DNA of 64,000 nucleotides. Origin: Bacillota bacterium. Lineage in GTDB: Bacteria > Bacillota > Clostridia > Christensenellales > SZUA-584. Within the stretch, counting starts at the first letter, position 1; the number at the start of each line of letters is the position of its first letter. Location: contig JAEYPS010000010.1 of the NCBI GenBank assembly GCA_023410475.1, positions 4,054 to 68,053 on the forward strand. Reading direction: 5' to 3'. The notes under the pieces were generated by a model that ran no database searches, had not been told where the DNA came from, and saw nothing but the letters and a program-made list of their open reading frames with translations. The position numbers and the translations under genes were made by a program. Shown here piece by piece: positions 1-64,000 of this stretch.

Positions 1-425
1 AAAACCACGCGGCAATACTAAGCGTCGGATTCAGCGCGGTAATGATTGGGGTACTGCTGGGAAAGATAACAGCGAACGCCGAGCTTGCGAATGCGAATAC
101 AAGCTTATCGACGGTTGCCATGGCCGTTATATGTATAACGCTTATCATACTGCCGGTTCTGCATAAGCTGCTGTCAAAAATGATAAAGAAAAATGCGGTA
201 ATCAGCATTGCGGATGTTAATATGCTGAGCTTTCCTGACAGCGCCGAAGCCCTGACGGAGCGTGAAAAGGAAGTGGCGACGCTGCTGCTTAAAGGGCGCA
301 CATATAAGCTTATAGCGGCCGAGCTTTATTTAAGTGAGAATACGGTTAAAACCCATGTCAAAAACATATATTCAAAGCTTAACATCAAAACAAAGTCGGA
401 ACTGTTTAATTACATAACAAAATAA
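1..425 (+). CDS. LuxR/GerE-type HTH transcriptional regulator, membrane-associated; 5' end cut by window edge
   Basis: Reading frame is open from base 3 (no stop upstream of ATG 42). C-terminal TEREKEVATLLLKGRTYKLIAAELYLSENTVKTHVKNIYSKL is a classic LuxR/GerE helix-turn-helix. A hydrophobic segment AMAVICITLIILPVL lies upstream. Confidence 0.8.
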   Translation, partial: NHAAILSVGFSAVMIGVLLGKITANAELANANTSLSTVAMAVICITLIILPVLHKLLSKMIKKNAVISIADVNMLSFPDSAEALTEREKEVATLLLKGRTYKLIAAELYLSENTVKTHVKNIYSKLNIKTKSELFNYITK

Positions 426-437
426 TTCAAAAAACAA

Positions 438-470
438 AAAGTCACCTGTTTTGGGTGAGGACTTTATTTG
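438..470 (+). terminator. Possible intrinsic terminator after the LuxR-type gene
   Basis: AAAGTCACC / GGT(GAG)GACTTT imperfect hairpin followed by ATTTGTATT. The T-tract is weak. Confidence 0.4.
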
Positions 471-801
471 TATTGCGTATTATTATACTCCATACAAATT
501 GAAAAACGTGCCTGTATCACAGATACAAGCTATCGTAATCTTAGCATCTCCCATCCGACGATTGGTGCACCGGACAGCGGCGCACCGGTCGTCGTGATTT
601 TTTTAGACAGGCAACCGCTGTTAACGAATCATTCAATAGAATGGGAATTATCTATAATTTAAGACCTGTTAACTCTGCCTTTACAGTTTATAATGTCGCG
701 AATGTTAATCAACTTTTTATTTTTAATGCGTTGAATATAAATCAGGGAGTGTGTGAGCATACACGTCGGGCTACTTGGAATCCCCGATATAGCTCAGCAG
801 G

Positions 802-2145
802 TCATACGTTTATACCGATAATCAGCGCCGCAAGATAGAAATAGATTATAAGAGCAAACGCGTCGACTATAGTTGTTATCAGCGGACTTGCCATAATAGC
901 AGGGTCAAGCTTAAGGCGTTTTGCGATGACAGGCAGCATACCCCCGGTTATCTTCGCGATTATTATCGTGAGCATAAGCGTTACCGCAACGGTAAGCGCA
1001 ATCGCAAATGAATATCTCTCCAGAAAATAAATTCTTAGAAAATTCAGCAGCGCGAGAGCCGCCCCTACAAGCAGGCTTATTCTGAACTCCTTCCATAAGA
1101 TTTTTGTTATATCCGAAAGCTTGACCTCTCCAAGTACGATGCTTCTTATAACGAGCGTAGACGACTGCGCGCCCGCGTTGCCTCCGGTGTCCATCAGCAT
1201 TGGGATAAAAGCGGCAAGCACAACCACAGCCTGCAGAGTATCTTCAAACCCGCGTATAATATAACCCGTGAAGGTTGCGGAGATCATCAGCACCATAAGC
1301 CATAATATCCTCTTTCGCGCGAGCATAAAAATACCGGCGTTTATATACTCTTCGTCGGTTGGACGGACTGCGGCCATTTTCAGCATGTCTTCCGTGGCCT
1401 CTTCTTCGATGACATCGACGATGTCGTCGATGGTGATTATACCCACAAGGCGCTGCTCGGCATCTACGACAGGCAAGGCAAGCAGGTCGTATTTTTTAAA
1501 GATGTTGGCTGTGTATTCCTGGTCGTCATGAGTATAAACAAATATGACGTCCTTTTGCATTACGTCTTCTACCGTAAGCTTTTCGTCGGCGAGCACAAGG
1601 TCTTTTAGCGATATCGTGCCCTGCAGGTGGCGAGCTTTGTCTATCACGTAGCATGTATATATAGTCTCTTTGTTGGGGGCCGATTTTCTTATAGAGTCTA
1701 AAGCGCTCTTGATGGTAAGCTCTTTTTTTAGTCCCGCATATTCTATAGTCATCAGGCTTCCGGCGGAATCATGAGGATAGTTCAAAAATTGATTTATCAG
1801 CGTTCGCTCGACATCGCTCGTATTCTTAAGTATTTTTGCGACAAGGTTCGCGGGCATTTCCTCCAAAAAATCGATTTTATCATCAAAATATAAATCTGAC
1901 AGTATATCGGATAGTTCCGACTCGTTAACCAGATTAGAGATCTCCGTTTGCCGTTCTGAGCTTAAGTATGAAAACGTATCCGCGGCGTTGTCTTTTGAGA
2001 GCAGCCTGAATACTACCAAGGCCTGTTTTTCATCGAGGCTTTCTATATAGTCTGCAATATCCTGAACAGGATGACTTTCAAGGTCCGCTTTCAGACGCTG
2101 AAACTCTTTATTACTAATCAAGTTGTTAAGGAAATCAAAATCCAT
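802..2145 (-). CDS. mgtE: Magnesium transporter MgtE
   Basis: 447-aa ORF with an MgtE N-domain, a tandem CBS pair (LLALPVVDAEQRLVGIITIDDIVDVIEEE) and a C-terminal 5-TM channel domain (FIPMLMDTGGNAGAQSSTLVIR). Confidence 0.95.
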   Translation of the reverse strand: MDFDFLNNLISNKEFQRLKADLESHPVQDIADYIESLDEKQALVVFRLLSKDNAADTFSYLSSERQTEISNLVNESELSDILSDLYFDDKIDFLEEMPANLVAKILKNTSDVERTLINQFLNYPHDSAGSLMTIEYAGLKKELTIKSALDSIRKSAPNKETIYTCYVIDKARHLQGTISLKDLVLADEKLTVEDVMQKDVIFVYTHDDQEYTANIFKKYDLLALPVVDAEQRLVGIITIDDIVDVIEEEATEDMLKMAAVRPTDEEYINAGIFMLARKRILWLMVLMISATFTGYIIRGFEDTLQAVVVLAAFIPMLMDTGGNAGAQSSTLVIRSIVLGEVKLSDITKILWKEFRISLLVGAALALLNFLRIYFLERYSFAIALTVAVTLMLTIIIAKITGGMLPVIAKRLKLDPAIMASPLITTIVDAFALIIYFYLAALIIGINV

Positions 2146-2226
2146 TTACGCCCTCATATAACCATATCAAACAATAACAATAGTTTAAGCTAAAACATAG
2201 TTGTTAAACATCTGTCGTTCATATGA

Positions 2227-2253
2227 GCGGGTTTAATAACCCGCGGCTTTTTT
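2227..2253 (+). terminator. Orphan plus-strand intrinsic-terminator-like hairpin inside the mgtE 5' region
   Basis: GCGGGTT-taat-AACCCGC (7 bp) followed by GGC then TTTTTT on the + strand. On the minus (mgtE) strand the hairpin has no U-tract. Confidence 0.45.
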
Positions 2254-2596
2254 AAAGCTGTGTTATTATTTATTATATGGTATTATCCAAGCCGCAACAA
2301 GTTTTTTGATTATCAGTGACAAATCTCGCGTTTATACGTTTGTAACGCTATTGTCATGCCTGATTTTAAGACCAGATGAGAACATAAACACTGTCGCCGG
2401 AATTAAATTACTTGACAGATATATGCATAATATGGGATATTCATAGTATGATATAACAACCATTGGCAGGAGGAATACCATCATCGAAGGTAATAAAGAA
2501 TATGACGCGTTCGGGCCGTGGATTTATGAGATAGATGACGAGCATGAGGTTCCCGGGATTTTCAGAAGCTATTATAATGCAGATGATAAGCATCTT

Positions 2597-3382
2597 ATGC
2601 TTTTTAAAGTTCCGAGAAACATCGAGAGAAGAAATGCGTCGCCGAATATGGATCTTTATGATTATCTGATCGGCGCGTATGATGCATACCTGCATATTCT
2701 GAAAAGGAACGGGAAAAGCGTAACAGAAGAAAAGATATACTACAGCGATATTTATGCTATCAAAGATATGCATGCTCTGCTGAAGGGAGAACTTATCCTT
2801 TTTGTAAGCAGCGGTATAACAAATATAATTTACAATACGGTATCCGAAGAGGTCATACTAAAACTGATAAATGTCATTGAAAATAAACTGAACGGTTATA
2901 AGCAAAAGATAAAGATGGATAGCATTGAGATCGAAAATACTTTGAGAATCACCGGATCATTGGACTTTTTGTTTATAAACCTTTCAAACAAACTCAAGAG
3001 AATAAATCCTGCTGTCAATTTGGCCGCTTATCAGCCGAATATTATTATAAACAGAAAGTCGCCCGAATTAAAAGAACAGCTTAAGTATAAAAAGTGTATT
3101 ATATCAAAAACCGCGTTTCTTTCAAATGACAACGAGCTTATAATACTGGAGCAGGAGATATCGAAGAGAAGAAAGGGCAAAGAAGAACTTGATTATTCCT
3201 ATCTGTATATACCGTATAAAAACATTACGGGAGCAAAAATGTATCGCTTTGACAGGGAACAGGACCTTAGCAGCATGGAGATCTGCGCAGGCAATCAAAG
3301 GTTTACTTATATATTTGAAAACCGCAATAAGCATATATTAAATGTTTACAATAAGCTCAGCGGAGCCGGTTATATCCAGTAA
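2597..3382 (+). CDS. Hypothetical protein (the frame is open and coding-like back to 2447; see findings)
   Basis: 261-aa ORF from the first ATG. I recognise no family. It is a low-GC gene. Confidence 0.7.
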   Translation: MLFKVPRNIERRNASPNMDLYDYLIGAYDAYLHILKRNGKSVTEEKIYYSDIYAIKDMHALLKGELILFVSSGITNIIYNTVSEEVILKLINVIENKLNGYKQKIKMDSIEIENTLRITGSLDFLFINLSNKLKRINPAVNLAAYQPNIIINRKSPELKEQLKYKKCIISKTAFLSNDNELIILEQEISKRRKGKEELDYSYLYIPYKNITGAKMYRFDREQDLSSMEICAGNQRFTYIFENRNKHILNVYNKLSGAGYIQ

Positions 3383-3641
3383 AGGAAGAACAATAAAAAC
3401 AGCTGTTGTCACGGTTTTATTTATGGATTAAAAAAGCATATTCAAGAGGCCTGTCAGCAGTATACGGCGGGCTTTTTTATTGAGCACAAAAACAAACACT
3501 TTTTTATTCCGTTGCAAAAACAACATATGTATGCCATTGTTTATGCTATAATAAACCCATAAATAAAGATCGGCAAAGCAGGATATGCGAGATTAAACTG
3601 CTGCCCGGCGCAAAGAATAAGAAGAGCGGGAGGGAAGATAT

Positions 3642-4829
3642 ATGGGAAAGAAAATGACTGATAAGGTGACATGGGTGGGAAAGGTCGACTGGATACTCGA
3701 GACGTTTCACGGAGAGGAGTATTCTACGCACAAGGGCTCCTCGTACAACTCATATCTTATACGGGACAAGAAGACTGTGCTGATAGATACGGTATGGAAG
3801 CCATTTGATAAGGAATTCGTCGCCAACCTAAAGCAGGAGATAGATCTTAACAGCATCGACTATATAATTGCCAACCACGCTGAGACAGACCACAGCGGAG
3901 CGCTGCCAGAGCTGATGCGCGAGATACCCGAGACGCCAATATATTGCACGGGCAACGGTGTAAAGTCTCTGAAAGGGCATTACCATCAGGACTGGAACTT
4001 CGTGACCGTAAAGACGGGGGACACTCTTGATATAGGCGAGAATAAGCTTGTGTTCGTGGAAGCGCCTATGCTGCACTGGCCCGACTCTATGTTTACATAT
4101 ATGACGGGAGAGAACATACTCTTCAGCAACGACGCGTTTGGGCAGCACTATGCCACCGAGCTTTTGTATAACGATCTTGTCGACCGGGCAGAGCTTTACC
4201 GTGAGGCGCTGAAGTATTACGCGAATATACTGACGCCTTTCAGCCCGTTCGTGATAAAGAAGATAAACGAAGTGCTGGGCTTTAATCTTCCCGTCGATAT
4301 GATAGCGCCCAGCCACGGAGTGATCTGGCGTGACGATCCGACGCAGATAGTCAGGCAATACCTGGAGTGGGCGGACAAGTATCAGGAAAATCAGATATCG
4401 CTCGTTTATGACACCATGTGGGACTCGACAAGGAAGATTGCCGAGGCGATAATGAGAGGAATACAGAAAGCCGACCCTGCTGTGACAGTAAAGCTTTATC
4501 ACTCGGCGAGGGATGACAAGAACGACATATTATCCGAGGTTTTCAAGTCGAAGGCGGTGCTTGTCGGCTCGTCCACGATAAACAACGGCTATCTCTACTC
4601 TATAGGCGGGCTGCTTGAGATGATGAAGGGGCTGAAATTCAAGGGCAAGAAAGCGGCGTCGTTCGGAAGCTACGGCTGGAGCGGCGAGGCAGCAGCGCAG
4701 ATAAGCGGGCACCTAAAAGACGCAGGATTTGAAGTGGTAAACGACGGTATACGCGCCATGTGGGTGCCGGACGAGAAAGCGGAGCGCGAATGCGAGGCTT
4801 ACGGAGAAGAGCTTGTAAGTCTACTCTAA
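3642..4829 (+). CDS. fprA: FprA-family A-type flavodiiron protein (O2/NO reductase)
   Basis: N-terminal metallo-beta-lactamase-like di-iron domain with HxExDH motif ([13 protein letters not shown]), plus a C-terminal flavodoxin-like domain ([12 protein letters not shown]). Strong RBS GGGAGGGA upstream. Confidence 0.9.
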
Positions 4830-4844
4830 AACAAGGGCAGCAGG

Positions 4845-4876
4845 CCCGTCAGCTGAATTTGGTTGACGGGTTTTTC
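4845..4876 (+). terminator. Intrinsic terminator of fprA
   Basis: CCCGTCA...TGACGGG hairpin followed by TTTTT. Confidence 0.8.
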
Positions 4877-4943
4877 TTGTTTAGCTCCGATTGCCCGCAT
4901 GCAGGCACGATGCTATACTGTTTACATGGGTTAAGGAGGCGTC

Positions 4944-5897
4944 ATGAAGAAGCGGTGGATACTAGCACTTGATGTTCTTTTCATACTTACGCTTGCTGCC
5001 TGTTCTGGGAGCGGTGCGGAGCAGCCTTTACTTTCAGATACACCCGCGCCTGAGCTCACCCTTACTGCTCCCGCGCCCACACCGGTAATAACAACGAAAC
5101 CCGCGGCCTCGAATGGGCCGGAGAAATCACAGACGCACGAAGTTTCCGTAAAAATCGCTGCGATACGCGTGCGCGAAGGCGACACTCTCGAGCGCGATAT
5201 AATACCGCAGCTCAAAGATGCGTTTTCTATGTCCGAGAACCAGGTAAAGGACGCTCTTGCCCGCGCGAAAAGCAGCCTCATTAAGGCTGCCGGTTTTCGG
5301 CGCATGGAGGGAATGATCGTGCCGGGGACATACGATATCAAGGGTGAGAGCCTGGAGTACTGGATAAGCGAATGGATAGACGGCGCGGAGAAACGCTATG
5401 AGCGTCTCGCTGCCAGCGTTTCCGAAAAGAACGATCTCAGCGCCGAGCAAAGGATTATACTCGCGTCCGTCGTCGAGGGTGATACGAACCTTGCGGGCTC
5501 ATACGAGGATGTTGTAGCGGCTGTCTATCAGAACCGCATAAAAAAGAACGACAGATTCGGCAGCTGCCCGACGGTGGAATACGCTATCGGATATCAAAGG
5601 CCCTACCTTACCAAAGATGATACTAATGTTGACAGCAAATACAACACATATAAGCACAGAGGCCTTCCGCCGGGGCCTCTATGCTGCTTCGGCGACGAGA
5701 GCCTTAAAGCCAGTATATCAAAGCCGATTGATACCAAGCTATACTTCTTCTTTTACGACTATGTGAAAAAGCAAATTTTATCTTTTAACAATATAGAGGA
5801 CTTCAGAGCTGCGGGTAAAGAATCAAAAGCGCTGTTTGAGGCGACGTTTGAAATAAGCCGCTTCGAGAAGATGGCAGACAAGCGTGATTTCTTCTAG
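4944..5897 (+). CDS. mltG: MltG/YceG-like endolytic murein transglycosylase, lipoprotein form
   Basis: Lipobox LTLAAC, Pro/Thr-rich linker, and YceG signature YNTYKHRGLPPGPLCCFG. Confidence 0.7.
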   Translation: MKKRWILALDVLFILTLAACSGSGAEQPLLSDTPAPELTLTAPAPTPVITTKPAASNGPEKSQTHEVSVKIAAIRVREGDTLERDIIPQLKDAFSMSENQVKDALARAKSSLIKAAGFRRMEGMIVPGTYDIKGESLEYWISEWIDGAEKRYERLAASVSEKNDLSAEQRIILASVVEGDTNLAGSYEDVVAAVYQNRIKKNDRFGSCPTVEYAIGYQRPYLTKDDTNVDSKYNTYKHRGLPPGPLCCFGDESLKASISKPIDTKLYFFFYDYVKKQILSFNNIEDFRAAGKESKALFEATFEISRFEKMADKRDFF

Positions 5898-5981
5898 GCA
5901 ACCGGCGGTTGCGAAAACGCAATGGCGTGTTGGTGGATGAAGCTTTGTTTTAAATGTATGATTCACTTGAGGTGATGAATT

Positions 5982-6659
5982 ATGGAGTTTGGTGAGAAAT
6001 TAACGGCGGTAAGAAAGGACAGAGGCTTTTCGCAGGAAGAGCTGGCCGAGCGCATCGGCGTGTCGAGGCAGGCGGTCTCAAAATGGGAGTCGGGGGAGTC
6101 ATACCCCGACATCGAAAACCTCATCGCGCTGAGCGACGTATTCGGTGTCAGCATCGACAGGCTTATCCGGCGAGACGCTGACGGCTGCGCGGCGGCGCTG
6201 ATTGATGACAATGAAAACGACAGCGGGGGAATTATAGATTTTCTTATAACGGCAAAGAAGAACACATACGCGGCGCACGCTCCCGAGATGAAGCCCTCAC
6301 GCCCCCGGTCGCACGACATCAGTTATGAAGAGGGAAAGCTGCTGTATATCGATACGTATCTTGGCGGCGAGAGGTTTTCGGGAGAGGAAGCTGTATGGCG
6401 TGAAGGGCAGCCTTTGTGGGCAATGAACTACAGCGGCAGGACTCTGAGCAAGAAATTTTCGGGAGACTTTTTAAAGCAGGCGCTGCTGCGAGTGCCGCGG
6501 GAGCTTCCGTTCAGAGGTCCGCTCGTACATAAAAGCGGCGACTACAGCTATCACTGCACTGTAAGCGGGGGCTTCGAGTGGTTTCAGGGCTATGAGGAAA
6601 TATTCTGTGAGAGCGAGAAGGTGTATGAGTGCTTCTTCCACGGCGGTATGATAAAGTAG
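5982..6659 (+). CDS. XRE-family HTH regulator with an extra C-terminal domain (DUF5680-like, uncertain)
   Basis: N-terminal HTH_3: FSQEELAERIGVSRQAVSKWESGESYPDIENLIALSDVFGVSIDRLI. Confidence 0.8.
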   Translation: MEFGEKLTAVRKDRGFSQEELAERIGVSRQAVSKWESGESYPDIENLIALSDVFGVSIDRLIRRDADGCAAALIDDNENDSGGIIDFLITAKKNTYAAHAPEMKPSRPRSHDISYEEGKLLYIDTYLGGERFSGEEAVWREGQPLWAMNYSGRTLSKKFSGDFLKQALLRVPRELPFRGPLVHKSGDYSYHCTVSGGFEWFQGYEEIFCESEKVYECFFHGGMIK

Positions 6660-6903
6660 TTTGCTTAATCGACCGTGTGCTGCCGTATGCGGTTTGATAT
6701 ATCGAGATATCAAGACCGGGCTTGCGTACTCTTTTTTATGATCCACTCCGCGATATAATCGGCGGCCAATGTTATGTTTCCTATTTGACAGTGCTCCGCC
6801 GCAACGTCAATAAGCACTTTTTGACTTTCATATGGAAAAATAATGTTTTATCCATATAATAAAATGGCGGAGGCCGGGGCAACATATTAGCGGAGGTGGA
6901 TTT

Positions 6904-7329
6904 ATGAAGGTTAAGGATATAATGACAAAGCAAATAGCGTGCGTAAGCGCCGACGAGCCTATAGAGCGCGCCGCGCAGCTTATGAAGCAGTATAACGTAG
7001 GCTCGATACCCGTCTGCGAGGGCGAAAAGGTTATAGGCATCGTAACGGACAGGGACATAGCGCTTCGGCTCGTAGCGCAAGGACAGGGCTACGGAGTAAG
7101 CAGCGTATCAAACATAATGACGCCAAACCCCGTTGTGGGTTCGCCCGACATGGACGCGGGGGAAGCGGCAAGACTTATGGGGCAGCGCCAGATAAGAAGG
7201 CTGCCCATAGTTGAGCGGGGGACGCTTGTCGGCATCGTGGCGCTCGGCGACATATCGACGCAGCCCGCGCTGCAGGACAACGCCGAGAGCGCTTTGCACG
7301 ACATATCGCTGCCGGGAAGCCTTACTTAA
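6904..7329 (+). CDS. CBS domain pair protein
   Basis: Two CBS repeats (IMTKQIACVSADEPIERAAQLMKQYNVGSIPV and IMTPNPVVGSPDMDAGEAARLMGQRQIRRLPIVE). RBS GGAGGTGG. Confidence 0.85.
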   Translation: MKVKDIMTKQIACVSADEPIERAAQLMKQYNVGSIPVCEGEKVIGIVTDRDIALRLVAQGQGYGVSSVSNIMTPNPVVGSPDMDAGEAARLMGQRQIRRLPIVERGTLVGIVALGDISTQPALQDNAESALHDISLPGSLT

Positions 7330-7347
7330 CTGAGCTGCCGGACAATG

Positions 7348-7377
7348 CCCGCGTATACCCGCGCGGGTGTTTTTTTC
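7348..7377 (+). terminator. Intrinsic terminator after the CBS gene
   Basis: CCCGCG...CGCGGG GC-rich hairpin followed by TGTTTTTTT. Confidence 0.8.
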
Positions 7378-7393
7378 TATTTTAAAAAATAAT

Positions 7394-7422
7394 TTGACAA
7401 ATCACAAATGTGGGGTTATAAT
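7394..7422 (+). promoter_or_regulatory. Consensus sigmaA-type promoter of ABC/TetR module 1
   Basis: TTGACA (7394-7399), 17-nt spacer, TATAAT (7417-7422). Confidence 0.6.
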
Positions 7423-7451
7423 TAGACCAATTGGTTTAACTAAGCGGTCTA
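7423..7451. promoter_or_regulatory. Putative TetR operator (inverted repeats)
   Basis: Perfect 10-bp palindrome ACCAATTGGT (7426-7435) nested in TAGACC...GGTCTA (7423-7428 / 7446-7451), immediately after the -10 box. Confidence 0.45.
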
Positions 7452-7551
7452 ACACAAAAACCCAAATGACCGCACGGCTTATGAAGGGCAATTATTGCCG
7501 TGAAAGGCCGTTAAACCTTTGGGTAAAATCGATATATTTGGAGGCATCATC

Positions 7552-8403
7552 ATGATTCAAGTAAAGAATCTGTATCATGATTACGCCGGCAAGGGAAGCT
7601 TTGCGGTATCCGACGTATCCTTTCACATCGAGAAGGGTGAGATATTCGGATTCCTCGGACCTTCGGGAGCCGGCAAAAGCACTGTGCAGAATATCCTGAC
7701 AGGGCTGCTTAAACTGCAGAAAGGAAGCGTCGAGTATGACGGAGTGCCTGTTTCGGGCTTGACGACGAAGTTCTTTAACCGTGTCGGGGTATCATTTGAA
7801 CAGCCGAACCTGTATTTACGGCTGACGGGACTCGAAAACCTCAAATACTTCGCCGGGCTGTTCTCTGTGCCCACGCTAAGCCCGATGAATGTGCTGGACG
7901 CAGTAGGCCTGCGCGACTCGGCAAACAAAAAGGCAGGTGAATATTCAAAGGGAATGAAGCAAAGGCTGACGCTGGCGCGCTCGCTCATCAACTCACCGGA
8001 AATACTCTTTCTTGACGAGCCGACGAGCGGACTCGACCCTTCGACGGCGGCTTCAATTAAAGAGCTGATACTCAACCAGAAAAAGCGCGGCGCAACGATA
8101 TTTTTAACGACTCACAACATGTTCCTTGCGGATTCGCTTTGCGACCGGGTAGCGTTCCTCGAAGGCGGAAGGATTGCCGCTATGGACACACCGGCAAACT
8201 TAAAGCTCAAATACGGCAAACAGGCCGTCACCGTGGAGTACGCGGAAGGCTCAAAGACCTCGTCGCAAAGCTTCGACATGGAAACCGGGCGCAAGGAGCT
8301 GGCTGATTTCCTGTTGAGCGTGCGCCCAATAACCGTCCATTCGCAGGAAGCAACGCTTGAGGATATATTTATCCGCGTCACGGGAAGGGGGCTCAGCCAA
8401 TGA
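7552..8403 (+). CDS. ABC transporter ATP-binding protein
   Basis: Walker A GPSGAGKST, signature YSKGMKQRL, Walker B ILFLDEPTSGLD. Start placed at ATG 7552 behind GGAGG. Confidence 0.9.
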   Translation: MIQVKNLYHDYAGKGSFAVSDVSFHIEKGEIFGFLGPSGAGKSTVQNILTGLLKLQKGSVEYDGVPVSGLTTKFFNRVGVSFEQPNLYLRLTGLENLKYFAGLFSVPTLSPMNVLDAVGLRDSANKKAGEYSKGMKQRLTLARSLINSPEILFLDEPTSGLDPSTAASIKELILNQKKRGATIFLTTHNMFLADSLCDRVAFLEGGRIAAMDTPANLKLKYGKQAVTVEYAEGSKTSSQSFDMETGRKELADFLLSVRPITVHSQEATLEDIFIRVTGRGLSQ

Positions 8404-9377
8404 AGCGCTTTGCACTTTCGCTGGAGCGCGACTTCAAGCTGTTGCTGCGCAACGCCATCTTCTGGGTGATGACCGCTACGCTCGTGGCTATAATATTGAC
8501 GGTAAACTTCATCGTACCTGAGGATTTTTCAGCCTCAAAGACGCAGGTTGCGGTATACGGCCTTGATTACACCGTTCCCGGCGCGAAGGTTCTTCGCAGC
8601 GCCGAAGAAGTGGAGCAGTATATCACCGACAACGCAGGTTTAGGGATTATCTTTGAAAACGGCCGGTATACGCTTATCCACACCGGCCTTGGTGAAAAGA
8701 CAGCGGCCGCAGCGGCCGCGGCGCTGTTACCGGCTTCTTTGGACCTGCCACAGATAGAAGTGTCAGAGCTGCGTCAGCAGACCCGGGCTATCCCCGAGAA
8801 CATACGACTGACTCCTGTTTTTATCTGCTTCGAAGCCATAATATTAGGTTTTTTGATGTCCGCCGTGCTGATGCTCAGCGAAAAGCACGAACAGGTATTA
8901 AAAGCCTACCGCATATCGCCGGGAGGCACGCTGAGGTATGTTTCCGGGAAAGCGGCGCTGTTCGCGCTTATAGGTACGGCGTATGCCGTTCTGATGGCCG
9001 TTACAACGGTGGGGTTTGATTTCGACTGGGCCGGTTTCATAACGGTAACGCTGCTGGGGTGCGCGCTGTATACGCTGCTCGGCATGAGCTTGGCCGTCTT
9101 TTTCAAGGATATCAGCGGGTGGTTCATGACGGCGCTCGTGTTGCTCTCCCTCAATATGCTGCCCGCCATAAGTTATTCATCGCCGGCATTCTCACCCGGG
9201 TGGATATCCGCCATACCATCCTACACTGCAATATTCGCATACTCAGAGATATTGTTCCCCGTAGGAAAAGGCGTGATCGCACCCGTATTGATACTCGGCG
9301 CAGAAGTTGTCGCGGCGCTCGCGCTGTGCTCAGCGCTCGTGCGCGCAAAGCTGCTCCGCGCCGGAAAGGAGGCTTGA
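8400..9377 (+). CDS. ABC-2-type transporter permease
   Basis: ATGA overlap with the ATPase gene. One N-terminal TM, an extracytoplasmic loop, then about 5 C-terminal TMs. Confidence 0.75.
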   Translation: MKRFALSLERDFKLLLRNAIFWVMTATLVAIILTVNFIVPEDFSASKTQVAVYGLDYTVPGAKVLRSAEEVEQYITDNAGLGIIFENGRYTLIHTGLGEKTAAAAAAALLPASLDLPQIEVSELRQQTRAIPENIRLTPVFICFEAIILGFLMSAVLMLSEKHEQVLKAYRISPGGTLRYVSGKAALFALIGTAYAVLMAVTTVGFDFDWAGFITVTLLGCALYTLLGMSLAVFFKDISGWFMTALVLLSLNMLPAISYSSPAFSPGWISAIPSYTAIFAYSEILFPVGKGVIAPVLILGAEVVAALALCSALVRAKLLRAGKEA

Positions 9378-9378
9378 C

Positions 9379-10377
9379 ATGAGCAAATATGTCTCTTTAC
9401 TGAAAACAGATTTCAGACTTGTGTTTCGTGACAAAATAGTGCTGTATATGGCGCTGGGTCCGCTGCTGCTCTCGCTCGTGCTGCTCGCCGTGATGGGCGG
9501 GGCGTCAGGCGTCGCGATGAATTACGCGGCTGCGCCCGGCGTGCCGCAGCATGTGCTTGAGAATCTTAGCAGCATGGCCGATGTTCAGGAATACGGAAGC
9601 TATGACGAAATGCTAGCCCGTGTGGAGCGAGCGGACAGCGCAGCGGGCATCTATATCAAGGAAGGCCGGCCGGCGCTGCTGCTGGAAGGAAACGAGCCCG
9701 AGGAGTTCAGGATAAACTCTTCATTGCTGCTGTCAAGGGCGGTTGCAAGCGACTTGCCGGAGTTCGAGAATTTCCCCGTGCAATCCGCGGGGAATGTCAT
9801 AACGGAAATTTCGTTTGCCATGATACTGCTGCTGTCCATATTCCTGGGCGGCGCGGTAGCCGGCTTCAATATGGTCGCGGAACGTGAAAGCGGCGCCATA
9901 CGAGCGCTGGCCGTATCGCCTCTGACTCTTAAAGGCTATCTTCTGGCAAGAACGGCGCTTGCGCTGCTGCTGTCGCTCGTGAACGTGCTGCTGTGCTCAC
10001 TGATTATTGGCAAGGGCGGGCAGCTTACGCCGCTGCTGCTGGCGACGTTGGCGTCGGCGCCCGTATGCGCCCTTGTTGCTTTGTCGCTGGGGGGCACGGC
10101 CTCCAACCAAATAGCGGCCACAGGCACGCTTAAACTGCTGATGCCCGCGTGTATAATAATACCTATTTCATCTGTGTTTGTGCCGGAAGGTTTCAGGTTT
10201 GTGTATTGGTGGATACCGGTATATTGGCAGTACGAGGCGCTCACGGGCGGGTTCGCGGGGAAAACCGATGTTATTGCATATGCGTTTGCCTTGCTGACGG
10301 GGCTCGTATGGTTAGCGGTTCTTTCAAAACTTACTGCGCGAAAGCTCAGTTTGAGGTATAATAAAGGAGGTAAATAA
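9379..10377 (+). CDS. ABC-2-type transporter permease (second subunit)
   Basis: ATG 9379 preceded by AAAGGAGG. Same topology as the preceding permease. Confidence 0.75.
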   Translation: MSKYVSLLKTDFRLVFRDKIVLYMALGPLLLSLVLLAVMGGASGVAMNYAAAPGVPQHVLENLSSMADVQEYGSYDEMLARVERADSAAGIYIKEGRPALLLEGNEPEEFRINSSLLLSRAVASDLPEFENFPVQSAGNVITEISFAMILLLSIFLGGAVAGFNMVAERESGAIRALAVSPLTLKGYLLARTALALLLSLVNVLLCSLIIGKGGQLTPLLLATLASAPVCALVALSLGGTASNQIAATGTLKLLMPACIIIPISSVFVPEGFRFVYWWIPVYWQYEALTGGFAGKTDVIAYAFALLTGLVWLAVLSKLTARKLSLRYNKGGK

Positions 10378-10379
10378 AA

Positions 10380-10520
10380 ATGGAATGGTACTGGTGGGTT
10401 TTGATAGCCGCGGGAGTTGCGGCGTTCGTATTCATCAAGGTGAAGGTAAGCGGGAGCTTTATGAGAAGCATGAAGGAAAGGCAGAACGAAAAACTTAATC
10501 GCGCGGAGGAAGATGAGTAA
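10380..10520 (+). CDS. 46-aa single-TM micro-protein (not in the ORF track)
   Basis: ATG at 10380 is 8 nt after AAGGAGG. Sequence MEWYWWVLIAAGVAAFVFIKVKVSGSFMRSMKERQNEKLNRAEEDE. Its TAA overlaps the TetR ATG (TAATG). Confidence 0.45.
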   Translation: MEWYWWVLIAAGVAAFVFIKVKVSGSFMRSMKERQNEKLNRAEEDE

Positions 10521-11158
10521 TGCCGGACGGCGGCGGCTTTACACGCCCCATGCGAGGGGCGGGAACGAATCCGCTCAATGAGCTGCCCGACCTTTTCAGC
10601 GCGGCGCTCGATGAGTTCAGCGCGAAGTCTTTCGATGAGGCTTCGCTGAACGACATCATCAGGGCCGCGAACATAAGCAAGGGCAGCTTCTATTACCGTT
10701 TTGCCGACAAGACCGATCTTTACTTGTGCCTTATAGACCGCATAATGGCTGAAAAGCTGGCATACTTTGCCGAAAAGCAGACAACGGCGGACTTCCCTTC
10801 GGATTTTTTTGAGCAGATAAAGACGCTGGCCGCGGCGGGGCTGGAATACGCACGGTACGAGCCGAGGTATTATTCATTTTTCCGGCGTTTTCTTTCCGAG
10901 ACGGGAGCGGTCAAGCAGGCCGTCAGAAAGGCTTTCCCCGACGCAGGTATGGACAATATGCTCATGATGGTTCAGGCGGCGAGAGCCGCGGGCAAGCTCA
11001 GGGAGGACATGAGCGACGAGTTCATAAGCGCAATGCTGCAGCTTATGCTAAACAACATCGATACGCTGCTAAAGCCTGATATGAGCGACGATGAGATAGA
11101 AGACATGATTCACAAACTGTCAAGCATGTTTGAAACAGGCATCTCAAGGCAACAATAA
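10520..11158 (+). CDS. TetR/AcrR-family transcriptional regulator
   Basis: N-terminal TetR HTH: FDEASLNDIIRAANISKGSFYYRFADKTDLYL. Confidence 0.9.
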   Translation: MPDGGGFTRPMRGAGTNPLNELPDLFSAALDEFSAKSFDEASLNDIIRAANISKGSFYYRFADKTDLYLCLIDRIMAEKLAYFAEKQTTADFPSDFFEQIKTLAAAGLEYARYEPRYYSFFRRFLSETGAVKQAVRKAFPDAGMDNMLMMVQAARAAGKLREDMSDEFISAMLQLMLNNIDTLLKPDMSDDEIEDMIHKLSSMFETGISRQQ

Positions 11159-11304
11159 TTCTCCTTAAAAAGTATCGTTAATATCGACCCGGCTAAAGCG
11201 GCTCGCGCAATGACAACTTAAACTTAACATCTTTTACACATGGCATTTGCATTTATTACCGCGCTGCATTATATTGTTATCAAACGATGTATCAGGAGCT
11301 GCTT

Positions 11305-12096
11305 ATGAACATATACACTGTAGACGCATTTACCGGCAAACCGTTTGGAGGCAACCCCGCGGGTGTTTGCGTGCTTGAGAGAGGTATGAACCCCAAATGG
11401 ATGCAGAGCGTCGCGGCGGAGATGAATCTCTCGGAGACGGCGTTTTTGCTTAAAGCCAACAAAGGATATATGCTGAGGTGGTTTACCCCAAAGACGGAGG
11501 TGGACCTTTGCGGACACGCGACGCTCGCGAGCGCGCACCTTTTGTGGGAGGCAGGGCTTTGCGACGACGACGAGATAACGTTCCATACCAAAAGCGGACA
11601 GCTGGGCGCGAAACGGGCGGGACGCTTTGTAGAACTTGACTTTCCGCTTGAGATGGACGAGGAGACAGAGGCGCCCGGCCTTTTGCGCGAGAGCCTCGGA
11701 GTGCCGTTCAAGTATGTGGGAAAGAACAGGATGGATTATATCGTTGAGGTCGAGGACGAATCAGCCGTTAAAAACCTTCAGCCCGATTTCGCGCTTATGA
11801 AGCTGATGTCTGCAAGAGGCGTAATGGTTACAGCGCCTTCTGAAAAGAATGATTTTGATTTTGTTTCAAGGTGCTTTTTTCCGGCGCTCGGCATAGACGA
11901 AGACCCGGTTACCGGCTCGGCGCACTGCTGCATGGGGCCTTATTGGGCGAAAAAGCTCGGCAGGAGAGAGCTTAACGCGCGGCAGATATCCCAAAGAGGG
12001 GGAGAGCTTAAGCTCTCGGTGCTGGACAAGAGGATACTGATATACGGCGAGGCAGTGACGGTAATAAAGGGAGAGCTTGCGGGGGAAGCGGAATAA
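11305..12096 (+). CDS. PhzF-family isomerase
   Basis: TVDAFTGKPFGGNPAGV, SETAFL, RWFTP..EVDLCGHATLA and DPVTGSAHC hallmarks. Start at ATG 11305 behind AGGAG. Confidence 0.9.
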   Translation: MNIYTVDAFTGKPFGGNPAGVCVLERGMNPKWMQSVAAEMNLSETAFLLKANKGYMLRWFTPKTEVDLCGHATLASAHLLWEAGLCDDDEITFHTKSGQLGAKRAGRFVELDFPLEMDEETEAPGLLRESLGVPFKYVGKNRMDYIVEVEDESAVKNLQPDFALMKLMSARGVMVTAPSEKNDFDFVSRCFFPALGIDEDPVTGSAHCCMGPYWAKKLGRRELNARQISQRGGELKLSVLDKRILIYGEAVTVIKGELAGEAE

Positions 12097-12256
12097 GAAC
12101 GCAAGTACATCGGCGGATGTTCAGGCGTAATTTTATTGCCGTATATGTTAGTTGTTTATTAAATACGCAATTTGTTTTACTGAGTTGTTTGTCTATTAGG
12201 TGCAGTTATAAATACATTTGACCGATAGAGGTGACATTTATTTAGGGAGAATTATT

Positions 12257-13276
12257 TTGTCAACTAATCTAATTACCCACCGAAATCATTATGTCCCGGA
12301 ATTTTACCTCAAAAATTGGAGTCAAGACAGGAATAGTATTTTTGTATACAGTTTGCTTGTACCTGATTCCAGAACCCCTTATTGGAGTCGTAGAAGGATT
12401 AAATCGACTGCTGTATGGAATGATTTTTATACGCGAAATGAGGGGGAGAAGGAAGTAGATGATTTTGAAAAATGGTTTAATAAAGAATTTGAATCACCTG
12501 TAAAAATAGTTTTTGAAAAACTATTAAATGGTTATAGCTTGAGTACAGAAGAATCCCAAAAGCTTTCTCGTTTTGTTGCTGCTCAACACTTGAGAACGCC
12601 TGCACGTCTTAATACATTAATGGCACAGTGGCGTACAGAAATGCCCCAAGTATTTGAAGATACCGTGCAAAAAATATCGAAACAACTTGAAGCACAACCA
12701 CAATTAATTAATAGTTACCCACAAACACCTGAAGAAGCAAAACTATTACCAATAAAAGTTATGGTTAATAAAGATAAGCAACAAATCGAAGTTAAATCGC
12801 TTGTTGGTAAAGGAATGTATCTATTTGCTTTGAAGCATCTGTTGACAAAGACGGTAAGCGTTACAGAAAAGTACAAATGGGATGTTATTCACGCCACAAA
12901 TGATGTATCATTTCCAACCTCGGATGACCCCGTAATATGCTTAAACTACAATAGTGAAAAAGATTATGATTTCAAGGGTGGATGGGGTAAGAAAAACGGA
13001 AATATTATTATGCCAATTTCTCCAAAGCTCTTACTAATAACTCAAATAGGAAGTAATATGCCTAACGTAAAGTTAGACTATTCAGAGCATTGGAGTAAGT
13101 TTTTTCGTAAAATCATTATTGAGCATGCTCATCGTTATGTATATGCAATCGAACGGCAAAAAGGAATGCTTGCAATCAATCCCAGGAGGGTTAATAAAGC
13201 TTTATTTGAAAGTGAAAAGTGCATAATGGCAGGTTGGCATGAAGAACAAATGGAAGGAGAAGCCCAACTAAGATAG
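12257..13276 (+). CDS. DUF4238-domain protein (candidate single-gene phage-defence protein)
   Basis: N-terminal HRNHYVPEFYLKNW motif typical of DUF4238 (from memory of the family). TTG 12257 is preceded by GGGAG. Alternative TTG at 12218 lacks an RBS. Clearly lower GC than flanking genes. Confidence 0.7.
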   Translation: MSTNLITHRNHYVPEFYLKNWSQDRNSIFVYSLLVPDSRTPYWSRRRIKSTAVWNDFYTRNEGEKEVDDFEKWFNKEFESPVKIVFEKLLNGYSLSTEESQKLSRFVAAQHLRTPARLNTLMAQWRTEMPQVFEDTVQKISKQLEAQPQLINSYPQTPEEAKLLPIKVMVNKDKQQIEVKSLVGKGMYLFALKHLLTKTVSVTEKYKWDVIHATNDVSFPTSDDPVICLNYNSEKDYDFKGGWGKKNGNIIMPISPKLLLITQIGSNMPNVKLDYSEHWSKFFRKIIIEHAHRYVYAIERQKGMLAINPRRVNKALFESEKCIMAGWHEEQMEGEAQLR

Positions 13277-13477
13277 TGCTTAAAATAAGCTATTATAGCA
13301 ATAATGTTCAGGCCAACATGGTATTTGGAACATTCGTTTTTTATATTTTGTACGCCTTCTGGGCGATAAGTCGAATTTATTGCATTGTCATGATGATAGT
13401 TTCATGATAAAGTAAATTAAAGAAGGAGTGTATTGATGTCGGTAATCCTGTAAGGACCAAGGTTAATGACGTAAAAC

Positions 13478-13503
13478 GAGCAGTTGCTGCTCTTGTTTGT
13501 GTT
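13478..13503 (+). terminator. Terminator-like hairpin 1 in the DUF4238/methyltransferase spacer
   Basis: GAGCAG-ttg-CTGCTC followed by TTGTTTGTGTT. Confidence 0.45.
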
Positions 13504-13562
13504 ATCAAAAACTGCCTTACAGATTGAACGAGCATCCATTATGTATAATGATGTGATTTGTA

Positions 13563-13587
13563 GCGCAGTAGCATACTGTGCTTTTTT
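13563..13587 (+). terminator. Intrinsic terminator 40 nt upstream of the methyltransferase ATG
   Basis: GCGCAGTA-gca-TACTGTGC (8 bp, one G-U pair) followed by TTTTTT. Confidence 0.7.
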
Positions 13588-13627
13588 GATTCTTTCTATA
13601 AGGTGATAATCAGAAAGGAAGAATACC

Positions 13628-14353
13628 ATGTATACATTTACAGATCAGTTTATGTCCAATGATAAGAATGTTGAGTTCTTGAAAACTAATATGATGGGGC
13701 CAAACGCCATGCGGCTGTCAGAGGAAATGTCGTCGCATTTGAGTATCAATGAGAATATGCGAATACTTGACCTCGGCTGCGGGTGCGGTCTTTCCACGCT
13801 TTATTTGGTAAAAAAATATGGCTCGTCCGTTTTCGCCGCCGACCTTTGGATTTCTCCGACGGAAAACTATCAGCGTTTCCAATCTATTGGGATCGATGAT
13901 AAGGCCGTTCCGGTTTCCGTGGATGCGACTAAGGGGATGCCTTTCGCAAACGGATACTTTGACTTGTTGTTCACCGTGGGCGCTTACCATCATTTCGGTG
14001 ATACGGAGCAAATGCTCCCGTCGCTCATTCCTTTTGTGAAAAAAGGAGGATTTGCAGCCATCGCTATTCCCGGCATAAAGTATGAATTTGGGGAAAATGT
14101 CCCCGATGAAATGAAGCCGTTTTGGAATGATGAGGTGGCAAGGACTATACACTCTCTTGACTGGTGGAAGGATTTGTGGAAGAAAGCAGAGGGCATAGAA
14201 ATTGTGGACATTCGTGAAATGCTATGCTGCAAACAGTCGTGGGATGAATGGCATACCAGCTATTGGGATGGCATCGGCGAAGACATAAAGATGAGGCAAG
14301 CTGAAAACGGAAGGTACTATAATCTTATTCAGATGATTGCTAAAGTCATTTGA
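13628..14353 (+). CDS. Class I SAM-dependent methyltransferase (small-molecule type)
   Basis: Motif I ILDLGCGCG, acidic loop FAADLW. Methyltransf_11/25-like; no DNA-methyltransferase motifs. Confidence 0.85.
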   Translation: MYTFTDQFMSNDKNVEFLKTNMMGPNAMRLSEEMSSHLSINENMRILDLGCGCGLSTLYLVKKYGSSVFAADLWISPTENYQRFQSIGIDDKAVPVSVDATKGMPFANGYFDLLFTVGAYHHFGDTEQMLPSLIPFVKKGGFAAIAIPGIKYEFGENVPDEMKPFWNDEVARTIHSLDWWKDLWKKAEGIEIVDIREMLCCKQSWDEWHTSYWDGIGEDIKMRQAENGRYYNLIQMIAKVI

Positions 14354-14427
14354 ATAATTGCCGTTCACCATTGCCCCCAAAGGTATACCTGATAAGCGTA
14401 ATATAAAGCGACATAGAATTGGATTAA

Positions 14428-14467
14428 GCAGGCAGGCTCTACATTAAAGGGGTCTGCCTGCTCTTTT
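14428..14467 (+). terminator. Intrinsic terminator between convergent genes
   Basis: GCAGGCAG...CTGCCTGC hairpin followed by TCTTTT. Confidence 0.75.
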
Positions 14468-14554
14468 AATAAGCATTAAAAAGAACTCAGCATTATGTGC
14501 GTAGTAAAGTGTTAGCGGAGAATAATTTATCAGGATGATTAATTGCCAGCCTTG

Positions 14555-15040
14555 TCAGTTAGCAGTTATATCCTCAAACGTTACGGGGATCACGCTTTTG
14601 ATAAGATTCGGGTCTGCCTCTACCTGCGTTCCGACCTTGCCGCCGTTGAAGATTATAGTATCGTATAATAAAGCAGTCTCGTCGATCACCGTCCGGAACT
14701 GCTTTTTCATGCCTATGGGAGAGCAGCCGCCCTTTATGTAGCCCGTAACGGGCTCTATCTGTTTAACGGGTATCATCTCAACGCTCTTCTCGCCGACGGC
14801 TTTCGCCGCTTTTTTAAGGTCAAGCTCTGTGTTCACGGGAAGCACGAACACGAAGTATTCGCGGTTCTTTGAAACCGTGACGAGTGTCTTGAACACCCTG
14901 CCAGGCTCCTGCCCTATCATATTAGCGACGGTGACTCCGTCAATCATATTGTCGCTGTCGTCGTAGTCGTAATGATTATATTGTATGCCGTGCGCTTCGA
15001 GTGCGCGCATGACGTTTGTATTCTTTGCCGGTTTGGACAT
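14555..15040 (-). CDS. ybaK: YbaK/EbsC-family Cys-tRNA(Pro) deacylase
   Basis: VFKTLV and PVTGYIKGGCSPIGMKK motifs. Start at ATG 15040 behind AAGGAG. Confidence 0.85.
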   Translation of the reverse strand: MSKPAKNTNVMRALEAHGIQYNHYDYDDSDNMIDGVTVANMIGQEPGRVFKTLVTVSKNREYFVFVLPVNTELDLKKAAKAVGEKSVEMIPVKQIEPVTGYIKGGCSPIGMKKQFRTVIDETALLYDTIIFNGGKVGTQVEADPNLIKSVIPVTFEDITAN

Positions 15041-15074
15041 GGAAGCTCCTTTTAAACTGCATACATAAATATGA

Positions 15075-15482
15075 TTATGCACCCTCGGTTACAATACCGT
15101 ATTTGTTCAGGATATGCTTTAATTCCGTCATAGCTTCATCTGCTAAAAATATGAGCGTTAACTCATTATTGCCAACATTGCCGATTGCAACATGGCCGCA
15201 GCCGTCCGTTGCGGGGAATACGCTGACAGTTCTATCTTTTTGAATAAACTGAACCTCACACGCTCCGAAAGGACACGCGGGGCGATCTTTATGCATATTG
15301 CCGCGGCACAGCTCTATAATCCGTGTAAAATCCGTGTTGTCGGGAGTGAGCGTTACTTTTAAATCCGTATAATGTGAAATAAGAACGATACTTTCGGCTT
15401 GCTCTATAACAAAACTGCCCATGCAGCCGGTAAGAAGTATAATGCAAAAGAGCAATGCGGTTATGATATAGAATTTTTTCAT
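15075..15482 (-). CDS. Small lipoprotein, unknown function
   Basis: Signal peptide plus lipobox LLTGC. Confidence 0.65.
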   Translation of the reverse strand: MKKFYIITALLFCIILLTGCMGSFVIEQAESIVLISHYTDLKVTLTPDNTDFTRIIELCRGNMHKDRPACPFGACEVQFIQKDRTVSVFPATDGCGHVAIGNVGNNELTLIFLADEAMTELKHILNKYGIVTEGA

Positions 15483-15533
15483 TTAAAAACCCCAGATAGT
15501 TTCGTTGCGCAGGTCTGGTACTTTATCGGTCTG

Positions 15534-16034
15534 TCATAACAACTTTTTCTCAAGTACGTAGTCGTCCATCTTATAGCCCTCGCCTATGTCTTTTACGCAC
15601 GAGTCGGTAATTGAGAAGCCAAGCTTTTTATACGTCTCGAGAGAGGCCTTGTTGTATTTGTTGCAGGTGAGCCAGACGCGCTTTGATTTGTTCTTCCTCG
15701 CGTATTCGTATATCTTTTCGAGCATTGCGCGGGCAATGCCCTTGCCGCGGTAGCCCTGCTTTACATATAGCTTGCTCAAAAATACGCCCGAACCGTCTTT
15801 CTTTACGGCGCTGTATCCGCACGGCACGCCGTCAAAACTCGCAATGTAATAGACATAGCCGCCCGCGATGTCGCTTTCGATGGCGCTTTGTGACTGAAAC
15901 TTTTCGAGCATATAGGAGACCTGAGTCTTTCCTATGATGGGCGAGTAATGCTGCTCCCATATCTCCTTTGCGAGTGCTTCGAGCGTTTTTGTATCCGCCG
16001 TGCCCGCAGCCCTGACGCGCAGCCTTGTGTTCAT
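15534..16034 (-). CDS. GNAT-family N-acetyltransferase
   Basis: Acetyl-CoA motif A YVKQGYRGKGIARAMLEKIYEYAR. Start at ATG 16034 behind GAGGTG. Confidence 0.85.
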   Translation of the reverse strand: MNTRLRVRAAGTADTKTLEALAKEIWEQHYSPIIGKTQVSYMLEKFQSQSAIESDIAGGYVYYIASFDGVPCGYSAVKKDGSGVFLSKLYVKQGYRGKGIARAMLEKIYEYARKNKSKRVWLTCNKYNKASLETYKKLGFSITDSCVKDIGEGYKMDDYVLEKKLL

Positions 16035-16154
16035 TATGATCACCTCAAAAAACACAGAGCACAGGTGCAAAAATAAGGAGTCGTCAATAAAACCAACAGC
16101 CGATCATTTTAAGCGAGTTTGTATAAGCGTTACAATTATATCATAATACTCGGC

Positions 16155-17243
16155 TTAAATCATCCTTCTGATTTTAGCGGTGATAAAAAGCAGCAGAGGC
16201 AGCGCGAGCCCCATCGTAAGATTCATATAGGGCACTATATTTCTTGAAAAACGTATCATCTCGAATGAAGAGTTAGCGTAAAACACCGCGAAGAAGAACG
16301 AAAGGCTGAGAATGGGGGTGAGCAGCGGCACCTCGCCCCGAAGATTGGCGGTATTTTTTATCATCCGCGATGTACAGTACGCGAAAAACGATATCGTGAT
16401 AAACTCCGCGAGCGTGCGTATAGACTTAAAAAGAGAGTCGATACCCGCCGACGAATCGAACAGGGCTATGTTCTCTACCGCGGTCAGATAAGGGACTCTG
16501 AGTTTTGATATAACATGATAACCCAGCATGCCTATAAGAGCGAGTATGATAAGGGTGTTCGAGATCGTCAGATACCCCGCCGTAAATACAAACGGCCTTA
16601 AGTTTTTGCTTTTGTATTCTATTCTGTCGTTGAACACGAACACGGGGGTGATATAGACGAATATGGTAAGCGGAAATACCGCTGACTCAAGCGCAGGGGC
16701 AACATCGAGAACGCTTACGGGTGTAACGAAGTCCGGGCGGAAGTGAAGGAACAACAAGAACAGCGTCACCATCAGCTGCCCGACTATGAGTATGAATATA
16801 AGCTTGTTCATGCGGGCGATGACGGCTATGCCCCATCTTAACATAATGCCCACCAGCGCTGTTAGCAGGAATAGCATCAGCGTAAGGTCCGTACCCGTAA
16901 ACACCGTGGTTACAAGCGTATCCGCCGCGTACCGCTCGTAAAGGCTGAGCAGCAAAAAGAGCCAGACAATATAAAGCAAAGAGAGCATTATGCCTATCGC
17001 CTTTCCGAACACCGCGCATAAAACGTCGTGCAGAGACTTTCCTTCAAACTTGCTCATTACTTTATAGAGAACATATAAAAGAGGAATGAACACTATCATG
17101 CTGAGCGGAACAGAAAGCCACGCGGCCTGATGCGCAATCTGCGACGTTGTCGACGTCATAAAGCGCAAAGAGGCCGTGTGCGTTGCCACCGCGAAAACAA
17201 GCAGCGCCTGCATAAGAGTTATTTTTTCGTTTCTTATTTTCAT
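16155..17243 (-). CDS. Spore germination protein, GerAB/GerKB-type permease subunit
   Basis: 362-aa polytopic (about 10 TM) APC-like protein in an operon with GerA- and GerC-type genes. Confidence 0.85.
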   Translation of the reverse strand: MKIRNEKITLMQALLVFAVATHTASLRFMTSTTSQIAHQAAWLSVPLSMIVFIPLLYVLYKVMSKFEGKSLHDVLCAVFGKAIGIMLSLLYIVWLFLLLSLYERYAADTLVTTVFTGTDLTLMLFLLTALVGIMLRWGIAVIARMNKLIFILIVGQLMVTLFLLFLHFRPDFVTPVSVLDVAPALESAVFPLTIFVYITPVFVFNDRIEYKSKNLRPFVFTAGYLTISNTLIILALIGMLGYHVISKLRVPYLTAVENIALFDSSAGIDSLFKSIRTLAEFITISFFAYCTSRMIKNTANLRGEVPLLTPILSLSFFFAVFYANSSFEMIRFSRNIVPYMNLTMGLALPLLLFITAKIRRMI

Positions 17244-17452
17244 TGCCCCTCCCGCATGGCCGCGCCGAAAAAGTCGAGAACGGCTTTTGAAAAGCTCGTA
17301 AATCCCGGAACCAGAAGCAGGTATACGCCGAGGGCGACCGCGAGCGCCGCGATTGCTATATAAAGCACGGTTTCTTTTTTTGTTTTATCTTTTATCAGCT
17401 TTCTTGCCTCGAACACCGCGATCACGATAAATATCACCAGCGCTACAGCCAT
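17240..17452 (-). CDS. 70-aa two-TM protein embedded in the ger operon
   Basis: ATG 17452 lies 1 nt after the GerC stop, and its stop overlaps the GerB ATG (ATGA). Sequence begins MAVALVIFIVIAVFEARKLIKDKTKKETVLYIAIAALAVALGVYLLLVPG. Confidence 0.5.
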   Translation of the reverse strand: MAVALVIFIVIAVFEARKLIKDKTKKETVLYIAIAALAVALGVYLLLVPGFTSFSKAVLDFFGAAMREGQ

Positions 17453-17453
17453 A

Positions 17454-18647
17454 TCAGCCGCCTTCCTCCCCTGCAGTCTGCGCAAACTCGTACGTGCTGT
17501 GAATAGTCGTGCTGACTTTTATTTTTACCTTGAGTTTCGTAAATACGTCTTTCCAGTCGTCTTTAAGCTCCTGCCATTTGACGGGGTCTTTATGATAAAA
17601 CCTGTCCATGATGAACGCGGGGTCGCATGCCATGCTTTGCATTTGAGATACGGCTTCAGCCATCTCATCACGGATTATCTCGCTGTGCCGCTGAGCTAGG
17701 TATTGCAAATCATCCGCTTCCATAGGGTCTATGCCCTTGTATTCGGTGAGGTTCGACTGCAGATCAACTTCAATTTCTACGAAAAGCGGGTCGAACGAGG
17801 GAGTGACTTTCGTATGGGCGCCGATAAGATCGAGCGCGGCGGCTTTGCCTTTTTCGTCTTTTACAGAAATGAGAGACCTGTTTACGTCGCCCGTCAAGAA
17901 ATTAAGCGCTCTTGCACTGCGCGCGTCGAGATACCCCGCAAGCTTGTCCCCGTCGAAAAGCGCGAAGCCCTGCGCCTTTATCATAAACTCCTGCTCGCTT
18001 TCGCCCTCATTGCCGCCTTCGTCTCCGCTCTCGGCGCCCCCTTTCCCGACAGGGTTTTCAAACACCTCGACAGTAGGTATATATACGCTTACCCAGGGTA
18101 TCTCGCTGTACGCCGCGTAGTTTAAAAGATGTATTTCGCGCGTGAAGCCCGTTCTCCCCGCGCCCGAGAACAGCGCGTCGAGATAACCTCCGAGACCGCC
18201 CTTTATAGTGTTTGCCTTAAGCAGGAAGTCCTTGGCTGTCGACTCTTTGGCGACGGCTATGCGGTAAAGCAGGCGCGCCTCGTCATCTTCGGTAAAAAAG
18301 CTGAAGAGCCTGGCTATACCCTCCTTTGCGGCGTCCTCGCCGATTATGATGTATTTTGTATGGTGCCACGTTATGTGCTTGTCGGTAAGAGCGCCCAGCA
18401 TGTTTTCCGCTTCGGATACAGTTTCGCCTCTTGCCGTATACAGCCTGAACGATACCTTCTCCTGCTCGGGCTCCGAGCCCTCGGTGGTATCGGCCATTGC
18501 GGTGAGCACAATCTCGCCGTTCTCGACGTCGAGACCGGCTACGAGCACTCTTTGCGTCTGCTCAATCTCGAAGGCCTCCGGAAACGAACAGCCCTGCAGC
18601 GCGGGCAGCGATATAAAAGCGAGTATAAACGCCACGATACGTTTCAT
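17454..18647 (-). CDS. Ger(x)C-family spore germination lipoprotein
   Basis: Lipobox LQGCS. Length and position are typical for GerAC/GerKC. Confidence 0.85.
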   Translation of the reverse strand: MKRIVAFILAFISLPALQGCSFPEAFEIEQTQRVLVAGLDVENGEIVLTAMADTTEGSEPEQEKVSFRLYTARGETVSEAENMLGALTDKHITWHHTKYIIIGEDAAKEGIARLFSFFTEDDEARLLYRIAVAKESTAKDFLLKANTIKGGLGGYLDALFSGAGRTGFTREIHLLNYAAYSEIPWVSVYIPTVEVFENPVGKGGAESGDEGGNEGESEQEFMIKAQGFALFDGDKLAGYLDARSARALNFLTGDVNRSLISVKDEKGKAAALDLIGAHTKVTPSFDPLFVEIEVDLQSNLTEYKGIDPMEADDLQYLAQRHSEIIRDEMAEAVSQMQSMACDPAFIMDRFYHKDPVKWQELKDDWKDVFTKLKVKIKVSTTIHSTYEFAQTAGEEGG

Positions 18648-27644: not shown

Positions 27645-28751
27645 TTAAAATACGAGCCTCTTTGACTCCATCCCGAACGCCTCCGCCACCTTGTCGTATG
27701 TACACGAGCCGCCGTAGCAGTTTATGCCCTTTTTAAACCCGGGGTCTTCTAGCGCGAGCCGCTCTGGGCCTTTGTCCGCAATCATAAGGCCGTACGGAAG
27801 CGTCGTGTTTGTGAGCGCTATTGTGGACGTTCTGGGGACGGCGCCCGGCATATTGGCCACGCAGTAATGAACTACGCCGTCTACGGTATAGACTGGGTCG
27901 TTGTGGTATGTGGGCTTTGTAGTCTCAAAACAGCCGCCCTGATCGACCGCGACGTCTACGATGACCGAGCCGGGTATCATGCTCTTTAAATATTCCCTTT
28001 TGACGAGCTTTGGCGCGCTCGCGCCGTGTATCAGCACCGCGCCGATAACGAGGTCCGCGGTCGATATCTCGTTTCTGATAACCTGGGGCGTGGAGTAAAG
28101 CGTCTTTATCCTGCCGTCGTAAAGGTCGTCCATGTATCGCAGGCGATCCATGTTGATATCTGTTATCGTGACATCGGCGCCCAGCCCTACCGCCATCTTG
28201 CAGGCGTTCTTTCCGACTATCCCGGCGCCCAGGATAACGACCTTCGCGTTGCCAACGCCCGGCACTCCGCCCAAGAGCACGCCTCTTCCGCCGAACGGCT
28301 TTTCTAAGTATTTCGCGCCCTCCTGAATTGAGAGCCGCCCCGCTATCTCGCTCATCGGGCGAAGCAGCGGCAGATCGCCCGCGCTGTCCTCTATAGTCTC
28401 ATAAGCGACGCCCGTGCAGCCGCTGCCGACGACGGCAAGTGTCAGCTCTCTGCTGGCCGCGAGGTGAAGGTATGTAAACAGTATCTGGCCGCTGCGTATA
28501 AGGCCGTATTCGGGAGGCAGAGGCTCTTTCACCTTTATTATCATGTCGCAGCATTTCCAGACGTCTTGCGCGTTATCAATAATAGCCGCGCCCGCCGCTT
28601 TGTACTCGTCGTCCGAAAACCCCGAGCCCTCGCCTGCCGACGATTCGATAAAGACGCTGTGGCCGTGAGATACGTATTCGGTGACGTTGCTTGGCGTAAG
28701 CCCCACGCGGAACTCAAATGCTTTTATTTCCCTGACGCAGCCTATTTTCAT
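27645..28751 (-). CDS. ald: Alanine dehydrogenase
   Basis: REIKAFEFRVGLTP N-terminus and NAD-binding VVILGAGIVGKNA. The 368-aa length is typical. Confidence 0.95.
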   Translation of the reverse strand: MKIGCVREIKAFEFRVGLTPSNVTEYVSHGHSVFIESSAGEGSGFSDDEYKAAGAAIIDNAQDVWKCCDMIIKVKEPLPPEYGLIRSGQILFTYLHLAASRELTLAVVGSGCTGVAYETIEDSAGDLPLLRPMSEIAGRLSIQEGAKYLEKPFGGRGVLLGGVPGVGNAKVVILGAGIVGKNACKMAVGLGADVTITDINMDRLRYMDDLYDGRIKTLYSTPQVIRNEISTADLVIGAVLIHGASAPKLVKREYLKSMIPGSVIVDVAVDQGGCFETTKPTYHNDPVYTVDGVVHYCVANMPGAVPRTSTIALTNTTLPYGLMIADKGPERLALEDPGFKKGINCYGGSCTYDKVAEAFGMESKRLVF

Positions 28752-29037
28752 AGAGGATTACCTTTCACATTTTATATTAATGTTTTTGGCGATTTGATTT
28801 ATATAATTATTATATGCGATTTTACACATTTGTCGATTTTGGTTAAAGGCGGATAAAGCAAACGGCATTATGTATGCGCGGGTATGGATGAGTATGCGGG
28901 TTTTTGCCTTATTTTGTTCCTTGCATACGGGAGGTGGGATATACAAAACGTAAGAAATATGCTACTATTATCAATGAAAGCATATATTTAACATCAACGA
29001 TCCGAACCATAACACTATGATTTATAGAGGTATGTCT

Positions 29038-30852
29038 ATGAAAAAATGTTTTCTTTTTATCCTCACATTGGCTGTAGCACTGTCGCTTTTTCCGTTATCG
29101 GCCGGCGCGAACGACTCTATGATAGTCGGGGGCACGGGCGGAACGGTATACGCTATATCAAACTCTGATGTGGAGATGGAAGAGGAGATAATAGACATAC
29201 TCGTAAAGGACGGCAAAACTTACGTTACATGCCGGTTTTTCTTTCATAACACCGGGGAGAAGACGACGCTGATGATGGGCTTTCCTACTGAATATTATGA
29301 CTATGCGGATGAAGAGACAGAGGGTGATGATGAATATATTGACGACGAGGACTTTGACGGGCCTGAGGACGAATATATAACCGCCCTCAACGGGTTCAGG
29401 ACATATGTGCGCGGCAAAAGAGTGCCCGTAAAGGTAAAGAGCGGTCTAAAACCCGAGGGCAATAACATAGACGAGCTGTATTTCCCGCAGTGGTATACGT
29501 GGAAGGTGACGTTTGATAAGGGCGAGAGAGTTAAAGTGGTAAACAAGTACTGGGCGGTAAACTCCGGCGGCAGTGCTCATGACTGGGAAGACATAAACTA
29601 CATACTCAGGAGCGGCTCTACATGGAAAGGCGCTATCGGCAAAGTGACCGTGAGGATGAGAATGAGGGGATATGACCCGTCAGGCGTCAGTTTTGAAGAA
29701 TGGCAGCCCTCGTATATAGAGAAAGACGGCACTGTCGTCTGGAAAGCCGAAAACCTGAAGCCGCAGCAAGATATTAAAGTGTATTATGATGACGACCATA
29801 ATTTTTGGTATGGGATTCAAAACCCGTTTGACACACAAGACAGTGATGACGCTATGTATCAAGCTTATGAGCGCATGGGAGAAAGGATGCTGCGAAACTT
29901 TAAGGCAAGGAAATACAACGGAACTACATGGTGGGGCAACAAGTTTTTACGAAAATTCGGCGATATGCAATCGGAGCAGTTCTATTACTTGATGGGCGTC
30001 AGCTATTATAAGCTCGGCAGGTATGAAAAAGCGCTGGGGATGCTGGAGAAGGTCAAGGACCCGGAGGCTTCGTTTTACGACTCGAGTTATTACTACAAAG
30101 CAAGGGCATACAGTAAGATTGGAGATAAAGCAGCGTATATCAGCTGCGTCGAATATCTTAACAAAAGTAAATATGAGTGGCTGAAACTGTGGGCACAGTC
30201 GAGACTCAATGATATAACCTTAAACGGCACAAGAGTAGTTGATTCTTCATACTTGCCCAAGGAGTTTCCGGAGAAATACAAGATAAACAACGAAGACAGC
30301 GCCGAGACCCTGATAACACGTGAATATTCCCTGCACGAGCTTACCGATTATTTCGGTATGGACGCGCATTCCGAAGGAGGATACCATACTTTTCTGCAGA
30401 ATACTCAAAATATAGACAATGTTGACAAGAAGTTTAAAATCGAATGCACGAGGCATGACGACGGATGGCATTATACCGTATATAAGGTCAAGGAGGGCGG
30501 CAGATATTTTGTTGGATGGGGGCGAAGCTCACTTGGAAGCTTTATTGTATTTGATACAATCTATATAAATAAAATTATGAATATAAAGGATTTCAGCAGT
30601 TTACAGCCCGGAAAGAGTACATATGGCGATGTAATCGACATCGACTTATCTACCGAATTAGACCTGAAAAGGAGCTGCGGTATTTTCTCGTATAATCTAT
30701 TAAACGACGGCAGTATACTTGAAATCGCTTACACAAAGACAGGAAACGAGTGTTACGAAGATAATCTTATTATCGAGTCGATTGAAGTTGAAGAACCTGA
30801 CTATAGGCCCGGACTATTGGGAGGAATCTTTAAACAAGACCTTGTGTTTTAA
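29038..30852 (+). CDS. Secreted hypothetical protein (signal peptide, acidic D/E stretch, TPR-like middle; N-terminus possibly DUF4424-like)
   Basis: MKKCFLFILTLAVALSLFPLSAGA signal peptide. GC is lower than neighbours. Confidence 0.6.
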   Translation: MKKCFLFILTLAVALSLFPLSAGANDSMIVGGTGGTVYAISNSDVEMEEEIIDILVKDGKTYVTCRFFFHNTGEKTTLMMGFPTEYYDYADEETEGDDEYIDDEDFDGPEDEYITALNGFRTYVRGKRVPVKVKSGLKPEGNNIDELYFPQWYTWKVTFDKGERVKVVNKYWAVNSGGSAHDWEDINYILRSGSTWKGAIGKVTVRMRMRGYDPSGVSFEEWQPSYIEKDGTVVWKAENLKPQQDIKVYYDDDHNFWYGIQNPFDTQDSDDAMYQAYERMGERMLRNFKARKYNGTTWWGNKFLRKFGDMQSEQFYYLMGVSYYKLGRYEKALGMLEKVKDPEASFYDSSYYYKARAYSKIGDKAAYISCVEYLNKSKYEWLKLWAQSRLNDITLNGTRVVDSSYLPKEFPEKYKINNEDSAETLITREYSLHELTDYFGMDAHSEGGYHTFLQNTQNIDNVDKKFKIECTRHDDGWHYTVYKVKEGGRYFVGWGRSSLGSFIVFDTIYINKIMNIKDFSSLQPGKSTYGDVIDIDLSTELDLKRSCGIFSYNLLNDGSILEIAYTKTGNECYEDNLIIESIEVEEPDYRPGLLGGIFKQDLVF

Positions 30853-30906
30853 TAAAAAGCTATGTCGGGCGCAGTCTAGGCTCATGGACATGGAGGCGGT
30901 TAATAG

Positions 30907-31629
30907 TTGAGCGATACACTATTCAATAAAATAAAAAAACTTACGGAAGACTTGCAGATAGATTATACGGGCGTCGCTGACCTCACAATCGCAAGGGATT
31001 TTATACTGACACATGGAGGAGAGCGGGTCGCGAGATACCCTTTTTGCGTGAGCCTTGGTATCGCGCTTCCCAATTCAATAGTTGATATGCTGCCGGAGCG
31101 CGAAGAGTATTCGGTAAGGATGAGCTACAGCATGCATGCATACAAATTCATTAACAGGCGGCTTGATGAAGCCGCGTCGAGAGTCGCGAGCTTTATACAG
31201 AAAGAGGGATTTAGTGCGCTGCCCATTCCGGCGGCGGAGTACGCCAATGACGGCAAACTGTATGCGGTATTTTCGCACAAGCTGGGTGCACATCTAGCGG
31301 GGCATGGGTGGATAGGAAAAAGCTGCCTGCTGGTGACGAAGGAGCACGGGCCGAGGGTGAGGTTCGTATCCGTGCTGACCGACGCACCGCTAAAAGCAAC
31401 GGGGAAAGCGATGGAACAGCGGTGCGCAGATTGTATGGAATGTGTCAATATATGCCCTGCCGGCGCGTTTACCGGAAGGAATTTTAGGGAGGACGAGCCG
31501 AGGGAAAGCCGCTACTACGCGCATAAATGCGACGAGTATTTTGACTTGATGGAAGCGGAAGGAAAGCTGGGAATATGCGGTATGTGCCTGTATGTCTGCC
31601 CGTACGGGAGGAAAGGATATAGGGGTTAA
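30907..31629 (+). CDS. QueG-like / reductive-dehalogenase-related 4Fe-4S protein (short form)
   Basis: TTG start. Two ferredoxin-type cluster motifs: CADCMECVNICP and CGMCLYVCP. Confidence 0.55.
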   Translation: MSDTLFNKIKKLTEDLQIDYTGVADLTIARDFILTHGGERVARYPFCVSLGIALPNSIVDMLPEREEYSVRMSYSMHAYKFINRRLDEAASRVASFIQKEGFSALPIPAAEYANDGKLYAVFSHKLGAHLAGHGWIGKSCLLVTKEHGPRVRFVSVLTDAPLKATGKAMEQRCADCMECVNICPAGAFTGRNFREDEPRESRYYAHKCDEYFDLMEAEGKLGICGMCLYVCPYGRKGYRG

Positions 31630-31940
31630 GTATGAATTTCTTATAAACATAGTTATCACATTATAGGGAGGAAATATGAAAAGTGGGGCTTTAAGCGGGC
31701 AAATCGAATGGCTTGATCAGAATACCATCCAAATCTATGGCGAAAAGATGGACGTGTTTAAAGACCCTGTTCTTGAAAGATATGTTCCTTTCTAAGAATA
31801 TCGCGGCAGGCGTGGGCTGTGGGATGGTAACGGGCCGGGTTCTGCATTATGCAAAGAGCAAGTTTTATGATGTTAGTTTGTGGTTATATAATAACAATAT
31901 GGACAATCTAAACCAGCATTAATATTGTGGGGGTATAGGG

Positions 31941-32852
31941 TTGCCAAAGGCATTGAAGATACTCGGAAAATCGGTTTTATGTTTTGCAGGATTGGCGGTT
32001 TTAAGTTGGCTGATATATCTATTATATGATTGGATAGTCTCTATGCCCCTAAAACCATATTTTTTAGGTGTGGCGTATGTGACTATATTCGCATATATAT
32101 TCTGGTTTCTTCTGCCGCTTGCGTATGCGTACCTGCTATTCCGTGTTTTCATAAAAGAGAAATATTGCTATTTGATAATGGTGCTTAACGGTATACTTGT
32201 GATTATACAATTCTATATCATGCTAATGCTGCTTCCAGAATCATATAGTTATATTAATATACAATATGTTTCATTAATTGTTTCAATGGTAGCCGGAATT
32301 CCTGTCATACTGCTTGCTTTGATGTTTAAAAAGCTGAGATCGCCTTGTAAAAAACTGAAACTGCAATGTGATCATAACAGAATCACAAGCGTATTAGGGG
32401 TACTGGCAAGATGCGCGCTCTGCTTTATTGCGTTGATAATCGGAGTATATGGATTTGATTTATTAGCTTCCATACTATACTCGACATTTATGCGCACGAT
32501 CACATTATTCACTATTTTTGAGTATTATGTGGCTTTTATCCGAGATGGTTTATGGCCTTTGATTGCTATCTCATATGCATATATGCTTTATAAAGCAATG
32601 AAAAAATATAGATATCGCTATTTAATTATAGCTATCAATTCCGTGTTTCTTTTGGCTGTTTGGAGCGTAGTAAGTTTTTATGAAGCCGTTTTGCCTATTG
32701 ATAGACTATCTCTGGCCTCCATTTTAGGAAATACTGCGATTATGACGGTCACGCTTGCCTTTATATTCCGCAGAGTAGAGAAGCACAGCAATAGTAATCA
32801 ATTATCATGTCCGATAGGGGATTCTTCGGTCGCTGAAGTTTCTTCAGAATGA
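31941..32852 (+). CDS. Polytopic membrane protein with an internal duplication, unknown function
   Basis: TTG start, low GC. The two halves share LCF..L...PLAYAYLLFRVFIKEKYCYLIMVLN versus LCFIAL...PLIAISYAYMLYKAMKKYRYRYLIIAIN. Confidence 0.6.
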   Translation: MPKALKILGKSVLCFAGLAVLSWLIYLLYDWIVSMPLKPYFLGVAYVTIFAYIFWFLLPLAYAYLLFRVFIKEKYCYLIMVLNGILVIIQFYIMLMLLPESYSYINIQYVSLIVSMVAGIPVILLALMFKKLRSPCKKLKLQCDHNRITSVLGVLARCALCFIALIIGVYGFDLLASILYSTFMRTITLFTIFEYYVAFIRDGLWPLIAISYAYMLYKAMKKYRYRYLIIAINSVFLLAVWSVVSFYEAVLPIDRLSLASILGNTAIMTVTLAFIFRRVEKHSNSNQLSCPIGDSSVAEVSSE

Positions 32853-32914
32853 CAGAAAAAGAGGGCTTAGGCCCCCGTGGTATCATGTCTTACATTGAAT
32901 CTATTATCTTACGC

Positions 32915-33556
32915 TCACGATGACTCCCTAGCCGCAATCATTTCCTTCGTCTTCATCAGGCGCGTCAGGTTCCCGCGCTCGTTCTCGTCGAGCTTCATCT
33001 TTATGTATTTTATAGTCTCCTCAAGCTGAGGGATCATTACGTATTCGAGTGCGTTCACGCGGCGGCGCGTCTTCTCTATCTCGTCGGCGAGCATGTTGCA
33101 CGTCTTTTCGAGCTCGGCTAATTCCACCATCTGGGGAAGTACGCTTGCGAGGCTTGCCGTAGCGCTGTCGAGCTCGGCGGACGTCGCGAGAAGCCCGTAC
33201 GGGAAGAACGCCTGCTCGCGCTTCTTCTCGGTGTACTCAATCTTTGGCACATAGACGCTCATTATGTTCTGCTTTGACAGAGACAGCTCAACCTCCCTCA
33301 CGGGGAACAGAAGCGCTTCGTCGAACGTTTCGCGGGTCATAGCGACTCTCGCCAGCACGAATCCGCCAAGGGCTGCCGAGAGAGCCGTCTCAACCTCCTG
33401 CCTTAGCTCTCTGTTGCGCTTTATAAGCAGCATGAAGCGGCGCACCATCTCGTCGCGCTTGTCTTTCAGCAGCTTGTGGCCCCTGACTGCGACGGTATGG
33501 CGGCGCTTGAGCCTTGTCAGCTCCATGCGCGTGGGGTTTACTCTCATGACAGCCAT
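32915..33556 (-). CDS. ntpD: V-type ATPase subunit D
   Basis: MAVMRVNPTRMELTRLKRR... coiled-coil central stalk protein; last gene of the ntp operon. Confidence 0.93.
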   Translation of the reverse strand: MAVMRVNPTRMELTRLKRRHTVAVRGHKLLKDKRDEMVRRFMLLIKRNRELRQEVETALSAALGGFVLARVAMTRETFDEALLFPVREVELSLSKQNIMSVYVPKIEYTEKKREQAFFPYGLLATSAELDSATASLASVLPQMVELAELEKTCNMLADEIEKTRRRVNALEYVMIPQLEETIKYIKMKLDENERGNLTRLMKTKEMIAARESS

Positions 33557-33558
33557 CG

Positions 33559-34938
33559 TTATTCCCCGTCCTCAGGCAGGTATTTTTCTATATACGCGTC
33601 CTTTATACGCTTGAGCTCGGACTTCGGAAGTATCTTCAAAAGCTTCCAGCCAAGACTTAGCGTTTCTTCTATATCGCGGTTTTTCTCGTAGCCCTGAGAT
33701 ACGTACTCCTTCTCAAAAGCGTCCGAAAACTTGGCGTACAGCTTGTCGACGTCGGACAGCGCCGCCTCGCCGAGTATGACGGATAGCTCCTTCGCTTCCT
33801 TGCCTCTCGCGTAAGCCGCGAACAGCTGGTTCATCGTGTCGGCGTGGTCTTCTCTCGTCTTGCCCTTGCCTATGCCCTTGTCTTTAAGACGCGACAGCGA
33901 CGGCAAAACGTCTATGGGAGGCGTCACGCCCTTGCGATGAAGCTCTCTCGAGAGTATTATCTGTCCTTCCGTTATGTAACCCGTAAGGTCGGGAATGGGA
34001 TGCGTCTTGTCATCCTCGGGCATAGTGAGTATCGGTATCTGCGTTACAGAGCCGTTCTTGCCCTTTATGCGCCCCGCCCGCTCGTACATGGTGGCGAGGT
34101 CGGTGTAGAGGTATCCGGGGTATCCGCGCCTTCCGGGGACTTCCTTTCTAGCCGCGGAGACTTCGCGAAGCGCCTCCGCGTAGTTTGTTATATCCGTTAT
34201 TATGACGAGAACGTGCAGGCCTTTCTCGTACGCGAGATACTCGGCCGCTGTGAGCGCCATTCTCGGTGTCGATATGCGCTCTATAGCAGGGTCGCTCGCG
34301 AGGTTCATGAACAGCACCGCTCTCTCGATAGCGCCCGTGCGCTTAAAGTCGCTTATAAAGAAGTCCGCTTCCTCAAACGTTATGCCCACCGCCGCGAACA
34401 CGACGGCGAACTTCGACTCTCCGCCAAGCACCTTTGCCTGCCTCGCTATCTGCGCGGCGAGCGCCGCGTGCGGCAGGCCCGAGCCCGAGAACACTGGCAG
34501 CTTCTGACCTCTGACGAGCGTGTTAAGCCCGTCTATCGCCGATATGCCCGTCTGTATGAACTCTTCCGGGTAGTCTCTAGCGGTCGGGTTTATAGGCAGC
34601 CCGTTTATATCCATGCGCTTTTCGGGTATGATGGCCGGGCCGCCGTCGATGGGGTCGCCCATGCCGTCGAACACGCGCCCGAGCATGTCGTATGAAACCG
34701 ACAGCTCTATAGACTTGCCGAGGAATCTTGCCTTCGACGTCGCGATCTGAAGCCCCTGAGAGCTTTCAAAAAGCTGAACGAGAGCTTTGTCGCCGTTTAT
34801 CTCAAGCACGCGGCCTCTGCGCACCGCGCCCGACTGCTGTTCTATCTCAACGAGCTCGTTGTATTTTACTCCGCTGACGCCCTCGACGAGCATCAGAGGG
34901 CCCACTACCTCTTTTATCGTGCGGTATTCCTTAAGCAA
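33559..34938 (-). CDS. ntpB: V-type ATPase subunit B
   Basis: 459 aa, non-catalytic A/B fold (FSGSGLPH..., [17 protein letters not shown]). Confidence 0.95.
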
Positions 34939-36706
34939 TGTCTATCCCACCTTCCTCATAGAGCACGGACATCTCATCTTTAAGTTTTCTCTCTATTTGC
35001 GCGTACCTTTCGGCAACGTCGTTTTCTTCGACATATTTCGCGCGGCCTATGTCTTCCCTGACAGAGAGCGTTGATATCTTAGAGAACTCCGCTCCGGCGT
35101 TCAATGCCTTTTCCCCAAGCTCGCCCCACATAAGTATAAGCTTCAGCATACCGTACTGCTTTTCGAGCGACGTGTATGTGTCTATATCGTGGAACGCGTT
35201 CTGGTGCAGATAGTCCTCGCGGATAGAGCGCGCCGTTTCGAGCTTAAGCTTGTCCTTCAGCGACAGAGCGTCGAAGCCTACGAGCCTGACGATCTCGTCG
35301 AGCTCAGCCTCCTCCTGCAGCAGTTGCAGGGCCTTTTGCCGAAGCTGGTTCCACTCGGGAGAAACGTTTTTATCGTACCAGTCTGTAAGCCTGTCGGCAT
35401 ACAGCGAATACGACGTGAGCCAGTCGATAGCGGGGAAGTGGCGGCGATACGCGAGCCCTGCCGACAATCCCCAGAAAACCTTGACTATCCTGAGCGTAGC
35501 CTGCGAAACAGGCTCGGATATGTCTCCGCCCGGAGGAGAGACCGCGCCTATGGCCGATATCGCTCCCGTACGGCCTTCCTTGCCTAGCGCCTTCACGATG
35601 CCTGCGCGCTCGTAGAAGCCCGCGAGCCTTGACGAGAGGTAAGCCGGGTATCCTTCCTCGCCGGGCATCTCCTCGAGACGGCCCGACATCTCACGCAGCG
35701 CCTCCGCCCATCTTGAGGTAGAGTCGGCCATGATGGCCACTTTATATCCCATGTCGCGGAAGTATTCCGCTATCGCTATTCCTGTGTATATAGACGCCTC
35801 TCTTGCGGCGACGGGCATGTCCGACGTGTTCGCGATAAGCACCGTGCGCTTCATCAAAGGCTCGCCGCTGCGTGGGTCTTTGAGCTCGGGGAACTCCATA
35901 AGAACGTCCGTCATCTCGTTGCCGCGCTCTCCGCAGCCAACGTATACAATTATCTCGGCGTCCGCCCACTTCGCGAGCTGGTGCTGCACGACGGTCTTGC
36001 CGCTGCCGAAAGGCCCCGGCACCGCCGCTACACCGCCCTTTGAGATGGGGAACAGCGTGTCTATGACGCGCTGGCCTGTTATCATAGGCTCATACGGGGC
36101 AATCTTTTCCACATACGGCCTGCCCTGCCTGACGGGCCACCGCTGCAGCATGGGAACATCGACAGTTCCGCCCGAAGCGTTCCTTAGCCTCGCTATTGGC
36201 TCAATAATTGTCGCCTCTCCCGAACCCAGCCACTCTATCTTACCGGAGACGCCGCTGGGGACCATTATGTAGTGCTTGACGAGCGTAGTCTCCTGCACAT
36301 ATCCGAGGATATCACCCGCGGTTACGTCTTCGCCGACGCCCGCTGTGGGGATGAATGTCCACTTTTTGTCGTGATCGAGAGCGTTTATCGCTATTCCGCG
36401 CGTTACCCTGTCGCCCTCGGCTTCCTTTATCTTATCGAGCGGGCGCTGTATGCCGTCGAATATAGACGTTATAAGCCCGGGAGCGAGTTCGACCGAAAGC
36501 TGGCTGCCCGTGGGGAAAACAGGCTCTCCCGGCCCAAGGCCGCTTGTCTCCTCATAAACCTGTATGGAGGCCATATCTCCCCGAAGCTCGATGATCTCGC
36601 CTATGAGCCGTTGATCGCTGACCCTGACGACATCGTACATTTCACACATCTGCATGCCTTCTGCGACTATCAAAGGCCCGGAAACCTTGACTATTCTGCC
36701 TTCCAT
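34931..36706 (-). CDS. ntpA: V-type ATPase catalytic subunit A
   Basis: Walker A GPFGSGKT and [21 protein letters not shown] 36706 lies behind GGAAGG. Confidence 0.95.
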
Positions 36707-36847
36707 AAACACAACCTTCCTGTCATATTACAATCTTTTATATACGCACTTTGCGCAGGTTCTTCCTAATTGCTGCTTAGTCCTGCATGGGATCCTTCAG
36801 AGCCTTAGGCTCCTCAGGATACCAGCGTTTACCCCGCGCAGCGCCGT

Positions 36848-37165
36848 TTATTCGTTGTCAAAGAATATATCCGTACCTATCGCCTTCTCAACGTTGGCGC
36901 GGATGTTTCTCATCCCAAGGCCCGTCGTACCCCTGTTGCCGGGTATCGGTATTATTGCCGGGTAAGGGGACGTCTTGAATTTGTCTATAGTTTCGGCGGA
37001 AACCTCGGCGGCCTGCTCCGTCACGAATATGATAGCGTAGCCGTCTGCCGCGAGCCGGTTTATGGCTTTCATTACCTCTCCGCCGACCGCGGGATATACG
37101 TCTATCCCCAGAGCCTTGAAACCTATTATGCTGTCAGAGTCGCCTACAACTCCAATCTTGTTCAT
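36848..37165 (-). CDS. ntpF: V-type ATPase subunit F
   Basis: 105 aa, MNKIGVVGDSDSIIGFKALGI... typical subunit F. Confidence 0.85.
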   Translation of the reverse strand: MNKIGVVGDSDSIIGFKALGIDVYPAVGGEVMKAINRLAADGYAIIFVTEQAAEVSAETIDKFKTSPYPAIIPIPGNRGTTGLGMRNIRANVEKAIGTDIFFDNE

Positions 37166-37174
37166 GAATACCTC

Positions 37175-38167
37175 TTAGAATATGTTTTTGAGCCGCATTG
37201 ACACGACCTGTGAGTCTATGCCGCCCTGCTTTGCCGTCATTACCATGCGCACGGCCTCGGCCTCGCGCTGCTTCGCGATGTAGTAGCACATAAGAGGCCC
37301 TATAGAAAATATGTCGTGCCTGTGCTCTTTAAGCAGCGAGAGCAGATAATCGTCGCGCGCCTTTTCGAGCATATACAGGCTCTTCGTCTTGTGGTAATCC
37401 TCAATCGCGCCCGCCAGTATGCCTGCGTAATCACCCTTAACGACCGCCTGCAAAACGCTGTCGTCGGATAGCTCGAACGCGTCGAGGAACGCTTTTTTCT
37501 CTATCCTGCCGCCCTCGAGATACGCGCCGTCGAAAGACTCCCTGCCGTAAAACGCGCGAGTTCGCATAAACGCTATTATGTTGGTCAAGTCGAACATCGC
37601 CGTATAGTAATTTCGGACGAGCTCGTCGCCCATTTCCCCGACAAGCCCGCTTACCTCTTTTGAGTAAGCGCGGTCGAGCGTCACGCCGATGATCGAAACG
37701 TCAGCCGAAACCGCGAACTGCCTGTCTATATGCTTCAAAGCTTCTTTCATGTTTTCGGGCAGGTCGTAATAGTTGTTGTCGTTTATTGCGCGTCGGAGCG
37801 TTTCCACGCTTATATTTCCGGGGAAAAGTGTTTCATCCTCAAGGCTCTTGTCGAGCATGAACAGCTTTATCAGCACCTTTAGGTTGTGATAATCCTTCGC
37901 CGCGCGCATGATCTTTATAAAAACATCGCTTGGAGAAGCGGCTTCCATAAACTCATCCGCGTCCGACAGCTCGTTGTGAATAAGCTGCTCGAACGACGCG
38001 CCGGAGCCGCTCGGCTGTCCGTAGCCCGTCTCTATAAGAACGCGCATCGCCTCTTCATAGTTTTTTGCTTCGATTATCCTCGTGAGCTTATCCTGAGTCA
38101 AAAGCCCCGCTTCCATCGACTTGACGCGGGCGGAAGCATAAGGATAGCTGCTGTTTGTTTCAGACAT
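37175..38167 (-). CDS. ntpC: V-type ATPase subunit C (d)
   Basis: 330-aa helical protein in the expected operon position. Confidence 0.85.
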   Translation of the reverse strand: MSETNSSYPYASARVKSMEAGLLTQDKLTRIIEAKNYEEAMRVLIETGYGQPSGSGASFEQLIHNELSDADEFMEAASPSDVFIKIMRAAKDYHNLKVLIKLFMLDKSLEDETLFPGNISVETLRRAINDNNYYDLPENMKEALKHIDRQFAVSADVSIIGVTLDRAYSKEVSGLVGEMGDELVRNYYTAMFDLTNIIAFMRTRAFYGRESFDGAYLEGGRIEKKAFLDAFELSDDSVLQAVVKGDYAGILAGAIEDYHKTKSLYMLEKARDDYLLSLLKEHRHDIFSIGPLMCYYIAKQREAEAVRMVMTAKQGGIDSQVVSMRLKNIF

Positions 38168-38176
38168 AAAACACCT

Positions 38177-38776
38177 TTATTTTTGATCGAACAGTAGCGC
38201 CGCGACCTCTGTTTCGGCTTCCTGCCACGACTCACTCAAAAGCGACTCCAGAGACATGTTTATCTCCATACCTGCGCTGATGTACACAAAGCCGCCCGAG
38301 ATATCACGCGAGTCGGCAAACGTTATCTCGCCCCTGCCTGCTTTTCTTTTAAGCTCACTGTTGACGTCGGCGAGGAAAGCGTCGCCTAACCGCTTCTCGT
38401 TTTCGGATACCGCTATGCTGCCTTCGCCGGATGCCGCGCAGATTATCAGCTTTTTCTTCATCAGCGTCACATATTCGGCGTCGCTTATAGCAAGCAGCTT
38501 TTCGAGCGCTAGCGATTTGGCCTTTGCCATCATCTCCTGCTTTGCCGCTAGAAGCTGTTTTCTGTTTTCAAGGTCGTAGACGGCCGCAAGCCGCCTCTTT
38601 TTCTCTGCGATGGCGTCTTCGGCGTCTTTTTCTATCTGCGCTTTCTGCCTGTCTATATCGCGCTGCATCTCTTCGTGCATCAGCTTCTTTTTGTCTTCGG
38701 CCTCGCGCCAAATCCTCTCGGCGTCACTCTGCGCTTCGCCGAGTATCTTTTCTATGAGTTTCTCCGCTCCAGCCAT
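38177..38776 (-). CDS. ntpE: V-type ATPase subunit E
   Basis: 199 aa with a long charged N-terminal helix (peripheral stalk). Confidence 0.8.
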   Translation of the reverse strand: MAGAEKLIEKILGEAQSDAERIWREAEDKKKLMHEEMQRDIDRQKAQIEKDAEDAIAEKKRRLAAVYDLENRKQLLAAKQEMMAKAKSLALEKLLAISDAEYVTLMKKKLIICAASGEGSIAVSENEKRLGDAFLADVNSELKRKAGRGEITFADSRDISGGFVYISAGMEINMSLESLLSESWQEAETEVAALLFDQK

Positions 38777-38789
38777 CTATGCCACGTCC

Positions 38790-39281
38790 TTACGCTCTGC
38801 CCGTTCCGAGAAGAACGATGAGCATCGATATCAGCAGCGCGAACACCGCGTACGTCTCGACCATGATTGCCATCGTTATGGCCTTGCCCTGCTCTTCGGG
38901 GCGCTTGCCGAGGAGCGCGATACCGGCGACAGCCGTATGCCCCTGATGTATGGCGGACGTAAGCCCGACGAGCCCTATCGGCAGTCCTGCGGCAAAGTAT
39001 ATCCAGCCCTGAGCCGCTGATATCATCGGGTCTCCGCCGACGACGCCGTTGTTGAGCAGTATAAGGAACGCGACGAGGAGCCCGTAGATGCCCTGCGTGC
39101 CCGGCAGCAGCTGTAATACCAGCGCCGCGCCGAATTTATCAGGATCTTCCGCGACGAGGCCCGCGGCCGCCTGGCCCGAGAGGCTTATGCCCTTCGCGGA
39201 GCCTACGCCCGCGAGGCCGACCGCTATAGCGGCGCCGAACGTCGAGATGATCATACCAAAGTGCTGACCAAAAAATTCCAT
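38790..39281 (-). CDS. ntpK: V-type ATPase proteolipid subunit K (4-TM c subunit)
   Basis: LQLLPGTQGIYG and MVETYA motifs. The 163-aa double hairpin closely resembles Enterococcus hirae NtpK. Confidence 0.9.
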   Translation of the reverse strand: MEFFGQHFGMIISTFGAAIAVGLAGVGSAKGISLSGQAAAGLVAEDPDKFGAALVLQLLPGTQGIYGLLVAFLILLNNGVVGGDPMISAAQGWIYFAAGLPIGLVGLTSAIHQGHTAVAGIALLGKRPEEQGKAITMAIMVETYAVFALLISMLIVLLGTGRA

Positions 39282-39360
39282 AAAATGTTTACCCTCCTGT
39301 ATAGAAATAAACTTTATTGCTTTGTTTAATGTTATATAAACCGCGCCCCGGCGGCTTTCT

Positions 39361-41274
39361 TTATTCCTCCATCAAGCGGTGGTTTTTTGCCCGCACGGCG
39401 AGAGGCATGAACGTACGGCCTCCGCCCTCGTAGAACTTGTTGAAAAACTCTATATACTGCAGCCTCGCGGTATGCACGAACGCTCCCAAAACGTTTATTG
39501 CTATGTTGAACGTATGCCCTACCGTCAGAACCACGATGGCGAAGATGTATCCGAACCAATGCCCCATAAGCATACCGCCTATGGTGTTGAACACCTGCGC
39601 TATGACAGTCGTCGCGAGCCCCATTCCGAATATACGGCAGTAGGACAGTATGTCGCTTATATATCCCGTTACGCCGTAGATGCTTGCTAGCCCGCCCGTT
39701 ATCTTTTTTATTACGCCCTTCTTGTGGCGGCCTTGCGTCAGCAGCAGTATAACTAAGCCGCCGATCAGCGCATAAAACCCGATGCTGCCCAAATCGCCGC
39801 CGAGCAGCAGCATTATTCCGCCCGCTATGACCATTATCCACGAGAACCTGTCGAATATAGCGCCCAGTATGTCGCCGCGCTTTATGTCCTTGTACATTCC
39901 GAAGATTATGCCCGCGAATATGTGCAGTATGCCCATGCCTATGCAGAGCACGAGCAGTATTATTGGGTCGGTATTCGGGTTGACGAGCGCTATCAGCGAT
40001 ACGGATTCTATGCTGAAAACGGTGCCGAAGATTATGCCCCAGAATATCGTCGATATTCCGCATATCATGAGCACCGTGGTTATCATCTTGAACATGCCGG
40101 TTGGCTTTTTGAGCCTTAAAACCGCGAACGCGCCGACAGACAATAGAGCGCCGTACGCGGCGTCGCCTATCATCATTCCGAAAATGAGGAAATAGAAGAT
40201 GGATACGAGGATGTTTGGGTCTACGCCCTTCGACGATGGTACCGCGTACATATTAGTAACGGCCTCGAACGGCTTAACTACACTCGGGTTTTCCACCGCC
40301 GTCGGCGGTATCTCGTCCTTTTCGGGGTCGCGGAAGGATATGTATGACTCAGGTGCGGACTCGAGCAGCGTTTTTTCGACATTGCCGACTGTATCGGCGA
40401 TTACCCAGCCCTCGAGCATGAACGCAGAGCCCGTCTCGCCGAGCTTTAATATGCTGCGCTCGCGCTCTATTTCGTTGACAAGATAGTCCTCGAGCGCGCA
40501 GAGCAGCTCCCTGTCGTCCGCGAAGCGCCTCGCCTTTTGCTCGTACTCGTCCGTTTCCTTCTCTAGAGCTTCGCACTCGCTCTTAAGGTCGAACACTATG
40601 TCACTGGGCACGCCGTACATTTCTTTGGTGAACGCATCTGAAAAGCCTATATATTTCAGCTCGCCGATGAGTTTTTCATGCACGCTCTTGTGCATAAGAA
40701 CGAATATGAAAAGCCCCTCTCGGCTCTCGCTGAGTGTTTCGAAATACGCGGTGTCACTGTAACGCTCCTCTATCTCGCAGTACGCCTTTATATTGTCTGC
40801 GGGCACGGAGCCTAACAACGCCTCGGTGTAAATGTTCTCGTCCACATACTCTAGCGGCGCGTCAAATTTAAGGTAGGGCTCAAGCTGCGATATCCGCGTC
40901 CCGAGGCGCTGCCTTCTTGTTTTGAGCGAATTCATATCGTCAGAGAATTGCTTTATCTTTGATATTGCCTTATCGGCCTCTTCAAGCTTCTCGCTCATGC
41001 CGTGAAGCCCGGACATCGTTATCGGGGGTTTGGGAGTAAGAAAACCTGGTTTGTTCTCGTCGTATTTGCGTATTATCTCGAGCGCTTCGCGCACTGTTGA
41101 CAGCTTTGCCTCGAGCCCGCTCAAAGACTGGGGCTCGGCGGACGGCTTTAAGTCGTGAGCCTGCTTTAAAACCGATATCTCGACAGCGCCAAGCTTCTGC
41201 AGCGTTTTTAATATGCTGTCTTTGCTCCCAGCGTGCGCTATAAGCGAAAGCTTTTTCATCTTAAGGAGCGCCAT
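39361..41274 (-). CDS. ntpI: V-type ATPase subunit I (a)
   Basis: 637 aa with a soluble N-terminal half and a C-terminal multi-TM stator. Confidence 0.9.
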   Translation of the reverse strand: MALLKMKKLSLIAHAGSKDSILKTLQKLGAVEISVLKQAHDLKPSAEPQSLSGLEAKLSTVREALEIIRKYDENKPGFLTPKPPITMSGLHGMSEKLEEADKAISKIKQFSDDMNSLKTRRQRLGTRISQLEPYLKFDAPLEYVDENIYTEALLGSVPADNIKAYCEIEERYSDTAYFETLSESREGLFIFVLMHKSVHEKLIGELKYIGFSDAFTKEMYGVPSDIVFDLKSECEALEKETDEYEQKARRFADDRELLCALEDYLVNEIERERSILKLGETGSAFMLEGWVIADTVGNVEKTLLESAPESYISFRDPEKDEIPPTAVENPSVVKPFEAVTNMYAVPSSKGVDPNILVSIFYFLIFGMMIGDAAYGALLSVGAFAVLRLKKPTGMFKMITTVLMICGISTIFWGIIFGTVFSIESVSLIALVNPNTDPIILLVLCIGMGILHIFAGIIFGMYKDIKRGDILGAIFDRFSWIMVIAGGIMLLLGGDLGSIGFYALIGGLVILLLTQGRHKKGVIKKITGGLASIYGVTGYISDILSYCRIFGMGLATTVIAQVFNTIGGMLMGHWFGYIFAIVVLTVGHTFNIAINVLGAFVHTARLQYIEFFNKFYEGGGRTFMPLAVRAKNHRLMEE

Positions 41275-41586
41275 CTATTTAAGTATCCTCTCTATGCAAG
41301 CATCTGCGGCGCGGCCCAGATTGCTTTGGGCGCTGCGCTTTAACTCTTCGCGCTCCGAGCGGCGCCTCTCGCCTAAGGCTTCGAGCTCAGCTTTTGCCGC
41401 GGCCTCGGCAGCTTCTATCGCCCGAGCGGCGTTTTCGCGGACGGCGGCGACTTCTTTCTGCGTTATCTCGCAGTTTTCCTCGGCGGCGAGTTTTAAAGAA
41501 TCCTTCGCCGCGACTGTCGCTACGCGCCTTGTCTCGAGAGCCTTTTGTTCTGCCGCCTTTATCTCGTTAATTACATCCAATGCCAT
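41275..41586 (-). CDS. V-type ATPase small stalk subunit (G/H-like)
   Basis: 103-aa Ala/Glu-rich coiled coil; first gene of the operon, abutting subunit I. Confidence 0.6.
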   Translation of the reverse strand: MALDVINEIKAAEQKALETRRVATVAAKDSLKLAAEENCEITQKEVAAVRENAARAIEAAEAAAKAELEALGERRRSEREELKRSAQSNLGRAADACIERILK

Positions 41587-41674
41587 ATGTACCCCTTAAA
41601 CGCATATCGTCTGGCGTTAACTGCGTTTTATATGCAGTTTAATATATAAACCTGTTTTTGCCACTCAAAACAGC

Positions 41675-42304
41675 CTATTTGGTGCCGAACAGCCTGTCTC
41701 CGGCGTCGCCGAGACCCGGCACTATATAGCCGTGGTCGTTGAGGTACTTGTCCACCGCGCACACGAATATGTCAACATCGCCGTGCGCTTTTTGCACCGC
41801 GTCTATTCCCTCGGGCGCGGCTATAAGGCAGACGAGCTTTATGTTCTTTACGCCCTTTTCCTTCAAGAGCTGTATCGCTCCGTTCGCGCTTCCTCCCGTC
41901 GCCAGCATCGGGTCTACTATTATTAGATCGCGCTCAGACGCGTCGGATGGCAGCTTGCAGTAGTATTCCACGGGCTGAAGGCTGTCCGGGTCGCGGTAGA
42001 GCCCAATATGGCCGACCTTCGCCGCAGGGACGAGGTTGAGCATTCCGTTTACCATACCGAGCCCCGCCCGAAGGATGGGAACTATGCCTATAGTGCGGCC
42101 GGATATCACCTTTGTCTTCGCCTTGGCCACGGGGGTCTCTATCTCGACCTCTTTGAGCGGAAGGTCTCGCGTTACCTCGTAGGCCATAAGCATAGCTATC
42201 TCTTCCACAAGGTCGCGAAAATCTCTGATGCCCGTCTTCTTATCCCTGATAAGCGATATTTTGTGCTGTATCAAAGGATGGTCCAATACTACAAGTTTAC
42301 CCAT
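41675..42304 (-). CDS. upp: Uracil phosphoribosyltransferase
   Basis: 209 aa; [12 protein letters not shown]..., PRPP motif [12 protein letters not shown]. Confidence 0.95.
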
Positions 42305-42340
42305 TTCATACCTCGTAAAGTTATATTTTTGTGAAAATTC

Positions 42341-42784
42341 TCAGCGATTTTCCAGTTCCATTATTTTTCCCACTCTTTTCGAATGGCGTTCTTCATTAGA
42401 AAAGGGCGTAGCGAGAAACGCGTCCACTATCTCGAGCGCGTGCCCCGGCCCCGTCACCCTTCCGCCCAGTGCCATAACGTTGGCGTTGTTGTGCAGCCTT
42501 GATGCCTTCGCGGAAAACACGTCGCCAAGCAGCGCGCACCTTATACCGTTTATTTTATTTGCAGATATCGAAATTCCTATTCCCGTTCCGCAAACGAGTA
42601 TGCCAAGATCCGCTTCACCCGAAAGCACGGCTTCGCATACCGGAACGGCGAAGTCGGGGTAGTCGCTGGGCGCGCACGAAGTTGCGCCCTTATCCAAAAC
42701 CTCTATCCGCTTATCTCCAAGATGCTCCATAACAAGGCGTTTTAGCTCGTATCCGCCGTGGTCGCTGCCGACAGCAATTTTCAT
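42341..42784 (-). CDS. rpiB: Ribose-5-phosphate isomerase B
   Basis: MKIAVGSDHGGYELK, CGTGIGISISANK. Confidence 0.95.
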   Translation of the reverse strand: MKIAVGSDHGGYELKRLVMEHLGDKRIEVLDKGATSCAPSDYPDFAVPVCEAVLSGEADLGILVCGTGIGISISANKINGIRCALLGDVFSAKASRLHNNANVMALGGRVTGPGHALEIVDAFLATPFSNEERHSKRVGKIMELENR

Positions 42785-42982
42785 AAAGCGCTTCCTCTCC
42801 AGACGTTTACATATTTGAAAAAAATATCATGTATTTTTTAACGAATTGGTATATGTTCATTGCGTCTTATGTTTTTTCAATTCAGCATATCAAAGTTGAG
42901 TCAAAAAATCAACCGAAGAGAGCAAGTCTTAAACGCTCTGCATGCAATCATTAATACACAAAAACCGTCGGCGCAAATTCGG

Positions 42983-43011
42983 TTTGATAAGATATAAGCG
43001 TTGATGTATAA
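42983..43011 (+). promoter_or_regulatory. SigmaA-type promoter of the amino-acid-kinase gene
   Basis: TTGATA, 17 nt, TATAAT. It overlaps the first in-frame ATG of the ORF track, so the real start is 43037. Confidence 0.6.
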
Positions 43012-43036
43012 TATACAAAAAATATATGGAGAGCAT

Positions 43037-43861
43037 ATGGACAGCGTTTACGACATCGTCGTCAAGATAGGCTCGATGGCGCTCGTACGCCACGCGGACG
43101 GCGATATTGACTACAATATATTTTCAAGGCTCGGTAATTCACTTCGCCCCGGCATGCTGCTTGTCAGCTCGGGCGCTACCGAGATAGGCCGCATCGACTA
43201 TATAAAAAGGAACGGGTGCGAGCTTTCGGGCGACGTTGAGGACGTAAAGACGGATTATTCCTCGCAGGGGCAGAGCATACTTATGCAGAACTACCGCCAG
43301 TTCATAAGCCCGGCGTACTCAGTGCGCCAGGTGCTCGTCGAGCACAGCCACTTTAACGACATCGAGAAGAGAGAGCATATATTAAAGCTGTTGCTGCGCG
43401 CGCCCGAGCAGAACGCGATACCGATAATAAACTACAACGACCCGGTATCCAGCGAAGAAAACCGCAAGATGGAGCTTAAAAAGATAGGCAACGGGCGCGA
43501 GGTGGTGGAGTGCGTAGACAACGACGAGACGGCGGCTATAATCGCGACGCTCGTCAATGCAAAGTCGCTCGTCATTTTAACGTCAGTCAACGGCATATAC
43601 CGCGACCCGGGCGACCCCTCGACGCTGATACGCGAGATATGCGGCGGGAGCCCTGAGGAGCTCGATGAAAACGCCGCCGAAATAATGGAGTGCTGCAAAG
43701 GCGCCTCGAGGGCGGGCGCGGCCGGCGCCGGCGCGAAGATAAAGTATTCTCTCATACCGGCCAAGGCGGGCACGCACGTCTATATATCGAGCGCCGTAAA
43801 CAAGGTTGAGGACATAGTATCGGGCAAAGCGGACTCGACGCATATATACCTTAAAAACTAA
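43037..43861 (+). CDS. Amino-acid kinase family protein (glutamate-5-kinase-like)
   Basis: VVKIGSMALV N-terminal motif, VSSGATEIG, VDNDETAAIIA. RBS GGAGAG. Confidence 0.6.
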   Translation: MDSVYDIVVKIGSMALVRHADGDIDYNIFSRLGNSLRPGMLLVSSGATEIGRIDYIKRNGCELSGDVEDVKTDYSSQGQSILMQNYRQFISPAYSVRQVLVEHSHFNDIEKREHILKLLLRAPEQNAIPIINYNDPVSSEENRKMELKKIGNGREVVECVDNDETAAIIATLVNAKSLVILTSVNGIYRDPGDPSTLIREICGGSPEELDENAAEIMECCKGASRAGAAGAGAKIKYSLIPAKAGTHVYISSAVNKVEDIVSGKADSTHIYLKN

Positions 43862-43896
43862 AAGATTTGGCTGTATAAATGTTAGAGGGCGGGGAT

Positions 43897-44748
43897 TCAG
43901 CTGTCCTCGCTCTCTGTAAGCCATTCTTTTTTAGAATTGGGCGTGTTGTTCATTTTGATGAGAGTTTCATAAGCTTCCACATCTCTATCTTTTATTGATT
44001 TACCGAAGCGCTCTAGCTTTAGATAAGGATAATCTATAATGTCATATTCTTTGCCGTCCATAACTACTTTTTTAATTCTGTTTGAGCTTGACCAAATCCA
44101 AGAAAATAGCATTCTTATTTCGCCCGGAGTCAAATCCTCTGCAAAGAACACGTCTTCCATTTTTATTCTGTTTTCATCTGTCGGACTTTCATAAAACGCG
44201 TTTATGATTTCTATTCCGTTTATAAATCTTTCCCTTTTTTCTTCTGTATCAAGCAAAGTGATATGCACTATCCCCAGCAAAGAATCATCATGTAAATAAG
44301 TATTGAATACCGTAGCCAATGCTTCAGGATACATCTTCTCAAGTTTCCCATTTATTATATTTAACTGCTCTTCATATGTTTTTCTGAAGAAATGCCAGGT
44401 CATATCATCTGAAAAAGTACCAAACGAGCCATTCAAACCATCGAGCATATCCGGCGTAATCTTACCTTCATCAAGCATATCTTTTATGAACAGCAAGGCA
44501 TATTCATCCCCATAAGTTTGATAGTACATCTTGTACTTATCGTATTCCTCCATGTTTTTCGCCGCTTCGATCTCCTCCGGCGACAATGTCGGCTCGGGCG
44601 TAGGTGTAGGCTTCGGTGTAGGGGAAGGTGTTGGCTCGGGTGTCGATACTGGTGTCGACGCTGGTGTTTGTTCCGCTGGAGCGGCGGTGCATGCGCATAG
44701 CGACAATATCATTGCGGTACATAACAATATACATAAAGTCTTCTTCAT
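43897..44748 (-). CDS. Paralogous lipoprotein 1 (Pro/Thr-rich linker), unknown function
   Basis: Lipobox LSLCAC, linker TPASTPVSTPEPTPSPTPKPTPTPEPT, conserved tail NNTPNSKKEWLTESEDS. Confidence 0.75.
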   Translation of the reverse strand: MKKTLCILLCTAMILSLCACTAAPAEQTPASTPVSTPEPTPSPTPKPTPTPEPTLSPEEIEAAKNMEEYDKYKMYYQTYGDEYALLFIKDMLDEGKITPDMLDGLNGSFGTFSDDMTWHFFRKTYEEQLNIINGKLEKMYPEALATVFNTYLHDDSLLGIVHITLLDTEEKRERFINGIEIINAFYESPTDENRIKMEDVFFAEDLTPGEIRMLFSWIWSSSNRIKKVVMDGKEYDIIDYPYLKLERFGKSIKDRDVEAYETLIKMNNTPNSKKEWLTESEDS

Positions 44749-44751
44749 GTG

Positions 44752-45600
44752 TCAGTTCTCCTCGCTCTCTGTCAGCCAGTCTTTTTTGGAATTGGGAGTG
44801 TTGTTTAGCTTAACAAGTTCTTCATAGGCTTCCATATGTCTGTACCCGAGTGATTTTCCGAATCTCTCTATATTCATAGAAAAATAATCACGCCTGTCAT
44901 AAGTATTACCATCTACCGTGACATTTTCCAAATAATTAGGATTAGTTAAAGCCCACATCATCAATACTTCTATCTCTCCAGCTGTCAATCCTTCTGAAAA
45001 AAACATATCTTCCATTTTTATTCTTGTTTCATCGGTTGGGGTTTTACACCATTCATTTATAATTTTTATTCCATTTTCTACTCGGTTTCTTTTCTCTTCG
45101 CTATCAAATACACTTATATATGTTTTCCCTTCCCAAGCCATGTTCTGTAGTTCTCCTAATGTGTTATCTACCGTTGATGGACTTAATGTCTCACTAGTTC
45201 CATTTAATATTCTACACCATTGGCCATAAACATCTTCAATGAATGCCCAATTTCCTGCATCATTTGAATCGATCAAATAAGAATCTACATCATAAAACAT
45301 ATCTTCTGAGATTTTTCCTTGGTCATACATTTTTTTGATAAGGAAAGCAGCATATTCATCGCCATAATTCTCGCTGTATGCTTTTAGCTTTTCATACTCC
45401 TCCATGTATTTCGCCGCTTCGATCTCCTCCGGCGATAATGTCGGCTCGGGTGTAGGCGTCGGCTCCGATGTTGGGGAAGGTGTTGGCTCGGGTGTCGATA
45501 CTGGTGTCGACGCTGGTGTTTGTTCCGCTGGTGCGGCGGTACATGCGCAAAAAGACAGAATCATTGCGGTACATAACAATAAACATAATATCTTCTTCAT
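44752..45600 (-). CDS. Paralogous lipoprotein 2
   Basis: Lipobox LSFCAC, same linker, tail NNTPNSKKDWLTESEEN. Separated by 3 nt from paralog 1. Confidence 0.75.
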   Translation of the reverse strand: MKKILCLLLCTAMILSFCACTAAPAEQTPASTPVSTPEPTPSPTSEPTPTPEPTLSPEEIEAAKYMEEYEKLKAYSENYGDEYAAFLIKKMYDQGKISEDMFYDVDSYLIDSNDAGNWAFIEDVYGQWCRILNGTSETLSPSTVDNTLGELQNMAWEGKTYISVFDSEEKRNRVENGIKIINEWCKTPTDETRIKMEDMFFSEGLTAGEIEVLMMWALTNPNYLENVTVDGNTYDRRDYFSMNIERFGKSLGYRHMEAYEELVKLNNTPNSKKDWLTESEEN

Positions 45601-45623
45601 GTGTCAGTTCTCCTCGCTTTCCG

Positions 45624-46475
45624 TCAGCCAGTCTTTTCAGAATTAGGGGTGTTGTTTAGTTCAATGAGGGTTTCATAGGCTTCAACGTATCGCTTACCCA
45701 TTGACACTCCATATTTTTCTATAACTTTACTGAGATAATCACTAAGACTATATTTTTTACCACCTACCCTTACTTCTTTGATTTGAACGACATCCGGGCT
45801 TGACGAAATCCAAGTAAATAGTAATAGTATTTCTCCAGGTGTTAATTCCTCTGAAAAAAACATATCCTCTATTTGCTCTCTGTTTTCATCAGTAGGACTT
45901 TGAAAAAAATCATTTATTATTTCTATGCCCGCTAATACTCGTTCTCTTTCTTCTGAATCAAACAGAGTTATAGGTATTTTCCCTTCAGAAGCATAATCCC
46001 ATAAACTATTTATTACAAAACTAAGTGCTTCAGAATACATTTTTTCCTGTTTACCATACAGAATTGATGACCGTTCTTCATAATCTAACCGAAATGTTTC
46101 CCATGTTAACTCATCTGCAGGGCCAGTTTCTACTGGATTCCCGTTTTTTATTATTATCATAGCTTCATTAAACATATCCTCTGTAATTTTCTCTTCATCC
46201 AGCATGTCCCTGATAAACAATAAAGCAAAATCGTCACCATATGTCCGATAGTACATCTTGTACTTTTCGTATTCTTCAATGTTTTTCGCCTGCTCGATCT
46301 CCTCCGGCGATAATGTCGGCTCCGGCGTAGGCGTCGGCTCAAGTGTAGGGGAAGGTGTTGGCTCGGATGTCGATACCGGTGTCGGCGCTGGTGTTTGTTC
46401 CGCTGGAGCGGCGGTGCATGCGGTGAAGCTGAATATCAGTAAAACCGCCAACAGTGTTATACAATACTTTTTCAT
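45624..46475 (-). CDS. Paralogous lipoprotein 3 (C-terminal tail lost by a 1-nt frameshift)
   Basis: Lipobox FSFTAC, same linker. Ends NNTPNSEKTG*, but the ancestral tail DWLTESEEN* is still readable in the -1 frame down to 45604. Confidence 0.7.
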   Translation of the reverse strand: MKKYCITLLAVLLIFSFTACTAAPAEQTPAPTPVSTSEPTPSPTLEPTPTPEPTLSPEEIEQAKNIEEYEKYKMYYRTYGDDFALLFIRDMLDEEKITEDMFNEAMIIIKNGNPVETGPADELTWETFRLDYEERSSILYGKQEKMYSEALSFVINSLWDYASEGKIPITLFDSEERERVLAGIEIINDFFQSPTDENREQIEDMFFSEELTPGEILLLFTWISSSPDVVQIKEVRVGGKKYSLSDYLSKVIEKYGVSMGKRYVEAYETLIELNNTPNSEKTG

Positions 46476-46640
46476 ATTTATGCCCTCCGTTTTTGCTGGT
46501 TTTAATGGTAACTAATGCTATGCCTATAATGTTACCATTCATATCCATAGTCTTCAACCTTAAATATCCTCCCGCAACAATAACGGTAAGCCATGTTGCT
46601 TACTTGTTCTCATATCGTCCGCGTGATAAAATACGCGTAT

Positions 46641-47876
46641 ATGGAATATAAAGCAAGGCTTACATACCATGTTTTCATAGCGGCGGCGATACTCATCGCC
46701 GCGTATATATTCGCGTATTCCGCTATCGGGCAGGATGTGTTTTCGCACAGCGATTACGATTCGTACACGCGGCAGGCGGCGGCGTGGTGGCACGGCAGCG
46801 CACAGCTTCCCCCGCCCTATGAGACGGACGCGGCGCTAAAGGAGTTCAGGGCGGAGACTTGGCTTGAGATAGCGGAGTATAACGGGAAGCACTTTGTCAG
46901 CTTCCCGCCGTTTCCGAGCGTAGTCCAGTTCATGCTGTATCCCATGTTCGGAATGGGTGTTCCCGACAATCTCGTCAATACGTTGTTCGGGCTGGGCAGC
47001 CTGATACTCATTTACTGCTTTTTGATACGCAGGGGGTTCGAGGGCTTTTCGGCCAGCGCGTTCGCGCTGCTCATGACGCTGGGGTCAAACCTCTTTTATA
47101 TCTCTGTTACCGGCTGGGTGTGGTTTTCGGCGCAGACGCAGAGCTTTTTCTTCTCTGCGCTCGCGGTGTACCTCATATACAGCAAAAATAAGGGCGCGTG
47201 GTATTTCTCGTTCCTCGCGCTCGGGATAGCCGTGGCGTGCAGGCCGTTCCAGCTTGTATACGCTCCGCTGATGCTGTATATACTCTATAAGAACATCGGC
47301 GGCGAAAAGGGATTTGTAAGAAACCTTTTAGCGTGCGTTAAATATGTTGTTCCGATGGCGGCTGTCGGGCTGCTGATAGCGGCGTACAACTACTCGCGAT
47401 TTGGCGATATATTCGAGTTCGGGCATAACTTTTTGCCCGAGTTCGCGCGCGAGGAGCAGTTTTCGTTTTCGTATGTGCCGGGCAATTTTCTCGAGGTGTT
47501 AAAGCTGCCCGAGATCAGGGGCGGTCGTTTCGAATGGCCTATGTTCAACGGGACGCTGTTCTTTCTCGTGAATCCGGTGTTTGTCGCGCTCGCGGTGAGC
47601 CTTGTAAGAAGGTTCGATATAAAGCAGGCGATATACCTGCTGTGCTTTTTGGCGCATTTTGTGCTGCTGCTGACGCACAGGACGATGGGCGGCTGGCAGT
47701 TCGGCAGCCGGTATCTTGTGGACCTGCTGCCGTTCATGCTTGTGGTGTTCGCGGACGACAGGAGCTACAAGACGTTCGGCGCGACAAAGGCGGCGGCGCT
47801 GCCCGCGGCGCTTGCCGTATTCGGGGCGGCGCTAAACATATGGGGCGCGCTCTGGTATTACGGGCAAAATATATGA
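46641..47876 (+). CDS. Polytopic membrane protein, GT-C-fold glycosyltransferase-like (ArnT/PMT-like)
   Basis: About 11 TMs. Acidic motif SHSDYDSY in the first external loop and an FPPFPS motif. Start is uncertain (46593 or 46641). Confidence 0.45.
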   Translation: MEYKARLTYHVFIAAAILIAAYIFAYSAIGQDVFSHSDYDSYTRQAAAWWHGSAQLPPPYETDAALKEFRAETWLEIAEYNGKHFVSFPPFPSVVQFMLYPMFGMGVPDNLVNTLFGLGSLILIYCFLIRRGFEGFSASAFALLMTLGSNLFYISVTGWVWFSAQTQSFFFSALAVYLIYSKNKGAWYFSFLALGIAVACRPFQLVYAPLMLYILYKNIGGEKGFVRNLLACVKYVVPMAAVGLLIAAYNYSRFGDIFEFGHNFLPEFAREEQFSFSYVPGNFLEVLKLPEIRGGRFEWPMFNGTLFFLVNPVFVALAVSLVRRFDIKQAIYLLCFLAHFVLLLTHRTMGGWQFGSRYLVDLLPFMLVVFADDRSYKTFGATKAAALPAALAVFGAALNIWGALWYYGQNI

Positions 47877-47888
47877 CGGGACTAAGCT

Positions 47889-48968
47889 ATGCATCTTGAC
47901 AGCCTTGTACTGAAAAACTACAGAAGCTATGAAACGCTGAGCGTAAAGTTTTCGGGCGGAATAAACATACTGCAGGGAAAAAACGCCGCGGGAAAGACGA
48001 ATGTGCTGGAGGCCATAGGCTTTTTGAGTTTCGGCAAGTCGTTTCGCACTCAGAGAGACACCGAGTGCATACGCGAGGGGCAGCAGAGCGCATACGTAAA
48101 GGGCGCCGTTACGCGCGCCCAGGGCCAGCTTTTCGTGGAGGCGCTGCTGTCAGCGGAGGATAAAAAGAGCCTTAAAGTAAACTCGGAGCCCGCAAGGCGC
48201 ATGGGAGAGCTTTTCGGAAACTTCATAGCGGTAGTGTTCTCACCCGAGGATATAAAGGTGCTCAAAGAGTCGCCGTCGCTGCGCCGCAGGTTCGTGGACA
48301 TGGAGATATCGAAGCTAAGGCCCGCTTATTTCTTTGAGCTTCAGGAATACCAGAAGGCGCTCGCGCAGAAGAACGCGCTGTTGAAGTCGAAGATAAAAGA
48401 GGAGCAGCTCAAAAAACTGGTGTCTATATACAACGAGCAGCTCTGCGCGCACGGAGAGAAGATTATACGTGCGAGGCAGGAGTTTTTAGGGAGAATAGGC
48501 GCGATTAGCCGCGACATACACAGCAGCCTTTCGGGAGGAGAAGCGCTGTCTCTCAAATACAAGGCGAGCGTGCCCGTGGACGGAAATGTAAAGCAAGCGC
48601 TGTACGACAGGATGGACAAATCGCTTACCTCCGAGATAGAGCAGGGCTTTACATTATACGGGCCTCACAGGGAGGACATAGCGGTACACCTTGAGGGAGC
48701 GGAGATAAAGGCGTATTCGTCGCAGGGCCAGATAAGGACTGCTATGCTGTCGCTTAAGCTCGCGACGCTTGAGGCCGCGAACGCCGATTTCGGCGAGAGC
48801 GCCGTGCTGCTGCTCGACGACGTGTTCTCCGAGCTCGACGAAGCAAGGCAGGCTGCGCTTTTGGAGCGCATAAAGGGAGCGCAGTGTTTTATAACAACTG
48901 CGACGCCCGTCAAGAAGCCCATCGGAAAGGTGTATACAGTCGCGCAGGGCACGGTAACGGAGCGATAG
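47889..48968 (+). CDS. recF: DNA replication and repair protein RecF
   Basis: Walker A GKNAAGKTNVLEAI, signature SQGQIRTAMLSLKLA, Walker B LLLDDVFSELD. Confidence 0.95.
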   Translation: MHLDSLVLKNYRSYETLSVKFSGGINILQGKNAAGKTNVLEAIGFLSFGKSFRTQRDTECIREGQQSAYVKGAVTRAQGQLFVEALLSAEDKKSLKVNSEPARRMGELFGNFIAVVFSPEDIKVLKESPSLRRRFVDMEISKLRPAYFFELQEYQKALAQKNALLKSKIKEEQLKKLVSIYNEQLCAHGEKIIRARQEFLGRIGAISRDIHSSLSGGEALSLKYKASVPVDGNVKQALYDRMDKSLTSEIEQGFTLYGPHREDIAVHLEGAEIKAYSSQGQIRTAMLSLKLATLEAANADFGESAVLLLDDVFSELDEARQAALLERIKGAQCFITTATPVKKPIGKVYTVAQGTVTER

Positions 48969-49049
48969 AAGTAATAGGAAAAAGCCGGAAGACAGCAAAA
49001 GCGGGCGTCCACAGTCCGCCCCTACGGTAAACGGAGATATTGAGGATAC

Positions 49050-49748
49050 TCAGACGATGTTCGTCATTATAAAGCCAAGGCACAACCCAAGCAGGGCGAA
49101 GAACGCCTTGTTTTTTTTGCCCGCGGCGGGGATTAGCTCTTTGAGTGAGATATAAAGCATAGCGCCGCCCGCGAACGATATGCACAGCGCTATCATCTCT
49201 GTCGAGATGCTGCCGACAGCCGTTCCGAGCACAGCGCCGACGGCAGTGGGCAGCCCCGTCAGCAGCGCGAGCGAGATAACCTTAATAATCGGCATTCCCG
49301 ACAGGCGCAGCGGCAGGCACACCGCTATGCCCTCGGGAATGTTGTGCACGAGCATCAGCAGCGAAAGCGATATCGCGAGCCGCCTGCTCTCCACGAGCGT
49401 TGAGCCTATAGCCAGCCCTTCGGGCAGGTTGTGAAACGCTATGCCTATGAGTACGAGCAGGCCCATCTTGTACATCGTTTTCGAATCGTCGTCCGAAAAC
49501 AGCGGAGACAGCAGCGCAAACACTCCCCCTCCTATCACCGCTCCGCCCGCCATAACGACGATCCCCGACAGCTGGGCGCTCTCGATAAGCATATCGAAGA
49601 ACACGACGGCGATCATCATCCCGCCCGCGACGGCGAGGAACGGCCGGGGCTCGCTAACTCTTTTTCCTATGATCATAGCGATAACGCCGCCGAGCGCCGT
49701 GCCCGCCGCGCCTACAACGCCGCCGATTATCCCGCTTTGTATGTACAT
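49050..49748 (-). CDS. zupT: ZIP-family zinc/metal transporter
   Basis: HNLPEGLAIG and HNIPEGIAV motifs; 8 TMs. Confidence 0.88.
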   Translation of the reverse strand: MYIQSGIIGGVVGAAGTALGGVIAMIIGKRVSEPRPFLAVAGGMMIAVVFFDMLIESAQLSGIVVMAGGAVIGGGVFALLSPLFSDDDSKTMYKMGLLVLIGIAFHNLPEGLAIGSTLVESRRLAISLSLLMLVHNIPEGIAVCLPLRLSGMPIIKVISLALLTGLPTAVGAVLGTAVGSISTEMIALCISFAGGAMLYISLKELIPAAGKKNKAFFALLGLCLGFIMTNIV

Positions 49749-50147
49749 AAAAATAAACCTTTCGAGTGGCTATTGTTATGTATACGCGGGGAGAGAAGGA
49801 GGATATGCAAATGATGGTATGAAATGTGCATAAGGAATTGTGATAAGCAATGCCGCGTTCTTTGAGTTATTGGCAATAACGATACTGTGCGGTAAAGCGC
49901 CGCATAGAGAGAAGCGCCCTTCTGTTTGACAGGGTTTTTGGGCCAAAGATGACGAACCTCATGGATGGATTTTTCGAAAAGGAATCGTAGTTTGCGGTCT
50001 CTAAGCAGTGTGTAGGCTGCGAAATTTGCGCATATATAAACCCGGCTGTGCCTCTGAAGGATATAATTTGCATGGCGGAGCAGAGCAGAGAATAAGGCTG
50101 AAGATATATAATTGGTTTTAATCTGTTAAATAGCGCTTGTAATATTG

Positions 50148-50696
50148 CTATGCAAAATTCGAGATATGCTCCCGTATGAACGCAGCGCATAGCGCCTCTA
50201 AGTTCTCGGTTTCATAAACAGAATAAAACGAGCTGTCGGTGTCATCGAACGGATAATGCTCATATGTTCGCGCGTATTCTTCTTCCGTTTCTGCAGCAAA
50301 CCGGCCGAGATCCGAAACATCGATGCTATGCTTGCTGACAAAATCAGAAAAAAGCGCTTGCGTTTTCAGAGCGCCTATTTCTTTGAGAGCGTCCGCAAGA
50401 TAAGGGGCTGTAAAGCGGCTTGTGTTGCTAAAGTACTGGAGCAGTCCGCCGTTCTGGAGTTCCATATCGAACCGCGCTATAGTATAGGCGGCGCGCTGAG
50501 CATCATTAAGCGACTCAAGCGCTCCGCTGTCTTCGGTGGCGTTGCCGCCCGAGTCTGTCCTCACAATGACGGCCATAACGAGATCGGCGTCGGAGAGCTC
50601 AAGCAGCTTGTCAGCGGTCATGCTCTCGAATTCTTTAAAAGCGCCCTTTGTGGCCGCCTTAAATATAAGAGAAGCTAAACGCGAAATTAACCCCAT
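50148..50696 (-). CDS. DUF4375 (DMP19-like) domain protein
   Basis: NGGLLQYFSN motif typical of DUF4375 (from memory). Confidence 0.5.
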   Translation of the reverse strand: MGLISRLASLIFKAATKGAFKEFESMTADKLLELSDADLVMAVIVRTDSGGNATEDSGALESLNDAQRAAYTIARFDMELQNGGLLQYFSNTSRFTAPYLADALKEIGALKTQALFSDFVSKHSIDVSDLGRFAAETEEEYARTYEHYPFDDTDSSFYSVYETENLEALCAAFIREHISNFA

Positions 50697-50723
50697 TCCC
50701 TGACCTCACTTGAATGATTAAAC

Positions 50724-51194
50724 CTATGTTCTTTTGAACAGCTTATCTTTATGTTTACGAAGAGCAATAAAAAACGGGATGCCCAGCACATAGCAGGCGA
50801 TCACCTGCCCGATGGCGACCCATAGCACCGATTCCCAATACAGCAGATTAAGGTAGTGGTTCAGTATCCCGGCTACCACAAAAGCGTTTATGACGACGGC
50901 AGGCAGAGGAAGCAGCCATTTATTTTTTATTATCCTTGCTATGAGCGCCGCCGCAAGAGTTGCGAGAGAGCCGAATATGATATCGTACGGCCCTAAAGGC
51001 GTGCCTGCGAGGTTTGCGAGAAGGCATCCGGCAAACAGGCCGGGTATAGCCGCCGGTGTGAAGAACGGAAGCACGCACAGCGCCTCGGATATACGCACCT
51101 GCAGCTGTCCGTAGCTGAAGGGGTTTATTATCGTGAGCACGAAATACAGCGCCGCTATTATGCCCGCCTCGGCGATGAAACGGGCTGAGAACAT
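50724..51194 (-). CDS. queT: Queuosine precursor transporter QueT
   Basis: About 155-aa 5-TM protein; N-terminus FIAEAGIIAALYFVLT..FSYGQLQVRISEAL is typical of QueT. ATG 51194 lies behind AGGGG. Confidence 0.75.
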   Translation of the reverse strand: MFSARFIAEAGIIAALYFVLTIINPFSYGQLQVRISEALCVLPFFTPAAIPGLFAGCLLANLAGTPLGPYDIIFGSLATLAAALIARIIKNKWLLPLPAVVINAFVVAGILNHYLNLLYWESVLWVAIGQVIACYVLGIPFFIALRKHKDKLFKRT

Positions 51195-51207
51195 TTTACC
51201 CCTCATG

Positions 51208-53625
51208 CTATGCCACCACGATGTTCGCTATTTTGCCGGGGATTATTATAACCTTTTTAACAGCTTTTCCGGCCAACAGCGAACTCAGCTCTTGCGTTTC
51301 CATTATGTGCTTTTCTATGTCATCTTTCGAAGCGCTCGATGAAACGCAGAACGTCGCGCGCAGCTTTCCGTTTATCTGAAGAGGCATCTCAACAGTGTCG
51401 ACCAGCAGTGCGCACTCGTCGACAGCTGGGTATTCGGCGTCGAACACGGAATACTTACCGCCAAGTACTTCCCACAACTCTTCGGCGAAATGCGGCGCGA
51501 ACGGTGCTATTAGGCGTATCAGTGCGTTAGCTGCGTTTGCGGAAACCTCTTTGTCGGGCGAGGCGTCTACGTATTTATAAAGAGCGTTAGTGAACTCCAT
51601 GAGCCGCGCTATCGCCGTGTTGAACTGGAATATCTCGATGTCGGCGCACATGTGCTTTATGCAGTAGTTCTGCGCGTACAGCAGTTCGGCCTTGCCCTTG
51701 TCGCTCGTCTCTTTAACGTCCTTGAGGCGCAGCACTATGCGCTCCACGCGCTCTAAAAACTTAGCTACGGAGCGTATGCCGTCCTCGTTCCACGGGCCGC
51801 CCTCTATATAAGAGAACCCGAAGCCGAGGTAAGTCCTGAATACGTCGCTTCCAAATTTACTTATATATTCGTCGGGCGATATCACGTTGCCTCTCGACTT
51901 GCTCATGCGCAGCCCGTCGGGGCCGAGTATCGTGCCCTGGTGTACGAGCGAAGTGAACGGCTCCTCGAAATCGAGGTACCCCATGTCATGAAGCGCCATC
52001 GTGAAGAAGCGCGCGTAGAGAAGGTGCATACACGCGTGCTCGGAGCCGCCTATGTATTTGTCGACCGGCAGCATCTTGTTTATCCACTCGGAGTCGAACG
52101 GCTTATCGTCGTTTTTGTTGTCGGGATAGCGCAGGAAATACCACGACGAGCATACGAACGTGTCCATCGTGTCCGCGTCACGCTTGGCGAGCCCGCCGCA
52201 CTGCGGGCATACCGCGTTTAAAAACGACTCGGACTTTAGCAGCGGAGACGTTCCGTCCGGTGTGAAGTCTACATCGTAGGGCAGCTTTACCGGAAGCTCG
52301 CTCTCGGGCACGGCGACCTCGCCGCACTTTTCGCAGTATACGATGGGTATGGGCGTACCCCAATAGCGCTGGCGCGATATAAGCCAGTCTCTGAGACGGT
52401 AGTTTATCTTGAAGTCTCCCGCGCCTGATCTCTTAAGCTTTTCTATTATGGCCTTCTTGCCCTCTTCGGCAGGCAGGCCGTCGAACTCACCGCTGCTTAC
52501 CATAACGCCGTACTCTACGTAAGGCAGATTATCGCTGCCGCCGTCCTTCGCCTTTATCACTCGCTCTATAGGAAGCTCATACTTCTTTGCGAACTCGAAG
52601 TCTCTCTCGTCGTGAGCGGGCACTGCCATGACCGCGCCCGTGCCGTAGGTGGCGAGAACATAGTCGGCTGCGTATATGGGTATGCGCCTTCCGTTTATCG
52701 GGTTTATGGCGTATGCGCCCGTGAACACGCCCGTCTTTTCACGAGTGGTAGAAAGGCGGTCTATCTCGCTGGCGCGAGCGGCGCTCTCTATGTATTCTTC
52801 GACAGCCGCTTTATGTTCGGGCGTGGTTATCTTCAGTGTTAAAGGGTGCTCGGGAGCGAGCACGGCGTACGTGCAGCCAAAAAGCGTGTCCGCGCGTGTC
52901 GTGAACACGGTGAACTCCCCGCCGCCCTCTATGCTGAACGTTATCTCTCCGCCGACAGACTTTCCTATCCAGTTTCTTTGCATCGTCTTTGTCTTCTCGG
53001 GCCAATCCAGGTTATCGAGACCGTCAAGCAGACGCTCAGCGTAGTCCGTTATCTTAAAAAACCACTGCGTTAAGTTCTTGCGCGCCACCGATGTGTCGCA
53101 GCGCTCGCAGCAGCCGTTTATAACCTGCTCGTTGGCGAGCACAGTGTTGCAGCACGTGCACCAGTTCACCGGCGCTTCCTTCCTGTAGGCGAGCCCTGTT
53201 TTGTAGAGCTGCAAAAAGCACCACTGCGTCCACTTATAGTAATCGGGCAGGCACGTCTTTATCTCGTAATCCCAGTCAAACATCGCGCCCATGGCACGGA
53301 GCTGCTTCTCCATTGTCTCTATATTCGAGAGCGTGGAATCTTCGGGGTGTATGCCCGTCTTTATGGCGTAGTTTTCGGCGGGCAGGCCGAACGCGTCGAA
53401 GCCCATGGGCTGGAATATCTCATAGCCCTTCATGCGCATATAGCGCGCGTACGAGTCGGAAAGTCCGTAGTTATACCAGTGGCCGACGTGAAGCTTCGCT
53501 CCCGACGGGTACGAGAACATCTCGAGCACGTACTTCTTTTTATCCGCGCGCGACTTATCGAACCTGTAAAGCCCCGTTTCGTCCCACTTCTTCTGCCACT
53601 TCTTTTCTGTCTTAAGAAAATCCAT
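51208..53625 (-). CDS. leuS: Leucine--tRNA ligase
   Basis: 805 aa; HIGH-type motif [13 protein letters not shown]-type [10 protein letters not shown]1 editing domain. Confidence 0.97.
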
Positions 53626-53869
53626 ATATGTCTCCTGACTGTTTTTAAGTCATTATTACTTATTAATTATTTTTAATTATAACGATTTGTGCTTTATCTA
53701 GACGATAAAGTCTATGTGTTTTAGTGGTCCTGTCATTTTTGCCAATACTGCTCCACCAAAAATTACCACGATAGCTGGTTTTTACTCTTAAAAGGCTAAA
53801 TATGCTTCTATAATTATTGTTTTATCAAACATTCCTGTTAGCTTTATTTATTATTTTATAGCGCTCTAC

Positions 53870-53898
53870 ATTATATAACAACGAGATAATCTAGTCAA
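53870..53898 (-). promoter_or_regulatory. Consensus sigmaA promoter of leuS
   Basis: Minus strand TTGACT (53898-53893), 17 nt, TATAAT (53875-53870). Confidence 0.65.
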
Positions 53899-53960
53899 AA
53901 TAGAATTATGAAAGTGCAGGGAATGGTTTTTGATCTTACATGCGGGCTTATGGTTTATTT

Positions 53961-54581
53961 TCATGGAGCCTCACCCCAAACATTCTTATCTATTAAGTAT
54001 ATGCTTTCGGCCGTTTCTTTCTTAGTAAAATTGCTTGGCAATTCTTCATATTTCGCAGCTATTCTGACAGGTATTATTGCAGCGTCAAAGCTCCATATTT
54101 CATTACTACACCCTAATAACGCATACCAAGGTTTCCCGTCCGTACCTTCATTAGTTAAATAAACTCCGGTCTCACTAAAGTGTTCTGAAAACAACGTCAT
54201 AATATTTAAGAGGGGGATTTTAACATCATTCTTAATTCTATATGGTTCATAATCGATTGTGATCTCTTCTGTGTAAAACAATAATTCTGTTTGCAACCAT
54301 GGCTCTTTTATTTCACGCATCATTTGAGGTGTCCAGCCTATAGCAAAGGGTCTGATGTTGAGTACTATACCATTAAGATTAATTTTCACCGTTTCAGCAT
54401 TACATCCGGAGTATACAAACCCGTCATCAAAAATATTCCAATCGAGTCCATCAAAGCTGTCTGCTAAATACTTTTCATCAAACCCGATTTGAGCCAGCAA
54501 GTTTTTAAATCGAGATAGTGTTGAAGTATAGCTGTCTTTATCACATTTTACGTATGTTTGAATTTGAGAGTATTCAGGCAC
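53961..54581 (-). CDS. Hypothetical protein (low-GC orphan)
   Basis: 206-aa ORF; no recognisable motif. Markedly AT-rich relative to ispDF and leuS. Confidence 0.6.
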   Translation of the reverse strand: MPEYSQIQTYVKCDKDSYTSTLSRFKNLLAQIGFDEKYLADSFDGLDWNIFDDGFVYSGCNAETVKINLNGIVLNIRPFAIGWTPQMMREIKEPWLQTELLFYTEEITIDYEPYRIKNDVKIPLLNIMTLFSEHFSETGVYLTNEGTDGKPWYALLGCSNEIWSFDAAIIPVRIAAKYEELPSNFTKKETAESIYLIDKNVWGEAP

Positions 54582-54635
54582 GGTAACACCTTCTTTGTTT
54601 TATTTTGCAGCTAAACTTGTTAAGGTCACCATATA

Positions 54636-55772
54636 CTATCTTACAAGCGTCGCCGCGGCCATAGCAGAGACTCCCTCGCCTCGCCCCTCAAAGCCCATTC
54701 CTTCCGTAGTCTTTGCCTTTACGCTCACTGCTTCCGTATCTATGCCGAGCGCCGAAGCTATGTTTTTCCTCATCTCGATTATGTAAGGAGCGAGGCGCGG
54801 CTGCTGCATTACGACAGTCGAGTCTATGTTTACTATCTCGTAGCCTCTTTCGGCTATTATATTACGAGTCCGTTTCAGAAGCTCGATACTGCTTATACCG
54901 CGGAATTCGTCTGTGCACGGAAAATGCGTCCCTATATCGCCTGCGGCGGCTGCGCCCAGCAGCGCGTCTGTTATCGCGTGCAGCAGCACATCCGCGTCGC
55001 TGTGGCCGAGAAGCCCCTTTTCAAAGGGTATGTCAACGCCTCCGAGAATAAGCGGCAGCCCCGCTTCCAGCCTGTGAGCGTCATAGCCCGTGCCCGTCCT
55101 CGTCTGTTGGCCCGCTATCGCCCTGCCGTACATCAGGTCTTCCTGCGTCGTTATCTTGATGTTATCGTAGCGTGCCTCCACAAAGCTGACAGAAACACCC
55201 ATCCTCTCGAGAAGTACGCAGTCGTCCGTGCCCACGAAGCCGTCCTCGCCGGCCCTCCTGTGTGCGCTCAGAAGCAGGTCATATCTAAACGCCTGTGGCG
55301 TCTGTATGTTTACGAGCTTATCCCTGTCGAGTGTGTCGGCGATCACGCCTTCCTCCACGACCTTTATAGTGTCTTTAGCCCTGACGCCCGCAGCCGCGGC
55401 TCCCGTCTCATAAGCCTTTTCCACGCACGCCCTTATAACGGAAGGGTCAACAAAGCATCTCGCTCCGTCGTGCACGGCAACGACGTCGGCATCCTTGGCA
55501 CGGGTAAGAGCGTTCCAAACGGAGAACTGGCGCTCGCTGCCCCCTTCCACTATTTCATAGGGTATACTGAGCGTTTTATTTGCCGCAGTATCGACGTCCC
55601 CTATGTCCTGCTTTCTGCAGACTATTATTACACGGTCAAAGCATACCGCGTTTTCAAATGCCAAAAGCGAGCGCTCAAGAACCGTCCTGCCCCCTATGGC
55701 TATCTGCATTTTGTTCTGGCCCATGCGCGTTGAGCTTCCCGCGGCAAGCACAATACCGACTGTGTTACGCAT
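54636..55772 (-). CDS. ispDF: Bifunctional IspD/IspF (MEP cytidylyltransferase / MEcPP synthase)
   Basis: N-terminal Isp[16 protein letters not shown]-terminal Isp[10 protein letters not shown]...[19 protein letters not shown]. Confidence 0.93.
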
Positions 55773-56022
55773 TTCTTGACTCCTCTATCACTTCATACAT
55801 GCTGTCCGCTTCCTCCTTACGCACCGTCTCCGCGAGCTTTAACACCTTGACTTTAAGAGTAGCCGAGCCAAAGCGTATCTCTATTATATCGCCGATTTTG
55901 AGGTCTTTGCCTGCCTTGGCGGGGTTTGCGTTTACGGATACTCTCTGGCGGTCACAAGCCTCGCTCGCGACCGTGCGCCTTTTAATTATTCTTGATACCT
56001 TTAAAAATTTGTCGAGTCTCAT
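55765..56022 (-). CDS. S4-domain RNA-binding protein (YabO/RqcP-like)
   Basis: [20 protein letters not shown]4 motif. ATG 56022 lies behind AGAGG. Confidence 0.8.
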
Positions 56023-56140
56023 ATCACAACCTCTTTTCCGTAGTATTATAGCAAAAAAACAGGCCAAACGTAAATTTTATTTACTCAGTCTCTTAAACTT
56101 GCCTTAATTGAGTTAATTAAAATTTCTTAACTTGACTCTA

Positions 56141-56185
56141 TCAGACTATCGTGATAGTCTGACGGTAGACTATTATAATAGTCTG
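56141..56185. promoter_or_regulatory. Two tandem palindromic operator-like sites overlapping the promoter of the SIMPL gene
   Basis: TCAGACTATC-gt-GATAGTCTGA (56141-56162) and AGACTATTATAATAGTCT (56167-56184). TTGACT at 56132-56137 and TATAAT at 56174-56179. Confidence 0.55.
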
Positions 56186-56217
56186 AAACGAATATCAAAA
56201 AGCAGGGAGGAAAACAT

Positions 56218-56970
56218 ATGCAGAGCAAGAGTATCGCAATAATATTAAGCGTCTTGGCGGTGTTGACCGCTGTATTGCTGGCAGTCAATCTCATAGGTTT
56301 TAAGACCTCAGAAGCCGCCGTCCCCGTGTATGTGTCAGGCTCCGGCGAGGCCGCAGGCGATACTGTCAAGGTATACGGGCAGGGCAAGATATCCATTACG
56401 CCGGATCAGGCGACGATTACGTTCGGTTATAGGAATAAAAACGCCGATCCGCAAACCGCGCAGGAAGAGAACAAAGCGCAAATAAAGATGATTATCAGCG
56501 CTGTTAAAACGGCAGGCTTGGGTAACGCCGACCTTCAGACAATAAGCTATCAGGTATATCGGGATTGGGACAAAAAGTTTACCGTATTCAATATGATGCA
56601 GGTGAAGATAGGCGATATCGAAAAGACAAGCAGCATTATAAAGGCGGCGTATGACGCGGGCGCGAACGAGTTCTGGGATGTGCGGTTCGATATCATAAAG
56701 CGTCAGGAGGCATACACGGACGCGTTGCGCCTTGCAATGGGGCGCGCCAGAGAGAAGGCTGAAAAACTGGCAGCGGATGAAGGCCGTAAAATAGCGGGCG
56801 TAGTATCCGTCGAGGAAGGAACGCAGAGCAGCAGTTACTGGTATTCTTCGCCGTATACAAACTTCGTCGCGGAGCCGTCGTCTTCTTCGGGCGGCTATAC
56901 GGACGGCGGCATATCGTCGGGAGAGATGGAGATAAGCGCGATCGTAAACGTGACGTACCGTCTGGCATAA
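56218..56970 (+). CDS. SIMPL (DUF541) domain protein, membrane-anchored
   Basis: N-terminal TM, then GQGKISITPDQATITFG typical of SIMPL/26-kDa periplasmic immunogenic protein family. Confidence 0.75.
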   Translation: MQSKSIAIILSVLAVLTAVLLAVNLIGFKTSEAAVPVYVSGSGEAAGDTVKVYGQGKISITPDQATITFGYRNKNADPQTAQEENKAQIKMIISAVKTAGLGNADLQTISYQVYRDWDKKFTVFNMMQVKIGDIEKTSSIIKAAYDAGANEFWDVRFDIIKRQEAYTDALRLAMGRAREKAEKLAADEGRKIAGVVSVEEGTQSSSYWYSSPYTNFVAEPSSSSGGYTDGGISSGEMEISAIVNVTYRLA

Positions 56971-57094
56971 AGGCTTGCAGAGTCCCTTACCCTTCTGAAC
57001 AACCGATTTGATGCGGCTGACGGCTGGCGCGGAAACACCTTTCTCAAACAGGTGATAACGGGAAATATGGCAAGCGCATAGACCTGCTAAAAAA

Positions 57095-57113
57095 GCGCCC
57101 GAAGGCGCCTTTT
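57095..57113. terminator. Bidirectional intrinsic terminator
   Basis: AAAAAA-GCGCC-cgaa-GGCGC-CTTTT between convergent genes. Confidence 0.65.
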
Positions 57114-57205
57114 AAGCAGGCCTATAAATTATGTTGGTTGTTCTTATAATATATACCCCTGCGCTATGAACGATGTGTTAACGCAGCGTGTCTTTTTGTA
57201 AAAGC

Positions 57206-57664
57206 TTAAAGCTCTTTTATCATTGCGAGCCTGTCGTCGCCCGTGCCGTACTCGTCGAACGAGCCTTCCACAAGAGTAAACCCTAGTTTTTCGCGGTAGG
57301 TGGAAAGCGCCTTGAAGTTCGCGGGGTCTACTGTAAGCTGTATCGTCTCTATGCCGAGCTCGCTTATATCGGAGAACGCGTATTCGAGAAGCGCTACGCC
57401 TATGTCATACCCGGAAAATGCGGGCAGCACCGCGACGCTCAAAAGATATGCGACTCTGGGGTCTGTCATGTCGCGTATAAAGTAGGAGCTCGCTATTGGC
57501 TCGTCGTCCTCGTCGGCGGCGATGTATATCCTGCCGTGGCGCATGAGCGGTATCACTACGTGCTCGCTAAGAGCCCCGCTGCCGAACGCCGCCCTTTCAA
57601 TGCCCAGTATGTAATCGATCATATCGGGATCGGGCTTTTCCACCGCTTTGAATGTAATGGTCAT
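57206..57664 (-). CDS. GNAT-family N-acetyltransferase
   Basis: ATG 57664 lies behind GGAGG. GNAT core AVLPAFSGYDIGVALLEYA. Confidence 0.8.
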   Translation of the reverse strand: MTITFKAVEKPDPDMIDYILGIERAAFGSGALSEHVVIPLMRHGRIYIAADEDDEPIASSYFIRDMTDPRVAYLLSVAVLPAFSGYDIGVALLEYAFSDISELGIETIQLTVDPANFKALSTYREKLGFTLVEGSFDEYGTGDDRLAMIKEL

Positions 57665-57729
57665 AAATTCCTCCATAAAGTATTAAAAGATAACGCAGGC
57701 TGATATATTTATCAAACAAGCGTTGCTGT

Positions 57730-58452
57730 TTACTTTAAGCCTGAATACTCGGCCGCGTAAGCATCCTTGCTTTTATCGCCCCCGCTGTCTATCAGCGAAT
57801 CTGCCCGAAAGCTGAGCGCCGCTCCGTCGCCGATTATTATGTGGTCTATAAGCTCTATCCCCAGTGTGCCCAGCGCGCTTCTTATATCATGAGTTGCACT
57901 TATGTCGGCGCCTGAAGGAGTAACGTCCCCGCCAGGGTGGTTGTGGGCGACGATGCCCTTAACGGCCCGGTGGCGGATAGCTCCCGCCGCGAGTTTTCCG
58001 ATGTTTACCGGGGCCTCCTGCATATCTCCCTCCGAGAGCCGCTCATAATGAATGACCCTTCCCTGCGTATCGAGCCATATGACGTAAAACTGCTCGTAAG
58101 GCTTGCCGAAAAGAAGGGATCTCGCAAACGCACACGCGTCCTTTAAAGACTTTATACAGGGGCGCTTTTTAAGCTTGCTGCGCTCATACGCCCGAAACAG
58201 CTCCGGAAACATAGTAAGGTACGCCGCCGCGCGCCTGCCAATTCCTTCTGTGCGCTCAAGGTCCTTCACGTCCGCCTCAAGAACGCCCGAAAGGCTGCCG
58301 AACGCGCCGATCAGCCTGTTGGCGACGGCGTTCGTATCTGCCCTCGGAATGACGTGAAACAGCAGATATTCAAGTATTTCGTGTTCTGCAGACCCCTCGA
58401 GCCCTTCGCGTAGCAGTCTTTCCGTGAGGCGCTGCCGATGGCCTTCATGCAT
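57730..58452 (-). CDS. radC: RadC-family JAB-domain protein
   Basis: HEGHRQRL N-terminus, HhH region, JAB motif AHNHPGG. Confidence 0.9.
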   Translation of the reverse strand: MHEGHRQRLTERLLREGLEGSAEHEILEYLLFHVIPRADTNAVANRLIGAFGSLSGVLEADVKDLERTEGIGRRAAAYLTMFPELFRAYERSKLKKRPCIKSLKDACAFARSLLFGKPYEQFYVIWLDTQGRVIHYERLSEGDMQEAPVNIGKLAAGAIRHRAVKGIVAHNHPGGDVTPSGADISATHDIRSALGTLGIELIDHIIIGDGAALSFRADSLIDSGGDKSKDAYAAEYSGLK

Positions 58453-58471
58453 CGTGCCTCCAAGTTATACG

Positions 58472-58678
58472 TTAAGAGCAGCAGCCTTTGCAGGCGCTGC
58501 AGTTGCCTGTGCTGCAGGCGCCCCCTCCATGGCCTCCTCCTCCGAAATAGCATTTGCCCTGATAAAAGCGCTTCGTGTTTTGCGAAGCGCACGCCGGGCA
58601 GGCAGGTTTGCTGTCCGGGTTTGTCAGCTCCTCAAAGACGGCTTTGCAGTCTTCGCATATGTATTTAAGCAGCGGCAT
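58472..58678 (-). CDS. FmdB-family zinc-ribbon protein
   Basis: YICEDCKAVFE...CPACAS CxxC pairs and a Gly/Cys-rich tail. Confidence 0.8.
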   Translation of the reverse strand: MPLLKYICEDCKAVFEELTNPDSKPACPACASQNTKRFYQGKCYFGGGGHGGGACSTGNCSACKGCCS

Positions 58679-58699
58679 CGTTTTCCTCCATTCGCGGGG

Positions 58700-59638
58700 C
58701 TATAGCATCTTTTTACGCCAGAGCCACAGCGCGGCTCCAACTGTCAATGCAATAGAGCTGCCTGTTATTATCCAGAAGCCCCCTGGCATATCGAGAAACG
58801 GCACGTCGAGGTTCATTCCCCACAGGCTCGCAATAAGCGTGGGCACAGCGAGTATTATTGTTACCGACGTCAAGAACTTCATGACGATGTTGAGGTTATT
58901 TGAAATCACCGACGCGAACGCGTCCATCGTGCCCGCGAGTATGTCCCTGTAGATAGTACACATCTCTATGGCCTGCTTGTTTTCGACTATTACGTCCTCC
59001 AAAAGCTCCTCGTCGTCCGGATAACGCTTTATCATCGTGGTTTTCATCATCTTTTCGAGCACTGTCTCGTTTGCCTTCAGCGAGGTCGCGAAATACACAA
59101 GGGATTTTTCGAGCTTTAGCATCTGTATCAGCTCGCGGTTTTTCATAGATTTGTGCAGCGCGTTTTCCACCTGAGTGCTCGCTTTGTCTATCTGGCGAAG
59201 GTGCTGCAAAAAACGCGACGAGTTTTTGAACAGCAGCTGATAGACGAACCGCGTCTTTTTGCTGCAGTCGAAGCCCCTCACGCGCCCTTTTGCGAAATCC
59301 TCAATTATAGTTGTTTCCTCGAGGCATACGGTTATTATGTTGTTGTCGGTGATGATAATGCCAAGAGGCATTGTATTATACAAAAACGACGTTCCCTCCG
59401 GTTCGACAACAGGGATGTCGACAAGTATCAAAACCGCGTTATCTTCCTTGTCGATACGCGGAGTCTCTTCTTCGTCGAGCGCAGCAGATAACAGGCTAAT
59501 ATCGACACCGTAGTCTTTGGAGATAAACTCCAGTTCTTCTTTGCTGGGGTCGGTAAGGTTAATCCACGAGCACTGGCATGGCTCGCAGCCACAGTCGAGC
59601 GAACCGTTTTCGTATCTGAAATAGTTTATCATTGGCAA
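58700..59638 (-). CDS. corA: CorA-family Mg2+/Co2+ transporter
   Basis: GMN motif (LWGMNLDVPF) between two C-terminal TMs. Confidence 0.9.
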   Translation of the reverse strand: MPMINYFRYENGSLDCGCEPCQCSWINLTDPSKEELEFISKDYGVDISLLSAALDEEETPRIDKEDNAVLILVDIPVVEPEGTSFLYNTMPLGIIITDNNIITVCLEETTIIEDFAKGRVRGFDCSKKTRFVYQLLFKNSSRFLQHLRQIDKASTQVENALHKSMKNRELIQMLKLEKSLVYFATSLKANETVLEKMMKTTMIKRYPDDEELLEDVIVENKQAIEMCTIYRDILAGTMDAFASVISNNLNIVMKFLTSVTIILAVPTLIASLWGMNLDVPFLDMPGGFWIITGSSIALTVGAALWLWRKKML

Positions 59639-59854
59639 GCACCGCCTTTCTTAAGATACCCAAAAGCTATTGATCTTTGGGCTTGCAGCGGTGTGCACCA
59701 TTTAGCTTGCGTTATGGTATGCACGCCGCTTGTGTGTTGCATGTCTTCGTTTAGGGTCTGCGTCCACGCATACCACCTCCGTAAAATGTTGTGTGTATTT
59801 CGAGAGCCAAATTTCATGCGCTCAAAACCTTAGTTAATTATAGCACGTGAATAA
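59639..59854 (-). promoter_or_regulatory. corA promoter plus a structured 5' leader of about 180 nt
   Basis: Minus strand TTGATT (59854-59849), 16 nt, TGcTATAAT (-10 at 59832-59827). The leader contains mutually exclusive helices (see findings). Confidence 0.45.
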
Positions 59855-59907
59855 AATAAATCAACAAAAGATGCGGGCGCGCAAATTCTTAAAACCGTCA
59901 TGTATAT

Positions 59908-59936
59908 TTGACACGCGTTATGGCCAGATTTATAAT
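59908..59936 (+). promoter_or_regulatory. Perfect consensus sigmaA promoter of the orphan noncoding unit
   Basis: TTGACA (59908-59913), 17 nt, TATAAT (59931-59936). Confidence 0.7.
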
Positions 59937-59942
59937 TATAGA

Positions 59943-60238
59943 GCGGCGTGTCTGTGGTTGAAAGTCGATGCCAGCCGCGGGCGAAACGACCCACGTAATC
60001 CGATCAGTTTCGGTGAGCATGGCGCGGTTTAGAAGTAAGCCCGGCCGGTAATTTTTATCCGAGAGGCATAGTAGTGGGGAAGGTTAATCTTTTATGAGCG
60101 AAATGCCCAGCCGGCGGATGTGGGGGCAAAGACCAGGTCAGACGCCGCACTATTTTTGAAACACGGCAGGCGGTCAGGGGCCGCCGGGCCGGATTAAGGA
60201 CAGCCGGAAAATTTGCAAAACCGGCTGTTCTGTTTTTT
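59943..60238 (+). ncRNA. Unclassified structured RNA of about 295 nt (stand-alone sRNA or very large riboswitch-like leader)
   Basis: GC-rich island in an AT-rich spacer with no credible ORF. Long-range helix 59943-59958 / 60132-60148 encloses about 170 nt with several local hairpins. The unit ends in an intrinsic terminator. Confidence 0.55.
60200..60238 (+). terminator. Intrinsic terminator of the noncoding unit
   Basis: ACAGCCGG-13 nt-CCGGCTGT (8 bp) followed by TCTGTTTTTT. Confidence 0.8.
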
Positions 60239-60379
60239 ATTATATTTCAGACTGTTCACGGAATCGGGTTTATCTCTAAAAACCGGGAATGGCCGGGTTT
60301 GTTTTTACTTATATAATATGGTATCGTTTCTTTAAGGCATTCATACGATTCTATTAAATTTAACAGTGAGGCAAAAATA

Positions 60380-60577
60380 ATGAACTTTAAACTGATAAGG
60401 AATCTATGGCTATTAACAGGATTATTCACGCTGGCATCTTTAATAATAAACTTAACTGGCAATATGTCGATTCTGCTGATTGCTTACGGGATCACACTTG
60501 TTCTCGTGCTGACTTGCGCTTATATTTACCACCGAAAAGGCATTAAAGATAATACGGAAGAGAAAAAAAGTAAATAA
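60380..60577 (+). CDS. 65-aa two-TM small membrane protein
   Basis: RBS GTGAGG 8 nt upstream; hydrophobic hairpin plus a Lys/Glu-rich tail; AT-rich. Confidence 0.5.
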   Translation: MNFKLIRNLWLLTGLFTLASLIINLTGNMSILLIAYGITLVLVLTCAYIYHRKGIKDNTEEKKSK

Positions 60578-60615
60578 TCTAGCGGTTTTAACCAGCAGCT
60601 TTTCTTTGTTTATCT

Positions 60616-61311
60616 TTACAGAGGATTTGATTTTATCTTTGAAAATCTGCGCGGATATAAGTCCGGCGCGGGTTTTTGCTTTTCTATAAGTATTATTGCG
60701 CCGGGGTCTATGAAATGCGCATCGTTTACGCGGCAGCCGAGCGTCTTTATCGCACCTGGCGCTTGAGAGAGCTCTTCCTCATAGCTCTCGCCCTTCCACG
60801 CGGCGAAGGCTCCGCCTACCCGAATGAACGCAGCGCAAAGCTCTAAGAGCATATTAAGAGGAGCGACAGCTCGCGATAGCACGAAGTCGAAACTCTCGCG
60901 CAGTAAGCCTCTTGCCTCCTCCTCGGCGCGCCCCGCAATAACGGTAACGCCAACTCCAAGCTTATCGGCGGCGCGCTTTATGAACTCGCACTTCTTGGCC
61001 GACGAATCGAGCAGAGTCATTTCAATATCGGGGCGCAGCAGCTTTACGGGCATGCCGGGAAAGCCCGCGCCCGAGCCTATGTCTATAACACCGGAGCCCG
61101 AAGGGATATCAAGGAACGAAAAAACGCGCGCGCTGTCCGAGAAGTGCTGCTTCGCGGCTTGCTCTTCGTCCGTTATGCGCGTCAGGTTCATATGCTTGTT
61201 TGCCTCAAAGACGAGTTTATAGTATTCCTCGCAAAGCGCTATCTGTGTTTGCTCGTATGTTATTCCCGCTTCGTCGAGGCTGCGACTCAGAGATTCGCGG
61301 AATATGCTCAT
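60616..61311 (-). CDS. rsmG: 16S rRNA (guanine527-N7)-methyltransferase RsmG
   Basis: SAM motif VIDIGSGAGFPG. ATG 61311 overlaps the ispE stop (ATGA). Confidence 0.9.
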   Translation of the reverse strand: MSIFRESLSRSLDEAGITYEQTQIALCEEYYKLVFEANKHMNLTRITDEEQAAKQHFSDSARVFSFLDIPSGSGVIDIGSGAGFPGMPVKLLRPDIEMTLLDSSAKKCEFIKRAADKLGVGVTVIAGRAEEEARGLLRESFDFVLSRAVAPLNMLLELCAAFIRVGGAFAAWKGESYEEELSQAPGAIKTLGCRVNDAHFIDPGAIILIEKQKPAPDLYPRRFSKIKSNPL

Positions 61312-62165
61312 TGCTCTTCGATAACCTCCACTCCCATGGCTGTCGGCCGAAAAGCGCCGCACAGCTCGAAATCGCCTTTTACCCTCTCCGCTGTTTCGCG
61401 GGCGGCCTCATATGTTTCAAAAGCGGCAAATACCGCGCTGCCCGAGCCTGTCATGAACGCCTTACCGGCGCCCGCGGCTTTAAGAGCATCCGCCGCCTTC
61501 AGTATGGCGGGAGCCACGCTGAGCGCAGCCATACCAAGAGCGTTGCCCGCGTATCTGTTAAAAAGCTCTGCGTCGCCTTTAAGCACCGCATATTTAACTG
61601 AATCTATGCTTACATGGGCGGAACCGATGTAGTTCATGAACGCCTCGGCTGTGGAGACGCCCTGGTGCGGCTTTACCACGGCGTAGAACATGGGTTTCGC
61701 GGCATTGAGAGGGGTCAGCCGCTCACCTATGCCTTTAGCTCGGGCGAGACCGCCCGTAAGCGCGAACGGAACGTCGGCGCCAACCGAAACCGCGATGCCG
61801 TTTAAAGCTTCAAAGCTCAAAGTGGTCTCATAAAGCCTGTCTAGGCCGACGAGCACTGCCGCCGCGTCGGCGCTTGCGCCGCCTAGACCCGCCATGCGGG
61901 GTATGCTCTTTTGTATAGATATATCAGCGCCTTGCGAGCCGGTAAACTTTAAAAACGCCTCGGCGGCTCTATAAGCCGTGTTGTCCTGCCCGGTCGCCCA
62001 GTCCTTGTCCATCCGCACCGTTACGCCCTCGGCCTTTTCTATCATGACGGTGTCATACAGCGATATGCTTTGCATTATCGTGTCGAGCTCGTGGTAACCG
62101 TCTTCCCGCTTGCCTGTTATATCGAGCGAAAGATTGAGTTTTGCGTATGCTTTTAGAGTTATCAT
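61308..62165 (-). CDS. ispE: 4-diphosphocytidyl-2-C-methyl-D-erythritol kinase
   Basis: AKLNLSLDITGKREDGYH N-terminus and GHMP motif PRMAGLGGASADAAA. Confidence 0.93.
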   Translation of the reverse strand: MITLKAYAKLNLSLDITGKREDGYHELDTIMQSISLYDTVMIEKAEGVTVRMDKDWATGQDNTAYRAAEAFLKFTGSQGADISIQKSIPRMAGLGGASADAAAVLVGLDRLYETTLSFEALNGIAVSVGADVPFALTGGLARAKGIGERLTPLNAAKPMFYAVVKPHQGVSTAEAFMNYIGSAHVSIDSVKYAVLKGDAELFNRYAGNALGMAALSVAPAILKAADALKAAGAGKAFMTGSGSAVFAAFETYEAARETAERVKGDFELCGAFRPTAMGVEVIEEQ

Positions 62166-63028
62166 TAGCTGTCTCCCGTAAGCTTTTTATGCGCCCAAAG
62201 GGCGTGAGTCTTTACCGGATCGTCCGCTGTCTCGGCAAGACGCCGTAGTTCTTCTGTAAGTTCACGCATATTTGCGGCGCCCGCGTAAAGCGCCGCCTGC
62301 GACAGTACGCGCTGTGTCCGCGCCATGTTGGCGCCCGCCAGTTCCTTAAGCTTGTACTTGTATCCGCCGCAGAGAAGTTCTTTTACTGAGAACTCAAACG
62401 GCCGGGATGTTTCTTTGGTATTCAGAGGACACACGCTCTGGCACCTCTCGCACCCGAGCAGCTGATAGACCCCTTCCCGCAGCGCCTGTGGCACTACGCC
62501 GTGCATATGTGCGCGGACACAAAAATCTAAGTTGTCGACTGCCGCGCAATGCTGTTTGCACGCTCCGCAGTGCAGACACTCTCCGCGCTTATGTCCGTAC
62601 TCCTCCGGTTGTCCCGCGGATGAGATTATAGTCTGTATGCAAACATGCGAGCCAAAAGCATCGTGGTAGTAAAAGCCGTTGTCGCCAATAAAGCCCCCCG
62701 TGCCAAGCGCCGCCGCCTTAGCGGATATAGACGCGGTGTGCAGCGCCTGCGCTCCGCTTTCACGTATAAATGCCGTGAGAGCTTTCGCCGCGCCGTACGC
62801 CATGTTTGACGCTATGTAATAGGGCGAGAGCGCGATATTGCCATTCGACGCCGCTTTTGCCGGAAGATACGCCATGAACAGCACGATAATGCACGAAGCT
62901 GCGCTGACGAGTGAGGCTGCGGGCAGGCATTCCCCCTTGACGGTGATCATATCATCAGCGGGCGCAAATCGTATGTCGGTTATGCCAAGAGCAATTGAGC
63001 GCTCCCGTATGTCGCCATTACTAAGCAT
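62165..63028 (-). CDS. queG: Epoxyqueuosine reductase QueG-like
   Basis: Cluster motifs CLHCGACKQHC and CERCQSVCPLN, plus a HEAT-like C-terminal tail. Confidence 0.65.
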   Translation of the reverse strand: MLSNGDIRERSIALGITDIRFAPADDMITVKGECLPAASLVSAASCIIVLFMAYLPAKAASNGNIALSPYYIASNMAYGAAKALTAFIRESGAQALHTASISAKAAALGTGGFIGDNGFYYHDAFGSHVCIQTIISSAGQPEEYGHKRGECLHCGACKQHCAAVDNLDFCVRAHMHGVVPQALREGVYQLLGCERCQSVCPLNTKETSRPFEFSVKELLCGGYKYKLKELAGANMARTQRVLSQAALYAGAANMRELTEELRRLAETADDPVKTHALWAHKKLTGDS

Positions 63029-63169
63029 AAAAAAATTATTACATAAATATTTGAAAATAACAACGAGGGAGGATAAAAATGTTGCTACTTCTGAGGCCGT
63101 GATATATAATTGTGCAATAAATAATTATTGGTTTTGGTGAAATTCTAGTCAAAGGATCGCTGTCTGTTT

Positions 63170-63676
63170 ATGAAAAGGTTAACACTGTTGGTATTGATAA
63201 TATGCGTGGCTCTGGCTGCCGCGTGCTCTGCTCCCGCTACCGTAAGCACGGCTATCGGAGAGTTCGAGATGGGTCAGGAAATTATGGAAAGCATCGAGGA
63301 CGATCAGGGAAACAGCTATGTGCCCGCCTCGGGCAATACGCTGCTCGTTGTGTATATGACGCCCGCCGCGGGCACGAACGTAACCGAGGATCAGGCGCAA
63401 GCGTTCTTCAACAGCGGAACGAAGATTACTATAGATGATCAGAGCTACAACATGGTTTGCATCGCGTTTGAGATGACGGGCGGCACGCTGCGCTACGGGC
63501 TCGTGTTCGAGATCAGCGATAAGGGATACGCAAACAAACAGCCCGATATAAAGCTGAGCATACCTCAGTCCGCTCCCGCCGCGACTCCCGCTCCTACGCC
63601 CACGCCCGCTCCTACGCCGGTGGAACCCGCAGACCCTGAGGTCAGTCCCACAGAGAATACTGAGACGGATTCTTAA
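63170..63676 (+). CDS. Lipoprotein with Pro/Thr-rich C-terminal tail
   Basis: Lipobox LAAAC; tail APAATPAPTPTPAPTPVEP. Confidence 0.7.
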   Translation: MKRLTLLVLIICVALAAACSAPATVSTAIGEFEMGQEIMESIEDDQGNSYVPASGNTLLVVYMTPAAGTNVTEDQAQAFFNSGTKITIDDQSYNMVCIAFEMTGGTLRYGLVFEISDKGYANKQPDIKLSIPQSAPAATPAPTPTPAPTPVEPADPEVSPTENTETDS

Positions 63677-64000
63677 GTGCGGTAAGCATCATTTCTTTGG
63701 CATCAGGCTTGCTTGCGCAGATTTGCGCAAGCAGCTTTTTTATATCCTGCCGCTTTGTGCTTCCCGAAGCCGGGCAAGGGTTTTCGGCTATTGGTATAGA
63801 GTGCTTCTTAACAGCCGCCTTTATTTCCTTCTCCGGCAGGTAGACGAACGGGCGTATAAGCGTTATGCCCTGCCTGTCAAGGTCTGTCACGGGCTTGAAC
63901 GTGCGCAGGCGCCCCTCGTAGAGCAAGCTTAAGAAAAGAGTTTCCAAACAGTCCTCTCTGTGGTGGGCAAACGCGCATTTCGTTATCCCCTGCTTTTTTA
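63642..64000 (-). CDS. ttcA: TtcA-family PP-loop tRNA thiolation protein (C-terminal part; continues beyond window)
   Basis: The frame stays open to base 63998. AHHREDCLETLFLSLLYEGRLRTFKP...LIRPFVYLPEKEI matches the TtcA HHxDDxxETLFLN core. Confidence 0.7.
   Translation of the reverse strand, partial: KKQGITKCAFAHHREDCLETLFLSLLYEGRLRTFKPVTDLDRQGITLIRPFVYLPEKEIKAAVKKHSIPIAENPCPASGSTKRQDIKKLLAQICASKPDAKEMMLTALKNPSQYSLWD

What the first reader, a model, noticed from the sequence alone, without database searches (positions are those of the whole stretch)
59908..60238. Self-contained GC-rich structured noncoding unit of about 295 nt and unknown class, divergent from corA
A perfect TTGACA-17-TATAAT promoter (59908-59936) is followed by about 295 nt with no credible ORF. 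The unit ends in a strong intrinsic terminator (60200-60238).

- The 5' end GCGGCG..TCTG-TGGT (59943-59958) pairs with ACCA...CAGA-CGCCGC (60132-60148). This closes a domain of about 170 nt.
- That domain contains local helices, for example CCGA/TCGG at 60000-60014, CCGCG/CGCGG at 59976-59980 / 60023-60027, and GGCAT/ATGCC at 60065-60069 / 60103-60107.
- After the closing helix come GGCGG/CCGCC and the terminator, which looks like an expression platform.

The segment is much more GC-rich than the surrounding spacer. By eye it lacks the signature motifs of RNase P, SRP RNA, tmRNA, 6S, cobalamin, lysine, glycine, TPP, SAM, ydaO and M-box RNAs. The only downstream gene on this strand is a 65-aa two-TM ORF (60380-60577), 140 nt past the terminator. 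The unit could be a stand-alone sRNA or a large riboswitch-like leader for that micro-protein.
Basis: seen in the sequence. Interest (0 to 1): 0.7.

Follow-up and report, generated by a model that had tools for sequence, protein, structure and literature searches.

The report
Known raiA (ModT) noncoding RNA gene
The GC-rich structured unit is an ordinary, full-length copy of the already described raiA motif RNA (also called ModT), a stand-alone bacterial noncoding RNA with its own promoter and terminator, not a new RNA class and not a riboswitch for the small downstream ORF.

Summary
There is a perfect TTGACA-17-TATAAT promoter at 59908-59936, about 295 nt with no credible ORF, a long closing helix, and a hairpin plus U-run terminator ending at 60238.

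The class is not unknown. Rfam's raiA model (RF03072) matches 59941-60150 end to end at 184.8 bits (gathering score 101.3, E 4e-47).

- **Structure.** Every published hallmark is present: three-part P1 with GU and GGU bulges, GAA(A) junction, bent P3, PK1, PK2, P4, the UUAGAAGUAA linker and the P6-P7-P8 domain. On 10 relatives 97.4% of cells pair, and 19 pairs show compensatory changes.
- **3' tail.** The supposed "expression platform" is a lineage-specific tail (one hairpin plus terminator). It resembles the long ModT isoform of C. difficile.
- **65-aa ORF.** It has no homologue among 5.8 billion proteins and is missing even from the closest relative.
- **Neighbours.** Genes downstream of the RNA differ between relatives. 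The divergent corA side is conserved in 16 of 20 raiA loci examined (all 12 reached through CorA similarity, 4 of 8 others). This fits an independent, trans-acting RNA gene.

Verdict: already known, low interest.

By-product: corA carries a conserved, unannotated 5' leader that looks like a translational switch.

The parts
59908..59913 (+). -35 hexamer TTGACA of the raiA RNA promoter
   Evidence: 12/12 match with 17-nt spacer. TTGAC and a TATAAT-like -10 hexamer stand at the same distance upstream in 18 of the 20 related raiA loci printed.
59931..59936 (+). -10 hexamer TATAAT. The inferred transcription start is about 59942-59943, at the first pairs of P1.
   Evidence: The start is inferred from spacing, not measured. 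The Rfam match begins at 59941.
59941..60150 (+). raiA motif RNA (ModT), complete, 210 nt
   Evidence: Rfam RF03072: 184.8 bits against a gathering score of 101.3, E 4e-47, model positions 1-209 of 209 (again).
59941..59959 (+). P1 5' strand: P1a 59941-59949, GU bulge 59950-59951, P1b 59952-59954, P1c 59955-59959
   Evidence: Pairs listed. P1a covaries (7 of 12 P1a/P1b pairs have compensatory changes). The bulge identities match the cryo-EM description in PMC12968392.
59960..59963 (+). GAAA junction (GAA(A) tetraloop-like turn). No P2 is present.
   Evidence: The sequence sits at the same numbering as G20-A23 of the C. acetobutylicum RNA described in PMC12968392. Mapped by homology, not tested.
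59964..59990 (+). P3 hairpin: P3a 59964-59967/59987-59990, asymmetric loop AU / GAAA, P3b 59970-59972/59980-59982. The apical loop 59973-59979 forms PK1.
   Evidence: P3a has 2 of 4 pairs with compensatory changes, and P3a and P3b are 100% paired. Description in PMC12968392.
60023..60028 (+). PK1 3' strand, pairing with 59974-59979
   Evidence: 98.3% paired, 2 pairs with compensatory changes. The same pairs are in the Rfam consensus.
59991..59994 (+). P4 5' strand CCAC, pairing with GUGG at 60120-60123
   Evidence: invariant and 100% paired, so uninformative for covariation. Assigned from the text of PMC12968392.
60000..60013 (+). P5 hairpin (CCGA / UCGG)
   Evidence: 2 of 4 pairs with compensatory changes.
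60020..60021 (+). PK2 5' strand (UG), pairing with CA at 60127-60128. A60129 is the likely bulged A that completes the GAA(A) turn.
   Evidence: Invariant in 10 sequences. Assigned by homology to PMC12968392; inferred.
60029..60038 (+). Exposed single-stranded linker UUAGAAGUAA
   Evidence: Matches the conserved UUAGA(C/A)GUAA linker, which PMC12968392 proposes as the KhpA-KhpB binding site.
60041..60114 (+). P6 (60041-60045/60110-60114), P7 hairpin (60046-60061) and P8 arm (60065-60107) with the loop-E-like UAGUA / GCGAAA motif
   Evidence: P7, P8a and P8c carry compensatory changes; P6 is invariant.
60131..60150 (+). P1 3' strand: P1c 60131-60135, GGU bulge 60136-60138, P1b 60139-60141, P1a 60142-60150
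60151..60157 (+). UAUUUUU run directly after the GC-rich P1. Possible first termination site, which would give a short isoform of about 215 nt.
   Evidence: Seen in the sequence. U-rich stretches directly follow P1 in several relatives, clearest in L090. Analogy with ModT(S) in PMC11706538; inferred.
60165..60190 (+). 3' tail hairpin (GGC-GGCGGUC / GGCCGCC-GCC)
   Evidence: Conserved in sequence in the window, L091, L092, L001 and L093 only. No covariation is available.
60197..60238 (+). Intrinsic terminator: 11-bp stem 60197-60207/60221-60231, 13-nt loop, U-run 60233-60238. This is the end of the long form of about 295 nt.
   Evidence: Conserved in the five closest relatives.

Best explanation
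Positions 59941-60150 encode a raiA motif RNA (Rfam RF03072, renamed ModT in C. difficile). It belongs to the subtype without P2 and with the P7/P8 domain, the same subtype as the C. acetobutylicum RNA.

**Shown here**
- It is a stand-alone gene with a perfect housekeeping-sigma promoter that starts transcription at the first pairs of P1.
- The RNA sequence fits the compact published architecture: a three-part closing stem P1, a bent P3 whose loop forms PK1, and P4 with PK2. Together these form the core and leave the 10-nt linker UUAGAAGUAA single-stranded.

**Inferred**
- Transcription probably ends at two places: at the U-run right after P1 (a short form of about 215 nt), and at the hairpin terminator ending at 60238 (a long form of about 295 nt with one extra tail hairpin).
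- By homology with the studied members, the RNA is expected to be abundant and stable and to act in trans. It would not regulate a neighbouring gene.
- The most likely mode of action is as a rigid protein-binding scaffold. KhpA-KhpB binding at the exposed linker has been reported in vitro. This would influence the switch from growth to stationary phase and sporulation.

The biochemical function of the family is still unknown.
For: **Identity**
- Full-length Rfam hit at 184.8 bits against a gathering score of 101.3. It is the only Rfam hit in the 64-kb window.
- All named structural elements map onto the sequence.

**Structure in relatives**
- On 10 relatives the published structure, including both pseudoknots, is 97.4% paired.
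- 19 pairs carry compensatory changes, and 0 of 500 shuffles reach the observed values on four of five measures (1 of 500 on the fifth).
- Slid controls give 30-48% pairing.

**Ends of the unit**
- Promoter 12/12. A TTGAC -35 and a TATAAT-like -10 hexamer stand at the same distance in 18 of the 20 related loci printed. This matches the conserved SigA promoter reported for modT (PMC11706538).
- The terminator and tail fold at z -4.98 and are conserved in the 5 closest relatives. This matches the read-through long isoform described for C. difficile, C. perfringens and P. sordellii.

**Independence from neighbours**
- The downstream neighbour varies: rsmG, DUF2141, DUF559, a QRPTase gene and unknown genes.
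- The 65-aa ORF is an orphan.

**Function of the family**
- Trans action and phenotypes: PMC10861870, PMC11706538.
- KhpA-KhpB binding and the exposed linker: PMC12968392.
Against: - No expression data exist for this organism, so the start, the two ends and the abundance are inferred.
- The usual neighbours of the family (comFC upstream in 74%, raiA/hpf downstream in 66%) are not in the 64-kb window. This is atypical, but it is not a defining feature.
- Minor departures from consensus: an A-A mismatch at the second P1a pair (59942/60149), and G instead of A at the first position of the P3 internal loop (59983).
- The protein-scaffold mechanism is not established. PMC11706538 states that earlier KhpB and Hfq studies did not detect ModT binding, whereas PMC12968392 reports low-micromolar KhpA-KhpB binding in vitro.
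- Ribozyme or ligand-binding roles remain open in the literature.
Confidence: 0.93

Rival explanations
1. It is a large riboswitch-like 5' leader. Its terminator would be an expression platform controlling read-through into the 65-aa two-TM ORF at 60380-60577.
For: - Same strand, with the ORF 140 nt past the terminator.
- The ORF has a plausible GAGG ribosome-binding site.
- Rfam still labels the family 'Cis-reg; riboswitch'.
Against: - The ORF has no homologue among 5.8 billion proteins.
- The ORF and the AT-rich DNA at 60239-60620 are absent from every related locus, including L091 (CorA 92% identical).
- The downstream gene varies in identity and in strand among relatives.
- The tail and terminator are conserved only in the closest relatives.
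- The family was shown to work in trans and to lack expression platforms (PMC10861870; PMC11706538).
Confidence: 0.02
2. It is a raiA motif RNA, but it works as a ribozyme or as a small-molecule or second-messenger sensor rather than as a protein scaffold.
For: - About 51 highly conserved nucleotides and an intricate fold; the Breaker group speculates on catalysis (PMC10861870).
- ModT deletion changes c-di-GMP levels (PMC11706538).
- The authors of PMC12968392 say they cannot exclude non-canonical c-di-GMP binding.
Against: - No substrate, ligand or catalytic activity has been reported.
- The fold does not resemble known c-di-GMP riboswitches.
- Nothing in this window bears on the question.
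Confidence: 0.25
3. In this lineage the raiA RNA is functionally coupled to magnesium transport. It would be co-regulated with corA through the shared divergent promoter region, for example because a very abundant, magnesium-dependent fold tracks or buffers Mg2+.
For: - The RNA gene lies back to back with corA, with 43 nt between the two -35 hexamers (59864 / 59908).
- The arrangement holds in 16 of 20 raiA loci examined: all 12 reached through CorA similarity, a route that favours the arrangement, and 4 of the 8 found by the raiA sequence pattern (L081, L083/L085 near-identical, L088, L089).
- The other flank of the RNA gene is not conserved.
Against: - Synteny alone can be inherited by descent within one order.
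- The DNA between the two promoters is not conserved.
- corA is not mentioned in the main text of the two functional studies or of the 2017 discovery paper.
- corA has its own separate leader.
Confidence: 0.08

Closest known systems
raiA motif RNA / ModT (Rfam RF03072; Weinberg 2017 PMC5737381; Soares 2024 PMC10861870; Lence 2024 PMC11706538)
   Same: - Full-length covariance-model match.
- All conserved stems, both pseudoknots and the conserved linker are present.
- SigA-type promoter starting at P1.
- Higher GC than its surroundings.
- A 3' terminator extension like ModT(L).
- Host in the Clostridia (Bacillota).
   Different: - The neighbours are corA (divergent) and rsmG (convergent), not comFC and raiA/hpf.
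- The 3' tail is longer (about 90 nt, one extra hairpin plus the terminator) than the 45-nt extension of C. difficile.
- The tail is specific to a few close relatives.
C. acetobutylicum raiA RNA subtype (no P2, with P7/P8), solved by cryo-EM (PMC12968392)
   Same: - Same subtype, almost the same length (210 against 204 nt), and the same numbering of U19-G20-A21-A22-A23.
- Same GU and GGU bulges.
- The linker UUAGAAGUAA fits the reported UUAGA(C/A)GUAA.
   Different: - P5, P7 and the distal part of P8 differ in sequence and length, as they do throughout the family.
- Only one isoform was detected in C. acetobutylicum, whereas this locus has a separate downstream terminator.
Transcription-terminating riboswitches (aptamer plus terminator expression platform)
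   Same: A structured GC-rich domain closed by a P1 helix, followed by a hairpin and U-run on the same strand as a downstream ORF.
   Different: - There is no conserved regulated gene.
- The terminator lies 46 nt beyond P1, after an intervening tail hairpin, so it does not directly abut the P1 3' strand. Mutually exclusive pairing was not tested.
- The family complements in trans.
Abundant housekeeping-like structured ncRNAs (6S RNA, SRP RNA, OLE RNA)
   Same: Own strong promoter, stable compact fold, expected high abundance and long half-life, and a likely ribonucleoprotein role.
   Different: No sequence or structural homology. No defined protein partner or biochemical activity has been established yet.

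Membership tests
raiA motif RNA (RF03072) | Covariance-model score at or above the curated gathering score over the full model | tested here: met
   184.8 bits against 101.3, model 1-209/209, E 4e-47.
raiA motif RNA (RF03072) | Three-part closing stem P1 with a conserved GU bulge (5' strand) and GGU bulge (3' strand) | tested here: met
   P1a 59941-49/60142-50, GU 59950-51, P1b 59952-54/60139-41, GGU 60136-38, P1c 59955-59/60131-35. P1a covaries in relatives.
raiA motif RNA (RF03072) | P3a-P3b hairpin with an A-rich asymmetric internal loop, whose apical loop forms pseudoknot PK1 just 5' of the linker | tested here: met
   59964-59990 and 59974-79/60023-28. Both P3a and PK1 show compensatory changes and are 98-100% paired.
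raiA motif RNA (RF03072) | P4 and PK2 completing the core | tested here: inconclusive
   The complementary sequences are present (59991-94/60120-23; 60020-21/60127-28). They are invariant in all 10 sequences, so pairing can be neither supported nor contradicted by covariation.
raiA motif RNA (RF03072) | Conserved 10-nt single-stranded linker UUAGA(C/A)GUAA between PK1 and P6 | tested here: met
   UUAGAAGUAA at 60029-60038.
raiA motif RNA (RF03072) | P6 with either a small hairpin or the P7/P8 multi-stem domain carrying an E-loop | tested here: met
   P6, P7 and P8 at 60041-60114, with compensatory changes in P7 and P8. The UAGUA/GCGAAA motif is present; its E-loop geometry is not testable here.
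raiA motif RNA (RF03072) | Independent transcription from its own SigA-type promoter, and action in trans | not testable with these tools
   The promoter consensus is present and is conserved in most relatives. Transcription and trans action need experiments.
raiA motif RNA (RF03072) | Typical (not obligatory) context: comFC upstream and raiA/hpf downstream | tested here: not met
   No comFC, hpf, secA or prfB domain appears in any sizeable ORF of the window. Published frequencies are 74% and 66%, so this is a tendency and not a defining feature.
raiA motif RNA (RF03072) | Host within Bacillota or Actinomycetota | tested here: met
   The closest CorA homologues and syntenic loci come from Christensenellales / Christensenellaceae assemblies. 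The window also carries gerA/gerB/gerC spore-germination genes.
Riboswitch (cis-regulatory leader) | A conserved gene or gene class immediately downstream in the same orientation | tested here: not met
   The downstream ORF is an orphan and is absent from relatives. The neighbours differ in identity and in strand.
Riboswitch (cis-regulatory leader) | An expression platform whose terminator or SD-sequestering helix competes with the aptamer's closing helix | tested here: inconclusive
   The terminator starts 46 nt after P1 and is separated from it by an independent hairpin. It is conserved only in the 5 closest relatives. No systematic search for alternative pairings was made.

The most novel reading that the evidence does not exclude
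Within Christensenellales the raiA RNA gene has left its usual comFC-hpf neighbourhood and is locked back to back with a leader-controlled corA gene. This holds in 16 of 20 loci examined, 12 of which were found through CorA similarity. In the closest relatives the RNA has also gained a conserved 3' tail hairpin. This could reflect a real functional link between this very abundant, magnesium-dependent RNA fold and Mg2+ homeostasis, which would give a first physiological handle on a family whose biochemical function is still unknown.
Probability: 0.08. Interest if true: 0.55.

Novelty: already known. Interest (0 to 1): 0.12.

Why it matters
The finding itself does not change anything. It is a routine annotation of a family that already has an Rfam model, more than 2,300 known sequences, knockout phenotypes in two clostridia and several cryo-EM structures.

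Its value is modest:
- It records that members of this Christensenellales lineage keep the RNA in a non-canonical but stable context, divergent from corA.
- It records that they have a longer, lineage-specific terminator tail, which is relevant to the open question of what the long isoform does.

The more promising lead is the by-product. A strongly conserved, unannotated corA 5' leader, with a short upstream ORF and mutually exclusive helices that would hide the corA ribosome-binding site, could be an undescribed magnesium-transport regulator.

Tried and rejected
- **Promoter/terminator scan.** It found the promoter but not the terminator, because its loop limit is 8 nt. Folding resolved this.
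- **Permissive Rfam search of 59500-60700 at E<=1.** It returned nothing besides raiA and a chance OmrA-B hit at 19.5 bits. No known family therefore covers the 3' tail or the corA leader.
- **Rfam consensus versus cryo-EM structure.** The Rfam structure (2017 model) pairs 59968-70 with 60119-21 and 59990-91 with 60021-22. These pairs conflict with the cryo-EM description (P3b, P4, PK2). I adopted the cryo-EM assignment, which gave 97.4% pairing.
- **Pfam scan of sizeable ORFs across the window, for comFC, hpf, secA and prfB.** None was found.
- **Homologue search for the 65-aa ORF.** Only the ORF itself was returned. tblastn and blastn against 100 loci gave only noise.
- **3' tail covariation.** Four sequences were too similar and gave no informative pairs.
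- **corA leader read as a simple 6-codon leader peptide.** This is only partly tenable. The stop codon is replaced in 6 of 17 sequences, giving longer ORFs, although the first six codons, MRG[RHTK][RG]P, are kept.
- **CorA loci L003-L080.** Apart from marginal hits of about 17 bits in L003 and L070, they carry neither the raiA RNA nor the leader next to corA. One (L014) has an M-box instead.

Full report
**Observation.**
- TTGACA (59908-59913), a 17-nt spacer and TATAAT (59931-59936) form a 12-of-12 promoter match. It is the only perfect one in 59500-60800.
- The next 300 nt hold only short mechanical ORFs.
- The region is GC-rich (0.49-0.64) between AT-rich flanks.
- The 5' end pairs with 60131-60150.
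- A hairpin with an 11-bp stem (60197-60207 / 60221-60231), followed by a U-run to 60238, closes the unit.

**Identity.** A gathering-threshold Rfam scan of the whole 64-kb window gave a single hit. It was raiA RNA (RF03072) at 59941-60150 on the plus strand: 184.8 bits against a gathering score of 101.3, E 4e-47, covering model positions 1-209 of 209.

The family was described in 2017 (PMC5737381). It was expanded to 2,377 distinct sequences in 2,720 species and knocked out in C. acetobutylicum (PMC10861870). It was renamed ModT and studied in C. difficile (PMC11706538), and it has been solved by cryo-EM (PMC12968392 and papers cited there).

**Anatomy.** I combined the Rfam alignment with the written description of the cryo-EM structures. 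Every named element maps onto the window.

| Element | Window coordinates |
|---|---|
| P1a | 59941-49 / 60142-50 |
| GU bulge | 59950-51 |
| P1b | 59952-54 / 60139-41 |
| GGU bulge | 60136-38 |
| P1c | 59955-59 / 60131-35 |
| GAA(A) junction | 59960-63 |
| P3a | 59964-67 / 59987-90 |
| P3b | 59970-72 / 59980-82 |
| PK1 | 59974-79 / 60023-28 |
| P4 | 59991-94 / 60120-23 |
| P5 | 60000-03 / 60010-13 |
| PK2 | 60020-21 / 60127-28 |
| Linker UUAGAAGUAA | 60029-38 |
| P6 | 60041-45 / 60110-14 |
| P7 | 60046-61 |
| P8 | 60065-60107 |

There is no P2, so this is the C. acetobutylicum subtype.

**Relatives and covariation.**
- A CorA-based scan of species-representative genomes placed the locus among Christensenellaceae / Christensenellales assemblies. 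The two closest (L001, L002) carry a raiA RNA in the same divergent position.
- A DNA pattern from the RNA's 3' half found nine more raiA RNAs in metagenomes.
- Ten look-ups of CorA homologues at 92-71% identity all returned a raiA RNA next to corA.
- On ten diverse sequences the structure above, pseudoknots included, is 97.4% paired. 19 pairs carry compensatory changes. No shuffle of 500 reaches the observed value on four of five measures (one of 500 does on the fifth). Slid controls pair at 30-48%.
- P4, P6, PK2 and P1b/c never vary, so they are uninformative.

**Ends of the transcript.**
- The promoter is conserved in position. TTGAC and a TATAAT-like hexamer occur in 18 of the 20 related loci printed. 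This agrees with the conserved SigA promoter reported for modT.
- Directly after P1 the window reads UAUUUUU. Several relatives also have a U-rich stretch there, clearest in L090.
- Further on come a tail hairpin (60165-60190) and the terminator. Together they fold with z -4.98.
- The tail is conserved in sequence only in the window, L091, L092, L001 and L093.
- I infer two ends, giving forms of about 215 nt and about 295 nt. This is by analogy with the short and read-through long ModT isoforms of C. difficile, C. perfringens and P. sordellii. It is not measured.

**Why it is not a leader.**
- The 65-aa ORF (60380-60577) has no Pfam match.
- It has no homologue among 5.8 billion proteins other than itself.
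- The ORF and the surrounding AT-rich DNA (60239-60620) are missing from all related loci. These include L091, where rsmG follows the RNA's terminator directly.
- The gene on the downstream side of the RNA varies: rsmG convergent, DUF2141, a 377-aa unknown protein, DUF559, or a quinolinate phosphoribosyltransferase gene.
- The other side is conserved as corA, a zinc-ribbon protein, radC and a GNAT acetyltransferase, extended by an S4-domain gene and ispDF in most of the loci that reach that far.
- The literature gives the same verdict for the family: variable distance and orientation, no expression platforms, and rescue in trans.

**Mechanism.**
- Shown here: family membership, promoter, fold and terminator.
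- Taken from experiments on other members:
  - The RNA is very abundant and stable and acts in trans.
  - Its loss impairs sporulation and aggregation (C. acetobutylicum).
  - Its loss delays entry into stationary phase and alters c-di-GMP and toxin production (C. difficile).
- The best current mechanistic idea is a rigid scaffold that presents the conserved single-stranded linker to RNA-binding proteins. KhpA-KhpB binds several raiA RNAs in vitro at low-micromolar affinity.
- That idea is not settled. Earlier C. difficile studies did not see KhpB binding, and ribozyme or ligand-sensing roles have not been excluded.

**Comparison and novelty.** This is a member of a known family by every sequence and structure criterion I could test. 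The unmet features are the usual comFC/hpf neighbourhood, which is a tendency and not a definition, and a few minor departures from the consensus sequence. No comFC, hpf, secA or prfB gene occurs anywhere in the window. The stable pairing with corA in this lineage and the lineage-specific 3' tail are small additions. I rate the finding as already known and of low interest.

**By-product: a conserved corA leader.** On the minus strand, corA is preceded by a promoter and a leader of about 200 nt.
- The corA start is at ATG 59632, because the homologues are 310 aa.
- The promoter is TTGATT, 16 nt, then TG-extended TATAAT (59864-59837).
- The core of the leader is nearly invariant in 17 sequences. 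It contains, in order:
  - GGAGGUGGUAUGCGUGGA, which is a Shine-Dalgarno sequence plus the AUG of a short ORF, MRG[RHTK][RG]P, followed by a stop or an extension;
  - GCGGCGUGCAUACC;
  - GCARGC;
  - UGCACACCGCU;
  - AAGGCGGUGCUUGCC just before the corA AUG.
- RNAalifold pairs the first block with the second. It pairs the third and fourth blocks with the corA ribosome-binding site.
- The second and fourth blocks can pair with each other instead.
- Both alternatives are about 88% paired, with a few compensatory changes.
- No Rfam family matches, even at E<=1. A homologous corA in L014 has an M-box instead.

This looks like a translational switch and deserves its own follow-up. It is not part of the finding under review.

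Noticed in passing
window 59633-59864, minus strand (also L001, L002, L081, L083/L085, L088, L089, L091-L100): Conserved, unannotated 5' leader of corA.
- Own promoter: TTGATT-16-TGnTATAAT.
- A near-invariant SD plus AUG of a short upstream ORF (59771-59751, MRGRRP*).
- Three arms (59730-59716, 59697-59687, 59648-59634) that can form either a helix hiding the corA Shine-Dalgarno sequence or an alternative helix.
- No Rfam match at E<=1.
- Found in 17 distinct sequences (18 loci; L083 and L085 are near-identical), always next to a raiA RNA gene.

This is a candidate new translational or Mg2+-related switch.
   Followed up: partly
window 60239-60620: AT-rich segment (GC 0.25-0.42) holding the 65-aa two-TM ORF (60380-60577). 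It is absent from all relatives, including the closest (L091), and the ORF has no homologue in 5.8 billion proteins. It is probably a recent insertion carrying an orphan or spurious ORF. A second weak hairpin plus U-run lies at about 60279-60307.
   Followed up: yes
window 59632 vs 59638, minus strand: The mechanical ORF list starts corA at TTG 59638 (312 aa). The homologues are almost all 310 aa, and the SD AAGGCGGUG sits 7 nt before ATG 59632, so the real start is most likely ATG 59632 (MINYF...).
   Followed up: yes
window 57206-62165 and loci L092-L100: Stable gene order in this lineage: raiA RNA, then divergent corA, a Zn-ribbon protein, radC and a GNAT acetyltransferase, extended by an S4-domain gene and ispDF in most of the loci that reach that far. 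The flank beyond the raiA RNA is variable. The usual raiA-family neighbours (comFC, hpf, secA, prfB) are nowhere in the 64-kb window.
   Followed up: yes
L088, L096, L097, L098, L099 (25-80 nt downstream of the raiA RNA): A recurring hairpin of the type CCUCCCCUUGAGGGGAGG (with small variations, e.g. in L097) follows the raiA RNA in a subgroup of relatives. It takes the place of the tail hairpin and terminator seen in the window. It contains SD-like and anti-SD-like sequences. Its role is unknown.
   Followed up: no
L082 and L084 (about 30 nt downstream of the raiA RNA): In two metagenomic relatives a small CxxC zinc-ribbon ORF (MYQDKTLVCRDCGQEF...) starts about 30 nt after the raiA RNA on the same strand. 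L084's RNA also carries a roughly 48-nt insertion in P7 (256 nt in total).
   Followed up: no
window 43897-46475, minus strand: Three tandem paralogous genes of about 283 aa (58% and 51% identity). Each has a signal peptide with a lipobox-like Cys and a Pro/Thr-rich linker, and none has a Pfam match: a small lineage-specific lipoprotein family.
   Followed up: partly
window 802-2145 (minus strand) and 58700-59632 (minus strand): The window encodes two magnesium transporters, MgtE and CorA. No M-box riboswitch is detected anywhere in the window at Rfam gathering threshold.
   Followed up: partly
window 26220-27395, 16155-20212, 32915-41274: An IS110-family transposase; a gerA/gerC/spore-permease germination operon, which suggests a spore-forming host; and a V-type ATPase operon.
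   Followed up: no
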